From positions 71,617,289 through 71,681,288 of the forward strand of contig NC_068990.1 in the NCBI RefSeq assembly GCF_001194135.2: a stretch of 64,000 nucleotides of DNA, in the 5' to 3' direction. Below, piece by piece: positions 1-64,000 of the stretch. The notes under the pieces are model-generated. The model searched no databases and was not told where the DNA came from. It worked only from the letters and a program-made list of their open reading frames with translations. How positions within the stretch are numbered: the first letter of the stretch is position 1; every line of letters starts with the position of its first letter. Source of the DNA: Octopus bimaculoides (lineage: Eukaryota). Made by a program: the position numbers and the translations under genes.

Positions 1-9
1 GTGTATATG

Positions 10-42
<33 letters not shown>

Positions 43-349
43 ATGTATGAATAAACGAATGTTTGTGTCTTTGTCCCCCACCTCCACATAACAACAGGTG
101 TTGGTTTGTTTACTACCTTGTAACTTAACAGTTCAGTAAAAGAGACTGATAGAATAAGTATCTGACTTAAAAATAAGAACTGGGGTCAATTTGTTCAATT
201 AAACTGTCAAGGCAATTTCCCAGTAAGGCTGCATTCAAATGACTGGTCCACATAAAAGATAAAAGATAAGTTTTCTATGTATTTTGTTTTCATATTTTCA
301 AGCAGTAACAACACTGGTATGTTTTTCTTTTTAAACAGAAGGGTCCTCA

Positions 350-700
350 GATTTAGTTGATAGCTTCTGTTACCTAGGTGATCTAATCACCACAGGAGGT
401 GTTTGAGGTGGTGGGGTCCCAAATTATAGTAGCCAAACTATGAACAGAGTGAAAAGGTTCAAGTAGCTACATGTTTCTGCTGGCCATGGGAAGGATTATC
501 TACATGAAGGGCAGATTGTACGAGATGTAATTTTTGCATGGCAGTGAAACATTGGGTTTTAAATGCAGAGTATGTATGTGTGAAGGCTAGAAAGAAATGA
601 GGCAAACATACTATGTTATGTCATGGATAATGTTAGTGTATATGAATGAAAGAAGCAAAAATGAACCGAGAGACAAATCTCCATCTGATCATACCCTACA
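350..700 (+). mobile_element. Decayed RTE-type LINE, RT C-terminal region
   Basis: Interrupted translation VDSFCYLGDLI.TGG...KGRLY....LHGSET..ARKK. Confidence 0.7.
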
Positions 701-1690
701 GTCTTAAAAAGGGAACACTTTAAATAATGTAGGCACTGATGCTGCTACCAATGCCAACATGACCATCACTGCTGATGTCACCGACACTGCTGCTGTTGCT
801 GCCACTGCTACAATCGTTTTAGCAACCACTTTCCCTTGCTAGAATGGGTCTGAAAAGTGTTTATTGAGGCAGATATTCTGTCGTCCGATGCCCTTCCAGT
901 TGCCAACTTCTCAGCCTGTTTCCGAGCAAGGTAATTTTTCCCTGTGACCAGATATTTTCACAGAATATTTGAAGTGAATGACACTGCTTGTAGGACAGTG
1001 ACACTCATTTTTATAACTATCATGCAATGTCAAGACAAAGACAAGCAAGCATGCATGCATGCATACATACATATACAACAGGTTTCCTATGGTTTCTGTC
1101 TACAAATCCACTCACAAGGCTTTAGTCAACCCAGGGCTATAGTAGAAGATACTTGCCCGAGATGCCAAGCAGTGGGAACTGAACCTAAAAACCATGTGGT
1201 TGGGGAGCAAACTTCTCAAAATTACAAAAGTTAAAATGGTCATGGCTGGAATAATTTTGATAATAGTTATGATATTGAGTGGGAATGCAAATATTTTGAA
1301 AATATCTCACCGAGTGATGACATGCCCTGAATAGTTTTGGGTTGCTCTTTGGCAAGGCATAGCACCCATTCAGCCACTCTGCCAGGGTAATAGTGAAGTC
1401 ATGGGATTGCAGCATGGTGCATTGTAAAGAGGTAGCGGAAAAGCACAACTGAGCCAGCGGTGCTTCTTACACTGATGCTGAGTGGAGGAATCCTAGAAGA
1501 TTAACAGTCAGGATCACCAAGATCTATCAAAAGAGTAACTGCAATGCATCCATAGGGGCAGTGTCCATGGTTGTGTAATCAGCTAATGAAAGATTCATAA
1601 TGACTCAAGCTCCTAATTAAATTAGAATTGGGTGGTGACAGAGAGTCATGGGAATCCGTGCCAACAGCATGACTGGATAATAACAAGTTA

Positions 1691-1852
1691 CTGTATTTTA
1701 ATATGTATAAGGAACCTCCTAATTTTTGGGGCTTAAAATTTGGAAAAAAAGTTTTGTAAGGGATCATAATATTATCCATGTATAAAAAACTCCCATATTT
1801 TTTAAACCTAATTTTTGACAAAAAAGGGTTTCTTATACATGTTAAAACATGG
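1691..1852. mobile_element. pogo/Tigger-like MITE
   Basis: Imperfect TIRs ctgtattttaatatgtataag and cttatacatgttaaaacatgg, with TA on both sides. Confidence 0.7.
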
Positions 1853-1914
1853 TAAGTCCAATTTTGTTATCTCCTTCTGAATTTGCCATGCTTGGTCAAA
1901 GTGTTTTGGTTGTT

Positions 1915-2170
1915 ACCACTAAGCAAGATCTTGCTCTTTTCTAGGCTGATCTCCATCCTGTATGCTCCTGATACTCTTTTGAGTCTGGTGGTGAGGTCAT
2001 GTAGTTCTGCTTCACTGCTTCATAACAAGTCAATATCATCAGCAAAGTGCAGATTAGAAATGGGCTTGCCTCCAATGGAAATAGTTGGGTGAGAGCTCTT
2101 CAAGTGTTTCCTGCATGATGTTCTCCAGGAAGACATTGAAAAAGAACTGGAGAGAGGCTGGAAATATCTG
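1915..2170 (-). mobile_element. Decayed LINE reverse transcriptase fragment (RTE-like)
   Basis: ISIGGKPISNLHFADDIDLL followed by AELHDLTTRL..MEISLEKSKIL. Confidence 0.85.
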
Positions 2171-2862
2171 GAGTTAAGCAATACTATTGCAATTAGCCCC
2201 TTTAGCAGACCTATGATCAAAAGGGTTCCAATCATGAACACCTTATCTTTTTTTCATATTTAGTGCATCATGGATTAAATTAGCCAATGTGTATCTTTTT
2301 AAGATGGCAAAATGTGATTCAGGATGGTGTCATTTTGAAGTAAAGGCACACTGGATTGTTATCTAAGGGGCCCCATAACTCTAGGAAATTCAATGCTAAT
2401 CTATGTATGTTATGACTGTGTACTGGCATCCCCCACCACAGTGCATTGCTTTGCCCAGAGGAACCTATAATACTGTTAAGATGACCCTGATTTAAGGAAG
2501 ATATGAATGTTGTTTCTAGTAGATTAAGTAACTGTGTAGAGAGACCCCTTGGCCCTTATTAAAGATATATTGAATGCTACTGCATTGAAAACTGGTTAAA
2601 AAGAAAACAAACAAACAATTGGTTGCTGCTGCAGATGAAGATGATGATCTTTATGAAAGTGCAAATGCATTTAATTAATTCTTGATTGAGGCATGGAGCT
2701 TCAAATTTAAAGGTGAAAGGTAAGTTCTTCTCTCCAAATATTCAGACAAACTTCTCACGCATACACGCACACACAACATACTTAATTTGTTTATCTACAC
2801 TTATTTTATATGTACTGTGTGTGTAGCTGTATGTATACAGAATGTGAATGAAAGAGAGAGAA

Positions 2863-2901
<39 letters not shown>

Positions 2902-5244
2902 GTATGTAAACAAATTAGTAACTTAATATATACATGACTAATCTTCTTGATATATGTGTGTGTATGCTTGCATATATGTATGTATTTGTGTGTGTGTGTG
3001 TGTAATGCTACATTTTTGCACCTAACTCAGTGTTTCTCAAAGTGGGGACAAGATCCCTAATGGAAAGAACCCCTTAGAAATTAAAATGTGTGGAAAGACA
3101 AATTGTCATGTTTAATACATTTAAAATGACTTAAAACTTGTCCCACTAATAAGGTGAAGAAAGAAGGATTATGTAAATGCAAACACTCTTATGTTCTCAT
3201 TAATAACTCTTTCTATTTTGTGGCACAGGGCCAGAAGTTTTTGAAGAGAAGGGGAAGTTGATTACATTGAATTCAATATTCAACTGGTGCTTATTTTATC
3301 GAGCTCAACAGGATGAAAGGCCGAATCAACTTCAGCAGTATTTGAACACAGAATGTAAAGCCTGAAGAAACGCTGTTAAGCATTTTATCCAGCGTGCCAA
3401 CAAGCCTGCCACCCTCTTCTCATCTATAATGAAGAGAGGAGGAAAGGATATTGTGCAAAAAACTAATTTACAAGGAATTTTTTGATGGTAGTGGAGGTGG
3501 TGATGTAGTATTTACTAATTTGAGAACCACTGATATAGTGGGCGAAATTTTGCATAGGGGAACATCTTTTCAAGGAAAGGCTATACTAAGAGGGTTGGCT
3601 GAAAAGTTCATAGGTTGACCAAGGTATTCTCATGGAATGCAACAAAATGAGGTTTATTTTTTAACATAGTCTCTCCTTGCAAGTCCACACACTATTTCCA
3701 TTAGTGTTGTGCCTGAATCCCATTGGTAAAGAAGCTTTCATCTTGTTGGTCAAAAAAAGTCATCAACAGCAGATATGATGTATGAGTCAGACTATGTGAC
3801 TTTCTGATGCTTTTTTAAAAAAGAGATTGCTCACATGTAACAATTCTGAAGAAAACAACATTCCTCAAGAAACAGAAGTTTGTCTGTACCTTTTTAAAGA
3901 GATTTAAAGGAATTGTAAGCATGTTTGTTCCCTTTACTACATGGTTTTGGGTGTAGTTAGTACTGTATTTATTGAATGTGTCTTTAAGATGGTAGTGTAA
4001 TAAACTGAAGTAGATTTATCTGCTGTTTCAAGTTCTCCCTTCATTGTCTTGTATGTTGTTGTTGCATAATTAAGAGGCCAATATTAGACTCATATTAGCA
4101 TCTACACTTCCTTCATTATTCTTTTCTTTCATATATGTGAGTCACAGGAGAAACGACAGTCCCTCTAAAATTGGTGAGATTGATGTGAACAGCTACAGTG
4201 GAAGGGTGAGCATTCAAAGGGATGGGTTGGGAATAGACGGTATGCTCTGAATGCATGTTTCATCCACAGGAGGTGGGGGTGAGATGATGGAAACCTCTAC
4301 ATGGTTGCACTTGACTTGTTAGAAATAGCAAATAAGTCTTCCTCAAATCAAATCCTACTATCTTTAATAAGTTCACATTGGCTAAATTTGTTCTAGATAC
4401 ACTATGTCTATAAAAAAAACAAAAAAAAACAGTGTCATAGTAAAAGTAACTTTGATTATAGACCTATTCGATCGGGGTTGATTTGGAATTAACAACAGGG
4501 GTTAAACTTAAAACTAAAGCTTATCCGTTATACATTATTCCTGGCTCACAAGTGTATTGTCTCCTCTCTTTACCTTTTTTTTACCACTACTATAGTAACT
4601 TTTGTTCCATGTTGCAACCTGGGTTCATGCCACTTCTACCCAGGCATTCCCATTTTACTTCATCTCTCTCCTCAAATCATCACTCTTCTTGTGTCCAGCC
4701 CATTAGGTACCTACACTAATCCTCACGCCCAGTCCTTTCTTCCCAAGATGCTGGCTCTCTGGAATTCCCTCCCTGCTTATATATCTTTCTTGCAAATATT
4801 GATTTATAAAAGTTAAAAAGGAGTATTAATGGCATCGATCTCACCAGTCTAAAGGAGAAGTGGAGGGCTGAAGAGGCCAGGAACACTGCTCTTACACCAA
4901 ACTCAGCAAGGAAAAAAAAAAAAAAAAAGGAAAAAAAAAGGAAGAAGTGTAAATTAAACCTACCTGTAGTGAAACTATTTTATTGATTACAGAAAGATGA
5001 AAAGCAAATTTGACCTTTGTGAGATTCAAAACCAGAATGGAAAATGCATAAGTAAATACTGCAAATATTATTCTTATCTGCTGTTCTACCATTCAACCGT
5101 CTACCTGCTCTGTTTACTATTCCTGAGAGGTTTGTTGGGGTAGTCCTCAGGTACCTTCTTCATTGGGTCCTATCAGAAGCAACCGTCATTCTGGTTGGGT
5201 GATCAAGCATGACAAAATGAGATTATGGATATTATCCAACCATC

Positions 5245-5520
5245 TCATTCTTGGAGGATGTGCAAAAGTTAGAAAGAAAGGAAGTGAGTGTGTGCTGCTG
5301 GATGTGTAATGTTAGTGTGCATGGCTGAGAGAGTACAAATGTACTGTGAGAAAAACTAGGTGTAAGAAAAATCATAGAGCAGTGTATAAGAGAGAAAATT
5401 GAGCTGATACAGAGAAGTGATGCATTAAGAGGATGACAGCTATGTAAAGAAGAACCAGATTATCCAAGTGGAAGAAACCTTTAGAAGAAGTAGCCCAGTG
5501 AATACACAAAAAGAAGTGGT
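5245..5520 (+). mobile_element. Decayed RTE-type LINE C-terminus
   Basis: EDVQKLERKE...WMCNVSV...EKLGVR-like translation with stops. Confidence 0.65.
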
Positions 5521-5768
5521 GAAAGATGGGTAGTTGATGTTTTGCCATTGTTTATTTGGCATCCCTGATTCAATACTGATTTATTTGACATCAAATATTT
5601 TAATGTTCCTTGTATTCTTTCTCTTTCTGAATATGTGTGTAAGCATATTTCTCTTTACGTGCATGAGAAGAGGGAAAGTGTTTATATCAATTGTGCTCAA
5701 TGAATAAAGTATAATGTCCTTCACTCCCTTTCTGTCAGTATGCATTAGTGTGTGTGTGTGTGTCTCTC

Positions 5769-5802
<34 letters not shown>

Positions 5803-6142
5803 TGTGTGTGTGTGCTTGCTTGCTTCCAGCATCAAAAAGTACTGCTACCAAAACAGGCTGAATATTGAAAAGGCAGCACCAAACTGTCTCGCCATATTGC
5901 CTCTTCAATCTCAGAGAGTTGAATGTCATGAGGGAAATGACAAAAGATGCTGTACTGGAAAGGATCAATCCCAACACAAACAAGCATGCGAAGATGCAGG
6001 TATGCGAATGACGATGGTAATGACATTGACATGAGAGACTACATATAAACATGAGTGTACGTGTGCAGGTGTTTGTGCTCATACAAACACCCACACACAT
6101 ACACTCATGAAAAGATATAGATATGTTTATAAACAGACCCCT

Positions 6143-6175
<33 letters not shown>

Positions 6176-6177
6176 AA

Positions 6178-6408
6178 GGCGGCGAGCTGGCAGGAACGAT
6201 AGCACGCCGGGCGAAATGCTTAGCAGTATTTCGTCTGCCGCTACGCTCTGAGTTCAAATTCCGCCGAGGTCGGCTTTGCCTTTCATCCTTTCGGGGTCGG
6301 TTAAATGAGTACCAGTTACGCACTGGGGTCGATATAATCGACTTAATCCGTTTGTCTGTCTTTGTTTGTCCCCTCTGTGTGTAGCCCCTTGTGGGTAGTA
6401 AAGAAATA
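6178..6408 (+). mobile_element. Young tRNA-derived SINE with intact CpGs
   Basis: Head with a B-box-like GAGTTCAAATTCC and central CCTTTCATCCTTTCGGGGTCG..AAATGAGTACCAG. A 7-bp target duplication ACACAAA lies at 6171-77 and 6409-15. Older copies lie at about 3230-3415 (-) and 37200-37390 (+). Confidence 0.85.
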
Positions 6409-6791
6409 ACACAAACACACTCAAATCAATACACTCATGAAGCAAAGATATAGCTAAATTTGCACGTATCAACACACATACATAAGTGCAGTTGCTCTGG
6501 TTATGAAGTGAGCCAGCCTTTTCCTTGCTGGCACGTGTTGGACAACCCAAGCTAGCAAGGAAAACTTGACTTGATGCTGTTCACAAAGGCGGTGGTGGAG
6601 GTGGAAACGATGACTATATAATATTGCAACGTTTCAGGCCTTATGTGACAAATGTTTACTTTTCATAAATAGGTTTAGTCGCCCTTCTTTCTTTTGTTTT
6701 CTTAGAGTCTATTAACTAATGAAGTGGTGGGCATGTATTCTGTGAGTGATATGCTTGGATTTTTTGTTAAGCAGGTTGATTGAGTAAACTA

Positions 6792-6999
6792 CAGTGTCCA
6801 CAAAGTCTGGGTATGTGGAGTAAGTAAAATCATATCATAAACAATTAAATATAAGAAATAATAATTTCTTAAAGTATGTGTTAATCCCCATGTGGGTACA
6901 TGGAGTAAATAAAATCATAACATAAACAATTAAGTATAAGAAATAATAATTTCTTAAAGTATGTGTTACCCCATATACCCAGACTTTGTGGACACCCTG
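6792..6999. mobile_element. Tc1/mariner-type MITE with internal ~85-bp tandem duplication
   Basis: TIRs CAG(GG)TGTCCACAAAGTCTGGGTAT and TA duplications at 6790-91 and 7000-01. The internal repeat starts at 6809 and 6894. Confidence 0.85.
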
Positions 7000-9259
7000 T
7001 ATAACACAGCCTGTATGTAACAGGGAGACAACAGTGGATTAGAAAATATTTCACTCTGACTGTCTGACTGTTTGAAGTTTTCAAGTCATTTTACAAAACC
7101 AAGCCCCAACACATTTACCTATCTGTGCATGTATTTGTGCGCGCGCGCACACACATACATTTAATGCACTTACATAAGGAAATAGCAGAATCTTTTTAAA
7201 TAATTGGATACTTCAAAAGAAAAAGATGAAAACGAAACAAATTAATTGCTAACGATAAATTATTAGAATATCTGATTAGTTTTAAAAGTTAAAAAAAAAA
7301 AAAAAAAAAAAAAACCTTAAGCATTACTGTAAAACTGATTTAGGAAAAAAAATCTATTTTAATGTGTGTGACCTATTTGTTACTAAGCAACCAAATCTTG
7401 ACCTGCTAAGACACGCAGCAACAGTACGAGATGCGACGCTTTATTGTTGTCAGACTGCAAAAAAGTCTCAGTCCATGCTTTGTTCCGCCCACTATTATTT
7501 TCACTATTTATCTTTTGTGCCTGTCACGACCTATCTGTTTTTTTTTTGTTTTTTAACTATTAACTGATCTCGTAACCATGCCTGTATATAACTACTACTG
7601 TTAAAAGTTGGTGTCAAGGAGCCAACGTAGAAGCCTCTGCATGATCGCATGACCTGCTTAGCAATAGCAACCAAACCTACATACCCCTTCCCATTTAAGA
7701 AAGCCTTGGTTTATAGGTCCGCTCGATCAGGCCTGACTTTGGGTTAAAAATCAACAGCGTCTCTTCACGTAATTGGCTTAATGATAAAACACACACACAC
7801 ACATTGTCTGGATCTAACAGCGAGAATACGGAAAGACCCTGCCCGTCGTATAGTATAAATCAAACCCAGGTGAGGCTAATCCTCAGTCAGGTTTCTATTC
7901 CTTACAGGGTGGGTGGGGCCTCGCACCGAATCTAGAAATCGATCTTATATATTGACACAGCACAGCGTTGTAGAGCAAGACGAAAGTTCTACGTGACCCC
8001 GAGAAGCTCAGTTTCGATTCCTTAACAGGACTAATTTAGTTATCTCTACACGAATGCAGGCAACCAAATAAACCAATTCAACTAACGAAGGGGCGTTGCC
8101 GGGAAAGGTTTCATTACTCTAATTCCTTCCCTATCTGGGGGTGTTGTACAGGGAGTGTTCTCATTTGAAAATGGATTCTTATATTTGAAAGATTTTTGGA
8201 ATATATCTTAGCTACATCGAAGTGCTATTCAGTCCCACTACCCAAGACGGAAACTGAAAGAAGCCTTGTTCCCCTCTACAGCTCGATAACTGGTGTTGGT
8301 TTGTTTGCGTCCCTGTCACTATGCAGTTCGGCAAAAAAAAACAAAAAAACAAGAGGCCCATAGAATTAGTACCGGGTTTTTAAAAAAAATAAGTTCTGGG
8401 GTCCATTTTCGCTCGGCTAAACCCTTGAAGGCGGTACCCTAGCATGGCGACAATCTAATCACCAAAACAAGTTTAAAAAAAAGACACACTTATTGATATT
8501 GGAATTTATACATACATACAATATTGGTACCTGATTGATATAGTAAACCGAATTGGTTTNNNNNNNNNNNNNNNNNNNNNNNNNNNNNNNNNNNNNNNNN
8601 NNNNNNNNNNNNNNNNNNNNNNNNNNNNNNNNNNNNNNNNNNNNNNNNNNNNNNNNNNNNNNNNNNNNNNNNNNNNNNNNNNNNNNNNNNNNNNNNNNNN
8701 NNNNNNNNNNNNNNNNNNNNNNNNNNNNNNNNNNNNNNNNNNNNNNNNNNNNNNNNNNNNNNNNNNNNNNNNNNNNNNNNNNNNNNNNNNNNNNNNNNNN
8801 NNNNNNNNNNNNNNNNNNNNNNNNNNNNNNNNNNNNNNNNNNNNNNNNNNNNNNNNNNNNNNNNNNNNNNNNNNNNNNNNNNNNNNNNNNNNNNNNNNNN
8901 NNNNNNNNNNNNNNNNNNNNNNNNNNNNNNNNNNNNNNNNNNNNNNNNNNNNNNNNNNNNNNNNNNNNNNNNNNNNNNNNNNNNNNNNNNNNNNNNNNNN
9001 NNNNNNNNNNNNNNNNNNNNNNNNNNNNNNNNNNNNNNNNNNNNNNNNNNNNNNNNNNNNNNNNNNNNNNNNNNNNNNNNNNNNNNNNNNNNNNNNNNNN
9101 NNNNNNNNNNNNNNNNNNNNNNNNNTCTCTCTCTCTCTCTCTCTTTGAAGGATAATTAATAGAAAATCTAGAGATATCGGGAAATGCTTTCCTTAAATAT
9201 TAGACCTGTTAATTAGAGGTTGGAAAATTCTGTTTACTCAAAGAAAGATATTAAAAGGT

Positions 9260-9303
<44 letters not shown>

Positions 9304-9845
9304 GTATATACGAAGACAGAGATAGATAGATAAATAGATAGATAGATAGATGAGAGAGCGAGAGAGAACAATAAAAGCATTGACAACACGATATGTCTAA
9401 CAACAACAGTACCCTACGCATTCAGCAGTTCGAGGTGGGTATTTGTTACATCAGAAAGTAGAACTGTACTAGTTAGTACATACACCAACCTATGTCGGTT
9501 GGGTTGCTAGTGGATATGATAAAAACATCAACAGTACAGCGTGCCTGATGTGTACATATATATATATATTTATATTTATAGACGATCACGTTTGCTTGAG
9601 CATGAATTTTTGTATGCATGCAAAAAAGTTTTATTATCCAGTCACCCAAACAAAAGCATTACACGAACACGTAAATGCACAAGCACCTTATAATAGCATG
9701 CACATACATGCACGGAATACTACCCTCATAAACATCCCAATAGCACACAGCGAAAACATAAGTGACTCAAGGGTCGAGAGTTTCGTGTATATGTAGTATA
9801 TATCCAAACACATTTATGTTAACATATTTAAATTGATAGTCACAG

Positions 9846-9888
<43 letters not shown>

Positions 9889-10039
9889 TAACGTCGACCA
9901 CTAACGTGGACAATTAATGCGCTAGAAATAGATCACATTTTGTGTCTATTAAGACCTAAAAAGTTCTCAACATGAAATATAGCAGCATACCAAAAACGTG
10001 AGCGGGCAAGACATTTAAAATCACCTAAAAAAATCATAC

Positions 10040-10104
10040 CTTAATCCCCTGAGATTGCAGATAATATTTCTGAATCTCTTTGATTCTTTAAATGTTCTGG
10101 CCCC
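10040..10104 (-). CDS. Possible second exon of the divergent gene (GARTFKESKRFRNIICNLRGL)
   Basis: Acceptor ttatcag and donor AAG|gtatga. Only the phase-0 frame is open, matching exon 1. The acceptor lacks a good pyrimidine tract. Confidence 0.3.
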
Positions 10105-10246
10105 CTGATAATTAATCGATATTAATTAATATATTAATATATGACTAATTACCAGATCATATAATAAAATAACCTTGTATTTCTATGCTTAGTTTCATCG
10201 GTGGTGCACCAGCATGACCGCAGCCACTTGGCTGAAACACATAAAT

Positions 10247-10277
<31 letters not shown>

Positions 10278-10289
10278 TATATAAACTGC

Positions 10290-10320
<31 letters not shown>

Positions 10321-10789
10321 AAATATATAAGCAGAATATGTATACACAATATGAAAGTGTGTGTACCTGTATGCGTGCACCTCCATGCGTGTATATATGT
10401 GCCTCTGTGTGTATGTTTGTGCATCTGTATATGTGTGTGTGTCGTATGCTTAACTTGTATAGTTTAACGACAAGTACAAAACAGTTAAACGCCTATTTTA
10501 AGAAAATTAAAAAAAATAAAATAAAGTAAACAACGAAACAATTTCTGCAATAGCAAACTGTGCAGAAACTGAAGCAACAGACAAATCTATGATTACCTTT
10601 TGGAAGTATTGATGAAACTAAGCATAGAAATACAAGGTTATTTTCTATTTTAAATGATAATGAAACGAAAAGTCAGCATATGTTCACAAATAATAATAAC
10701 GATGATAATAAATAATGATAATGATTCGTCCTTAAGGCAATAAGAACATTGTACCCGTTTGGGTGTGTTTATTGGTGTTACTTTCAGAT

Positions 10790-11005
10790 ATCTTGTTTAG
10801 CGTTAGGGTCAGCTTAGACCGAGCAGACCTATGATCAAAAGTTTTCCAGATACGACCACCCTGTCTTTTTAAATTTTTTTTTATCTAGACGTGTATATAA
10901 AACTAAAATAACCAATATGTCCTTCATTTTTTAAAGTTAGAAGGCTATGATTTAAGGGAACTTTGGTTGCTATTTCTAGCACATCGAGCAACCACGTATT
11001 GCCTC
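10790..11005 (+). repeat. Dispersed ~220-bp repeat family (gagcagacctatgatcaaa ... gctatttctagca)
   Basis: Recurs at about 4300-4500(-), 7640-7760(-), 19630-19740, 36340-36520, 40435-40600, 58130-58350, 59500-59720(-) and 63005-63170. Class not determined. Confidence 0.7.
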
Positions 11006-11131
11006 CTATCTGGCCTGAATTTTGGTTGTGTGTGTGTGTAATGTTCGGTAATGTTTTTAATACCCATAATTTAAAATACAAATAATTTGTGCACGCGCGC
11101 GCGAAAATAGTAATCAGTTACTAAATTGTAC

Positions 11132-11184
<53 letters not shown>

Positions 11185-11275
11185 CACACACACATGTACA
11201 CACATAAACATACATTCGTACACACACACATATATTATGTAGTATTAATTGTGAGGTAGTTTTAGTAATTCTTAC

Positions 11276-11494
11276 CACATTACGAAGGTGGGCAAACTCG
11301 GCGTCGGAACCGTTCTTGGAAGGCGACCTGCCTACAACAAGGTTGATAAAGACACCATCAACAATGTAAATACAGTCTTGATCGCCACTGCCGTATTTTT
11401 CTCTCAAAGCATCTGTAAAAGATTTCTTGTAAACATTGTTTTTCTCTGATTCCAAAGAAGCGATCTGACGTGATATTTCAACACAAGTTTCCAT
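11276..11494 (-). CDS. First coding exon of an unidentified gene divergent from Clc (METCVEISRQIASLESEKNNVYKKSFTDALREKYGSGDQDCIYIVDGVFINLVVGRSPSKNGSDAEFAHLRNV)
   Basis: 73 open codons of non-repetitive, protein-like composition. ATG context aagATGg and donor GTG|gtaaga (phase 0). The other two frames are closed. I do not recognise the family. Confidence 0.6.
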
Positions 11495-11930
11495 CTTTAG
11501 TGCATCGCTTGTTTTTGTAAACAATTCAGAGAGTTGAAGCAATAGCTAACCCAGGAGTTGTTATGAAATATTTACAAGTCACCTCACGTTTAGCGTGTGC
11601 TATATTTAGACTTTGTTTTGATGGAGTGTCTTGATGCACTAATACCTAACTTCATGCTAAATTTCAGTTTTTGGTGCCATAGTCAATGATATAATAATGA
11701 ACATTTCACTGCTATTATTATTTTTTTATGGTAAATCTCTTAAATATAATAGTGTGTAATTTTCAATCAATAAAATTCTATATTTTGGATGTTTCTATGG
11801 ACGCATTCGAAAAATGTGTTAAGTGCATCATGATGTTAGATAATAAGACCAATCAGAACACTTTGCCGAAAACCGACGGTAGATTACGGAAACAGCCGAT
11901 TGTTTGTCTGACGTATTTCATTCTAACAAA
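11495..11930. promoter_or_regulatory. Putative bidirectional promoter and 5' UTR interval between the divergent ORF and Clc
   Basis: Head-to-head ATGs 437 bp apart in repeat-free, CpG-retaining sequence. TSS positions cannot be read from sequence alone. Confidence 0.5.
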
Positions 11931-12078
11931 ATGGCTGATTTCGAGAATTTCGAGTCTGCTGGTGATGGAAATGTCGAAGAAGACCCTGCTGCTGACTTTT
12001 TAGCTCGTGAACAGACAGAACTCGCAGGTCTTGAAGACGACAACTTTCCCGTTGCAGATGCCTCTCAGCCAACTGCAG
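11931..12078 (+). CDS. Clc: Clathrin light chain, coding exon 1 (MADFENFESAGDGNVEEDPAADFLAREQTELAGLEDDNFPVADASQPTA-G)
   Basis: ATG in context aacaaaATGG. Contains the conserved CLC N-terminal motif EEDPAADFLAREQ-x-x-LAGLEDD. Ends at donor CAG|gtacgt, phase 1. Confidence 0.97.
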
Positions 12079-12585
12079 GTACGTAGCTGTTATAGTTGTT
12101 TAAAACTGACCGAATTAAGATCTTCCAGTTACTCCCCTCAAAATGTACGCCCATTATTTTATGTTACATCTCTGAAATATATAAATATTCGATCAATTTA
12201 GTCATTCGTCTATATTATTGTCTTGACTGTTCAATCGTAAATGAATTAATATTCTCTAAATTCTTATTCAAAATGTTATCGAGAAAAAGAACACTAAAAT
12301 CTGAAACAACCTGTCGGATGGCGTGATGCAAGTTCAATGTATGAGTATATATATTTGTAGCGGATGATCGAAAATAGTCGTTGTCATTCATTGACTATCA
12401 TTGAATTGCTTGTAATATTGATCTGCCTGTTGAAAATTAGTGTGCTATTTCAGTAACATACTGAACTAAAAGCTTATTAGTAAAAAGTTATTCGCCTCTA
12501 AATAGATACCTCACTTCGTGCCTGAAACCCATCCCATACATTTCTTATATTCTGATAAGTAACACACAACACACACACGTAGATC

Positions 12586-12621
<36 letters not shown>

Positions 12622-13287
12622 NNNNNNNNNNNNNNNNNNNNNNNNNNNNNNNNNNNNNNNNNNNNNNNNNNNNNNNNNNNNNNNNNNNNNNNNNNNNNNN
12701 NNNNNNNNNNNNNNNNNNNNNNNNNNNNNNNNNNNNNNNNNNNNNNNNNNNNNNNNNNNNNNNNNNNNNNNNNNNNNNNNNNATTAGTTATAATTTTTTC
12801 CCCCGGAAATTCCCTCTTCAGAGAACGATGTATTTATTCCTGATTAACATAACTCTTTCCATCGATTTTTACCAACTTTGCTAATATGAGTTAGCTTTCT
12901 TTAATTTTACTTCCTCGTTCAATGATGTGTGCCGCCTCGTCACTTCCTGATGTGTGCTTGTGTATAAAGCTAATTTACAACTAGATAAAATACAAAAAAG
13001 AAAAAAGATCATGCGAGCACAATCATCTCCACCATTATCTTCAAGAGCAAGGAAGTCGAGTTAAAAAAAAGATGCGAGTTGTTAAAGCTGAAGCTGGTTC
13101 AAATGATACAAAATTACCCTTTCTCTTTTAAGTGTGGCACGTTCCTACAATTTTGGTAGGTAATTAATTAGATAACAATTTTTTTTTTCTCGTCGAATTT
13201 CTCCTTATCAGACTTCTGATGGGACCTGTACATTAGTCTCTAACTCCTTGAACTTTTTACTGACCACACACACATGTATATATATAG

Positions 13288-13338
13288 GTCTTGAAGATGA
13301 CAACCCCCCCGTTGAAGATGTTACTCTTCCAACCACAG
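13288..13338 (+). other. Candidate duplicated 51-nt exon (G-LEDDNPPVEDVTLPTT-G) inside a diverged copy of the exon 1/intron 1 junction
   Basis: 39/51 identical to 12028-12078 with no indels. Retains donor CAG|gtacgt and is preceded by TACTGAC and tatatag. Phase 1-1. The polypyrimidine tract is poor. Confidence 0.45.
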
Positions 13339-13781
13339 GTACGTAGCAGTTAAAGTTGTTCAAAACTGACCGAAATAACTTGTGCACTAACTCTTCTCAC
13401 AATAATAAGCTCATCATTTTCTGCCTCTCTCTGAAATGGTCTGACATTCCCCTGTCCTTTTGATATTCAGATAGGATATTGACTGTCAGTGAATTAATAT
13501 TTACTAATTCCTACTTAAAATGTTCTTATATAAACGAGTGAAAAAGAAGAAAAAAAAAGGACTAAACCCTGATTCAACCTGCCAAAAGGTGCGATATATT
13601 TTCTTATTTTGGGCATGATCGAAAAGCCAGCATACCATTCATTGACTAGTATTAGATTATTTGTATTTTGCTATCTGTTGGAAATTAATGTAACCACTTT
13701 ACCGTCATATCGAATAGAAATGTATTTTGTGAAAAATTATTAGCTTCTACATAGTTATCGGTTCCCTGTCCAACCTATGTA

Positions 13782-14645
13782 CGAGGTGTGATCAACAAGT
13801 ATCCGGACTGTTGCCATAGTAACGAAGCTAAAGCATGCTGAGTGAAGCCACTTAACACAGATTGACCTTGAAGTCTGCTGTGCATGCGCACTAAGTTTTA
13901 ACATTCTAGCTCACTTCTGTTTACAGCTGTGCTCGGAAGGAAGTTGTGTATCATGTGATCGTCGCAGTGACCATGACAGAGAAAGTTGTCATGGCGATAC
14001 TTGCTCAGAAGCCTAGAAAAAGCTGCAGAAAGCCTATGAGTTGCGCACAAGTGGTTCAGACGTCTCCAAGATGGCTGAAAAAATGTTGCTAGTGATGAAC
14101 GTTCTGGGAGACCTGCAACCAGCAGAACTGAGAAAAACGTTGTATATATGTGTGCAGCTGTGAGGGGAAATTGCCGAATCACCATACATGAGTTATTAGA
14201 GGATGTGCAGATTAGTTAGGGTTCAGTCACTGTCACTGAATATTTGGGTATGAGATGCATGTCTGCCAAGTTTGTGCCAAAACTACTTTCAGTTGACCAA
14301 AAAGATACTTGGGGTTTTAGTTGCACAAGATCTCCTTGATTGTGTTGAGAATGACGAAAACCTTTTGGAAACTTTGCATACGCCTCTGAGCAGGTATCAC
14401 CAAGCTTTTGGCAAAATTTGATGCAGATTCTCTCCTCAACTTTCTCTGTCATAGTCAATGCAATGATCACATGCTACACACCTTCCTTCCAAGCACTGCT
14501 GTAAACAGCAGAAATGAGCTAGAGCTTTAAAATTTAGTGTGCATGCAAACAGAATCCAAGGTCCATCTGTGCATAGCAGCTTTACTCTGTGTGCTTTAGT
14601 TTTGTTACTATGGCAACAGTCCAGATGCATATTGATCAGACCACG
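13782..14645. mobile_element. Non-autonomous mariner derivative built from two left ends (long ~208-bp inverted arms)
   Basis: TA at 13780-81 and 14646-47. Ends CGAGGTGTGATCAA and TTGATCAGACCACG share CTGTTGCCATAGTAAC. A decayed transposase HTH lies on + (DERSGRP, ITIHEL, SAKFVPKLL) and a second N-terminus on - (MTEKVEERICIKFCQKLG). Confidence 0.88.
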
Positions 14646-14769
14646 TATCCTGATATAATATCTGCACAGATAACTACATGTTTTTTTTTTTCATGCCTGC
14701 TTCACTATACTGGCATAAGTTGGAGAGACCACCTCTAGCTCCGTGTTTTGTCATCTGTTGTGGTCTTTT

Positions 14770-15400
14770 GTCATATTCCTCATAAAGTTTGGCCTTCTGA
14801 GATCTTCCTTCTTCTGCTTGTTCTTTCCATTTGGCACTAATTAATCCAACTGTAATTCTCTAGGTGCATCACATCTTCATAATAGCACAATCTTCTCTCT
14901 TGCACACTAAATTTGAATCGCCTATCCGATACTTTTCTTGGCTTATTTGTGCTCTATCATACAATCACATTAACATTGCACATCTAGCAGAGCATGCTTA
15001 CTTCATTTCTTTCCAGTCTTAGTACACTCTCTGCATTCCATGTTCATGTTTCATTACTATGCAACATTACACTTCATACACAAGCATCATACAAGCTACT
15101 CTTCACTCAGAATCCCTTTATTGCCATCAGAATAGCTCTCTAAACTTATTCCTCGTTATTCTTACTTTAACTATTATGATTTTCGAACACCTGCCTCCAC
15201 TACTTATTAGATCACCAGAGTAATTTTGAGAAAGTTCATTTTATGAGAGATCTAACTGCCTACTGTTTGCCATTCCTATGTATCCTCTACATACAAAGTC
15301 TTCTCTATCAGCTTGTCTGTGATCACTCTGCACTTGTAGTTCACATTTAGTATATAATACAAAGTTCCTGTCTACTCTTTGTGCATATTGAGCATGGCCA
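14770..15400 (-). mobile_element. Decayed RTE-type LINE, RT C-terminal region
   Basis: GDLISSGG.CS..I..RITRNKFREL...SVMLHSNET...LRLERNEVSML with stops and frameshifts. Confidence 0.75.
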
Positions 15401-16909
15401 TCTTTGATGGGAGTAGAGGCCTATTTTCTTTCCATTTGCCTAAAACTTTTGTTTTTAGGTTTATTTTGGGGTTTTGTTCCCATGTTTGAAATTCTCTAAT
15501 TTTTCAAGTGATTCATTTGTGAAATAGAAGCAATTGTAATAAGGGTTGAAAAGGCAGAGAGGAGACAGCATGCTTGTGAGCCTGGAGCTGCAGTGTGTCT
15601 TTGAGAGACTGTATGCCAGTCAGTTGAGTGACTTTCTCTGGATTCAGGCTAATATATGTGAGTGTATATGTGTTGCAGCAACATTATCTTTTGTAGGAGA
15701 AACACTCTACTTTGAACCTCATCTGATCTTTGTAGAATGTTAGTAATAGTCAAGGGCTGAAGTATTTTCTGGTTATGGATAGATGGCTCAGATTTTTGAG
15801 ATCTCCAACTCTTATTCTGAGTTAGCTGATCATTAGTTGATTGAGTGATGGAGAAAGACTTAGTATTCATAACCGGTTGTTTATTCTTAATTCTTGTGTA
15901 AGAAGTCAACCTGGTTTGCCTATTCCTCTGATTTGGCTATTATGATGCTGGCTAATTTCTTAAAGTTTATGATGCAAACAGTTACATCATTTGTACCAGG
16001 TTCCTTGCTTCATTTATTGTACTACATTCATAGCTTCCATGGTCTGTTCATGGAAGCTATGAATATGACATTGAAGTAGGCATGATCATGTTATCCTATA
16101 TATCCTGGTGGAAGCTCTTCTCGTCTTCTTGAACACAGCACACATCTACCTACCTCTTCTCCAGCACAGAATGAGATGATTGGGCATGGTTGTTTGAATG
16201 CTGGTGATTTGACATGACTGATTGGACATTGAACCTGTTTTGGTGATGGCTTTTGTGGAAACTGGTTTTTATTACAGGAAGCAAACAAGCATGCACATGC
16301 AGAAATATGTGTATGTATACATACATACAATGTGAAGAGAGACATTACAATTTATTAATTGAATTCAATTGATATCAACACTTTCTCCCTCCTCATACAC
16401 ATAAAAAATAAAACTGCTCACATACATGATCTTAGAGAGAAGGAGAAACAATAAAGTCTGTTAAATGGCCCTAAATGCCACAAACATGTCCCCTCTTTAC
16501 ATATGTTTAATGATAGAATACAAATAATTAGGGACAGAGAGTCATGTTTGTAGCAAGTGTTTCACTCTCTCTCTGGTTTTTTTCTGCTTACAATGCCAGG
16601 ATTTAAATTCACTGTTGGTTCTGTTTTATCAAAGATGTACAGAAATCCATTGTGGTAAAATTTTTCCTTTCCACATTTTGTCAATATTTCACAAACCCTC
16701 ATTCACATAGAGTGGAAAATTAAATGAAGTTTAGCAACCAGGTATTTTAGTAGGTGTGTCTACTAGTTGTCAACTAGAATAAAAACAAAATGAAACGTAT
16801 GCTTTATTTCTGCAGTCAGTTATACAACAGATCATATTTTAAATTATAACATTTAATCTTGTCACCTTGGCTCCTGCTGAAACTGAATTTAAGAAAAAAG
16901 ACCTTCAGC

Positions 16910-17720
16910 AGCATCAGATGTGACCACGCCTTGGAGATGTGTCTAAGATGTTCTCCCTTATTACGCCCACTTATATATACCTCTACTATAGTACACCCAG
17001 CTCACTCATGGCTGCTGATAACAGGGTCACTTTTTTTTACAGGTGTCCAGCAGGGTGACTCTCTAGATCCACTCTTCAAACATTGGCTGTTGACAATGCT
17101 GCCTGATCAGTATGCTCACCCTTCAAAGTCTAGTACCTGGATGACACAACCCCAGGTGGCTTGGCTGAGTCTGTTGTTGGGGACCTTCAGCAGGTTATCT
17201 TAGCACTAAACTTCTTGGGCTTGAGATCAACCTGTTCAAGTCGGTGATAAATCTGAGCTGTGGTGAGGCCACATTTCAGGACGCCGTACTCAACGTTCAG
17301 TCTGTCTTGGTGGAGGCTCAGCTGACACCAAAGGATGCTGACTTCATTCTTGGCTCCCCAATCCTCCTGAAAGCCATAACAGAGCGCCTGGAGACCTGGC
17401 ACTCTTCATCTTGAGGAATTGATTTGCTCTGCCTAAGCTTCTTTTCTCACTATGTAGTGTGCCAAGTCACCCTCTCAGAGACCACTTCAGTGATTTTGAT
17501 GACACCATTCAGTACTGGTCTGAATTGATTGGCACTATTAGTTCTGACAGTACTGGCTGGCAACAGGCTAAACTGCCTGTCAGAGTCAGTGGAACTGGTT
17601 CTGATGGCTATCTTTCTTTGGTCTCCTCCAGCCACACTCTCATCAGCAAGATACTCCATGGGATGACCGAACAAGATGTGGCTCAGGAATTGGAGTCAAC
17701 CCTAGCTAGTTGAACTTTCA
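16910..17720 (+). mobile_element. Decayed RT of an early-branching (CRE/NeSL-like, RLE-type) non-LTR retrotransposon
   Basis: GVQQGDSLDPLF...YLDDT..GG.AESVVGDLQQV...LGLEINLFK...CFALPKLL across frameshifts. Confidence 0.7.
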
Positions 17721-18634
17721 AAGGCTTTGCCATCCCCCAGAATATGGCTGTCCATCAAAACAAAATTGTTACAACTTCAAAAGTCCTGGCGACAGAATAT
17801 CTGATGTCAACTATGTCAGCATCAACTCATTAACACCAAATAGGTGGAACCAAAATGGCTGTTGTAAAACTTTGTCCCCCTCCTGCATCTCTATATGGTC
17901 TCTTCAGATGTATTGTTGATGGTGGTGAACCTGTTTTGTACTTGACAAGAAGATGGATGTATCCTGTGATGGGTTGTTTGAAAATGTTTCCTGTATATGA
18001 AATAGTTTGTGCAGTCATTTTATAAAGGGTCAGTGGGTTGTTATACATGACCAGATGTTCCCAACTGTTGAACCCACTAATGTACACAAAACTAATAGGA
18101 TGAGTGTTAGTCTTGTATATGAAATTATAGTTTTACATTGTATTTGTGGCTGTCATAATTTTGGCATGATTTTATTGGCTGGATGCATTTCTAATCAACC
18201 ACTTTACAGCATGGGTTGATGGTATTGTATTGTGCCGTTAGCACAAGTGATTATGTGTCAGGACTAAAGGTGTCCTCTCCACACTCAGTTTTTCACTATC
18301 AACAGTGTAAGGATTTGTCTCTCTTATGTATTCCTATATAATAGCCTAATAGATAACATACATGCACTTATCTGTGTATCTGTTTGCAATTGTATTAAGT
18401 CAGTTTTTAATTGATCTCATCTTGCTCTATATTTTCAGTTTTGCTGATTTCTATAATTAGAATATAATTGGTGTTATCTGTTTATATTTTCTAATTATAT
18501 TAACAGAGGTCAAAATTAGTAGTCATCATACTTATTCCTTTACACCCACTATTTTCAACTTATTTAATAAAACTGGTATTTAATAAACTAATATCTCAGC
18601 ATTAATGATGTTATTGTTGTTAATTCTATTGTAG

Positions 18635-18705
18635 CTGATGGGTTTAACACCTTTGAAGAATCAAATGCAACAGTTAATGGTTTGAGTGATGCAGATGTGC
18701 CACAG
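18635..18705 (+). CDS. Clc: Clathrin light chain, coding exon 2 (ADGFNTFEESNATVNGLSDADVPQ)
   Basis: Acceptor ttctattgtag and donor CAG|gtatgc. 71 nt, converting phase 1 to phase 0 exactly as exons 1 and 3 require. Low-conservation acidic linker. Confidence 0.85.
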
Positions 18706-20198
18706 GTATGCTGGATTCTTGTTTCTTTCATCCTATAATGTATAATACATAATAATCTTTAGTTAGTTTATTGTTACATGAATAAGAATGTAGCCTTTAG
18801 AAAGGGCTTGCATGTGTAGAAAATTACAGCATTAATGAAAGTTTTAAAAAGATCATTTTCTTTTTGCTTTGTTTTTTAAGTGAAATTTTGAGAAATTGCT
18901 TCATTATCATGAAGAAAGTAAAATGAAAATCCACAGAAATTGTATGGATTTAGAAGACATATGCCAGAGATTTATGAACAAGGAAAAAATGTTTATAACC
19001 TTGTTTCTGTACATACTGTGCATTTTAATGGTTTTTTTAAGCATATACCTGATTCCTTATACCATTTTTTAAAGTTAACTATTAGCTATTTTACTGTCAA
19101 ATGTCTGCAATTTTACCTAATTAGATATCTTTTGTAGAAATGTGACATGATCAGTTCATCTTCTCATGATTTTTTTTCCAGTTCGCTCATTTCTGTTTAA
19201 TAAAACCTTACATATCAAAACCGTTAGAATCCTCTCCCATTTTTTTCTTCTCTTTGATACATCCAGTATAACTTCATCTTTGTGTCCATATTAGATTGCA
19301 GTTTCATTTTAGACTTTTATTTAAAAAGCATCCATCAACTTTTTTTTTTATCTATTAAAGCTGAAAAAGACCTTTGAGACTATTGAGGATGAATACTAGA
19401 TAAAATAATTAATTAAAATCTATCCTCAAATTATGTAATCAAGAACTACGAGGTCTGAGTTTTTGGTATACTCTTGTGTGACTGGGATCACCTATTACAG
19501 AGACTAACATTGGTTAAATACTTCACACTTCTGATGTCTGTGAATAATCTGGACGGAGTCAGTCTGTCAAAAAATCATTGACAGCTCAGACTCCTTTACG
19601 TTGCTCACATATAGCACTGAAAGTGAAGTTGTTGTTTAGGACCAGGTTATCAGTAATCAAACAGACCTAATGATTCAAGATATTCCACCTGTAACCATTC
19701 TGTCTTTTATTGAGATGGTATATCTAAGACTGTAATATCCAAGATGTGGCTGTGTGGTAAGAAGCTTGCTTTGCAGCCATTTGGTTTCAGGTTCATTCCT
19801 ATTGCATGGCACCTTGAGCAAGTATCTTTTACTATATCCTCATGCCAACCAAAGCCTTGTGAGTGGATTTGGTAGAGACCAGTTTGGTTACTATTTCTTG
19901 TAGGTTAAACAACCATTTAGCTCAGTGTTCCTTTACATTTTGTAATTCAGCAAACTTTTTTTTTAATAGATGTCTCTTTGCATGTTTTGATAGTAAGAAA
20001 AAAAATAATTTTAATCAAGCAGAAGCTAATTTTGCACATTTATTTATTGTCTATATTTCCATATAGTATTCCATCCAGATTATCTCTGTTTAGACATTTG
20101 TGTGGACTAATGTTCCTATTTATTCTCATTTTAGTTGGTAAAAATTTTTTGTTTAATATACTGTAGTATTAAAGAATAAATATTTAACTTGCTTGCAG

Positions 20199-20319
20199 AC
20201 TAATGGACCTACAGATGGAAGTGGTTATGCTGCTATAGCTCAAGTTGATAAACACCATCGAGAACCTGAGAAAATCAAGTTGTGGAGAGAAGAACAAAAG
20301 AAACGGCTTGAACACAAGG
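20199..20319 (+). CDS. Clc: Clathrin light chain, coding exon 3 (TNGPTDGSGYAAIAQVDKHHREPEKIKLWREEQKKRLEHK)
   Basis: Acceptor cttgcttgcag and donor AAGG|gttagg. Matches the CLC NGPTD..YAAI.QVD...EPE.I..WREEQ..RLE motif. 121 nt, phase 0 to 1. Confidence 0.96.
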
Positions 20320-20811
20320 GTTAGGTTTTATAAAATCATTCTTTTTAACCCTCTTATATTGCATAATGTGTAACTTTCATCTAAAACTTTGTTTTATTAC
20401 AAATGGTTTACTTCACTTCTAAGACACAATGTCTGATATAAAAGATGTAGGCTCAATGGTATTCTTGTGGTGCTCATATAGTCTTCCATTGACCTTGTAC
20501 TTCAGATGCTAGGATGTATTCTGAGGGAGATTTGGATGCTATTTCTAGCAGGCCCAGTAAACAGCCTCACTTAAGCTATTGACTAGGCTGCCCCATGATT
20601 TTGATCATGTTGGTAACACTTCAGTTTATGTAGCTGAATTTATAGAGTGGTGTATTTAACTCTATTCTCATTTTATGGTTGATATAGTAGAAATGGGTGG
20701 GGAGTGCATTAAGGTTTCAATAATCACTTGTATAGATATAAAATATATACTTGCTGGTCAGATTTAATTATTATTTAATTGTCTAAAGTAAATTGCTTAC
20801 CATCATCATAT

Positions 20812-21653
20812 GGAACAAGGTGGTGAAGCATGATCTTCAATCGTTGGGCCTCAAGGGAGGCAATGACTAGTGACCAAGACCTTTGGCAATATGCTGTGCT
20901 TGAGAAGACCCGTCAAGCTAAGTGAAAACATAGTCGTGGCCGATGCCAGTGTCATGTAATTGGCACCCATGCTGGTTGCATGTAAAAAGCACCTTTCGAT
21001 CATTGGGCCTTACAGAGGAAATGTAGCTGATGTTGGTGTACCTGGCACCCATGCTAGTGGCATATAGAAAGCACCCCTTGAGCATTGGGGCTTACAGAGG
21101 TAATGTGGCTGCTGCCAGTGTTCCATAACTAGCATCTGTGCTGATGGCATGTAAAAAGCACCTGTTGAGTGTTGGGCCTCATGGAGGCAATGTGGTCAAT
21201 GCCAGTGTTGCATAACTGGCACCTGTGCTGGTGGCATGTAAAAAACACCTTTTGAGCATTGAGCCTCACGGAGGCACTGTGGCCGATGCCAGTGTTGCGT
21301 AACTGGCACCTGTGCTGGTGGCACATAAAATTACTTTTCGAGCGTTGGAGCTCATGAAAGCAATGACAAATCACTCTGATCTTTGGCTATAAACCGTGCT
21401 TGAGAAGACCTATCAAACCAAGTGAAATCGTAGTCGTGACAGATACTGGTGCCACTCAACTGACACCTATGCTGATGGCACATAAAAGCACCCATTACAC
21501 TCTCAAAGTGGTTGGTGTTAGGAAGGGCATCCAGCCATAGAAACCATGCCAAATCAAACTGGAACCTGATGCAGCCCCTCTGCTTACCAACCCTTGTCAA
21601 ACCGTCCAATCCGTACCAGCATGGACAACAGATGTTAAAAGATGATGATGATG
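20812..21653 (+). mobile_element. RTE LINE 3' end with an internal ~87-bp tandem array and (GAT)n tail
   Basis: ORF end WNKVVKHDLQSLGL..MTSDQDLWQYAVLEKTRQAK*. Units start at 20936, 21023, 21105, 21192 and 21279. Ends gatgttaaaagatgatgatgat. Confidence 0.8.
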
Positions 21654-22804
21654 TATATATCTTAGGCTTTAGACAATACTGTGTCCTGTGTTGTGAGAGG
21701 TGACTAAAAGAGTTGGTGGCAGGAGTATCCTCTTATCACGAATCACTTGCCTTAGGAAACCTGTCCAACCATCAAAAGATGAATATAAAATAAGGATGTT
21801 GCCTTCTAAAGTACATTGTTACTTTGTTACTTGAACGTAAACCCTGTAAAGTGAGTACTTTTTGTTTAGAGCACTTCAAACAAAATGTTGGAAGTAATCT
21901 GAAAAAAAATAAATAAACAAGGCTTTGGTCAGCCTGAGGCTATAATAGAAGACGCTTGCCCAAAGTGTCATTCAGTGGGACTGATCCTGGAACCATGTGG
22001 TTGGGAAGCAAGCTTCTTACCACACAAGCACTCTTGCACTTATCTGTATAAAACAAAATTAAGTTAAAATTAAAAAAAAAAAGCTTAGGTATAATGTCAG
22101 AAAAACAAGATTGATTAGTTATTGATGAAATGATTTTTGATCAGATTTAACCTGTGGTTCAACAAAGCATCCATGTAGCTGGATCTTCCATCATCAATGC
22201 ACAACGAAATGTAACTCATTGATGCGTTATGTCCATCCGCTGTTGAAGGAAAGAGACTAGGTTGTCATGTTTGCATCAAAGGATTTTGAGAATTCTTTAT
22301 AAAAACAGTGCATATATAGCATTAGGTATATAAGTTGCATGTGGTTGATTCCTATGCTCATAATTGTAAGGTAGAGTAGACATTGGATTGTATGTATTAT
22401 ACAGAAGGAAGATTGAAAGCAATGCAAGCAAACCGTGATGTACGACCAAAGTTTCAGAACATGGATCACAGAGCGATCCATAACTACATGCCACAGTGCC
22501 TCTGTCTGATGCAAAACTTCCAATTCAAGAAACTTCCATGTCAAATCACCAGCATTCAAACAACCATGCCCAATCATCTCATTCTGTGCTGGAGAAGAGG
22601 TAGGTAGATGTGTGCTGTGTTCAAGAAGATGAGAAGAGCTTCCACCAGGATATATAGGATAACATCATCATCCCGAAATATAACAATAAATAAAAACAAT
22701 TTCATGTTAAACTGTTCAATACTTTCTGTCTGCTACATATTTATTATTTTGTCTGATGAAATGCTAGCAAAACTTCAGTCAGTTAACACTATTCTTGAAA
22801 AAGA

Positions 22805-22837
<33 letters not shown>

Positions 22838-22977
22838 ATATTGTTATTATTTTAAACAGTTTGATTTGGTTCCATGTGACTTAGTTTTACTGACTTCTAA
22901 CAGAAACCTGTCTCATTCAGGCTTAGATTACTGAACATATATATTTTATATTACATTTTATGCTTTTACGATTGTAG

Positions 22978-23089
22978 ATGCTGAAGAAGAAAATAAGAAG
23001 GAAATATGGCGTGAAGCTGCAAAGAAAGAGCTTGAAGATTGGTTGAAAAATCAGGCAGAACAGCTTATTAAGACCAAAGAAAACAACCG
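22978..23089 (+). CDS. Clc: Clathrin light chain, coding exon 4 (DAEEENKKEIWREAAKKELEDWLKNQAEQLIKTKENNR)
   Basis: Acceptor gattgtag and donor CCG|gtaata. Heavy-chain-binding helix with W..AKKELEDW...Q.EQL.K.K.NNR. 112 nt, phase 1 to 2. Confidence 0.97.
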
Positions 23090-25380
23090 GTAATACTACT
23101 GTTTTAGTTATAAATCTTCATCTATCAATAAATGTTTTTCTCTTTCACTTAAATCAGGTATACAGTTATTGAGATTTTAGTGTTCTTGTCTGATACAAAA
23201 AGAATACTCTCAACATTTTATTTACTAAGCACTTGCCTACCGTTGCATTGATTGATATACATATTATTGTAGTGTTTAACTTGTCTGCTTTAGTAAGAAT
23301 TAAATCTTTCAGAAAGATCTGTAGATCTTTGGAGGCCAAATAAGTAAAATTTATATTATAATCAAATTTGAATTTTGATTGGCATTTTGTTCCTTGCTTA
23401 TATTTTTGTGTAATTCCTTTAAAAAAGATTAAAATCTTAAATTAGTAAAACTATTATAATCTGAAACACTGGTATGGAATGACCTAGAAATGTAAGTAGT
23501 AACATTGGTGATTGAATGAAAATACAGTGAAGTTAAAAAAAAAAAAAGACCTGGAATCAAAATTCTCATTCCTGCTTGGACATATTTATTCTGATGTCCT
23601 CCTGACAACAGTCTGTTCCACTTGTAGAAGCTGTAATACCGTCAATATTCTTGAATGAAAACATAGAATGGCTTCTCTAAAATTTTAACTTGGATATGTA
23701 AAATAATTGTATCTAGTGTTGTGTATTAGAACAAGGGCCAAATGTAAGAGTAATTTAATGCATTGTTGAAGCTTCTTTTTATATAGAGCCTGTTGTTTGA
23801 TGATGGGCATTCTTAAAGATGTTAAATACTTCTCTTCCTTACAGCACACTAACATTTTACTATTTTATTGAACTCATGCCAGTACAAACTTTACTAGTCT
23901 CTCTAGCCAATGAGGAAATATCTTCAGGAACGTTTGATCTACTTGAAATTGCAGCCAAATCTCCCTCAAATCATAGTCTTTATCACTTATTTAGGAGGGA
24001 AGGGCAGTACACATGACCCCTTTATAGGACCTCTGAGACTATTGAAGGGGAAGGACAGTATCCAAGGACCAGTTGGCAGTGTTAAACCAGATGACGGATT
24101 AAGTCTGCCACCCCAAACAGTAAATTTTTAAAATTGTGGCAGATTTAGTGACATTCTTTAGACTTCAACTTTATAACAGGTTTAGACATTTGAATAATTA
24201 TCACCATGAAGGAAAAACTACAGAAATAAAATTCTTGTTTGCCAATGATATATATATCTATTAATTTTCTAAGTTGTATTTATTTCCACTCAACACTGAA
24301 AGTAATATTCATTGTGCATGAAATCTTTTGTGAACAAAGTCAGTAATTTATTGTTCTTTGAAATCTTGTATTATTGTTCTATGCTATGTTTGCTCTTGTC
24401 CCCTATATTTTATTGACATTGTTCCCATCTGTATGGCACTTCCCTACCACGTGTATGGCACTACTGTTCCAACTTTGCGCTAGTGTTATCTTTCAGTATA
24501 TAAATATGCACTTTTATCTTGTTGATGCTGTATAATTAATGCTTTCTTATTTAAGTGCTGTAATATTTGCTTCTTGGTAAGAAAAAGAAAAAAAGTCTTG
24601 TTAGTAATTAAGGACAATAGCCAATAACATATTTAGCATTTAAGGAGTTCAACTGGTAAGTTCTGCTGTGTTAACTCCTAATCTTTAATAGTTTAAATTT
24701 TTATCAACCCCAATCACGTCTGTTCATTCTGTTACTCAATTTGTTTGTTCTTGAAATTATATTCAAATATAGGATATATCTGGCAGTTGTGAAACTACTT
24801 CAACAGAAATTATACAGAATTATAATATACATATAGAATAGAATTAAAGAATTAAAATGTTTTGTTTTAAAAAAGCTTGTTGCACTATGTAAAAAGTTAC
24901 AATTTTGTTTGAAATTGTAATTTTAATAATTGAATTATTATTATAATAAAAACAAAATAATACTTTATTTGGCAGCTGTGCATTGTTAACCAGCTAGAGG
25001 AGATTCCTCTTGAGGTTAAAACATTGCAGTAAAGTCCATTTGAATGGAACAGCCATATTGAAGTGGCTATGAACATTAATTTTATATTATCTTTAGGTTT
25101 CACCTTTTTCCTTTTTAGATTTTTTTTTTTTTTTTTTTTAGAGATGACAGGTGATGCAATTTCATCCTGCTTTCAAGCCTCTTATTATCGTGACTTAAAT
25201 TGTCTCCCTCCATCATGAAACACTATGAACTTTGTGAACATTGTAGATCAGTAATTCCTCACCAAGCTATTTCCCCCTATGCTCCGGTAACATCTCTTTG
25301 AATATAAACATGTCAAACTGATTTCTTTATACGTCGTCTTTGGTGCACTTGTAAGTGTGTATCTCATTGTTCTTCCACAG

Positions 25381-25419
25381 AGCTGCTGCCGCAGCCGAGC
25401 TTGCAGACATCACTTGTGG
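25381..25419 (+). CDS. Clc: Putative alternative 39-nt cassette exon of clathrin light chain (R-AAAAAELADITC-G)
   Basis: Acceptor tctcattgttcttccacag and donor TGG|gtaaga. Symmetric phase 2-2 and open in frame. Local GC/CpG retention within a CpG-poor intron. Confidence 0.75.
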
Positions 25420-25596
25420 GTAAGACTAAAACTGTAGCGACGCACTCTAAGTAGACTTTAGACATTTGCTGTTGTTGTCATTGTTGTTGTCAGTTCGTCT
25501 GTAATCTTTATTTATCTTTAGTTCCACTGTAGAAATTTATTTTATTTTTAAAGGGATCATTTTATTTCTTTAGCATGACCATCATTCTGATTATAG

Positions 25597-25627
<31 letters not shown>

Positions 25628-26633
25628 TTTTAATCACATCTTATTAGAAACCTCTTAATTCCTCCTACAGTCTGTACAACCACCTCAAATACACTGACTG
25701 TAGTGTTATAGCATTTGTCTGTTATTTATTTGCCAGATATCTGATTTTTGTATGACTTACTATCAGCAGCCAACTTAGTCAGTCTCAAAGGTCTTTTATT
25801 CAGAAAATGTATTTTGTTATCCTGTAGCAATATTTTATCATCGTGTAACGTTTGTCTACCATGCTGGTATGAGTTTGATGGTGCCACAGGATCTAACAAG
25901 CCAGAGGATTGTGTGTTGAGCTCCCATGTCTATTTTAGCATGGTTTCTATAGCTGGATTCCCTTTCTAATACCAATCATCTTGAGTACTTTTATGTGGTA
26001 CCGGCACTACTGAGTTCAACTTGCAAGTCAAAGAAAAAGATCTCCCAAATGAGTGGAGGTGTAGTAGAGAGGGAGGTGGCTTTATGTCAAGTTTTGAGCT
26101 GCTTAAAGCATGACAGACAGTCACGGTTGTCTTGCTACAGAGGAGATACAAGGCTACTTTGCATCACATAATAGTGGGTGGGTGTAACTGGAAAGAGATA
26201 AAGATGGTGGTGCTAAGGTACCAGAGCATACTCTCAAGGTACAAAAAGGTGAGTATGAAAGAATATGGGAAGAGAGTAGGAAAGGGTGGATTGATAAGTT
26301 TGTAAGAGTGTGAGAAGAGAGTGACAGCTGGTTAGGGTTGAGTATTGTAAATGATGTGTGGAGAAATAGTCAATGGTAAATACCTGTTTGAATTCCTACA
26401 AGGATCCCTAGAGGTAGATAGTTGTAACATATTTGCTCTAAGTGACTGTGGAAGTGCCTTTATGACCAGCTGCTTCTCAAAAAATCTGTATTCTCCTCCC
26501 CAACTGAAACCAGCTTGTTAAAGATAGTAAAAATTAATGTTAATTTACTATGTTTTGGAAAATAGAATCAAGGTTGAGCATCCAGATAAAGTTAACCATA
26601 TGTAGAATAATGATAATAAAAGTTATATATGTA

Positions 26634-26683
<50 letters not shown>

Positions 26684-29600
26684 TATAGACTAATTTTAAC
26701 TATTGTTAATTATCATTATCTGTTATATAATATCACGCATTTGGGTTGTTTTTTAAAAAATTTTTGGAAATTACAGGATGCTTTCATTTGCTCGACCACT
26801 GTCTGATAATTATAAAAATAATTTATAGATATGGTAGATCTTGGGAAACACAGTCGTGAAAGTGACATTAAAGTAATTATCATTAATACCCTTGCAATAA
26901 ATGATTTGAACTGTTGGTAAATATTCACAAGTGTCAGGGGTGTTTAAAATTCATATAAATTTTTGAATATAAAGGTAATTTTAATATTCATGTTGTCTGG
27001 TTAACTAGGTTGCTTCCCAATTAGGTGGTCTTGGTTTCAGTCCCACTGCACTGCATCTTGGGCAAGTGTCTTCTACTAGAGTCTTGGGTTGACAAAAGGC
27101 TTGTGAGTGGATTTAATAGGTGGAAACAGAATGAAGCCTGTTGTGTGTGTGTGTCTGTGTTCACACCCCACTGCCACTTGACTGTCAGTGTTGGTTTGTT
27201 TACATCCCGGCAAAAGAGGTCAATAGAATAAGTTCCAGGCTTTAAAAAAATAAGTGCTGAGGCTGATTTGTTTAATGAAGCCTTTCAAGGTAGTGCCCCA
27301 GCATAGCCGTAGTCCAATGCCTGAAGACAGGCAAAAAATAAAAGCTTAAAAATTACCTATATTTGTTCCCTCCAAAAGTTTTAAAGATTAACTGCTTAAT
27401 CTTGTCATAGACATCTGAATTTTCTGGCTCGAAACTACTATAACAAAATAAATGGAAAATGGTAAAAGTTAGTTGTATTCCTTCAACTGTCAAATTTCAG
27501 AATAAGTTATTTGTCAGTTGAATAAAGAACAGCGTTGGAACATAGCATTATATTTTATATCTGGTTTTTATCTGAAAGGTTTCCTTTTAGTTTTTTGGTA
27601 ACATTTCATCTAGTTAAATTTTTGTCTTTAATAAAATTGCCTTTTGTTTGATAACAGGCACAGTTTTCCTCTGTGATGGAATGTGTTTGTTTGAACGATA
27701 TACTGTCCAAATGAAAAGTTCTTGACCCTGTACAGCATATTGTAGCAAAATTCAATGTGAGCAGAATTAAATTTAAATGCGTGAAACATTATTGAAATGA
27801 TATGAGAGTATATATAATGAATTCTATTTTAGGCGCAAGGCCAACCATTTTGAGGGGAGGGATGGGTCGAAACCTCTGACCTACCTCACTTTCCAGTATT
27901 TAATTAGTACCTTGTTTTATTGGTCCCAAAGAGATAAAAGGAAGAGTCTCATCATTATATATATATATATATATATATATATAATGAAAAGTTTTCTGTA
28001 ATTTGGTGCAGTTAAATGATTGATGGTGTTCATTCATTTTGTAAAACACTTGCAAATGATGGACTAAAGTAATAGACAGATAGGAGGAGGGAGTCATACT
28101 CTATGGTGGAAAGCTAGAAATGAGGTTTAGCTAACAAGTAAAATGCAGGAGTATTTACCAGCTGCAGGACTCTGTGATAATTGCTAATATATTGCATGCA
28201 GCGTGAGACATTTGAGCGATACTAGATATCCACTTAATGGAGATTGCCAGAAAATATTTCACAAGAGCAATATAATATCTCCATTGTCATCTTTTATCAA
28301 AGTAAAAATATTTTATAGGGAAGAACCTACAGGAGTCTGTTTTTGAAGATAATGAGTTTTTAGTGTTAAGCTAGTATTGGATATAATTGGATTGCATAGA
28401 ATTTAACCCATGTTGGATACAATTACTCGTAAAGTATCCTACATTTTGTAGGATTCTTGTATGGGTGGAAGAGGAATATTTAGATTAGATATGAGGATAT
28501 GATTTTACTGATCTCCATCATTAGGTCCCAGTAATTTTATTGATCTTGAAAGAATGAAACATTAAGTAGATTCCAGTGGTATTTGAACTCGGTGTAAAGA
28601 GATGTAACCAAATACCATAAATGATCAACTCCACTGAATCTGCCATCCTCTTCATGATTGGTTGTGAACTCAGTGGAAACTTCTGGTTACAGACCAATGC
28701 CTGTTAAAATTCTGTTCTTAGCTGTTTGATTGATTGACAGATGACCTTTGATGTGGTTGAACAACCAATCCCAACCAGTTGAGATTCACGGTATAAGTTG
28801 TACTAATCATCCTTTTGATCACTGAATGCAAAATGTAACTCACATGACCTCCATTCAGATTTCCCTGTGTCACTAATTCACCCTTGTATGCAATCCATCC
28901 TGCTGAGAGGACTGGAGCAATGTGAAATGAAGTGGTTTGCTCAAAAACACAATGCACAGTCAATATGGGAATTGAAATATTGACCTTACATTCATGAATG
29001 CAACATTCTAACCACTAGGCCATGCACCTCAGCTATTGCTTCTAAACTAATGTCCATTGTATAAGATTTATGTTCTTTTCAGAAGTTGAAGAATAAGTTT
29101 GAGATGTGGAAGTGTTCCATCTGAAGGTGATCATTGCCATAACAAAAATTTGACTTATACATGTAAAGGGCTATACTGATAAGGGGTTGTTCTGCAATTG
29201 CTGGGTAAGAAAAATGTTTTAGGTAACTGTAATGATGTTTTCATAGACAGACAGTTTTGTGTGGTGAAGTGTTTAGTAGAAAATATGAAGTATTTGTTCT
29301 TACTGATGAGATGGTGCAAATGCTTTATTGCAGATTCGTGTTTGTGCTAGCCTAATGATAATAATATAACATCAGTTTATATTAGTAGACTTAAGTTGAA
29401 TAATGTTTTGCTATATCTTTATTTCTTGACTTGACTTCCAATTTTTAAATTCTTTTTAATGAGAAATTCAAAAACTGCTGTTCCTTTTTCCTCCTCCTCC
29501 TCCTCCTCCTCCTCCCCCCCTTTTTTTTTTAACTAGACTTCCTGCTAACATTTCATTTTTTTTTTCTTCTTGATCAGAAAATTTCTTCATAGATGGTCTT

Positions 29601-29781
29601 ATAAAGTACTTTGATGTTTACTCTTAGCAATTATCATTGAAGGTAGTACTTTTATATATCTGTTTATATAGAATTTAATGCCTTAACATATCCAAGGCTG
29701 CAACAGGTGTGCAATTACCACAGGTACTTTATTCTTACTCACAATTTTCCCTATCCCTTTCTTTACCCGTTTCCTCTACAG

Positions 29782-29808
29782 GCATGCAGAGGCTTTGGAG
29801 AAAAAAAA
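29782..29808 (+). CDS. Clc: Putative alternative 27-nt microexon of clathrin light chain (HAEALEKK-K)
   Basis: Branch-like tactcac, a ~35-nt polypyrimidine tract ending ttcctctacag, and consensus donor AAA|gtaagt. Symmetric phase 2-2 and open in frame. Confidence 0.72.
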
Positions 29809-31548
29809 GTAAGTATTCAGTGTAGGTAATTTTGCAGTTTTATCATGCAGTATATACATATGCTGCAACTCTTTAGGGATAAATTTTTTTCTCATCTCTA
29901 TATTCTAATAAATTAATAATAAAAAAAAAATATTTTGAATTAGCCATAAAATTCTGTAATTTAAACATTTACTGCCACTATGGATTAGCTTTCTTTTCTG
30001 GATTGATTATTTTCTGTAGATGCTTTTAGTGTAAATACTGTTTAATATAGCTTTGCTTTTTAAGTCTCAGGAAAACAGTTATCCCAACTGTATGGGTTAT
30101 AAGTATCTCTTGATTTTGGTCATAAAATTTCCTATAAAGCCTAATACTGGACTTAATTGTTGTGATGGTTGTTGTTCAATTTAGCTTTTTCCCTTTGCTT
30201 TTCTTTAATAAAAAAAAATCAGTTTCCAACATTTGCATNNNNNNNNNNNNNNNNNNNNNNNNNNNNNNNNNNNNNNNNNNNNNNNNNNNNNNNNNNNNNN
30301 NNNNNNNNNNNNNNNNNNNNNNNNNNNNNNNNNNNNNNNNNNNNNNNNNNTTAATGTTTGGGTTTTTTTCAACAATTATTTTCATTGAATTATTTTAAAT
30401 TTTAAAAGATTTTCATTTATCAAAATGTTTGACTTTACATTTGTACCAGTTTTAAAGTAATTATTAAATGTGTAAATCTTATGACAATATATAATCAAAA
30501 TGTAATTCTTTCTCTCTGGGTTGATTCCAAATGACAGAGCAGAAAGGCATCTCCAAAGTGAGACTATATCACTGTCTACTATGAACATATATACACCATG
30601 CTTGAGTGAATGTTGAATATTTAATACACATGACTACCTTTAGTAGAAATTTTGTTGTAGTGGGACACACCTACATATTTCAGATAAACTTATTAACCTA
30701 CACTAAGTCAACATTGATATCTTACATGAAACATCATCATTTACTGTTTGTTGATAGTTGTCACTGCCTATCCATATGAAATATCACAAACCTCTGCTGG
30801 CTTCTGTCCTCAGTTGCTGTCGTTATTGCTATCAAATCTTCTCGTATTATGTATCTTGGTCAAGGTTTACCCTGATTTCTTCCACTTATACAGTATTTGT
30901 CTTGGCAACTGAGTTACCTCCATTCTTTGGACCTACCTAAAATTATAGAGGTCTCATTGCACCAATATCTCTCTTCCTTATAAGGAATTTGGTTTTCTTT
31001 AGGATGAGCCTTTTCATGTGATGTTCATATTTTTGTGTTGGGCGTCTCATCATGAATGCATGCTGTTTATTTTATCTTTGTAGTATATTGTCCATGCCTA
31101 TGATCTGTAGAATAAGGTGGATAATACTACTGCTATGTGTACTTCACATTTAACTTGGACTGATACATACTTGTAGTTCTTCTCTCTTTCTCAGTCCCCT
31201 GAATTCTGAGCTAACTTTGTTCAACCCGCAATCTAGTTTGACATTGAGTCTATCAGCATTTCTCATAATACTACCGAGAGAGGTAAAATATCTTGCCTCC
31301 ACCAGCTCTGACCTTTTAATAATGTTGGAATCTGGTTGTGCTTCTTGGTTAAAGTTGGAATTTAATTAATAAAAAACTTCAATATTCTGGATGTTAATTT
31401 TCAAGCTGACCTCTGTGGTTGCACCGTCAAAAACCCCCATATTCTGCTTATTCTTTCACACTATGGACGACAAAACATGATCATCAAACATTTTTCTTAC
31501 TAATATGTGTGTTACTGATATGTAGAGCTTTGAGATCTAACACCTTAA

Positions 31549-31689
31549 CCATTTAGCATCTAAACTGACTGTGTTCAGCCTTTACCTGGTTTATGTTCAA
31601 ACCAGTCAGATCCAGCCCCTCACACATATCCTACAATGTCTTTCTAAAAATAAACAATCACATCGTTGAAATATCTGAATGCTAAAGGG
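31549..31689. mobile_element. piggyBac-like MITE (family 1)
   Basis: TTAA flanks with ends ccatttagcat and atgctaaaggg. A related copy lies at about 43395-43610. Confidence 0.7.
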
Positions 31690-34051
31690 TTAAACTGGTT
31701 ATCATCAGGTCTTGTCTCTGGAATACCTCCTCGAGCATTGTTGACAAGCAAGATGAGAATAATGTTGATACTAGCATGCTGCCCTGCTTGTCTCCCAGTT
31801 CATCTGTGTAATTTGGGTTGTCTTCTTGGCAAGTAGGGATTTTACAGATGAGTGAAACTTCTAGCATCCAAACCTGAGTATTTGCTACAGGCTCAACTGG
31901 TTTACACTTGAACTCCTTTGTGAAGTTAAGATCACATAGTGTGTTCTGTTCCACACATTTCTTAATCTAAGGCTGAACATCATAAACATAGTGCTACTTC
32001 TCCCTTCTGAACTCGCATTGAGTTTTAAGTAGAACATTAGTGCCTTTTCTCATACAGTCTACTGCTCAATACTTTTGTGTGTGTAAAATCATTTAATGTT
32101 TGTTTTCCATGCTGGAGTGTGTGTGTGTGTGTGTGTTGCTCTTGTCTTGACATATTAAACAAATGTCACCATTATACATACAGAACTATTTGTTTGTAAT
32201 CCTTTGTGGAAGCATGTTAGGCCATTGATCTGTTCATTGTTTGAAGGAAAATGGGGAAGGTTGGTGACTGAAAGAGTATCTGGCCATACAAAATTTTGCC
32301 TCAATAACTTTTGTCTGGCCTATGCAAATATGGGAAAGTGCATGTTGAAACTATGTAAATATCAAAATATCTCTCAACATGGTTGAGTAATGTAAATCCT
32401 GCTATTGTGGAAAAAATTAATGTAAAGATGAAACAAAAACATGTATAAAATGATCCATAATGTTTAATGATGAGATAAATGTTAAGGCTTAATATTTATC
32501 ATAAATGATTTAAAGAATATTCTATCAAGTAATTAGTTTATGGTACAATGTCTATCAGTGTTCTTGTTCTTCACTGCTCTTTTTCTGTCTCAAATTTATC
32601 CTTATGAATATCTAATATAATAGACATTCATAAGATTAAATTGAAAATTCATTATAATATCTAATACTGTATTTTAGTAGTCGGAAATTCATTGATATTA
32701 AAACACTATGAAGAAAAAAACCTTTATTAAATATTTATAAAAGTAAATTTCCCTCAATATAAAATATTCCTATTGTCTGGTAGTTGTAGCTTCCTCTCTG
32801 CTATATTGAAATGTACTAATTATTATTAACCCAGTTATTTTGTTAACCTAATTATTAATGACTTCTACTTGAGTATTTCTTCATATTTGTCAATTTGCCA
32901 AATATTTTCACTAAAATTGTTCCTAGTGCTAAGAAAGAAAAATGTTTCGCTTTTATTGTGGCTGCTTTATTATTTTATTACTGTTTTTTTTTTTTCATGT
33001 TTATTATTTTTATTATTCATTACCTTCTCAAATAAAGTTTCGCTTGTTTTCACTGAAATCTTGCTAGATTTTACATTATTCTTTGTTGGTAAGGTACCTC
33101 AACTCTTTAATAAGTATATTAAACTGAGGTAGCAATCTGGTTTCAATTCCTGATGGAAAACATTTTTTTTATTACTACGAATAGCCTTCAGAAAGGCATG
33201 AACGTCACAATCTTTTTTCTCTTTCTTTAAATGGTGGTCTTGTACCTCCATACTATATAAATATGCTTGTGAAAATTTTGGAAATACTTTAATTACTGAA
33301 CTGTCAGATGTATATTGATTAGTGTAAATGTAACTTATATCATGAATATGCTATCATTTGAGTGATAACTAATTTCTGATAAATTTGATTCGTACGATTT
33401 AATTAATTTAAGCAATATTGTCTCTCTAATTACATATGAAGTAATACTAGTTTATGCTAATAATTGTAAGTATTTTAACAAAGTTAGCTTGAATAAGTCC
33501 TATTTCTCTTAGGTCCTTGGTATTCCATTTAATTTTCTTTTAACTTTCATTTTAAAATTATACTCATGTTTTCCATTAATTTATAAAAGTCTAATTAGTG
33601 AAGCAATGTATAAAATTGTACTGTTTGTATAATTATTTGCCAAAAAATGTAGACAGATTTATACTACTGTCTATTTCTGAAATAACATTTCGAATTGCTA
33701 ACATTTAAATTGAAGAAATAAACCTCATTTTGAAATTAGAGCTCCATAGTTATCTTAAGTGACTTCACTACTAGCTGTTACATGTTCAGGTGTGGTCATA
33801 TCTCAGTGTACCAGCAATTAATGAATTTATTAACTGATACAAAAACTTACATCGTCATATATGAACAAAATTTTAGATTTTTAATTACTGAGATATTATT
33901 AATACACACTTGCACTGGTTCAATGGATAGCACATTATCAAAGGAATGTGGAATATTTTTGTCTTTACCAGCAGTAAATATTGTACATATTTCTATTGTT
34001 TACCCTGCTTTGTATTATTGTATTGATTAAATCTTGCTTTCCCTTATGTAG

Positions 34052-34223
34052 GGCACAAGAAGAAGCAAGCATGAAGGACCGTGAAGAGAGCATTGCTGGT
34101 CAAGAATGGGAGAAAATCTGTCGGCTTTGTGACTTCAACCCTAAGCATTCCAAAAACACAAAAGACGTGTCTCGTATGAGATCAATATTGCTACAGTTGA
34201 AGCAAACGCCTCTGGTTCGCTGA
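34052..34223 (+). CDS. Clc: Clathrin light chain, terminal coding exon (AQEEASMKDREESIAGQEWEKICRLCDFNPKHSKNTKDVSRMRSILLQLKQTPLVR*)
   Basis: Acceptor ctttcccttatgtag, phase 2. Conserved CLC C-terminus EWE.I..LCDFNPK.SK..KDVSRMRS.L..LKQ.PL.R. TGA at 34221-34223. Confidence 0.98.
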
Positions 34224-34401
34224 AGATTGTAGCCTCATGAAATAGTTGTATGCTAATGAGAATGTTAAAGAAGAATCAGGATTTGTGAAACTATTGTTTT
34301 GGTTGTCATGGTTGAAATTTAAACTAGAAGCAATTACTAATTCCTTAAGAGTAATTGATCAAAAATCAATAGATTATGTTAACTGAATTTGTAGACTTGT
34401 C

Positions 34402-34407
34402 AATAAA
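34402..34407 (+). terminator. Candidate polyadenylation signal of the clathrin light chain gene
   Basis: AATAAA about 180 nt after the stop codon, followed by a T/GT-rich stretch. Confidence 0.5.
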
Positions 34408-35406
34408 TTTGGGTTATACATTAATTTTTTTTGTGTTTCTTTTTCTTTATGCTCGTCCTCTTTCTATGAATTGCAAATTTCTTTTTTAATTAGACAGTCA
34501 GATGTCCTTGGTCTGTATCATTTCCAAGTTTACTGCACCCTGCTGGCCACTGTTTGGCTGGTGATTTTTATCTCATTTTTGGTACAAATTGGTAAGGTGC
34601 GTAGCCGAAACTACAAACAATAACTAGGTTATTGTTATAACATTTGCTGAAAAATAGCCTTGACTATTTAAACTATACTATGTGGTAAGAAGTTTGCTTC
34701 CCAACCACAGAATTCTAGGTTCAGTCCCACTGTGTGGCACCTTGGGAAAATGTCTTCTACTCTAATTTCGGGCTGACCAAAGCCCTGTGAGTAGATTTAG
34801 TGGATGGAAACTGAAAAAATCCTCTCGTATACACGCGCGTGTGTGTGCGTTCCATCCAAGTGTCTGCTTCTAATCTGTAAAAACATGGGTGGAAAATTTC
34901 CATACTTGGAAACAGGTGAGGGTTGACGACAGGAAGGGTATATGGCCTTAGAAAATCTGCCCTATAAATTTTGTCCGAATTATGCGAACATGGAATATGG
35001 ACGTTAAAACGATGTTGATGAAATATGTAGAAAATGGCGACAATTTAATGCGGCTCGCAAAGTTTGTACCCTTTGCAATGATTTATGTCTAAGGGGAATA
35101 ATTCAAGTAAAGGGGGGATAACTTTCTCTTCCGCGAAAGCTGAATACGGTTTTCGAGAGAAATCATTGAACGGCATTAGTCTCATCAGCTTCAAAGGTCC
35201 TTCCAAAGCCATAAACAATGCCCCTTCTAGAGCAAGCAAGAAAACCTGGAGGAAAACGTAGTAAAGACTGGAGTTTGTGCAGTCAAAACTGAATTAGCTA
35301 ATCAGGAGCAAGTACTTGAAATCGGATTTGGAGCTTAACTCATCATCCTGCTTGAAATTGTCTCAGTTTACATTGACATTTAAGCTTGTTATTTTAAGAA
35401 TCTTAA

Positions 35407-35618
35407 CCCTTTTGTTACCATAATTCTGTTGAAAAATACTGCCATCATTTCAATTAATAGAGAAAACAAAAAATTTCAGGAAATAACTTTGTTATTAAAC
35501 TAATGTTTAGAACATAACATCAAACTTTGATGGAAGGTTTTTGTTTTAGATCATTTTAAAATAGGAAGTTTGTATCGTATAACCAACGGCAGCCTCAGGC
35601 AGGTTGGTATCAAAAGGG
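35407..35618. mobile_element. piggyBac-like MITE (family 2)
   Basis: TTAA flanks with ends cccttttgttacc and ggtatcaaaaggg. A second homologous copy lies at 57305-57526. Confidence 0.75.
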
Positions 35619-50395: not shown

Positions 50396-50910
50396 ATATA
50401 TATAAAAGATGAACAAACAAGAAAAAGAGAATCTATAATGGCAAATTTAAGATGGAAAGGCCCAAAATAAGAGGGACAAGGCAATGATAATGAATTATCT
50501 TATGGTATGGAAAATAAAATAGAGAAAATAATGCCGAGAGAAAATAGAACAATGACTTGTGGCCCTCAACAAACCAAGAAACTCAAACAAGAGTCCAGTT
50601 ATCACAAAAGCAAAGGAATGGGGAGAAAGGGGAAGATGAGCCAGGAGGTGGAAATTCCTAAATGGAGAGAGACAAGAGATAGTTACATGAGAGAGAGGGG
50701 GGAGACACAGGTGAGAAGAACAAAACAGAGAGGATAACAGAAAATGGAAAAGGTGATGGACAGTAATAGAGTTGATTGTAGTGTATGGCTGGTACTTATT
50801 GAATCATCATCCCCTACATAAACGTTGAACCAATGAGTGTTTCTATTGTTGTGAGAAATTGATCAATTAAATAATTAGTTAATCTTTCTAATTAGTTATC
50901 TCATACTTAC

Positions 50911-51021
50911 TCTTGTTTCAATCAACTTAGTAGAATCATTCTGGAATAATAGTTTTAACTTTGATTTGCCATCGTCAGAGGAACCTTTCAGCTGAGAGAA
51001 TCTATATGTCCACATGTAACT
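50911..51021 (-). CDS. SNTG1: Gamma-syntrophin-like exon (SYMWTYRFSQLKGSSDDGKSKLKLLFQNDSTKLIETR)
   Basis: Acceptor tgtattgcag and donor AGA|gtaagt. Contains the diagnostic W.Y.FSQLKGSSDDGKSK.K.LFQN motif of gamma-syntrophins. Confidence 0.96.
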
Positions 51022-54000
51022 CTGCAATACAATCAGTGTTTCACTAATTAACATTTAAGAAATAATTTAGTATTTCTTTCTTACACTTGTACATAACAAA
51101 TATACCAATATGATGAGAAAAAAAGAAAAAAAAATGAAATTCATATATTATTTTTCCCTGCTGGTATGAAAACAATTAAGATTTAATGTATTCAATTATT
51201 AAGGCTGAAAATTTTTCAGATAAACTCATTGAGATGATATCTCTTATGAAATACACTTCAGCTATGTGTTTCAAGTAATTTTGAAAATAATTGAGAATTT
51301 GTAAAGATTTAGTAAAACTGTCTTTTCTTTATTATTGAGCTGATGTTTGTAAAATTACCTTAACAAAAGCAATTTCAATAAAATTACAATGGAAACATTT
51401 TTATTTAAATGTGAACAATTTAAAACAAAACCTTTTGTTTCATTGACTCAAGGGTGATCTCAAAATGGTTAAATGAAAATATAAAGAGAATACAACACTC
51501 CAGAAATCTCTATAGAAATTTTACTTTATTTAAAGCTGGCAGTAATTTTAAAGAAAGAGCCCGAATCAGCTTTTATTATTTATACTGATTTGTTAATCAG
51601 CAGTTTTTGCATTTAGTTCATTGCTCATTTATCTTTTATTTAAAGACCATTGATTGAAATGTTTAAGAAAATTTTATAAAATGTGAGAAAACAANNNNNN
51701 NNNNNNNNNNNNNNNNNNNNNNNNNNNNNNNNNNNNNNNNNNNNNNNNNNNNNNNNNNNNNNNNNNNNNNNNNNNNNNNNNNNNNNNNNNNNNNNNNNNN
51801 NNNNNNNNNNNNNNNNNNNNNNNNNNNNNNNNNNNNNNNNNNNNNNNNNNNNNNNNNNNNNNNNNNNNNNNNNNNNNNNNNNNNNNNNNNNGTGTATACT
51901 CTTTTACTCTTTTACTTAGTTTCAGTCATTCGACTCTGGCCATGCTGGGGCACCATTTTGAAGGGCGTAGAGGAACAAACCAAGCCCAGTTCTTATTTTT
52001 GAAGTCTGGTACATTTTCTATTAGTCTGTTTTGTGGACCTGCTAAGTTATGGGGGTGTAAACAAACCAATACTGGCTGTCAAGCAGCGGAGGAGGGGGGG
52101 ACATGAAGACACACACACATACACACGTGTGTGCAACAGGCTTCTGCATATTTTTCATCAACAAAAGTTCCTCATAAGGCATTAGTTGGCCTGGGGCTAT
52201 ATTAGAAGACACTTCTCCCAAGGTATCACATAGTAGGACTGAACACAAAACCATGTGATAGCCATGTTCACAACATATATACACACACATACATACATAA
52301 ACAAAATAGTTCATACATATGTACAAGATTTATCCTCCATCACACACGTCCACAAGCGCACAGGTACATACCTATATAGACAGACCCATGCACATGCACA
52401 CACATATACACACACAGAATCAGATTTAAATAATTATAATAATGCTTTATATTCATCAAGTGTCACAAATATTAAAGAATATTTAGAGTTACTTTCCCAA
52501 ACGGATGTATAATCACAGAAGTTAACTAATGTTTCTGCACAAGAAAGACACACGACTGACTGCCTCAGTCTATGAGGCTAGAACCAGGATCCACTTCTTA
52601 ACAGTAAAAGAGGTTTGCAGTAGAAGGAACATCCAAAAGTAACAAACAACTAGCACTCCATTGGTTATGATGATGAGAGTTCCAATTGATCTGATCAACA
52701 GAGCAGTCTGCTTGTAAAATTAATGAGCAAGTGGCTGAGCACTCCACAGACACGTGTACCCTTAATGTAGTTCTTAATGAGAGAGAGAGAGAGAGAGCTA
52801 ACATAGAGTCACTCCATTTACTAAAAACAGCAGCTAAATTTATTTCATATCATAAATGGATCTCCAACAGTTTTGATGATGAGCACTCAGTTATTTGAGC
52901 ACCTGAACTTCCTGCTCAGTGAATTACCTTTTAGGTAGCTTAGTATTCTCCAAAAGTGTGTACCATTAATGTAATTTTCAAACAGAACCAGCATGAGACA
53001 AGGCTGGACTTTTGAATCACTGGTACAATCTACCTGACAGGCTTCTGCACAGCTTTCATTTATGCACACAGCTTACAGGTCAAGGTGAGGAACCTATGGT
53101 AAATGACACAAGCAAAAATGCCATGCAGTGACATCAGACTAATGACTTCATGATTGAGAAGTGAACTTTTTAACTAGCCATGCCAGGTCCATACTTTATC
53201 ATCTTACAAAACAATATGTTGGATAGTGTAGTCCTAGATATTCTATATCTGAAAAGACAGGTTGGTCATAATTGGCATACCTTTTATCATAGGAGTGATC
53301 TTGCAGCTGAACAAAACAACAGGAGTGTAGAAATATATTGGACAGTGAAGAAAACATAACATGTCAACCACAGAAGACTGCAGTTCAGTGAATGTCAGAA
53401 TGTACATCAACTAAGAGCTGACATAATATATTTGGATCTATGGATTGAAGATCATCCTATTGTATTTTCCAGTATCTAACTCAAAGTGTATAGTGTAAAC
53501 ATGTAGTATAAACATTCAAACATCTTTGCAAATCCAGCTGCATTTTACATGGAACTTTTGGTCCTCCAAAGTCATCTTGGTGTGTAAGCCAACCTATCTT
53601 TTTTTTTTTTTTTTTTTTTTTTTGTAAATTTTGGTCTGAACAATTCGAGTTGTATGCAACATAATATGATAGTTATTTGATTGGATATCTATGTGGCATA
53701 GATCTCCTTGATCAGAGGTTACACAACTAGTAACATCAACAAAAGAATATCTATGCAGTCCTCAGCCTAAAAGAAATAATCAGAATAACCAATCTTAAGA
53801 AAAGAATATTTGTCAGTATAGTCTTGGCTACCACACTATCTGAGGAGAGGACTGGATGGTCAGGGCTGAAACATCTTTGATCAAAGATCAGCTCAATCAG
53901 AGCTGAATTGGTGCTAAATAACAACACAAAAACATCAGTAACATCAACAAAGATAACTTTACTACAACACCTATGACAACAATAATAACAATGAGGCATG

Positions 54001-54063
54001 CTCTTATTAGCAAGCCAATTGCCCCAGAGTTTAAATATTCTGAGTGAAACAAACTTCACTTAC

Positions 54064-54156
54064 CCGTGTTTCACTGTCGTATAGGGAAAAACCAACATGG
54101 ATATCTAATGTTAACCCTGATAGACAACTCCTCCAAGTACAGCCAAATGTTTTACT
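54064..54156 (-). CDS. SNTG1: Gamma-syntrophin-like exon, start of syntrophin-unique domain (SKTFGCTWRSCLSGLTLDIHVGFSLYDSETR)
   Basis: Acceptor attacttccag and donor CGG|gtaagt. 93 nt, phase 0-0. Confidence 0.92.
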
Positions 54157-54915
54157 CTGGAAGTAATACAAATAAAATTTGCATATAGAGACAAAAAACA
54201 GAGGGTGACAATAGAGACAGGAGGATATATAATGTTATAGTTGGTGTAAAACTTCTCCATGCACAACCAAATATTTAAATAAAGTTTATAGTTTAAGCTC
54301 TCATCATCTAGCATAAAACCATCTTCCTCTCTACTCTAGTCTTATTCAGTCGAAGAGGATCTTAGTCTTGCAAGCTACATGATAACCTCACTGGTGCTGA
54401 TGTCATGAATAAAAAGCACCAGTGCACTCTTTAAAGTGGTTGGCATGAGGAATGGGATCCAAATATAGAATCCATGCCAAAACTGACATTGGAACACAGC
54501 ACAATCCTTAAAATGTGTCAGATACTGTCAAAACATCCAATCCATGTCAGCATAGAAAATGGACTTTAAATAGGTATGAAATGAATATACCATCCTTATT
54601 TAACTGTTTTGTATACCAGCATAGGCTGGACAGTTTGACAGGATCCAATGAGCTTCAGGGCTCTGTTAGGCTCCTGTGTCAACTTAGACATAGCTTCTGT
54701 ATCTGGATAGCCTTCCTAATGCCAATATATATATATATATATAAAGGACACAGGTTTCGTGTGTCACATAGCTAGCTAGAGGCGATGGCTTCTTGGAGCT
54801 AATTCACGGCAGCTTTCGTCCTAATTTTGGGACTGCCATGTTGGCTTGGCGATAACTATTAATTTCCAGTACCGCTGCCGTAGTCTCCTTTAGAGAGACT
54901 TAGAAATATTAATAA

Positions 54916-54957
<42 letters not shown>

Positions 54958-55200
54958 GAATGGTGTGTGTATGGTGTGTATTTATGTGCATGACACATCA
55001 GGTAAGTATATATTGGACAGTGAAAATGTGTGTTTATGAGGATGTATGAGTGTGTATATGTGTGAATGTAAGTGTGTGTGTGTGCATACATGCATGTGCA
55101 TGTGTGTCTGTTGCCAAAAACCTGGAATGAGCAAATCCAAAGAGCCAGTTTTTACATTCGGTAATGAAACATTAATATTTAAATAAAATACGATGGTAAC

Positions 55201-55353
55201 CTTTAGTAGGCTCACAGCATGATGATTGGTCCGGTACCAAGCTTTTTCTAATTGCAGCACTTCAGAACGACTTTCCAAACTAAGATAAATACTACTACCA
55301 CTTCCAGTCTGGATGATAAAGCAATGTTGGCGGTCATCAGTTAACTCTGTGTC
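55201..55353 (-). CDS. SNTG1: Gamma-syntrophin-like exon (DTELTDDRQHCFIIQTGSGSSIYLSLESRSEVLQLEKAWYRTNHHAVSLLK)
   Basis: Acceptor attttttcatag and a weak donor AAG|gttacc, whose position is fixed by the phase-0 start of the next exon. Corresponds to DSDLLDRRKQCFTVQSESGEDLYFSVE. Confidence 0.9.
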
Positions 55354-55529
55354 CTATGAAAAAATAGGAGAGAAATATAGGATTAGAGCAATGTCTGTTT
55401 TTTTTTTTTAGTGATGTCTCCTATAGCAAACTTACAGCAACACTTTGAAGTTACAAAAATACCCCTTCACCTATAGTCATTTATATATACTTAAGGTGAT
55501 GTCCATAAACATACAGACAATCTGTATGT

Positions 55530-55700
55530 TTATGGAAGGTGTTCTTCCATCAAGGCAAGTCTCGGCCACATACAGTGAAGATGACATTCCAAAGGCTGGA
55601 GCAGTTTGAATGAGAAATGATGCCCCATCCACCATATTCACTGGACATTGTCCCATCTGATAATCATTTATTCCACAGTCTGCATATTGTGATGAACTAC
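55530..55700 (+). mobile_element. Mariner transposase catalytic-domain remnant
   Basis: HQGKSRPHT...F..LEQFE*EMMPHPPYSLDIVPSDNHLFHSL resembles HDNARPH...L.HPPYSPDLAPSDYHLF. Confidence 0.85.
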
Positions 55701-56244
55701 ATCTACCAAGATTATGACGGATCTCCGAGACCACCCCCTCACCCCCAAAACAGCTTTTGGACTTATAACACCTTTAATTTTCTCTGTTGTTTGTACTCTG
55801 TGTAAGTTGGATCTATTAATATAAATGTCTATATATTTATACTTAAATATTCATCGTCTAAAAGTCTTCACATTTTGCTTTCTCTCATTTTTCATGTTTA
55901 CATATATACATATTTTGTATTTCATAGGCAAACTGTTATATTTAATATGTCTAATTTGTTTATCCACATAATTGCCTTCATATCTGCTAAACTTGATCCC
56001 TCTTATAGCAATTCCTTACCCCATGGAATTGATCCCCTGTAAAGACATTGGAGTCCAAGTTTAAATCATTTGTCTTCTATACTGAGAATCTCTGGATCTT
56101 GCCTGTTGACTATATATATATATATATACACACACACATATAATTTGATGCATATTCTATTACTTAAGTGATAGAAAGAAATGTTCAATTAATCTTTTTA
56201 AGTACACTTTGCTGTAAGTACACACACATAGAGTCTTCACTGAC

Positions 56245-56316
56245 CTTGAGAATCTTGAACATTGATTCATAAACCTTTGACACACGTTCACATTGATTCC
56301 AGTCTCGCAGATCAGC
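56245..56316 (-). CDS. SNTG1: Gamma-syntrophin-like exon (ADLRDWNQCERVSKVYESMFKILK)
   Basis: Acceptor ttttctttcag and donor AAG|gtcagt. 72 nt. Corresponds to SNTG DW..AE..F.VYE.MCKILK. Confidence 0.92.
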
Positions 56317-57304
56317 CTGAAAGAAAATGTAATAATAGAGGCACATCAACAGACAAATCTTGGAGAATTATTCCTGTGAAAAGCAGAAGGAAAATATTAT
56401 TTAGGAAAGGAGTTTTTTTTTTTTAACACAATGTCTTACATAAATATATTTCAAAGAGTATTATCTCAAACAATGATATTCTTTTCTAAATTTTATTCAT
56501 TTTTAGTCTAAATATTATGGTATGTTTAAAAGAGGGGAAACTGGAGACTTGCTGCTGCAGAAGAAGTACACTTGCAAAAAAGGAAACAAAAACGGGATTG
56601 TCAGATAATATTTTCAAATACAGTTGCTGCAGCTGAGACAGTCCTTCACATATGACAGCTGCTGCTGCTGCTGCTGCTGCCAATTTGAATGAAGCAAGAC
56701 TTGCTAGTGCAGGTCCATGGTGTTGCAGGATTAATAGATCTCATTAGACATAAGGTATGTTGTTTACATGCTGTTTGTCTTTGATATGAGTGAATCTAAG
56801 GAAAGAATGGGAAGAGGTAATGATATCTAAGAAGAAATGAAGTAGGATGAAGGTGGTGGAGAGCTTGCCAAGTTGCAGTTCATCTAAGCAACTCATGCCA
56901 GCATGGAAAAATGGACATTAATAGGTGTAGGCATGGCTGTGTGGTAAGAAGCTTGCTTCCCAACCACAGGGTTTTGGGTTCAGTACCATAGCATGGAACC
57001 TAGGGCAAGTGTCTTCTATAGCCTCAGGCTGACCAAAGCTTTGTGAGTGGATCTGATAGATGGAGATGGAAAGAGGCCCATTGTATATATATGCCAGCAT
57101 GGATAATGGACGTTAAATAATGATGATGATGGTGTGTTGTTATTGTTGTGTCTGTTTGTCCTCCGCCACTGCTTCACAACTGGTGTTGGTGTATTTACGC
57201 CCCTGTAAGAGACCAATAAAGTAAGTACCAGACTAAAATTTCAAGGTGGTGCCCCAGCATGGCCACAATCTAATGACTAAAATAAGTAAAAGATAAGAGC
57301 TTAA

Positions 57305-57526
57305 TCCTTTTGTTACCATATTTCTGTTGAGATGTTCTGAGCTTCTTTCAATCAATTTTAAATATAACAAAAAAATTTAGTAAAATAACTTAGTTATTAT
57401 TAAGCTAGTGTTAGGAACATAAATTGTGACTAAGGTTTGGTGGAAGATTTTAATTCAGAACTTTTGAAAACAAAACATTTGTACTACAGAGCCAAAGGTG
57501 GTTTCAGCTGGGTTGGTATCAAAAGG
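57305..57526. mobile_element. piggyBac-like MITE (family 2), second copy
   Basis: TTAA flanks and internal similarity to 35407-35618. Confidence 0.72.
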
Positions 57527-57559
57527 TTAAAGTGATGATGTTTAGCTTCACAAAAGTAA

Positions 57560-58045
57560 CGTTGCCTCAGCAGAAAAGGATGTCCAAGCAGGGTTTGCAA
57601 AAGTATGGAATTCCCTAGAATTATATGGAAGTCCCCACTTCTCGACAACATGAAGAGGGGTTTCTTCAAAGTAGTCTTTGACTCAGTGCTTCTCTATGGC
57701 TCTTCAGCCTGAACACTCAACAAGAGACTTGTAAAGAAGCTTGATGGTACACAAGACTGCTTTGTGCACTTCTCAACTTTTCTTGGCAGCAATGCTCCAG
57801 GAAGCAGTGACTGCATGGCAATCTTCCCACCATCATCTCGGTAATCAGAAGAAGAAGACATTATGCAGGAGCAAGGATCAAATATCCAATGAACTCCTCC
57901 TCAGCAAACCCATGCATGGAGATTCTGGTACAAGCAGACCAAGAAGAGCATATATTAATCAACTTGTGTGGGATGCAGGATATCAGGTGGAGGATATGAA
58001 GACTGCTATGGAAGATGAAGACATCTGGCATAGAAAGGTTGTACT
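57560..58045 (+). mobile_element. Decayed non-LTR retrotransposon C-terminus, distinct from the RTE fragments above
   Basis: FKVVFDSVLLYGSSA*TLNKRLVKKLDG...ELLL.KP.HG..GTSRPRRAYINQL..DAG..VEDMKTAMED..IW. Confidence 0.7.
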
Positions 58046-58086
58046 GATCTGGGAAGGAAGGAAAGAAAGAAGGAATGAAGAAAAGT

Positions 58087-58118
<32 letters not shown>

Positions 58119-60059
58119 AATAAAGAAAAATAGATAGACATAACCTTCAAGTCAGTCCTGATTGAGCAGACATATGATCAAAGGTGTTTTGGCTATGATA
58201 TTATCTTTTCTTTATTAGACATAGTATGACTAGAACTACATTATTCAATCTATCCTGTTTTTTTTTTTAAAATAAAGAAGATTGTAAGGTGGTATTTGAG
58301 GGGAATCTGGCTGCTATTTCAAATAGTTTGAATAACCTCCTGGAAGTTCCTTAACTGAATTATTAAAATGAAGATGATGATGGGGTGGTGGTGATGATGA
58401 TGATGGTGCTGGTGTTATTAAAGATAATTATGATGTCTACATAAATGTGTTGATACTTATTAAGAAGATAACCAATCACTAATTAGTTACCATTAACGTT
58501 TGAAAATTTGCTTCTATTCTAGATTTTAAGGAGTTTTTCTTAATCATAAACATACTTTTATTACCCTTTTATTTTCTTCATCATTAACATCTTTGTTTTT
58601 TCTATTTTTGTATTACTTTTTTGCTTTAGTTACACAAACCCAACTAACTAGAAATATCTTTAAAGCTTTTTAGTGATTTTTTTTTAATGAGAAAATAAAA
58701 TTGCACTGAATAAACACATCCAAGTTTTATGTCAAAATATTTATATTAAGAAAATAATATGAAACATAAAAGTATATCATAAACCTTTTCACACAATTCC
58801 AATAACAACATTTAGAAAATAAAAGAAAACTGCAGTAAGAAAAAGGAAGCAATCAGGAATTTGAGGTTTCTTTTAAATTATTATTATTATTATTATCATT
58901 ATTATTTACTTTTTTTTTTTGCTAATGATGTCATATTCTTTGTGTCTGTATAATATATCACAAGAAATAAATGACTGTTACTTGAAGCAATGTCTTTGAT
59001 GAGCAAATATAGCTGAAGGATATATTTTTATCTAACAAACGTATTAAACACTATGGTTCATGTCATTTGTTGTCTGATGTACTGCTGTAGAACTAGGCAA
59101 TTAAAGAAAACAGACACTGAATCTAGTATAATATGATATGATATGGGTTAGGTGATTTTTAGGTCAGGCCATAAAATAAGTTAGCCCGGAAGGAGCTTAG
59201 GTGTGAAACCCCAATTGTCAACAGGGAATTTTAAGGGCCAATCTTTCTAGTGCTGGTGGCATGACAAGCACCCATGCTATAAAGTGGTTGGTGCTAGGAA
59301 GAGCAATCAGCTATAAAAGCCATTAAAAAAAAAATCAATCAAACAAAAAATAACATAAGATACACAACGACAAAGACAAGTGGTTTTTCTCTGTTACTGA
59401 GTGTGCCAGATTATAAAGGACTCTAACCAAGGATGAGATACTGTGAAACTCATTCAACCTATGACAGCATGGTAAAACAGATAAAAAAAAATCATGATGA
59501 TAATGAGTTGGAAGAGGTGAGGGCCTTTATAACATTGCTCAGAGTGTTAAAAATAGCAGCCAAATCTTCAATACATCCCACCCTTCTTTCTTCAAAAGTA
59601 AGTGGAAAGGCACATCGTAAACAATGTAGTTCAAGACAATGATGAAAAAAAAAAAAAAAGATGAGATGTTTGTGGCTGGAATGCTTTTGCTTCTAGATCT
59701 ACTTGATGAAGACTAACCTGGAGTTAAACAACAACAGAAGATATTTTGCAAGTTAAGGGTTCACAGTGCTCAGGTGGTGTTCTGTAGATGGCAATGTAAG
59801 CAGTACAGAACTACATATGAATTTAAGGGATTCACAACTACAAGTATTTTTATGTAAATGTATTTTTATGTAAGGAGTACATAACTACATATTGTTGTTC
59901 TAATCTAGATGGAGATGCAAGCAATAAGTGCTCAGACGTAGACAGGACATAGAAGAAATTATACTTTAATGAAATAACAATGAACAGAGAACGTATATAT
60001 GGCAAAAAATATTGGTAATATTTCTACACTGTAAACAAGAAAGTTGTATTAAAACTTAC

Positions 60060-60176
60060 AGGAGGAGTATCAAACAAGAATATTTCACTTCCTTTTAATG
60101 CAAGAAATTTTGCTCTCCAAGCTTGGCATTGTCGGTTGACCTGAACTTTTTCAAAACACCAACAAACATGGAATAT
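60060..60176 (-). CDS. SNTG1: Gamma-syntrophin-like exon, start of PH2 (IFHVCWCFEKVQVNRQCQAWRAKFLALKGSEIFLFDTPP)
   Basis: Acceptor taatttgcag and donor CCT|gtaagt. Contains the FLALKGS...F..PP motif. 117 nt, phase 0-0. Confidence 0.93.
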
Positions 60177-60424
60177 CTGCAAATTAATGATAAAAAACAA
60201 GAAGCAAAAATATAGTATACTTCAGAACTCAAAAATATGCAGCAGTTATTTATCTATATCTTAGGAGAATGAGTTGTTGAAGTGCCTATATTTTGCTTAG
60301 GCCCCTCTACTCTTTAACCTTAGTGAAATTTATATAACAGATGCTAAAATTTATATTGAACTCTGATGGTAAATCCAAAAAGTACCATCACTTCTATCAC
60401 ACTTACATCAGTTTTAAATTGATT

Positions 60425-61767
60425 GTATAGGTTTTCTTCAAGCATCTTGCTACATGTTGCAAATGGTGCTTAGTCATTTCCTTAGTGAAGTTCAACCTCC
60501 CGAGATCAGCTTTCACCACTTCTTCCTATGTCTTTCTCGAGCTTCTTCCTCTTCTTCTTCTGCAGGTCCTTCTCTTTACTTAACTGTCATCCATATGCAT
60601 CACGTGTTTGCACCAGTGCAGTCTTCTGACTTGCACTCTAACTGCAAATTGTAGCTAAACCCAGTTTTTCTTTCAGCTCACCTATACTATCATTCATTCA
60701 CATTAGCAATACACACCCATCAGAGTATGCACATGACTTTCCAGCTTTCACAGTCTGTGCTTCACTATCATGAACATCACAATTTAGTACACAAACAATG
60801 TATAATTCAGACTTCACTGAGAGAGAAAACCTAAATCCCTCTGTTGTCAGTAGCAGTAAAAGCTCTCTGAACTTTTCCCTCCTTGTTCTCATGCTAGTTA
60901 CTATGCTTTTGAAAGAGCTTCTTGCACTGCTGACAAGGTCATTTAGGTAACAGAAACTAACATTTTCTTCCAGGGAGCCAGTTGAGAATTTGCAATTTAT
61001 TTCATGGCTATTTTTACTACAAACAACTTCTGTGCATTTGTTACACACAAAATTCTGACAGCCTGTCAGTAATCCCAGTGCAACTCTTTTATATATATAT
61101 TGTTTATAATGGAAATGTATTACAGAGTTCTTGCTTACACCTTTGCTGCATATTGAGCAGGATTATGTCCCTGATGGCAACAAAACCATGTGCTCTTTCC
61201 TGCTAAAAATTTTGTCTTTATAAGGTTTACTTAAATACTTTTTGTGGACCAAGTTATGAAAGCAACAGATAATGTTACAGGAAACAATTAATTAGGAAGA
61301 AAATTAGCTTAGATGCGATATGTTTTGGGTTTGCATCTGGATAGGGTACCACTGGTGTTCTTGTTCTGGTGAGGCAACTACAAAAGAAGTTCTTATCACA
61401 AATTAGGCCATGCTATTTAGTATTTGTTGACCTAGAGTAGGCCTCCAACAGGTACCATGCTCTAGTGTACAATGGTTGCTAACAAAAGGAAAAAAAATCT
61501 AGGTGTAGATGATTGGTTTGTTAGAGCCATATGCAAACTATGTACAGAAATGCTGTAAGCAAAATTACGAGTTAACAATCAGTTCAGCAAAGAATTTAGT
61601 CAGCTGCCAAGTGTCCCACAGAGGTTAGGTCATATTAACTTTAGTTTCCCAGGCCACAACAGTGAAGTGAAGTGTGCATGGAAACTTTTGTATTGAGATG
61701 GCTAAGTCCTCTAAGTTGAATCTACTGAAGAATTAGAGATGAAATTCCAAACATAGAAGCAAAATCC
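60425..61767. mobile_element. Decayed RTE LINE with inverted 5' segment
   Basis: The + piece (~61245-61767) reads DQVMKA...RQLQKKFL..VFVDLE...ELLY...ESTEELEMKFQT*KQN. The - piece (~61250 to 60425) continues with KVNL.KTK, SCSICSKG, FCYL.DL, KFRELL. Confidence 0.75.
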
Positions 61768-62554
61768 AATAACATAAGCAGATAAAATTTAGGTTGAAAA
61801 CAGTTATACTGTAAGCACTAAATGAATATATGTACTCTGATAATCTTGGGTCAGAACTTAGAAACACATTGACAAGAACAATGAAATACGATTAAGTATT
61901 TTCGCTTAATATTTGTTAAATCAAGAGTTAGTGATTAATAAGAAATGTAACAGGTTTTAAAAATAACTTTTACTTTATTAATCCACTTTTCAAATAGATT
62001 AATGTAAAAAAAAAAAGGACAATGAACACAGCATTGATGGTTCATAATGTGTACAATGTATAGAAGCCCAAGAGTTTGTTTAGAGCATAAAACTAAACAG
62101 AGTCAGCCATTGAATTCTGCAAATGACCATTATCTTAACATTCACATAATCAATATACATATTTCAACAAAACAATACACTCATACAATGGTCCCCTTGT
62201 AAAATTGATTTCTTACACAGCCAGAAGGCATCATATTTATACAGTATAGGGAAAAGTAAATTTGCAACATTCATATACTTTTCTCAAAAGCATTAGCAAG
62301 ACAAATAAAGTAAAATGGCTTCAATTAAGATTGAAATCAAGTTTGGAATATAATTTTTTTTTTATTGGAGTGCTTTCGAAAAAGTGAAAATCTAATCACT
62401 TCTATTTTTCTACTAAGTTGTGAAATATAACTCTTTTCAGTTAAGAATAAGAAATTTTCAAATAAACTAGCCCTAATCTAGTTGGCAAATATGCACCCTG
62501 TCCATATCTTTCAGTAACAGCCATTAAAAAAAAAACAAAAAAAAAAAAACTCAC

Positions 62555-62593
62555 CTGTTCCTCTGGAATTAACATTTTGTTCCATTTGGAAAT
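62555..62593 (-). CDS. SNTG1: Gamma-syntrophin-like 39-nt exon (ISKWNKMLIPEEQ)
   Basis: Acceptor atattttcag and donor CAG|gtgagt, phase 0-0. Corresponds to SNTG1 IKKINRNFPVNQQ. Confidence 0.88.
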
Positions 62594-63262
62594 CTGAAAA
62601 TATTGTGAAGAAAGGGAGAAAATAAAAGATAGGAAAAGATGCTGATGCTGAAAAAAAGATAAAAACTTTAAGTCTTAAAGATATGACTTAACAAAAGAAT
62701 GCATTCAGTGAAGGTGAACACATATTAAGAAGATGAATGGAATAATCAATGTATTGAATATTTCATCATTGCTAAATCAATGAATTATTTGCAGAACTTT
62801 CAATTTCCATTATTATATAGAATATAAAAGTACATTTAACCTCTCCAGTATCATCATCAACTTTCCAATTTATATTTTTTATATGTCTTTTTCACACTAG
62901 AATGGCTTATATAATACATTTTTCCATGCTTCATGAAATACAGAAAAAAAAATCAAATATACTTTAAAAGATACTAAATTTATATATTCCCTTTGAAGTT
63001 AAGTTGTTGTTTAGGCCAGTTTTGATCTAGCAGACCTATGATAAATAAAATTTCAATCATAAATAACTAGTCTTTTTTTCAATATAAATAAGAATACATT
63101 ATTTAATGTGTCCTTTTATTTTTAAGAAAGTAGAGTGTGATTTAAGGGTGTTTTGTGTTGCATTAAGACCCTTGCATTGATTCATTGCAGTTAAGTTTTT
63201 AATTTTAGTTCATCAAATTACTTTAGATTGTCAATCTGTAAAACAGTAAAAGGTTTTCTTAC

Positions 63263-63392
63263 TAAATTTCGAAATTGGTGATTAATTCCTTCAGATATGC
63301 ACTGAATCCATTCTGCTAAGGCTCTTGTGTCTTCACATACTACCACACCAGAAGTTACACCATCGACTCCAACAACCTCAAATGCATTAGGT
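63263..63392 (-). CDS. SNTG1: Gamma-syntrophin-like exon, C-terminal half of split PH1 (R-PNAFEVVGVDGVTSGVVVCEDTRALAEWIQCISEGINHQFRNL)
   Basis: Acceptor ttttatctag and donor TTA|gtaaga. Resembles vertebrate SNTG RQNAFQVIAVDGV..G...C.......W...I. Upstream exons lie beyond the window. It is probably a co-orthologue of SNTG1/SNTG2. Confidence 0.92.
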
Positions 63393-64000
63393 CTAGATAA
63401 AATGGAAATCACAAAATTACTTAAAGTTCATCAACAATTTGAAAACGTAAAGAAATACAATGATTGTATAAGATATTTTTGAAAGAAAAAAATAAAGAAG
63501 TTTCTCATTCATCAAAGTCAATTTCTATATTGTAATCAAATTTCCCGTAACTTTGACTAGAATATGGTATTATTTTTAGTTGCTTGTGGTTTCTCTAAAC
63601 TCTAAAACTGAAGAGAGGGAAATTTTTATATTTTAACAGATTCAATAAGCACAGGAATGGTAACGTGGCTAAGAGATTTCACTGTTCAACCACATGGTTT
63701 TGGGTTCAGTTCCACTGCAAAGTACTTTGACCAAATATCTTCTGCAGCCCTGCCAACCAATGCTTTATGTGTGCGAATTCAGTAGACAGAAACTGTATTG
63801 AAGCCTATCATGAGTGCTTTTAAAAAAACCCATAGAATAAAAAAAAAAAAACAGGTAAGGGTTGGCAATGGAAAGAGCATCTGGTCATTAAAATCCTGCA
63901 TCAAATAAGTACCTTTTCCAACCTATGCTAGCATGAAAGAACAGACATTAAATGAATAAATGAATGAAATGAAGTAAACTTGATTTGCATAGGTTAAACG

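What the first reader, a model, noticed from the sequence alone, without database searches (positions are those of the whole stretch)
12026..13760. Tandem duplication of the Clc exon 1/intron 1 junction that may have created a new in-frame exon
Seen: 13286-~13760 is a diverged copy of 12026-~12510, with matching blocks such as aaactgaccgaa, gtgaattaatatt, gatgatcgaaaa and cattcattgacta. The copy starts at a natural AG|GT inside exon 1 and keeps the donor gtacgt. It is preceded by a branch-like TACTGAC and tatatag, giving a 51-nt phase 1-1 unit (GLEDDNPPVEDVTLPTT versus the original GLEDDNFPVADASQPTA). Inclusion would duplicate the acidic GLEDD tail next to the conserved HIP1/HIP1R-binding segment. 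Caveat: the 51 nt (39/51 identical, six amino-acid changes) are no better conserved than the adjacent intron, and the pyrimidine tract is weak. It may be a neutrally decaying copy or a low-inclusion nascent exon.
Basis: partly seen in the sequence, partly recalled or inferred. Interest (0 to 1): 0.72.

Follow-up and report, generated by a model that had tools for sequence, protein, structure and literature searches.

The report
Duplication-born alternative exon in octopus clathrin light chain
A piece of the first exon and first intron of the Octopus bimaculoides clathrin light chain gene was copied into intron 1 long ago, and the copy is a 51-base in-frame exon already included in public RefSeq isoforms, so the finding is real but ordinary.

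Summary
Window 12026-12508 and 13286-13757 are diverged copies (Smith-Waterman 142 against 22 +/- 2.8 for shuffles). Homology starts exactly at an AG|GT inside exon 1. The window is O. bimaculoides CM046610.1.

The protein I spliced with the 51-nt unit (13288-13338) is 100% identical to RefSeq XP_014774093.1 (isoform X3). X1 and X2 also include the exon and X4 skips it.

The copy is no assembly artefact. It lies at the same place in gapless O. vulgaris and O. sinensis loci, which carry a further 333-bp tandem copy. O. vulgaris has annotated isoforms with 0, 1 or 2 extra units. It is also in Argonauta hians as a 45-nt annotated exon with the same breakpoint. It is missing from the cuttlefish protein.

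The N gap (12622-12782) is intronic. Its flanks are collinear with both gapless loci, where the interval is about 359 bp of TA arrays and unique sequence with no exon copy.

Two caveats remain. The only transcript contig I could reach skips the exon. In one unidentified octopodid the orthologous copy has lost the acidic motif. Selection on the coding sequence is therefore weak or lineage-specific.

Verdict: an old, duplication-derived cassette exon that adds a second GLEDD module. Already annotated; low novelty.

The parts
11931..12078 (+). Clathrin light chain exon 1 (ATG at 11931; ends in phase 1; donor CAG|gtacgt)
   Evidence: Gene model; tblastn to a CLTA sequence written from memory; Pfam PF01086 E=1.2e-46 for the spliced product
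12026..12508 (+). Parent copy (c1) of the duplicated segment: the last 53 nt of exon 1 plus about 430 nt of intron 1
   Evidence: Local alignment; shuffle statistics
12565..12621 (.). (CA)n/(TA)n microsatellite running into the assembly gap
12622..12782 (.). Assembly gap (161 N) inside intron 1, between the two copies. It corresponds to about 359 bp in O. vulgaris, made of TA arrays and unique sequence with no exon copy
12783..13264 (+). Right part of the spacer. It has no homology to c1, to sequence downstream of c2, or to anything else in the window. It is orthologous to O. vulgaris L004 4046-4520 (93%)
13258..13264 (+). Branch-point-like TACTGAC, 24 nt upstream of the acceptor AG. Conserved in O. 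vulgaris c2 and c3, changed to CACTCGC in L008
13265..13285 (+). (CA)n(TA)n microsatellite that forms the left junction and the weak acceptor tract (pyrimidine 0.52, T 0.28)
13286..13757 (+). Diverged copy (c2) of 12026-12508
13288..13338 (+). 51-nt phase 1-1 cassette exon encoding (G)LEDDNPPVEDVTLPTT. Its acceptor AG at 13286-13287 comes from the codons GCA|GGT of exon 1, and its donor GTACGT at 13339-13344 is inherited. Included in RefSeq isoforms X1-X3 and skipped in X4. CM046610.1 coordinates are about 71630576-71630626
13339..13378 (+). Donor-proximal intron block, 36/40 identical to 12079-12118, so better kept than the exon itself. The c1 version is 45/45 identical between O. bimaculoides and L008
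13780..14647 (.). Inverted-repeat element (arms of about 210 bp, 82% complementary) lying 22 nt after the end of c2 homology. Also present in O. vulgaris and O. sinensis
   Evidence: its ORFs gave no Pfam hit
18635..18705 (+). Clc exon 2, joined to 12078 in the skipping form and to 13338 in the inclusion form
20199..20319 (+). Clc exon 3
22978..23089 (+). Clc exon 4
25381..25419 (+). Alternative exon (AAAAAELADITCG)
29782..29808 (+). Alternative exon (HAEALEKKK)
34052..34223 (+). Clc last coding exon with stop codon

Best explanation
In an ancestor of incirrate octopods, about 0.5 kb spanning the last 53 nt of clathrin light chain exon 1 and the start of intron 1 was copied into intron 1, roughly 1.3-1.45 kb downstream. 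The left breakpoint fell at an AG|GT inside the coding sequence (codons GCA|GGT) and next to a CA/TA microsatellite. The copy therefore brought its own AG acceptor, 51 nt of phase 1-1 coding sequence and the original GTACGT donor. The spliceosome can use it as a cassette exon. Skipping gives the ancestral 207-aa type of protein. Inclusion inserts 17 residues (GLEDDNPPVEDVTLPTT), a second acidic, proline-rich module. That module sits directly after the conserved 22-residue light-chain consensus (EEDPAADFLAREQTELAGLEDD), which in mammals binds HIP1/HIP1R and the heavy-chain knee. In the O. vulgaris/O. sinensis lineage a 333-bp unit carrying the exon duplicated again, allowing one, two or three modules. 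Shown here: the duplication, its breakpoint, the frame, the splice-site sequences, identity to annotated isoforms, presence in four further species, and a transcript that skips the exon. Inferred: actual inclusion in O. bimaculoides mRNA (from annotation only), and any effect on clathrin assembly or HIP1R/actin coupling.
For: Duplication. Gene model, and 100% identity over 224 aa of the inclusion product to XP_014774093.1. Isoforms X1 and X2 include the exon and X4 skips it. The window is identical to CM046610.1. The copy sits at the same place in gapless O. vulgaris and O. sinensis loci, with an extra 333-bp copy whose units are about 96-97% identical and whose exons are identical in O. vulgaris. 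O. vulgaris has annotated products with 0, 1 and 2 extra units. The two-unit products cannot have been projected from other species' proteins. That annotation took its alternative forms from PASA updates built on Iso-Seq and RNA-seq (PMC10700109). Argonauta hians has a 45-nt exon (GLEDDTPVEAVQSDS) with AG and GT, phase 1-1, the same breakpoint and the upstream TGTATATATA. It is annotated in GAB1610892.1. The Octopus-Argonauta alignment around c2 covers only the exon plus about 10 nt on each side, and the first 19 bases (AG plus GGTCTTGAAGATGAYA) match at 18/19, synonymous sites included, while the flanks do not align. A c2-specific intron block (TTAAyATTTACTAATTC) lies collinear in Argonauta. 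The unit is absent from the cuttlefish protein, from 2.3 kb of a sepiid-like intron 1, and from other molluscs. Role of the consensus sequence: PMC8712872.
Against: I could not see a single read or transcript that joins 12078^13288 or 13338^18635. The only reachable transcript contig (L007, Logan SRR16213286, 99% identical to the window's exons) joins 12078^18635, so it skips the exon. No Logan-derived member of the relevant protein clusters carries the unit. The acceptor tract is weak (pyrimidine 0.52, T 0.28, against 0.48-0.84 for the gene's other acceptors). Coding constraint is not demonstrable within Octopodidae. O. bimaculoides and O. vulgaris differ by 3 nt, 2 of them nonsynonymous. In the unidentified octopodid L008 the orthologous unit reads GLKDYKTPVAVITLPTV, with donor GTGTAT and a degraded branch motif, and it is no better conserved than its flanks (78% against 86-88%). 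O. sinensis c3 has a 1-nt deletion. How the Argonauta model was built is unknown to me.
Confidence: 0.8

Rival explanations
1. The copy is a decaying pseudo-exon. It is spliced in only as low-level noise, or the annotated isoforms are prediction or projection artefacts, and the inserted peptide has no selected function.
For: The orthologous copy in L008 has lost the acidic motif, the consensus donor and the branch motif. Exon identity is no higher than flank identity among octopodids. The paralogous exon (76%) is less conserved than the adjacent intron (90%). The one reachable transcript skips it. The pyrimidine tract is weak. An open 17-codon frame is expected by chance about 44% of the time (my arithmetic: (61/64)^17).
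Against: AG, GT, phase and the GLEDD codons are retained in O. bimaculoides, in O. vulgaris (twice), in O. sinensis and in Argonauta, although the Argonauta flanks no longer align. The length difference in Argonauta is 6 nt, so the frame is preserved. Four independent annotations include the exon, and O. vulgaris two-unit isoforms come from a transcript-driven step.
Confidence: 0.15
2. The Argonauta exon and the Octopus exon arose by independent duplications, so the Octopus copy is much younger than the Octopus-Argonauta split.
For: In Octopus, about 430 nt of intron homology between c1 and c2 is still detectable. In Argonauta, c1 and c2 share nothing beyond the exon, and orthologous intron 1 aligns between the two genera for only about 140 nt. 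The GAA codon shared by O. bimaculoides and Argonauta is probably homoplasy, because O. vulgaris and L008 have GCA.
Against: Both have the identical breakpoint at AG|GT, and both have a TG/TA microsatellite immediately upstream. Argonauta c2 keeps GGT CTT as in Octopus, whereas Argonauta c1 has GGA CTG, so it is not a recent copy of Argonauta c1. A collinear c2-type block TTTACTAATTC lies downstream in Argonauta (weak, z about 2.3).
Confidence: 0.1
3. The duplicate is an assembly artefact: a falsely duplicated haplotype, or a misjoin at the gap.
For: An N gap lies between the copies, and the O. bimaculoides assembly is short-read based with 8 gaps in this window.
Against: The copies are 24% diverged in the exon and carry many indels in the intron. 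The same arrangement is found in gapless O. vulgaris and O. sinensis loci, in a Logan short-read contig of another octopodid, and in Argonauta. The gap flanks are collinear with those loci.
Confidence: 0.01

Closest known systems
Exons born by tandem exon duplication and used in alternative splicing (the class treated in PMC8373072; the classic surveys by Kondrashov & Koonin 2001 and Letunic, Copley & Bork 2002 are cited from my own knowledge)
   Same: A neighbouring, sequence-similar, frame-compatible exon arose by local DNA duplication, with homologous flanking intron, and generates alternative isoforms.
   Different: Most described cases are whole internal exons spliced in a mutually exclusive way (substitutions). 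Here only the 3' third of the first, start-codon-bearing exon was copied. The acceptor was recruited from an AG|GT inside the coding sequence. The new exon is additive: it is a cassette that produces an internal peptide repeat, and the copies are separated by a non-homologous spacer.
Vertebrate clathrin light chain splice variants (the neuronal inserts of CLCa and CLCb; PMC8712872)
   Same: Short in-frame cassette exons in a clathrin light chain gene give several isoforms. This octopus gene also has two cassette exons (25381-25419, 29782-29808) at the same protein position as the vertebrate inserts.
   Different: The vertebrate inserts lie near the C-terminal third and are not copies of a neighbouring exon. 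The exon studied here lies at the N-terminus, directly after the HIP-binding consensus, a position where I know of no vertebrate splice variation.
Exonisation of intronic sequence (for example Alu exonisation)
   Same: A new cassette exon appears inside an intron with weak splice signals, and inclusion is presumably partial.
   Different: The sequence is not a transposable element. It was coding before, and it arrived with a proven donor and an in-frame reading frame.

Membership tests
Clathrin light chain (Pfam PF01086) | Full-length match to the Clathrin_lg_ch profile above the curated cut-off | tested here: met
   P0036, identical to the window's spliced product, scores E=1.2e-46 and 159.9 bits against a cut-off of 22, covering residues 2-222
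Clathrin light chain (Pfam PF01086) | Conserved N-terminal 22-residue consensus sequence (the HIP1/HIP1R and heavy-chain knee binding segment) | tested here: met
   EEDPAADFLAREQTELAGLEDD aligns to EEDPAAAFLAQQESEIAGIEND of a human CLTA sequence written from memory. It is invariant or nearly so across molluscs. Its role is described in PMC8712872. Binding itself was not tested.
Duplication-derived alternative exon | Significant similarity between the exon and a neighbouring exon, extending into the flanking intron (a DNA-level duplication) | tested here: met
   Score 142 against 22 +/- 2.8 for shuffles; the intron part alone scores 96 against 21.7; exon 39/51 identical
Duplication-derived alternative exon | Frame-compatible length, with AG and GT splice sites | tested here: met
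   51 nt, phase 1-1, tatatAG|GT...CAG|GTACGT
Duplication-derived alternative exon | Presence of the exon in mature mRNA, with both inclusion and skipping forms | tested here: inconclusive
   Skipping was seen directly in transcript contig L007. Inclusion is seen only through annotated products: XP_014774089.1/092.1/093.1, O. sinensis XP_ models, O. vulgaris CAI97291xx and A. hians GAB1610892.1. The O. vulgaris alternative forms come from PASA with Iso-Seq and RNA-seq. No reads could be inspected.
Duplication-derived alternative exon | Orthologous exon retained in other species | tested here: met
   Intact in O. vulgaris (two copies), O. sinensis and A. hians; degraded in L008; absent in the cuttlefish protein
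Mutually exclusive duplicated exons | Exactly one of the homologous exons is present in each isoform | tested here: not met
   Exon 1 carries the start codon and is in every isoform. The inclusion isoforms contain both GLEDD units, and O. vulgaris isoforms contain three
Assembly artefact (false duplication) | Copies nearly identical, and absent from independent assemblies | tested here: not met
   Copies are 76% identical in the exon with many indels. They are present in four other assemblies or contigs

The most novel reading that the evidence does not exclude
Octopods have evolved a copy-number-variable acidic 'GLEDD' module directly after the HIP1/HIP1R- and heavy-chain-knee-binding consensus of clathrin light chain. 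There are one to three units, set by repeated local duplication and chosen by alternative splicing. Regulated inclusion (for example in neurons) would tune clathrin lattice assembly or coupling to actin. This would be an N-terminal counterpart, evolved independently, of the vertebrate neuronal inserts.
Probability: 0.12. Interest if true: 0.5.

Novelty: already known. Interest (0 to 1): 0.27.

Why it matters
The exon and the isoforms that contain it have been in RefSeq and UniProt since the first O. bimaculoides annotation, so nothing new is discovered about the gene's products. What this analysis adds is modest. It gives the origin of the exon: a partial copy of the first exon whose acceptor was recruited from an AG|GT within coding sequence beside a microsatellite. 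It gives a minimum age, since the exon is shared with Argonauta. It shows a second round of duplication in O. vulgaris and O. sinensis, and decay in another octopodid. Together these make a clean textbook example of exon birth by local duplication. It would interest clathrin specialists only if inclusion turned out to be regulated and to alter HIP1R binding or lattice assembly.

Tried and rejected
1. The first protein search, with exon 1 plus the unit, returned only short read-through ORFs of exon 1 from genomic contigs. It did not even list the RefSeq isoforms.

2. A junction-peptide search meant to catch transcript fragments found no candidates, because of the word-index limit.

3. Exact look-ups failed for P0036, P0037, P0044 and the window's own exon 1 ORF, since only the longest product per gene is on record. 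As a result the cuttlefish locus could not be fetched. Absence in decapodiforms rests on one annotated protein and on 2.3 kb of intron in L001.

4. I planned an exact look-up of hypothetical inclusion ORFs carrying L007's 5' extension (sequences prepared). I did not run it. The cluster listings and the hit list already showed no Logan member with the unit.

5. I searched for homology between the spacer (12509-13264) and the sequence downstream of c2, to test a simple 1.26-kb tandem unit. None was found. The spacer is not repeated elsewhere in the window, so its origin is unresolved: either a later insertion, or loss of its second copy.

6. A Pfam scan of ORFs in the inverted-repeat element 13780-14647 gave nothing. 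My impression that it is mariner-derived is unsupported.

7. A paper search for the SRA run numbers, to identify L001, L007 and L008, found nothing. A search for 'clathrin light chain' plus 'octopus' found no relevant paper.

8. No dN/dS test was attempted, because 15-17 codons give no statistical power.
Full report
**What is there.** The window is identical, base for base over 28,293 nt, to Octopus bimaculoides GCA_001194135.2 chromosome CM046610.1 (locus L003; window coordinate = L003 coordinate + 8930).

It carries the clathrin light chain gene on the + strand. The exons are:
- exon 1, 11931-12078
- exon 2, 18635-18705
- exon 3, 20199-20319
- exon 4, 22978-23089
- last exon, 34052-34223
- two alternative exons, 25381-25419 and 29782-29808

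The spliced product matches Pfam PF01086 at E = 1.2e-46.

The Smith-Waterman scores, against composition-preserving shuffles, are:
- whole block: 142 against 21.9 +/- 2.8
- intron part alone: 96 against 21.7
- distal intron alone: 59 against 21.9
- the 325 nt upstream of the two start points: 20 against 20.2, so no similarity

Homology therefore starts at the AG|GT itself. The two 51-nt units are 39/51 identical, with six replacements and two synonymous changes. The first 40 intron bases are 36/40 identical. The donor CAG|gtacgt is the same in both copies, and TACTGAC sits 24 nt before the acceptor AG.

One correction is needed. The copies are not head to tail. About 780 bp, including the gap, lies between them, and this spacer has no counterpart after copy 2 or anywhere else in the window.

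**The gap.** The N run at 12622-12782 lies in the intron between the copies, so reading frame is not an issue. It is still open in the chromosome-scale version.

Its flanks are collinear with the gapless loci of O. vulgaris and O. sinensis. For O. vulgaris (L004), 2190-3686 corresponds to 11127-12621 at 93%, and 4046-4686 corresponds to 12784-13428 at 93%. O. sinensis (L005) gives the same picture. In O. vulgaris the missing interval is 359 bp: two (TA)n arrays and unique sequence, with no further exon copy. The order and orientation of the two sides are therefore right, and the true spacing of the copies is probably nearer 1.45 kb than 1.26 kb.

**Is the copy an exon?** I spliced exon 1 + 13288-13338 + exons 2-5 and searched the protein.

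The best hit is 100% identical over all 224 residues. It is XP_014774093.1, 'clathrin light chain B isoform X3 [Octopus bimaculoides]'. Isoforms X1 (XP_014774089.1) and X2 (XP_014774092.1) also contain GLEDDNPPVEDVTLPTT. X4 (XP_014774094.1) lacks it. The 'possible new exon' is thus an annotated alternative exon.

O. sinensis RefSeq models and the O. vulgaris annotation contain the orthologous unit, GLEDDNPPVADVTPPTT. O. vulgaris has products with none, one or two such units. The two-unit products cannot have been projected from another species' proteins. The O. vulgaris paper states that alternative forms were added by PASA updates from Iso-Seq and RNA-seq alignments (PMC10700109). RefSeq isoform diversity likewise follows experimental support (PMC12605758), but I could not inspect the evidence for these particular models.

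The only transcript sequence I could reach directly is a 962-nt Logan contig from SRR16213286 (L007), 99% identical to the window's exons. It joins 12078 directly to 18635, so it skips the exon. No Logan-derived protein fragment with the unit exists in the relevant clusters. Inclusion in O. bimaculoides mRNA is therefore inferred from annotation, not seen.

**Other species.**
- O. vulgaris and O. sinensis carry the parent at 3096 and copies at 4543 and 4876 of their loci.
- The extra copy is a 333-bp tandem duplication corresponding to window 13094-13428.
- Its two units are about 96-97% identical, and the exons with their splice sites are identical in O. vulgaris.
- In O. sinensis the third copy has one C fewer in a C run, which is either a frameshift or a long-read homopolymer error.
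- Argonauta hians (L006) has exon 1 at 3001 and, 3 kb downstream, a 45-nt phase 1-1 exon: cattAG|GTCTTGAAGATGATACCCCTGTGGAAGCCGTTCAGTCTGACTCAG|GTATGT. It encodes GLEDDTPVEAVQSDS and is part of the annotated protein GAB1610892.1.
- The cuttlefish Acanthosepion pharaonis protein, other molluscan light chains, and 2.3 kb of intron 1 in a sepiid-like contig (L001) lack the unit.

**Same event in Argonauta and Octopus?** Several features argue for a single old duplication:
- Both copies begin at the same AG|GT.
- Both are preceded by TGTATATATA...TAG.
- Argonauta copy 2 keeps GGT CTT as in Octopus, while Argonauta exon 1 has GGA CTG.
- About 120-155 nt downstream of the donor, both have the copy-2 form TTAAyATTTACTAATTC, where copy 1 reads TTAATATTCTCTAAATTC (weak on its own, z about 2.3).

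One observation sits uneasily with this. In Octopus, 430 nt of intron homology between the paralogues survives, whereas orthologous intron 1 aligns between the two genera for only about 140 nt. Faster turnover in Argonauta, or some gene conversion in Octopus, could explain it. I give independent origins about 10%.

**Constraint.** Between Octopus and Argonauta, the alignment around copy 2 consists of the exon plus about 10 nt on each side. The flanks no longer align. The first 19 bases, from the AG through GLEDD, match at 18/19, synonymous positions included. The length difference is 6 nt. That pattern is what an exon shows, and the purine-rich GAAGAUGA stretch may act as a splicing enhancer that offsets the weak acceptor tract. 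This last point is inference.

Within Octopodidae there is no sign of coding constraint. O. bimaculoides and O. vulgaris differ at 3 of 51 nt, two of them replacements. An unidentified octopodid (L008, Logan SRR11869384, 84% identical to the window, an outgroup to the two Octopus species) has the orthologous copy. There it reads GLKDYKTPVAVITLPTV, with donor GTGTAT and the branch motif changed. Its exon (78%) and donor-proximal block (70%) are less conserved than its flanks (86-88%). Most of these changes are derived on that lineage when copy 1 is used as outgroup.

The simplest reading is a real but lightly constrained cassette exon encoding a disordered acidic linker, which has been lost or is being lost in at least one lineage.

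**Mechanism.**

*Shown:*
- A local DNA duplication has its left breakpoint at an AG|GT inside codons GCA|GGT and next to a CA/TA microsatellite.
- The copy supplies the AG, a 51-nt phase 1-1 body and the parental donor.

*Inferred:*
- The TA/CA tract and TACTGAC serve as a weak polypyrimidine tract and branch site.
- The well-kept 40-nt block after the donor may help recognition. It is 36/40 identical between the paralogues, and the copy-1 version is 45/45 identical between O. bimaculoides and L008.

*Protein consequence:*
- Inclusion inserts 17 residues with five acidic and no basic side chains directly after the 22-residue consensus. In mammals that consensus binds HIP1/HIP1R and the heavy-chain knee (PMC8712872).
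- The unit repeats only the last five residues of that consensus (GLEDD), so a second complete HIP site is unlikely.
- A longer acidic spacer is the more probable effect. No functional test was possible.

**Comparison with known kinds.** This is a member of the well-known class of exons born by local exon duplication. It differs from the usual mutually exclusive pairs in three ways:
- It is additive.
- It derives from part of a first exon.
- Its acceptor was recruited from within coding sequence.

It is distinct from the vertebrate neuronal inserts, which lie elsewhere in the protein. The octopus gene does, however, have two cassette exons at that vertebrate position.

**Verdict.** The exon is old rather than nascent, and it is already annotated. 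It is not an artefact. Novelty is low: only the origin and the evolutionary history appear not to have been described (one search found no literature). Interest 0.27.

Noticed in passing
window 25381-25419 and 29782-29808: Two short cassette exons of the same gene (AAAAAELADITCG, 39 nt; HAEALEKKK, 27 nt) lie between exon 4 and the last exon. They insert after ...KTKENNR, the same protein position as the vertebrate neuronal CLCa/CLCb inserts. RefSeq and O. vulgaris isoforms use them in all combinations, and transcript contig L007 includes the first.
   Followed up: partly
L004 4353-5019 and L005 4353-5019 (O. vulgaris, O. sinensis): A further 333-bp tandem duplication carries the cassette exon. 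The units are about 96-97% identical, and O. vulgaris has annotated isoforms with two extra units. The O. sinensis third copy has a 1-nt deletion in a C run (50 nt), either a frameshift or an assembly error.
   Followed up: yes
L008 about 3560-3760 (Logan SRR11869384, unidentified octopodid): The orthologous copy 2 has lost the acidic motif (GLKDYKTPVAVITLPTV). Its donor is GTGTAT and the branch motif is changed. The exon diverged more than its flanks, which suggests lineage-specific decay.
   Followed up: partly
window 12079-12123: The first 45 nt of intron 1 are 45/45 identical between O. bimaculoides and the L008 species, although the region overall is 84% identical. The paralogous block after copy 2 (13339-13378) is 36/40 identical to it. 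This may be an intronic splicing or regulatory element.
   Followed up: no
window 13780-14647: An element with long inverted arms (about 210 bp, 82% complementary) sits 22 nt after the end of copy 2. It is shared with O. vulgaris and O. sinensis. Its ORFs gave no Pfam hit, so its class is undetermined.
   Followed up: partly
window about 8931-11542, minus strand: A leucine-rich-repeat protein gene lies head to head with Clc. Its 5' coding end is about 400 bp from the Clc ATG, which suggests a shared bidirectional promoter region. The block 11271-11426 is 81% identical to a sepiid-like contig (L001 561-716), probably the first coding exon of that gene.
   Followed up: partly
L007 1-114: The first 114 nt of the transcript contig do not map next to exon 1 in the window. 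They give the called ORF an N-terminal extension (MGRWLAALILSYK). This is either an upstream 5' UTR exon elsewhere or a chimeric contig.
   Followed up: no
window 8560-9125, 30239-30350, 39790-39847, 41204-41841, 44655-45612, 49494-50236, 51695-51891: Seven further assembly gaps are in the window. TA/CA microsatellites flank the gene at 11125-11228 and 12565-12621.
   Followed up: no

What the first reader, a model, noticed from the sequence alone, without database searches (positions are those of the whole stretch)
23090..34051. Combinatorial microexon cassette in an invertebrate clathrin light chain, at the site of the vertebrate neuronal inserts
Seen: the 11-kb phase-2 intron after ...KTKENN-R holds at least two symmetric, stop-free small exons with good splice sites (39 and 27 nt), plus a weaker 21-nt candidate. 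The two good ones alone give four in-frame isoforms, e.g. NNR-AAAAAELADITCG-HAEALEKKK-AQEE. Established: vertebrate CLTA carries neuron-specific 18- and 12-residue inserts, and CLTB an 18-residue insert, right after the equivalent NNR, between the heavy-chain-binding helix and the C-terminal segment. Inference: the peptides here show no evident similarity to the vertebrate inserts. A cephalopod may therefore have convergently evolved, or retained from an ancestor, neural tuning of clathrin at the same position.
Basis: partly seen in the sequence, partly recalled or inferred. Interest (0 to 1): 0.88.

Follow-up and report, generated by a model that had tools for sequence, protein, structure and literature searches.

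The report
Octopus clathrin light-chain alternative exons
Two small optional exons (39 and 27 bases) in the octopus clathrin light-chain gene are real, conserved across octopuses and cuttlefish, and sit in exactly the intron where vertebrates insert their brain-specific exons, but they are already in public gene models and their brain specificity is untested.

Summary
The window carries the Octopus bimaculoides clathrin light chain gene. The intron 23090-34051 splits the Arg codon of ...KENNR (phase 2). It contains two symmetric, stop-free cassette exons: A (25381-25419, AAAAAELADITCG) and B (29782-29808, HAEALEKKK).

All four combinations already exist as RefSeq/ENA isoforms in three Octopus species. 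An independent assembled transcript uses the A junctions exactly.

A and B are the only conserved islands in the intron. Exon A has intact splice sites and is 12/13 residues identical in a cuttlefish, a split of about 240 My. Exon B keeps position, length and phase but evolves fast.

The assembly gap hides about 66 AT-rich intronic bases. The 21-nt candidate has no support.

Xenopus CLTA is split at the same codon and phase, so the site is truly equivalent. The peptides show no significant similarity to the vertebrate inserts. Other molluscs, a nemertean, a leech-like annelid and flies carry unrelated short inserts at this site. This favours repeated independent exon birth in an ancestral intron.

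Neural specificity could not be tested. This is a new member of a known kind, of moderate interest.

The parts
22978..23089 (+).
   Evidence: Identical to O. bimaculoides RefSeq proteins P0002/P0004.
23090..34051 (+). Phase-2 intron (10,962 nt) at the same codon and phase as the vertebrate CLTA intron that holds the neuronal exons.
   Evidence: Xenopus CLTA comparison. Oyster, Physella and Haliotis also split the Arg codon in phase 2.
25381..25419 (+). Cassette exon A, 39 nt, phase 2-2, encodes AAAAAELADITCG.
   Evidence: Present in RefSeq O. bimaculoides X1/X4, O. sinensis X1/X2/X4, O. vulgaris models and Logan transcript L001. 100% amino-acid identity in O. sinensis and Argonauta, 12/13 in cuttlefish, with AG/GT intact. 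4 of the 5 substitutions seen are synonymous.
25302..25619 (+). Conserved island around exon A. It aligns to Argonauta over 25302-25619 and to cuttlefish over 25362-25528 (E = 2e-24), in introns that are otherwise unalignable.
   Evidence: Whole-intron blastn. Alignment A1.
25466..25491 (+). UGUUGU-rich element about 45-70 nt downstream of the exon A donor, present in all four coleoids. Candidate intronic splicing enhancer; function inferred.
29782..29808 (+). Cassette exon B, 27 nt, phase 2-2, encodes HAEALEKKK.
   Evidence: Present in RefSeq O. bimaculoides X2, O. sinensis X1/X3/X4 and O. vulgaris models. Argonauta has HAEASDEKK at the orthologous place (shuffle p = 0.0004). Cuttlefish has a transcribed 27-nt exon HSSEMGSDQ in the same order, phase and length.
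29749..29833 (+). Conserved island around exon B (octopus versus Argonauta, 78% identity).
   Evidence: Alignment A2.
29809..29930 (+). Read-through region after exon B. AA|G TAA gives ...EKKK-stop if the B donor is not used. AATAAA lies at 29907-29912, followed by an A10 run at 29921-29930. This corresponds to O. sinensis isoform X6, truncated and lacking the C-terminal domain.
   Evidence: (P0009). It may be an internal-priming artefact.
30239..30350 (.). Assembly gap inside the intron. It corresponds to 66 AT-rich bases in O. sinensis (L003 21806-21871), which contain no plausible exon.
34052..34224 (+). Last coding exon (G-AQEEASMKDREES...KQTPLVR-stop), the conserved C-terminal domain.

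Best explanation
Shown: exons A and B are genuine, independently skippable cassette exons of the single octopus clathrin light chain (CLC) gene. Both are symmetric (phase 2-2). Any combination therefore inserts 0, 9, 13 or 22 residues right after ...KENNR, between the heavy-chain-binding helix and the C-terminal domain.

Shown: exon A arose before the octopus/cuttlefish split, about 240 My ago, and is under strong purifying selection at protein and splice-site level. Exon B is equally old by position but evolves fast.

Shown: the host intron is ancestral, with the same codon and phase as in frog, oyster and snails. The exons themselves are coleoid-specific, so the resemblance to vertebrate CLTA/CLTB is parallel exon birth at a permissive site.

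Inferred mechanism: the inserts lengthen the helical spacer that precedes the C-terminal, vertex-proximal domain. By analogy with the vertebrate splice inserts, this would change how the light chain influences triskelion knee conformation, lattice curvature and budding. That would give tissue-specific clathrin, most plausibly at synapses.
For: - Sequence, frames and splice sites.
- Splice-score ranks 1 and 3 of 342 candidates, versus 0.185 expected at 12 bits or more.
- RefSeq/ENA isoforms with A, B, A+B and skip in O. bimaculoides, O. sinensis and O. vulgaris.
- Independent assembled transcript (SRR16213286) with exact e4-A-last junctions.
- Cuttlefish transcript with the B-equivalent exon.
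- A and B are the only conserved intronic islands.
- Exon A is 12/13 identical in cuttlefish, with 3 synonymous and 1 D-to-E change.
- Split age of about 240-245 Ma: PMC13076209.
- Same intron codon and phase in Xenopus CLTA. Same in oyster, Physella and Haliotis.
- No exon-A-like sequence in those introns.
- AlphaFold2 model of the A+B isoform gives one continuous helix (residues 114-200) through NNR, A and B, with pLDDT 85-94.
- Vertebrate inserts lie near the trimerisation domain and alter knee conformation, cage size and budding: PMC7519287.
Against: - No tissue-resolved expression could be obtained, so neural enrichment is unproven. The vertebrate 12-residue exon is also used in heart and skeletal muscle (PMC8712872).
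- No conserved Rbfox GCAUG motif and no UGC cluster at the 3' splice sites, so there is no cis-motif signature of a known neuronal programme.
- Exon A has no transcript evidence in decapodiforms in the databases searched.
- Orthology of octopus B and cuttlefish B' rests on order, length, phase and splice-site context, not on peptide similarity (p = 0.2).
- The single-chain AF2 helix prediction is weak evidence about the assembled coat.
Confidence: 0.8

Rival explanations
1. The exons are real and regulated, but inclusion is not neural. It could be muscle-specific, developmental or broadly mixed, so the parallel with vertebrate neuronal clathrin is only positional.
For: No neuronal splicing motifs are conserved. 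Vertebrate CLTA exon 6 is included in heart and skeletal muscle. The UGUUGU-rich element downstream of exon A resembles GU-rich motifs bound by CELF-type factors, which are not neuron-restricted (my own knowledge).
Against: Nothing direct. Synaptic-vesicle recycling is the best-documented setting where CLC splice variants matter. Small conserved in-frame exons are predominantly neural across bilaterians (bioRxiv 10.64898/2026.09.05.749416).
Confidence: 0.3
2. The cassette is inherited from a bilaterian ancestor. Under this view, octopus exon A and/or B are orthologues of the vertebrate 18- and 12-residue exons and have diverged beyond recognition.
For: The intron, codon and phase are identical. 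The architecture is two exons, as in CLTA. One insert in each lineage carries a Cys. There is a weak A-D-I/V match (LADITCG versus DADIIGY). Inserts at this site occur in many phyla.
Against: No significant peptide similarity (p = 0.06-1.0). Exon A is 92-100% conserved within coleoids, yet undetectable in oyster, Physella, Haliotis and Xenopus introns. Bivalves and a heterobranch snail share a different microexon (AAACATAAT...), and Haliotis has none in its 1.2-kb intron. Insert lengths and sequences differ in every lineage.
Confidence: 0.07
3. Exon B mainly serves as an alternative terminal or 'poison' exon. Failure to use its donor gives ...EKKK-stop and a light chain without the C-terminal domain (O. 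sinensis isoform X6).
For: An in-frame TAA immediately follows the B donor. AATAAA lies 99 nt downstream. The AAG|TAAGT context is kept in Argonauta.
Against: A genomic A10-A14 run follows the AATAAA, which is typical of oligo-dT internal priming. In cuttlefish the donor is gtgagt, which gives no immediate stop. B-containing full-length isoforms are annotated in three species and transcribed in cuttlefish.
Confidence: 0.1
4. The exons are splicing noise or annotation artefacts with no function.
For: RefSeq 'X' isoforms are computational models.
Against: They are conserved islands in otherwise unalignable introns over about 240 My. Substitutions in exon A are mostly synonymous, and frame and length are preserved. 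Independent transcript assemblies also contain them.
Confidence: 0.02

Closest known systems
Vertebrate CLTA exons 5 and 6 (18 and 12 residues) and CLTB exon 5 (18 residues): the neuronal clathrin light-chain inserts
   Same: The host intron is the same, splitting the Arg codon of NNR in phase 2. The cassette exons are small and symmetric. As in CLTA, two exons give four isoforms. The insertion point lies between the heavy-chain-binding helix and the C-terminal domain. One insert contains a cysteine.
   Different: No significant sequence similarity. Sizes are 13 and 9 residues rather than 18 and 12. The octopus has a single CLC gene rather than a CLTA/CLTB pair. Neuron specificity and the biophysical effect are unknown in octopus. 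Origin appears to be independent and coleoid-specific.
Mollusc 'KHN' microexon at the same site: oyster KHNM, scallop RGNM, mussel RDNM (12 nt), Physella KHNDVTESQG (30 nt). RefSeq models only.
   Same: Same phase-2 intron in the same phylum. It is an in-frame optional insert after NNR/TNR.
   Different: The sequence is unrelated, and no AAACAYAAY-type exon is found in any of the four cephalopod introns. It is much shorter. It has several UGC motifs just upstream of the acceptor, which octopus A and B lack.
Bilaterian neural microexon programmes (Srrm-eMIC-dependent, typically 27 nt or less, UGC near the 3' splice site; definition from my own knowledge) and recurrently evolved neural exons (bioRxiv 10.64898/2026.09.05.749416)
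   Same: The exons are short, in-frame and deeply conserved, with conserved flanking intron, in an endocytic gene. There are independent gains in the same gene in different lineages.
   Different: Exon A (39 nt) exceeds the strict size class. There is no UGC cluster. Neural inclusion is untested. CLC is not mentioned in the main text of that preprint, and its supplements are not held.

Membership tests
Clathrin light chain (Pfam PF01086) | Whole-protein match to the Clathrin_lg_ch family, including the N-terminal EEDPAA consensus, the central heavy-chain-binding helix and the C-terminal CDFNPK...LKQTPL segment | tested here: met
   The window exons are identical to O. bimaculoides proteins carrying PF01086. 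phmmer against PDB CLCb chains gives E = 4e-51. tblastn with human CLTA finds the exons.
Alternatively spliced cassette exon | Canonical AG/GT boundaries and frame preservation when the exon is included or skipped | tested here: met
Alternatively spliced cassette exon | Transcripts or gene models both with and without the exon | tested here: met
   A, B, A+B and skip isoforms. Logan transcript L001 is A-only. Cuttlefish transcripts exist with B' (L010) and without it (L011-L015).
Alternatively spliced cassette exon | Conservation of the exon and its flanks above intronic background | tested here: met
   A and B are the only conserved islands in the intron. Alignments A1 and A2.
Orthologue of the vertebrate CLC neuronal insert exons | Same intron position and phase | tested here: met
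   Xenopus CLTA ...AAT CG|gt versus octopus ...AAC CG|gt. The vertebrate exons of 54 and 36 nt are also phase 2-2.
Orthologue of the vertebrate CLC neuronal insert exons | Sequence homology of the inserted peptides or exons | tested here: not met
   Best ungapped BLOSUM62 scores are not above shuffles (p = 0.06-1.0). No A-like sequence in the Xenopus intron.
Orthologue of the vertebrate CLC neuronal insert exons | Neuron-specific inclusion | not testable with these tools
   No read-level RNA-seq access. Run accessions of the supporting transcripts have no metadata in the paper library.
eMIC/Srrm-type neural microexon | Length of 27 nt or less (strict definition, my own knowledge) | tested here: inconclusive
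   B is 27 nt and meets it. A is 39 nt and does not.
eMIC/Srrm-type neural microexon | UGC motif(s) close upstream of the 3' splice site | tested here: not met
   For A, the nearest TGC is at -37 in Octopus. For B, it is at -72 in Octopus and at -5 only in Argonauta and cuttlefish.

The most novel reading that the evidence does not exclude
The phase-2 intron after NNR may be a bilaterian-wide hotspot. Many lineages would have independently recruited short in-frame cassette exons there: vertebrates, coleoid cephalopods, bivalves and heterobranch snails, a periwinkle, a nemertean, a leech-like annelid, and gall midges and other arthropod-like taxa.

On this reading, changing the length of the helical spacer before the C-terminal domain is a repeatedly selected way to build specialised, probably synaptic, clathrin. 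Coleoid exon A, at least about 240 My old, would be the cephalopod counterpart of the vertebrate neuronal insert.
Probability: 0.35. Interest if true: 0.65.

Novelty: new member of a known kind. Interest (0 to 1): 0.45.

Why it matters
The two CLC papers I read (PMC8712872, PMC7519287) describe light-chain splicing only in vertebrates, and PMC8712872 notes only that invertebrates have a single light-chain gene. No cephalopod paper among the top hits of my library search mentions clathrin light chain.

Cephalopods evolved large brains independently. They carry a conserved two-exon cassette at the same codon as the vertebrate neuronal inserts, and many other invertebrates carry unrelated inserts at that site. 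Together these give a natural comparative series for asking what the insert position does to clathrin mechanics.

The series would also test whether synaptic specialisation of clathrin evolved convergently. The practical caveat is that the exons are already in RefSeq, so the new content is the comparative interpretation, not the sequence.

Tried and rejected
- Tissue origin of supporting transcripts. I searched the paper library for SRR16213286 and for the SRR82816xx series. No relevant metadata turned up.
- Supplements of the 2026 preprint on recurrent neural exons, which includes O. bimaculoides. They are not held.
- Wakeham et al. 2005 on CLC evolution. The paper is not held.
- Conserved neuronal splicing motifs (Rbfox GCAUG, UGC near the acceptor). 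None found.
- Homology of A or B to the vertebrate inserts, the nemertean insert, the Physella insert, or the start of their own last exon (exon-duplication idea). None significant. Vertebrate exon 5 versus the start of its own last exon reached only p = 0.03.
- An exon-A-like or KHN-like sequence across introns of other taxa. None found.
- A third conserved exon, such as the 21-nt candidate. No further conserved island exists. A 9-nt candidate at 25142-25150 scores well (13 bits) but lies outside the block conserved with Argonauta and appears in no isoform.
- Look-ups of O. vulgaris and cuttlefish genes by shorter isoforms failed. The longest isoforms worked.
- Rejected idea: that the HMMER alignment of A+B against the CLCb insert shows homology. 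That alignment is forced by the conserved flanks.
Full report
**What is in the window**

The + strand carries a clathrin light chain (CLC) gene. tblastn with human CLTA finds four blocks. Reading the sequence gives these exons:
- exon 1: ATG at 11932, ending at 12078
- an optional 51-nt exon: 13288-13338
- an exon near 18635-18705
- an exon at 20200-20319
- the last coding exon: 34052-34224

The encoded protein is identical to Octopus bimaculoides RefSeq clathrin light chain isoforms, which carry Pfam PF01086.

**Checking the observation**

Exon 4 ends ...AAC AAC CG|gtaata, so the intron 23090-34051 interrupts the Arg codon after its second base.
- Candidate A (25381-25419, 39 nt) is bounded by cacag| and |gtaaga.
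- Candidate B (29782-29808, 27 nt) is bounded by ctacag| and |gtaagt.
- Both are symmetric, and all four combinations read through to the normal stop.

I enumerated all 342 AG...GT segments of 9-60 nt in the intron that keep the frame open, and scored them with a simple splice-site score of my own. B ranks first (15.7 bits) and A third (12.0). Three candidates reach 12 bits or more, against 0.185 expected in 200 dinucleotide-preserving shuffles.

All 21-nt candidates score 5.3 bits or less.

**The assembly gap**

The gap 30239-30350 lies between B and the last exon. The O. sinensis orthologue has no gap. Its sequence is collinear with the window on both sides at 90-94% identity, and only 66 AT-rich bases fill the gap. 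Continuity and frame of the exons are therefore not affected.

**The exons are expressed and already annotated**

The first protein search and the cluster listing show these RefSeq isoforms.

| Species | Isoform | Cassette content |
|---|---|---|
| O. bimaculoides | X1 (XP_014774089), X4 | A |
| O. bimaculoides | X2 (XP_014774092) | B |
| O. bimaculoides | X3 (XP_014774093) | skip |
| O. sinensis | X1 (XP_036361865), X4 | A+B |
| O. sinensis | X2 | A |
| O. sinensis | X3 | B |
| O. sinensis | X5 | skip |

- The O. vulgaris ENA models also carry A, B or neither.
- An independent Logan assembly of run SRR16213286, from another Octopus species, is a 962-nt transcript. In it, exon 4, A and the last exon are exactly contiguous.

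All four predicted isoforms therefore already exist in public gene models. None of the top-ranked cephalopod papers in my library search mentions clathrin light chain. The two CLC papers I read describe splicing only in vertebrates.

**Conservation**

I fetched the orthologous genes of O. sinensis (L003), Argonauta hians (L002) and the cuttlefish Acanthosepion pharaonis (L004).

Exon A:
- It encodes the identical peptide in O. sinensis and Argonauta.
- In cuttlefish it encodes AAAAAELAEITCG, with AG and GT intact. There it sits in a 30-kb intron and is not annotated.
- Four of the five nucleotide substitutions seen are synonymous. The fifth is D to E.

Exon B:
- It is identical in O. sinensis.
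- It is HAEASDEKK in Argonauta (p = 0.0004 against shuffles).
- In cuttlefish it corresponds by order, length (27 nt), phase and splice-site context to a transcribed exon encoding HSSEMGSDQ.

Whole-intron blastn is the clearest result:
- Against cuttlefish, the only strong hit is the exon A region (25362-25528, E = 2e-24).
- Against Argonauta, the only strong hits are the A region (25302-25619) and the B region (29749-29833).

The octopodiform-decapodiform split is placed at about 240-245 Ma (PMC13076209). A UGUUGU-rich element 40-70 nt downstream of exon A is kept in all four species.

**Is it the vertebrate site?**

In Xenopus laevis CLTA (L005), exon 4 ends ...AAC AAT CG|gtaaaa. The 54-nt and 36-nt neuronal exons are phase 2-2, and the last exon begins G GCT GCT. 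The intron is therefore at the same codon and phase as in octopus. Oyster, Physella and Haliotis also split this Arg codon in phase 2.

**Ancestral or convergent?**

The octopus peptides show no significant similarity to the vertebrate inserts, to other invertebrate inserts, or to the start of their own downstream exon.

Other animals carry unrelated inserts at this junction:
- Lineus: VNQAEFFKERE
- scallops: RGNM; mussel: RDNM; oyster: KHNM
- Physella: KHNDVTESQG
- Littorina: YSSSSLT
- a leech-like annelid: SGIRG
- gall midges: ESAK
- arthropod-like transcripts: MTNK and EANK
- teleost CLTB: an extra LCPSLAR

The oyster 12-nt exon and the Physella 30-nt exon share their first nine bases, and the oyster donor aligns with Physella exonic GTAACT. 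These two are therefore homologous to each other.

No such exon exists in the cephalopod introns. No A-like sequence exists in the oyster, Physella, Haliotis or Xenopus introns. The best reading is an ancestral intron that has repeatedly acquired lineage-specific cassette exons. This matches the general pattern of recurrent exon gains in the same genes reported in a 2026 preprint that includes O. bimaculoides.

**How it probably works (inferred)**

In vertebrates the inserts lie near the trimerisation domain. They alter heavy-chain knee conformation, cage size, lattice quality and budding, and both neuronal light chains are needed for normal synaptic vesicle replenishment (PMC7519287).

An AlphaFold2 model of the O. 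sinensis A+B isoform, built with a 30-sequence alignment, predicts a single helix from residue 114 to 200. It runs through NNR, A and B with pLDDT 85-94. If that holds, A, B and A+B would add roughly 20, 14 and 33 Å of helix (my arithmetic at 1.5 Å per residue). Each would also rotate the C-terminal domain differently relative to the heavy-chain-binding helix.

This is a hypothesis. A single-chain model says little about the assembled coat.

**What could not be shown**

Tissue specificity could not be shown. The run accessions behind the supporting transcripts have no metadata in the paper library. The supplements of the relevant preprint are not held. No conserved Rbfox or UGC motif points to a known neuronal regulator. 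The neural part of the interpretation therefore remains an analogy.

**Verdict**

- As sequence annotation it is already known.
- As biology it is a new, well-conserved member of a known kind, and part of a broader, apparently undescribed pattern of inserts at this CLC junction across bilaterians.

Noticed in passing
window 13288-13338 (compare 12026-12118): There is a second alternative cassette near the N-terminus. This 51-nt exon (GLEDDNPPVEDVTLPTT) is a duplicate of the 3' end of exon 1 plus its donor (83% identity over 93 nt). O. sinensis has two tandem copies (around L003 3544 and 3877). O. vulgaris models use 0, 1 or 2 copies. The window has an assembly gap (12622-12782) about 500 nt upstream.
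   Followed up: partly
window 29809-29930; O. sinensis isoform X6 (XP_036361867, P0009): If the exon B donor is not used, the frame reads AAG TAA. The product then ends ...HAEALEKKK and lacks the whole C-terminal domain. AATAAA lies at 29907-29912, followed by a genomic A10 run. This could be a real alternative 3' end or an oligo-dT internal-priming artefact.
   Followed up: partly
L004 51684-51722 (Acanthosepion pharaonis): The cuttlefish gene contains an intact but unannotated orthologue of exon A (AAAAAELAEITCG, AG/GT preserved). It lies 16 kb into a 30-kb intron.
   Followed up: yes
L007 3076-3087 (Crassostrea angulata); L008 4895-4924 (Physella acuta): A 12-nt microexon (A AAA CAT AAT AT, read as KHNM) sits at the same CLC junction in the oyster. 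It is homologous to the start of a 30-nt exon in Physella, where the ancestral donor appears weakened (GTAAGT to GTAACT) and a downstream donor is used. Several TGC motifs lie within 35 nt upstream of the acceptor in both species.
   Followed up: partly
proteins P0063, P0073, P0103, P0113, P0118 (teleost and gar CLTB): Fish CLTB models carry an extra 7-9 residue insert (LCPSLAR / SRLSPSVAR) between NNR and the classical 18-residue neuronal exon. This would be a third small exon in the same intron.
   Followed up: no
window 25142-25150: A 9-nt in-frame candidate has strong splice scores (13 bits, rank 2 of 342). It lies 230 nt upstream of exon A, outside the block conserved with Argonauta, and appears in no isoform. 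It is probably chance.
   Followed up: partly
window 25466-25491 and orthologous places in L002, L003, L004: A UGUUGU-rich stretch downstream of exon A is conserved across octopods and cuttlefish. It is a candidate binding site for a GU-rich-element splicing factor.
   Followed up: partly
window 8560-9125, 12622-12782, 39790-39847, 41204-41841, 44655-45612, 49494-50236, 51695-51891: Seven further assembly gaps lie in the window (3,433 N in total, including the one in the finding). None touches a CLC coding exon that I mapped.
   Followed up: no

What the first reader, a model, noticed from the sequence alone, without database searches (positions are those of the whole stretch)
25381..25419. 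39-nt alanine-rich cassette exon within a CpG-retaining patch
Seen: acceptor cattgttcttccacag and donor GG|gtaaga enclose an exon encoding AAAAAELADITC. The exon and about 100 nt of flanks keep several CpGs (acgtcg, gccgcagccg, gcgacgc), although the surrounding intron is CpG-poor. Inference: this suggests purifying selection. An Ala-rich start could extend the CLC helix, and the insert adds a Cys.
Basis: partly seen in the sequence, partly recalled or inferred. Interest (0 to 1): 0.75.

Follow-up and report, generated by a model that had tools for sequence, protein, structure and literature searches.

The report
Octopus clathrin light-chain cassette exon
The 39-base stretch is a real, optional exon of the octopus clathrin light chain gene that adds 13 amino acids at the spot where vertebrate neurons also add extra exons; it is strongly conserved in cephalopods but is already in the public gene annotation.

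Summary
The window is Octopus bimaculoides DNA carrying the single clathrin light chain (CLC) gene on the + strand. It has an AG acceptor behind a pyrimidine tract and a GG|GTAAGA donor. It is 39 nt and keeps the frame: CG|A preserves the Arg, then AAAAAELADITC, then GG|G gives Gly.

- **Expression:** a spliced RNA-seq contig joins 23089|25381-25419|34052.
- **Annotation:** joining the window's exons reproduces RefSeq isoforms X1-X4 exactly, and X1 and X4 contain this exon. It is therefore already annotated.
- **Conservation:** the peptide is identical in Argonauta (38/39 nt). In a cuttlefish it is 35/39 nt, with three synonymous changes and one Asp-to-Glu change. That is higher than the constitutive exons (78-81%). 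About 45 nt upstream (octopods) and more than 100 nt downstream of intron are also conserved.
- **CpG patch:** it is the densest in the 11-kb intron, but individual CpGs turn over between species.
- **Structure:** AlphaFold2 models the insert as a seamless 13-residue extension of the central helix (81 vs 68 residues).
- **Position:** the exon sits in the same phase-2 intron as the vertebrate neuronal CLC inserts, but shows no significant sequence similarity to them. A second cassette (27 nt, 29782-29808) lies beside it.

Tissue specificity and function could not be tested. Interest is low to moderate.

The parts
25381..25419 (+). Cassette exon A, 39 nt. It enters after 2 nt of the Arg codon and leaves after 2 nt of a Gly codon. 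It encodes (R)AAAAAELADITC(G).
   Evidence: Sequence. Spliced cDNA contig L001. RefSeq isoforms X1 and X4 reproduced exactly. 38/39 nt identical in Argonauta and 35/39 in cuttlefish.
25338..25380 (+). Upstream flank: pyrimidine tract and AG acceptor (25362-25380), plus an octopod-conserved block TTTGGTGCACTTGTAAG (about 25338-25355). That block contains a 5'-splice-site-like GTAAGT and probably the branch-point region.
   Evidence: Alignments A1 and A2. The tract and AG are conserved to cuttlefish; the GGTGCACTTGTAAG block only in Octopus and Argonauta.
25420..25590 (+). Downstream conserved intron: donor GTAAGAC (25420-25426), GU-rich repeats TGCTGTTGTTGTCATTGTTGTTGT (25468-25491), and GCATG at 25573-25577.
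   Evidence: 64-81% identity to Argonauta against about 33% intron background. BLAST E = 7e-51 over 323 nt. The donor and TTGTTGT repeats are conserved to cuttlefish; GCATG only in octopods. No stable RNA fold (z = 0.21) and no Rfam match.
22978..23089 (+). Upstream constitutive exon, ending ...KTKENN + CG (Arg codon split 2|1).
29782..29808 (+). Cassette exon B, 27 nt, encoding HAEALEKK(K), in the same intron and the same phase.
   Evidence: The RefSeq O. bimaculoides X2 model contains it. It is 27 nt and starts with His in Argonauta (HAEASDEK, read from the genome) and in cuttlefish (HSSEMGSD).
34052..34223 (+). Last coding exon, starting G GCA CAA (completes Arg or Gly, then AQEEAS...), with the stop codon at 34221-34223.
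11931..12078 (+). First coding exon of the clathrin light chain gene (ATG at 11931). The other exons are 13288-13338 (a 51-nt N-terminal cassette), 18635-18705 and 20199-20319.

Best explanation
The feature is a genuine, frame-preserving, alternatively spliced cassette exon of the single clathrin light chain (CLC) gene of Octopus bimaculoides.

**Shown**
- It is spliced between the exon ending ...KENN-R (23089) and the last exon (34052).
- It is included in some transcripts and skipped in others.
- It inserts 13 residues (AAAAAELADITCG) without disturbing the flanking residues.
- It has been kept at 39 nt, with the same splice sites and an almost unchanged peptide, in octopods and a cuttlefish.
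- It is more conserved than the constitutive exons, and it is embedded in conserved intron sequence.
- It lies in the same phase-2 intron, at the homologous Arg codon, as the vertebrate neuron-specific CLC exons. It has a neighbouring second cassette (27 nt), so the two cassettes allow four forms of this region.

**Predicted**
- The insert is alpha-helical and continuous with the long heavy-chain-binding helix, lengthening it by 13 residues. At 1.5 A per residue that is roughly 20 A.
- This displaces and rotates the C-terminal segment that docks near the heavy-chain trimerisation domain. It also adds a third Cys.

**Inferred**
- Inclusion is controlled by RNA-binding proteins that recognise the conserved flanks. 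Candidates are CELF/Bruno-type proteins for the UGUUGU repeats and Rbfox for GCAUG.
- By analogy with the vertebrate neuronal inserts at this position, the insert tunes how the light chain influences clathrin lattice geometry in particular tissues, most plausibly the nervous system.
For: - **Gene identity:** tblastn with CLTA/CLTB. Best database hits are octopus CLC carrying PF01086. PDB CLCb matches at E = 3.7e-52.
- **Species and gene model:** the window's exons translate exactly to XP_014774089.1 (X1), XP_014774092.1 (X2), XP_014774093.1 (X3) and XP_014774094.1 (X4).
- **Inclusion:** Logan RNA-seq contig SRR16213286_138215 aligns as blocks ...22977-23089 | 25377-25420 | 34047-34399, with the exon 100% identical. 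O. sinensis and O. vulgaris models also contain it.
- **Conservation:** Argonauta L002 10761-10796 has an identical peptide. Cuttlefish L005 around 51684-51722 encodes AAAAAELAEITCG with AG and GTAAGAC kept. Cassette A is 97.4% and 89.7% identical to Argonauta and cuttlefish; the constitutive exons are 89-93% and 78-81%. The flanks stand out from the intron background.
- **Structure:** helix 110-190 with the insert (pLDDT 96 and 90 across it) versus 97-164 without.
- **Same intron and phase:** electric eel CLTB has AAC AAC AG|gt, then a 54-nt exon, then ag|A GCG. Acorn worm and abalone split the same codon.
- **Vertebrate function of inserts at this site:** PMC7519287 and PMC8712872.
Against: - No expression data by tissue were available, so neural or other specificity is not shown.
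- Only one assembled transcript contig was inspected directly. The RefSeq models are automated predictions.
- The exon is not in the deposited cuttlefish or Argonauta gene models, and no decapodiform protein containing it turned up. Use outside Octopus therefore rests on sequence conservation alone.
- The AlphaFold2 models are of the isolated chain, with overall pLDDT of about 69 and pTM of about 0.3. Helicity of an Ala-rich segment is an easy prediction.
- The named regulators are motif-level guesses.
Confidence: 0.85

Rival explanations
1. The octopus exon is a diverged orthologue of the vertebrate 18-residue neuronal CLC exon. On this view, a cassette at this intron was already present in the bilaterian ancestor.
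For: The intron position and phase are identical in octopus, fish, acorn worm and abalone. phmmer aligns AAAAAEL----ADIT-CG with IADKAFYQQPDADIIGYV, with A, A and ADI identical. Many lophotrochozoans carry short inserts at the same junction.
Against: A shuffle test gives p = 0.5-0.9 for octopus or cuttlefish insert A against three vertebrate inserts. Inserts in other phyla differ in length and sequence from each other and from A. No A-like or vertebrate-like candidate exon exists in the abalone or acorn worm intron.
Confidence: 0.08
2. The conserved patch is mainly a non-coding element, such as an intronic enhancer, an RNA-editing complementary sequence or a small RNA. The exon would then be incidental.
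For: Conservation extends well into the intron, to about 170 nt downstream in octopods. The exon is more conserved at synonymous sites than the constitutive exons.
Against: The substitutions that do occur are three synonymous and one conservative. Length, frame and both splice sites are kept. The exon is present in spliced cDNA. There is no stable fold (z = 0.21), no Rfam match and no meaningful ORF on the other strand. Conserved flanks are what is expected of a regulated alternative exon.
Confidence: 0.04
3. The exon is splicing noise or an artefact of automated annotation, with no function.
For: The RefSeq models are computational. Only one transcript contig was inspected here.
Against: The peptide and splice sites are preserved from octopus to cuttlefish, with higher identity than constitutive exons. 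It is modelled independently in three Octopus species.
Confidence: 0.02

Closest known systems
Vertebrate neuron-specific clathrin light chain inserts: CLTB exon 5 (18 residues), CLTA exons 5 and 6 (18 + 12 residues)
   Same: Both are cassette exons in the same intron, entered after 2 nt of the Arg codon that follows the heavy-chain-binding helix and left after 2 nt of a codon. Both preserve the frame. CLTA likewise has two adjacent cassettes that can be used in combination. One of the cassettes adds a Cys (PMC8712872).
   Different: The lengths differ (39 + 27 nt versus 54 + 36 nt). There is no significant sequence similarity. Octopus has one CLC gene rather than two. Neuronal specificity and the effect on the lattice are demonstrated for vertebrates (PMC7519287) but untested here.
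RefSeq and GenBank gene models of octopus clathrin light chain (O. bimaculoides XP_014774089.1 and XP_014774094.1; O. sinensis XP_036361865.1, XP_029641093.1, XP_036361866.1, XP_036361867.1; O. vulgaris CAI9729136.1, CAI9729138.1, CAI9729141.1, CAI9729143.1)
   Same: They contain exactly this exon, and the window's exons reproduce the O. bimaculoides proteins residue for residue.
   Different: No difference. These are the same feature. They are automated or deposited predictions, and no functional study was found.
Short inserts at the same junction in other lophotrochozoans (Lineus VNQAEFFKERE, Physella KHNDVTESQG, Littorina YSSSSLT, bivalve RGNM/RDNM/KHNM)
   Same: They are at the same R|A junction of the protein alignment and are present in only some predicted isoforms.
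   Different: Their sequences and lengths are unrelated. None resembles cassette A. If anything, they resemble cassette B in starting with His or Lys-His.

Membership tests
Clathrin light chain (Pfam PF01086) | Sequence match to the family model over the whole protein | tested here: met
   All top hits, including the proteins encoded by the window, carry precomputed PF01086. phmmer to PDB CLCb chains 6wcj_B and 6sct_D gives E = 3.7e-52 and 1.3e-51 over residues 4-220.
Clathrin light chain (Pfam PF01086) | N-terminal consensus sequence (EEDPAA.FLA..Q.E.AGIE.D) and a long central helix | tested here: met
   EEDPAADFLAREQTELAGLEDD is encoded in exon 1. AlphaFold2 gives a central helix of 68 or 81 residues with pLDDT >90.
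Alternatively spliced cassette exon | Both junctions present in spliced RNA, and skipped transcripts also exist | tested here: met
   cDNA contig L001 includes the exon. Isoforms X2 and X3 lack it, and the Logan contig itself skips the 51-nt N-terminal cassette and cassette B.
Alternatively spliced cassette exon | Frame-preserving length with no stop codon | tested here: met
   39 nt; the translation is checked against the RefSeq proteins.
Alternatively spliced cassette exon | Conservation of the exon and of flanking intron (the mark of regulated exons) | tested here: met
Alternatively spliced cassette exon | Tissue- or stage-dependent inclusion | not testable with these tools
   No read-level or tissue metadata were available. 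The one run, SRR16213286, could not be traced to a paper.
Vertebrate-type neuronal CLC insert | Same intron and same codon phase | tested here: met
   Electric eel CLTB locus L006: AAC AAC AG|gt ... ag|G ATT ... TTT GT|gt ... ag|A GCG, compared with octopus CG|gt ... ag|A GCT ... TGT GG|gt ... ag|G GCA.
Vertebrate-type neuronal CLC insert | Recognisable sequence homology of the inserted peptide | tested here: not met
   Semi-global BLOSUM62 scores of 0-7, with shuffle p = 0.5-1.0.
Vertebrate-type neuronal CLC insert | Neuron-specific inclusion and an effect on clathrin lattice curvature | not testable with these tools
   This needs tissue RNA and biochemical reconstitution.
Neural microexon programme (my recollection, not checked against a paper: exons of 3-27 nt with a UGC motif close to the acceptor) | Length <=27 nt and a UGC within about 30 nt upstream of the AG | tested here: not met
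   Cassette A is 39 nt. The last 30 nt before the AG (gtaagtgtgtatctcattgttcttccacag) contain no TGC, and the nearest is in GGTGCAC at about -36. Cassette B is 27 nt, but no TGC is seen in its tract.

The most novel reading that the evidence does not exclude
Coleoid cephalopods independently evolved a two-cassette module (39 + 27 nt) in the same ancestral phase-2 intron of the clathrin light chain gene that vertebrates use for their neuron-specific inserts (54 + 36 nt). They would use it in the same way, to tune clathrin lattice properties for synaptic vesicle recycling. That would be convergent evolution of a nervous-system splicing switch in the two lineages with large brains. Cassette A's conservation above that of constitutive exons would then reflect overlapping protein and splicing-code constraints.
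Probability: 0.3. Interest if true: 0.5.

Novelty: already known. Interest (0 to 1): 0.25.

Why it matters
In vertebrates, light-chain splice variants change clathrin lattice curvature and synaptic vesicle replenishment. The reviews consulted describe such splicing for vertebrates only (PMC8712872, PMC7519287). A strongly conserved pair of cassettes at the same codon in cephalopods suggests this junction is a general tuning point of the clathrin coat. It would offer an independent natural experiment for what an insert there does. As a genome-scan result, however, it is a correct re-discovery of an exon that automated annotation already contains.

Tried and rejected
- **Fish origin:** I first assumed a fish or other vertebrate origin from the AT-rich, repeat-rich DNA. 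This was rejected once the protein search returned octopus proteins at 93-100% identity.
- **Deep homology with the vertebrate 18-residue insert:** the phmmer alignment looked suggestive, but the shuffle test showed nothing above chance. No related candidate exon exists in the abalone or acorn worm introns.
- **RNA structure:** a conserved structure or editing-type duplex around the exon was rejected. The fold is no better than shuffles (z = 0.21) and there is no Rfam hit.
- **Opposite-strand gene:** only chance ORFs of 33-51 aa are present.
- **Second protein search:** a short junction-centred cuttlefish-type query, meant to find squid or cuttlefish transcripts with the exon, returned only 8 unrelated partial hits.
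- **Contig look-ups:** several isoforms are not on record because only the longest product per gene is indexed.
- **Mismatch script:** the script was mis-registered and its output should be ignored. The junction evidence rests.
- **Literature:** Wakeham et al. 2005 could not be read. SRR16213286 is not mentioned in any held paper.
- **Long ORFs:** those at 44.5-45.8 kb and 49.5-50.3 kb are artefacts of N runs.

Full report
**What the window is.** tblastn with human CLTA and CLTB (sequences recalled from memory, used only as probes) found a clathrin light chain gene on the + strand. A search of the joined exons against the protein collection returned octopus proteins, not vertebrate ones. All exons in the window are 100% identical to Octopus bimaculoides 'clathrin light chain B' isoforms.

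The exon table, in window coordinates, is:

| Exon | Coordinates | Length |
|---|---|---|
| First coding exon (CDS part) | 11931-12078 | 148 nt |
| N-terminal cassette | 13288-13338 | 51 nt |
| Exon 3 | 18635-18705 | 71 nt |
| Exon 4 | 20199-20319 | 121 nt |
| Exon 5 | 22978-23089 | 112 nt |
| Cassette A (the finding) | 25381-25419 | 39 nt |
| Cassette B | 29782-29808 | 27 nt |
| Last coding exon | 34052-34223 | 172 nt |

Joining these exons in four combinations gives exactly XP_014774089.1 (X1), XP_014774092.1 (X2), XP_014774093.1 (X3) and XP_014774094.1 (X4). X1 and X4 contain the exon in question.

**Checking the observation.** The coordinates, acceptor (tctcattgttcttccacag|A) and donor (GG|gtaaga) are as written.
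- The upstream exon ends with the first two bases of an Arg codon (CG). The cassette supplies A, then AAAAAELADITC, then GG. The last exon supplies G. The insert is therefore 13 residues and neither flank changes.
- Among 430 frame-compatible AG...GT candidates in the 11-kb intron, three pass a strict splice-site filter. Two of them are the annotated cassettes.
- The CpG patch is real. There are 8 CpGs within exon +/-100 nt, with observed/expected 0.81 against 0.30 for the window. This is the unique maximum of the intron.

**Evidence that it is used.** A 962-nt contig assembled from the public run SRR16213286 is an intron-less cDNA about 99% identical to the window. It aligns as blocks ending at 23089, covering 25381-25419 without mismatch, and resuming at 34052. 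Gene models of O. sinensis and O. vulgaris contain the same 13 residues, alone or together with cassette B.

**Conservation.**
- I fetched the orthologous loci of O. vulgaris, O. sinensis, Argonauta hians and the cuttlefish Acanthosepion pharaonis.
- Against Argonauta, the intron aligns at about 33% (random level). The exception is 25287-25586, at 64-81%, with a smaller peak at cassette B.
- In Argonauta the exon differs at one synonymous site.
- In cuttlefish it is again 39 nt with AG and GTAAGAC. It encodes AAAAAELAEITCG, with three synonymous changes and Asp to Glu.
- Cassette A is more conserved than the constitutive exons: 97.4% versus 89-93% to Argonauta, and 89.7% versus 78-81% to cuttlefish.
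- The exon is not in the deposited Argonauta or cuttlefish gene models. I found no decapodiform protein containing it.
- The CpGs themselves are mostly not conserved. Each of the two exonic CpGs is lost in one lineage, and the upstream ACGTCG is absent in Argonauta. The patch is under constraint, but CpG retention is a weak proxy for that constraint. It partly reflects Ala-codon composition.

**Flanks.**
- Conserved to cuttlefish: the pyrimidine tract, both splice sites, and the GU-rich repeats (TTGTTGT...ATTGTTGT) 50-70 nt downstream of the donor.
- Conserved in octopods only: an upstream GGTGCACTTGTAAG block 25-40 nt before the acceptor, and a GCATG 154 nt downstream of the donor.
- The region has no stable predicted fold (z = 0.21), no Rfam match and no credible opposite-strand ORF.
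- I take the flanks to be binding sites for splicing regulators. Naming CELF-type or Rbfox proteins is an inference from motif resemblance only.

**Protein consequence.** AlphaFold2 was run with a 57-sequence alignment. It gives a single central helix of 81 residues with the insert (pLDDT about 96 and 90 across it) and 68 residues without it. The insert is thus predicted to extend the helix by exactly its own length. The models are of the free chain, and overall confidence is modest. The insert adds a Cys to the two in EKICRLCDF.

**Comparison with what is known.**
- In the protein alignment of 120 homologues, the R|A junction is where vertebrate CLCa and CLCb carry their neuronal inserts. Several lophotrochozoans also have short isoform-specific inserts there.
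- The electric eel CLTB locus shows the same split of the Arg codon and the same exit phase. Acorn worm and abalone split the same codon. The intron is therefore ancient.
- The octopus peptide has no significant similarity to the vertebrate inserts. The abalone and acorn worm introns hold no comparable exon. The cassette is thus a positional analogue rather than a demonstrable homologue.
- In vertebrates the inserts alter the light chain's influence on the heavy-chain knee, and with it lattice curvature and synaptic vesicle formation (PMC7519287). The 12-residue CLCa insert supplies a Cys that permits an internal disulfide in vitro (PMC8712872).
- No paper in the held library discusses octopus or invertebrate CLC splicing at this site.

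**Verdict.** The exon is real, functional by evolutionary criteria, and predicted to lengthen the CLC helix. It is also already present in the public annotation of this very species, so it is not a discovery. The new points from this work are:
- its conservation to cuttlefish, above that of constitutive exons;
- the conserved intronic elements;
- the parallel with the vertebrate two-cassette arrangement in the same intron.

Tissue specificity and biochemical effect remain untested.

Noticed in passing
window 29782-29808: A second cassette exon (27 nt, HAEALEKK+K) lies in the same intron and phase. If its donor is not used, the reading frame continues AAG TAA. This explains the truncated O. sinensis isoform X6, which ends ...HAEALEKKK. 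The length and the initial His are kept in Argonauta (HAEASDEK) and cuttlefish (HSSEMGSD), but the sequence drifts much more than cassette A.
   Followed up: partly
window 13288-13338; L003 and L004 about 3547 and 3880: A 51-nt N-terminal cassette (GLEDDNPPVEDVTLPTT) is a diverged copy (79%) of the end of exon 1. O. vulgaris and O. sinensis have two genomic copies 333 nt apart, and models use 0, 1 or 2. Argonauta has one and cuttlefish none. An assembly gap at 12622-12782 lies between exon 1 and the single copy in the window.
   Followed up: partly
window 11234-11494 (- strand): This is the first coding exon of a neighbouring gene. It is 95% identical to the start of the 620-aa protein called next to CLC in O. 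vulgaris, which carries faint or weak LRR Pfam hits. It lies head-to-head about 440 nt from the CLC start codon, in the CpG-richest part of the window. The same neighbour is called upstream of CLC in Argonauta, cuttlefish and abalone.
   Followed up: partly
window 25347-25356: A consensus-like 5' splice site (CTTGTAAGT) sits 25-30 nt upstream of the cassette's acceptor. It is conserved in Argonauta (GTAAGC) and resembles the exon's own 3' end plus donor (CACTTGTGGGTAAG). It could be a branch-point region or a decoy U1 site. This is unexplained.
   Followed up: no
L001 versus window exons: The RNA-seq contig differs from the window at about 1% of bases. The differences include His to Gln (RLEHK/RLEQK) and Ala to Thr (REAAKK/RETAKK). 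Thr matches O. vulgaris, O. sinensis and Argonauta; Gln matches Argonauta. The changes are C>A and G>A, so they are not A-to-I editing. The contig is probably from a different individual or a sister species. Its 5' end diverges upstream of 11922.
   Followed up: partly
window 8560-9125, 12622-12782, 30239-30350, 39790-39847, 41204-41841, 44655-45612, 49494-50236, 51695-51891: These runs of N are assembly gaps. They create spurious long ORFs in all frames (for example 44573-45769 and 49473-50273) and the very low G+C values in the composition profile.
   Followed up: yes
protein alignment of CLC homologues: Isoform-specific inserts at the same R|A junction occur in a nemertean (VNQAEFFKERE), gastropods (KHNDVTESQG, YSSSSLT), bivalves (RGNM, RDNM, KHNM) and some teleosts (LCPSLAR). 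This intron looks like a recurrent site for lineage-specific micro-cassettes.
   Followed up: partly

What the first reader, a model, noticed from the sequence alone, without database searches (positions are those of the whole stretch)
29740..29814. 27-nt microexon with a textbook branch point, pyrimidine tract and GTAAGT donor
Seen: tactcac-aattttccctatccctttctttacccgtttcctctacag|GCATGCAGAGGCTTTGGAGAAAAAAAA|gtaagt, encoding HAEALEKK(K). At 27 nt it is within the strict microexon class. Established: bilaterian neural microexons are commonly activated by Srrm/eMIC proteins through UGC motifs near the 3' splice site. Here there is no UGC in the last 50 nt, so regulation may differ. The frame depends on the 8-A run being assembled correctly.
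Basis: partly seen in the sequence, partly recalled or inferred. Interest (0 to 1): 0.75.

Follow-up and report, generated by a model that had tools for sequence, protein, structure and literature searches.

The report
Octopus clathrin light chain microexon
The 27-base stretch is a real, already annotated optional exon of the octopus clathrin light chain gene; it adds nine amino acids at the same spot where vertebrate brain-specific clathrin light chains carry their extra segments, so it is an ordinary exon with an interesting evolutionary parallel.

Summary
Window 29782-29808 (+) is a 27-nt exon with a pyrimidine-rich acceptor and a GTAAGT donor. The window is Octopus bimaculoides, and the host gene is clathrin light chain (Clc), CDS 11931-34223.

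- **Already annotated.** RefSeq isoform X2 (XP_014774092.1) includes the exon and isoform X3 skips it.
- **The 8-A run is sound.** It is identical in three independent Octopus assemblies. In Argonauta the run is interrupted, but the exon is still 27 nt.
- **Conserved in cuttlefish.** Cuttlefish have a 27-nt exon at the same place, and it appears in a spliced RNA-seq contig.
- **A second cassette.** A 39-nt exon (25381-25419) lies upstream in the same intron.
- **Same site as vertebrates.** The insertion site and intron phase match those of the vertebrate neuron-specific CLCa/CLCb inserts. The peptides show no detectable similarity.

Neural specificity and Srrm/eMIC dependence were not testable here. 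This is an annotated exon of a known kind, of moderate evolutionary interest.

The parts
29782..29808 (+). 27-nt cassette microexon ('exon B') of clathrin light chain, phase 2-2. With the flanking exons it reads CG|G (Arg), CAT GCA GAG GCT TTG GAG AAA AAA, AA|G (Lys), which inserts HAEALEKKK.
   Evidence: Sequence. 100% tblastn match to isoform X2, P0001. The skipping isoform is P0004. Orthologous 27-nt exons in four other cephalopods.
29724..29781 (+). Acceptor region: a 56-nt AG exclusion zone, candidate branch points (CTTAC/CTCAC with A at -45/-41, TTTAC with A at -17), an 82% pyrimidine tract ending ...uuuccucuACAG, and no UGC.
   Evidence: The last ~26 nt are about 73% identical to cuttlefish, while the exon itself is only ~37% identical (my hand count on alignment A3).
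29809..29816 (+). Consensus donor GTAAGTAT, the best 5' splice site in the gene. If it is not spliced, the frame reads AAg-TAA, so translation stops immediately.
   Evidence: GT[AG]AGTAT is conserved in all five species. O. sinensis isoform X6 (P0009) ends ...HAEALEKKK.
25381..25419 (+). Second cassette exon ('exon A'), 39 nt, phase 2-2, encoding AAAAAELADITCG. It lies in the same intron, upstream of the microexon.
   Evidence: Spliced Logan transcript L006 shows ...aaccg|AGCTGCTGCC...TGTGG|ggcacaag. Identity is 38/39 nt with Argonauta and 35/39 with cuttlefish, where it reads AAAAAELAEITCG.
22978..23089 (+). Constitutive exon 5 (DAEEENKK...KTKENN + CG of the Arg codon), the upstream splice partner. 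It is the end of the heavy-chain-binding helix.
34052..34223 (+). Coding part of the last exon (G + AQEEASMKDREESIAGQEWEKICRLCDFNPK...PLVR, stop TGA at 34221-34223), the downstream splice partner.
11931..12078 (+). Exon 1 coding part (MADFENFES...EEDPAADFLAREQ...PTA+g). It carries the clathrin light chain consensus motif.
13288..13338 (+). Alternative 51-nt exon 2 (GLEDDNPPVEDVTLPTT). It is a tandem duplicate of the 3' end of exon 1 together with its donor.
   Evidence: Present in isoforms X1-X3 and absent in X4.
18635..18705 (+). Exon 3 (ADGFNTFEESNATVNGLSDADVPQ).
20199..20319 (+). Exon 4 (TNGPTDGSGYAAIAQVDKHHREPEKIKLWREEQKKRLEHK+g).

Best explanation
Window 29782-29808 is a genuine, evolutionarily conserved, alternatively spliced 27-nt cassette exon of the single-copy Octopus bimaculoides clathrin light chain gene.

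**Shown.** The exon sits in the ~11-kb intron between exon 5 and the last exon, downstream of a second cassette exon of 39 nt. Both cassettes are in phase 2-2, so the four combinations (neither, A, B, A+B) all stay in frame. All four are annotated in Octopus species. Inclusion inserts nine residues (HAEALEKKK) between ...KTKENNR and AQEEA.... This is the junction between the long heavy-chain-binding helix and the C-terminal segment. It is the same residue position and intron phase at which vertebrate CLCa (18 + 12 residues) and CLCb (18 residues) carry their neuron-specific inserts.

**Inferred.** The insert is predicted to continue the helix. It would lengthen it by about 2.5 turns (roughly 13 A) and turn everything downstream by about 180 degrees. 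Across coleoid cephalopods the length, the phase, the first His and the splice signals are kept, but the peptide sequence is not. This suggests the insert works mainly as a length and register spacer. By analogy with vertebrate neuronal inserts, such a spacer would tune how the light chain's C-terminal region near the triskelion vertex influences lattice geometry.

A very short exon needs strong signals, and this one has the best donor and the most pyrimidine-rich acceptor in the gene. I think tissue-regulated inclusion, probably enriched in nervous tissue, is more likely than not (about 0.55). It was not tested here.

The confidence of 0.85 applies to the 'shown' part, that this is a real, conserved, alternative cassette exon at this site. 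The spacer mechanism is at about 0.5.
For: **Identity and annotation**
- All window exons match P0001 (XP_014774092.1, 'clathrin light chain B isoform X2 [Octopus bimaculoides]', Pfam PF01086) at 100%, including RHAEALEKKK at 29780-29809.
- P0004 (isoform X3, 224 aa) is the same protein minus these nine residues.
- O. vulgaris and O. sinensis models carry B alone, A alone, A+B or neither.

**Conservation**
- The exon is identical, with the 8-A run, in the O. vulgaris and O. sinensis assemblies.
- Argonauta has GCATGCTGAGGCTTCCGATGAAAAGAA (27 nt, HAEASDEKK).
- Acanthosepion has ACATTCTTCCGAAATGGGATCTGATCA (27 nt, HSSEMGSDQ). It is annotated in P0131 and present in a spliced RNA-seq contig, L005 from SRR8281691.
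- Against Argonauta, the only non-repeat matches inside the intron are the two cassette exons with their flanks.
- O. bimaculoides versus O. vulgaris is 92.8% identical across this part of the intron (the aligned block 22669-30238), yet the microexon lies in a 198-nt stretch with a single mismatch.

**Position**
- HMMER aligns the insert opposite the 18-residue insert IADKAFYQQPDADIIGYV of the CLCb chains 6wcj_B and 6sct_D, between NNR and A(S/Q)EEA.
- Genomic ORF fragments from vertebrates, echinoderms and molluscs all read ...R|A.E.AF across the acceptor. This shows the same phase-2 intron in all of them.

**Structure**
- The AlphaFold2 model has one helix from residue 114 to 190. It runs through residues 169-177, where pLDDT is 91-94.

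**Mechanistic analogy**
- Vertebrate neuronal inserts change cage size, lattice quality and membrane budding through the heavy-chain knee (PMC7519287).
Against: - No RNA-seq reads from O. bimaculoides were examined. Inclusion in this species rests on gene models (RefSeq in O. bimaculoides and O. sinensis, the deposited annotation in O. vulgaris), plus a direct transcript only for the cuttlefish orthologue.
- Tissue specificity is unknown.
- The peptide is poorly conserved. Octopus versus cuttlefish is ~37% at the nucleotide level within the exon, which is near random. The Argonauta gene models recovered here do not include the exon.
- The AlphaFold model has low overall confidence (mean pLDDT 66.8, pTM 0.29) and contains no heavy chain.
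- No sequence similarity to the vertebrate inserts was found, so the functional analogy rests on position alone.
Confidence: 0.85

Rival explanations
1. It is a neural, Srrm234/eMIC-dependent microexon in the strict sense. It would be included only in neurons because the eMIC domain recruits early spliceosome components to its weakly definable acceptor. This is a more specific version of the best explanation.
For: - The acceptor matches most of the published eMIC-type code (PMC8797185). It has a long AG exclusion zone (56 nt, and 50-56 nt in the orthologues) and a long CU-rich tract ending in UCCUCU.
- The orthologues in Argonauta and cuttlefish have UGC at -5..-3.
- The exon sits at the site of the vertebrate neuron-specific inserts.
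- Neural exons are reported to evolve recurrently in the same genes across bilaterians (bioRxiv 10.64898/2026.09.05.749416).
Against: - Octopus itself has no UGC within 71 nt upstream.
- The gene's own exons give a poor baseline for the AG exclusion zone: exon 5 has 49 nt and the last exon 75 nt.
- No tissue data or Srrm perturbation data are available here.
- Vertebrate CLTA exon 6 is also included in heart and muscle (PMC8712872), so inserts at this site are not necessarily neuron-only.
Confidence: 0.3
2. It is splicing noise or a nearly neutral exonisation that annotation pipelines picked up from rare transcripts, with no function of its own.
For: - The peptide sequence is poorly conserved (HAEALEKKK, HAEASDEKK, HSSEMGSDQ).
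- The sequence pattern alone is only about 4-fold above chance.
- The Argonauta models recovered here do not include the exon.
Against: - The exact 27-nt length, phase 2-2, the leading CAT codon and both splice sites are kept across octopods and cuttlefish. From memory, that split is roughly 250-300 My old.
- The flanks are more conserved than the surrounding intron.
- The exon is annotated independently in O. bimaculoides, O. sinensis and O. vulgaris, and its cuttlefish orthologue in Acanthosepion pharaonis; the cuttlefish exon also appears in an assembled transcript.
Confidence: 0.07
3. Its main output is a truncated protein. The exon would act as a composite terminal exon whose unspliced donor gives AAG-TAA and a nearby poly(A) site, producing a 190-residue light chain that lacks the C-terminal domain (O. 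sinensis isoform X6).
For: - P0009 (XP_036361867.1) ends ...ITCGHAEALEKKK.
- AATAAA lies 99 nt after the exon in all three Octopus species.
Against: - A genomic run of 10-13 A follows at +113/+119, which is the classic source of oligo-dT internal-priming artefacts.
- Neither the AATAAA nor the A-run is present in Argonauta, and cuttlefish has no A-run and no such signal before +237.
- An immediate stop after an unspliced donor is a generic property of phase-2 exons with GTAA/GTGA donors. Exon 5 and exon A show the same thing.
- Most models splice the exon on to the last exon.
Confidence: 0.05
4. The 8-A run is mis-assembled. The exon would then shift the frame and act as a poison exon that triggers nonsense-mediated decay.
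For: Homopolymer runs are prone to error, and the window comes from an assembly with many gaps (3,433 N).
Against: - Three independent assemblies, including long-read ones, agree on 8 A.
- Argonauta has an interrupted run in an exon of the same 27-nt length.
- All protein models read through in frame.
Confidence: 0.02

Closest known systems
Vertebrate neuron-specific inserts of clathrin light chains (CLTA exons 5 and 6, 18 + 12 residues; CLTB exon 5, 18 residues)
   Same: - Same protein family.
- Same insertion point, between ...NNR and A(A/S/Q)EEA....
- Same phase-2 intron.
- Short in-frame cassette exons.
- The two octopus cassettes give four isoforms, like CLCa.
- The location is near the C-terminal, vertex-binding part of the light chain.
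   Different: - The exons are shorter (39 + 27 nt against 54 + 36 nt).
- There is no significant peptide similarity.
- The gene is single-copy, not an a/b pair.
- Neuron specificity and effects on the lattice are unproven in octopus.
Srrm4/Srrm234 (eMIC)-dependent neural microexons of bilaterians
   Same: - Length of 27 nt or less, and in frame.
- Long AG exclusion zone and a long CU-rich polypyrimidine tract.
- Strong donor, as reported for mammalian microexons.
- UGC right at the acceptor in the Argonauta and cuttlefish orthologues.
   Different: - No UGC within 71 nt of the acceptor in the three Octopus species.
- Neural inclusion and dependence on eMIC were not tested.
- The peptide is far less conserved than is typical of deeply conserved neural microexons.
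Short alternative inserts at the same site in other invertebrate clathrin light chains (gene models)
   Same: The same NNR|A.E.AF junction carries isoform-specific inserts in other groups:
- heterobranch snails: K[CH]NDVTESQG
- Littorina: YSSSSLT
- bivalves: KHNM, RGNM, RDNM
- the nemertean Lineus: VNQAEFFKERE
- the brittle star Amphiura: LEKTSKHQYMT
   Different: The sequences and lengths differ, and pairwise similarity to the octopus insert is not significant. I cannot tell whether these are one ancient exon that diverged or repeated independent gains.

Membership tests
Clathrin light chain (Pfam PF01086) gene | The protein matches the Clathrin_lg_ch family over its full length. | tested here: met
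   P0001 is 100% identical to the window's exons, carries PF01086, and matches PDB clathrin light chain B at E = 1.8e-45.
Clathrin light chain (Pfam PF01086) gene | N-terminal consensus motif EEDPAA.FLA.QE and C-terminal W-E-[KR]-[IV]-x-x-L-C-D-F-N-P-K. | tested here: met
   EEDPAADFLAREQ is in exon 1. EWEKICRLCDFNPK is in the last exon.
Cassette microexon (3-27 nt class) | Length of 27 nt or less, bounded by AG and GT, a multiple of 3, and open in the frame set by the flanking exons. | tested here: met
   27 nt, AG at 29780-81, GT at 29809-10. The flanking codons are CG|G and AA|G, and there is no stop.
Cassette microexon (3-27 nt class) | Both the inclusion and the skipping mRNA exist. | tested here: met
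   Annotated isoforms with the exon (P0001, P0002, P0121-P0123, P0125) and without it (P0004, P0129, P0137). For the cuttlefish orthologue there are assembled transcripts with it (P0136/L005) and without it (P0132). Raw reads for O. bimaculoides itself were not examined.
Neural Srrm/eMIC-dependent microexon | UGC motif close to the 3' splice site. | tested here: not met
   The nearest upstream UGC in the three Octopus species is at -72. Argonauta and Acanthosepion do have UGC at -5.
Neural Srrm/eMIC-dependent microexon | Long AG exclusion zone and a long CU-rich polypyrimidine tract. | tested here: inconclusive
   The AG exclusion zone is 56 nt and the pyrimidine content 82%, the highest in the gene. 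However, exon 5 (49 nt) and the last exon (75 nt) also have long zones, and there is no genome-wide background.
Neural Srrm/eMIC-dependent microexon | Neural-specific inclusion that depends on the eMIC domain. | not testable with these tools
   No read-level expression or perturbation data are available. The literature search found nothing on this exon.
Homologue of vertebrate CLC neuronal insert exons | Same insertion site and same intron phase. | tested here: met
   Alignment to 6wcj_B and 6sct_D. ...R|A.E.AF read-through fragments in many phyla.
Homologue of vertebrate CLC neuronal insert exons | Detectable sequence similarity of the insert. | tested here: not met
   Shuffle tests with BLOSUM62 gave p = 0.97 for exon B versus the bovine 18-residue insert and p = 0.18 for exon A versus the same insert.
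Homologue of vertebrate CLC neuronal insert exons | Neuron-restricted expression. | not testable with these tools
   No tissue-resolved data.

The most novel reading that the evidence does not exclude
The hinge of clathrin light chain (the phase-2 intron after ...NNR) is a hotspot for tissue-specific microexons across bilaterians. Coleoid cephalopods have kept, for roughly 270 My, a two-cassette system (39 + 27 nt, four isoforms) that parallels the vertebrate neuronal CLCa system (54 + 36 nt). If the octopus exons are enriched in neurons and change lattice mechanics, the two large-brained lineages would have arrived at the same way of tuning clathrin for synaptic vesicle recycling. This could be by convergence or from an ancestral exon that has since diverged beyond recognition.
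Probability: 0.3. Interest if true: 0.6.

Novelty: new member of a known kind. Interest (0 to 1): 0.4.

Why it matters
Reviews describe alternative splicing of clathrin light chains as a vertebrate feature linked to neurons (PMC8712872). Here the single invertebrate gene has two conserved cassette microexons at the same hinge, and gene models from snails, bivalves, a nemertean and a brittle star show other short inserts at that site.

This makes one question directly testable: did isoform tuning of the clathrin lattice for neurons predate vertebrates, or did it evolve repeatedly? A public tissue RNA-seq set for O. bimaculoides already exists.

In itself the exon is an ordinary, already annotated alternative exon.

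Tried and rejected
1. **Origin by duplication.** I tested whether the microexon arose by tandem duplication of the start of the last exon, of exon A, or of the end of exon 5. Local DNA alignments score no better than shuffles (p = 0.49-0.76). Peptide comparisons give p = 0.75-0.81. Rejected.
2. **Homology between inserts of different phyla.** Only Octopus versus Argonauta is significant. All cross-phylum pairs give p above 0.14. No support either way.
3. **A-run mis-assembly.** Rejected.
4. **Second protein search.** I searched with the C-terminal 88 residues to find more transcript fragments carrying the exon. It returned mostly genomic ORF fragments of the last exon. These were useful only for showing the conserved intron phase.
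5. **Contig look-ups.** Look-ups for non-longest isoforms failed. The longest isoforms worked.
6. **Literature.** I searched for this exon, for octopus or cephalopod microexons, and for invertebrate clathrin light chain splicing. Nothing specific was found. Wakeham 2005 and Stamm 1992 are not held, and the 2026 preprint has no supplements held.
7. **Rbfox motifs.** GCAUG occurs at exon positions 1-5 in Octopus and Argonauta, and twice about 112-116 nt downstream in Argonauta only. It is not conserved across the clade, so I draw no conclusion.
Full report
**1. The observation**

- The acceptor AG is at 29780-81.
- The exon GCATGCAGAGGCTTTGGAGAAAAAAAA occupies 29782-29808 (27 nt, with an 8-A run at 29801-29808).
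- The donor GTAAGT is at 29809-14.
- The 40 nt before the AG are 82% pyrimidine.
- No UGC occurs within 71 nt upstream. The nearest are at -72, -83 and -103.

As a bare pattern this is only mildly unusual. I searched the 10,962-nt host intron for an in-frame cassette of 51 nt or less with a GTRAGT donor and at least 70% pyrimidine upstream. It occurs exactly once, where first-order Markov resamples give 0.23 on average, and 18% of resamples have at least one. The pattern alone does not prove an exon.

**2. What the locus is**

The window is an AT-rich animal genome with microsatellites and 3,433 N. A first tblastn used clathrin light chain sequences written from memory, as probes only. It picked out four + strand exons.

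A database search with the assembled protein then returned 'clathrin light chain B isoform X2 [Octopus bimaculoides]' (P0001, XP_014774092.1, Pfam PF01086). Every exon of P0001 maps to the window at 100% identity, including RHAEALEKKK at 29780-29809.

The gene model in window coordinates:

| Exon | Coordinates | Note |
|---|---|---|
| 1 | ATG 11931-12078 | |
| 2 | 13288-13338 | alternative, 51 nt |
| 3 | 18635-18705 | |
| 4 | 20199-20319 | |
| 5 | 22978-23089 | ends ...AAC CG, phase 2 |
| A | 25381-25419 | cassette, 39 nt, AAAAAELADITCG |
| B | 29782-29808 | the microexon |
| last | 34052 to stop at 34221-34223 | |

With exon B included the mRNA reads CG|G CAT GCA GAG GCT TTG GAG AAA AAA AA|G GCA, giving ...ENNR-HAEALEKKK-AQEEA....

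**3. Evidence that it is used and alternative**

- RefSeq isoform X3 (P0004, 224 aa) equals X2 (233 aa) minus these nine residues.
- Across O. bimaculoides, O. sinensis and O. vulgaris, the annotated isoforms carry neither cassette, A alone, B alone, or both.
- A spliced RNA-seq contig from Logan (L006, SRR16213286) shows exon A joined directly to exon 5 and to the last exon.
- For exon B, I found no assembled Octopus transcript in the collections.
- The cuttlefish orthologue of exon B is present in a spliced 1,056-nt RNA-seq contig (L005, SRR8281691). The contig reads ...aataatag|ACATTCTTCCGAAATGGGATCTGACCA|agctcagg....

**4. Conservation and the A-run**

I fetched the orthologous genes of Argonauta hians (L001), O. 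vulgaris (L002), O. sinensis (L003) and Acanthosepion pharaonis (L004).
- The exon and its 8-A run are identical in the three independently assembled Octopus genomes.
- Argonauta has GCATGCTGAGGCTTCCGATGAAAAGAA, which is 27 nt and reads HAEASDEKK. The A-run is interrupted but the length is the same, so the worry about the frame is settled.
- Cuttlefish has ACATTCTTCCGAAATGGGATCTGATCA, also 27 nt and in the same phase, reading HSSEMGSDQ. It has a cccCUGCAG acceptor and a GTGAGTAT donor.
- Against Argonauta, the only non-repeat matches inside the 11-kb intron are exon A with its flanks and exon B with its flanks (29754-29833, 78.8% identity).
- Between O. bimaculoides and O. vulgaris the aligned block that covers this part of the intron (22669-30238) is 92.8% identical. 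Exon B lies in a 198-nt stretch (29669-29866) with one mismatch. Exon A lies in the longest exact run, 204 nt.

Exon A is strongly constrained at the protein level. It is 35/39 nt identical in cuttlefish, with mostly synonymous changes. Exon B keeps its length, phase, leading His codon and splice signals, but not its peptide.

**5. Where the nine residues go**

HMMER aligns the octopus protein to the CLCb chains 6wcj_B and 6sct_D. The octopus insert falls opposite the 18-residue insert IADKAFYQQPDADIIGYV, between NNR and ASEEAF. Reviews and primary work place the neuron-specific inserts of CLCa (18 + 12 residues, exons 5 and 6) and CLCb (18 residues, exon 5) at this point, near the C terminus and the triskelion vertex (PMC8712872; PMC7519287).

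Genomic ORF fragments of the last exon from vertebrates, echinoderms, annelids and molluscs all read ...R|A.E.AF through the acceptor. This shows the same phase-2 intron in each.

Gene models from heterobranch snails, Littorina, bivalves, a nemertean and a brittle star carry other short inserts at this same junction. None resembles the octopus peptide significantly.

An AlphaFold2 model of isoform X2 puts residues 169-177 inside one continuous helix (114-190), with pLDDT of 91-94 there. The whole model is of low confidence (mean pLDDT 66.8, pTM 0.29). If the insert is helical, nine residues add about 13 A and turn the downstream segment by about 180 degrees. That geometry is my inference.

**6. 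How it probably works**

Shown:
- It is a conserved, in-frame cassette with the best donor (GTAAGT) and the most pyrimidine-rich acceptor in the gene. Very short exons need such signals to be recognised.

Inferred:
- It acts as a spacer at the hinge between the heavy-chain-binding helix and the C-terminal segment.
- In vertebrates, inserts at this hinge change cage size, lattice order and budding through the knee of a neighbouring heavy chain (PMC7519287).

On regulation:
- The acceptor has a 50-56-nt AG exclusion zone and a long CU-rich tract in all species.
- Argonauta and cuttlefish have UGC at -5..-3.
- Octopus has ACAG instead of GCAG.
- These features fit the published eMIC-type code (PMC8797185), except for the UGC in Octopus.
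- The simplest reading is that an ancestral UGC was lost in the Octopus lineage. Whether that changed regulation cannot be said.

**7. Rivals**

- **Splicing noise.** Unlikely, given the conservation of length, phase and splice sites.
- **Truncated protein from donor read-through.** O. sinensis X6 ends ...KKK. A genomic A10-13 run just after an AATAAA, found only in Octopus, makes internal priming the likelier explanation.
- **A-run mis-assembly.** Excluded (section 4).
- **Strict neural, eMIC-dependent reading.** Plausible but untested.

**8. Novelty**

The exon is already in RefSeq, so its existence is not new. I found no paper that discusses it, or that discusses clathrin light chain splicing outside vertebrates.

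[quoted passage not shown] Its main text does not mention clathrin.

I file this as a new, uncharacterised member of a known kind: short cassette inserts at the clathrin light chain hinge. It is of moderate interest because of the parallel with the vertebrate neuronal isoforms.

Noticed in passing
window 13288-13338 (+), compared with 12028-12078: A 51-nt alternative exon (GLEDDNPPVEDVTLPTT) is a tandem duplicate of the last ~51 nt of exon 1, together with its donor and the start of the intron. It is included in isoforms X1-X3 and skipped in X4. Some O. vulgaris models contain the unit twice (P0005, P0125, P0127), so the copy number of this acidic, proline-rich repeat varies between species.
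   Followed up: partly
window 25381-25419 (+): A second cassette exon (39 nt, AAAAAELADITCG) lies in the same intron. It is much more strongly conserved than the microexon: 38/39 nt with Argonauta and 35/39 with cuttlefish, with mostly synonymous changes. It is not annotated in the cuttlefish models, although it is conserved in the cuttlefish genome (L004, ~51690-51728).
   Followed up: yes
window 29907-29930 (+): AATAAA lies 99 nt after the microexon, followed by a genomic run of 10 A (13 A in O. vulgaris and O. sinensis). Both are absent in Argonauta; cuttlefish has no A-run and no such signal before +237. This may explain the truncated O. sinensis isoform X6, either as an internal-priming artefact or as a poly(A) site specific to the genus.
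   Followed up: partly
window 29490-29530 (+): A (CCT)8-C8-T10 tract lies about 250-290 nt upstream of the microexon. On the pre-mRNA it is a 40-50-nt pure CU tract. It is present in the three Octopus species and absent in Argonauta and cuttlefish. It could be a binding platform for a PTB-like repressor, or only a microsatellite.
   Followed up: partly
L001 ~14736-14745 (Argonauta), downstream of the orthologous microexon: Two overlapping GCAUG (Rbfox-type) motifs lie 112-116 nt downstream of the Argonauta microexon. There are none within 300 nt downstream in Octopus or cuttlefish.
   Followed up: no
window ~13900-14700 (-): Two similar ORF fragments (…ALTMTEKVEERICIKFCQKLGDTCSEAY…) lie inside intron 2 of the clathrin light chain gene. 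From memory they look like the N-terminal part of a mariner-type transposase. Window 14463-14648 also matches cuttlefish locus L004 at 72040-72226 (77.5% identity), outside the gene, which fits a repeat.
   Followed up: no
window ~55000-63450 (-) and ~11117-11545 (-): The neighbouring genes are on the minus strand. Downstream is a syntrophin-like gene, with PH-like exon ORFs in the window; the Argonauta neighbour carries PDZ and Syntrophin_4th domains. Upstream is a leucine-rich-repeat protein. The LRR gene lies upstream in Argonauta, O. vulgaris, O. sinensis and cuttlefish; the syntrophin-like gene downstream was seen only in the Argonauta locus.
   Followed up: partly
window 8560-9140, 12620-12790, 44650-45610, 49490-50240, 51700-51890 (approximate): There are several runs of N, 3,433 in total, flanked by TA/CA microsatellites. 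The window therefore comes from a gapped scaffold assembly. None of the gaps touches a coding exon of the clathrin light chain gene.
   Followed up: no
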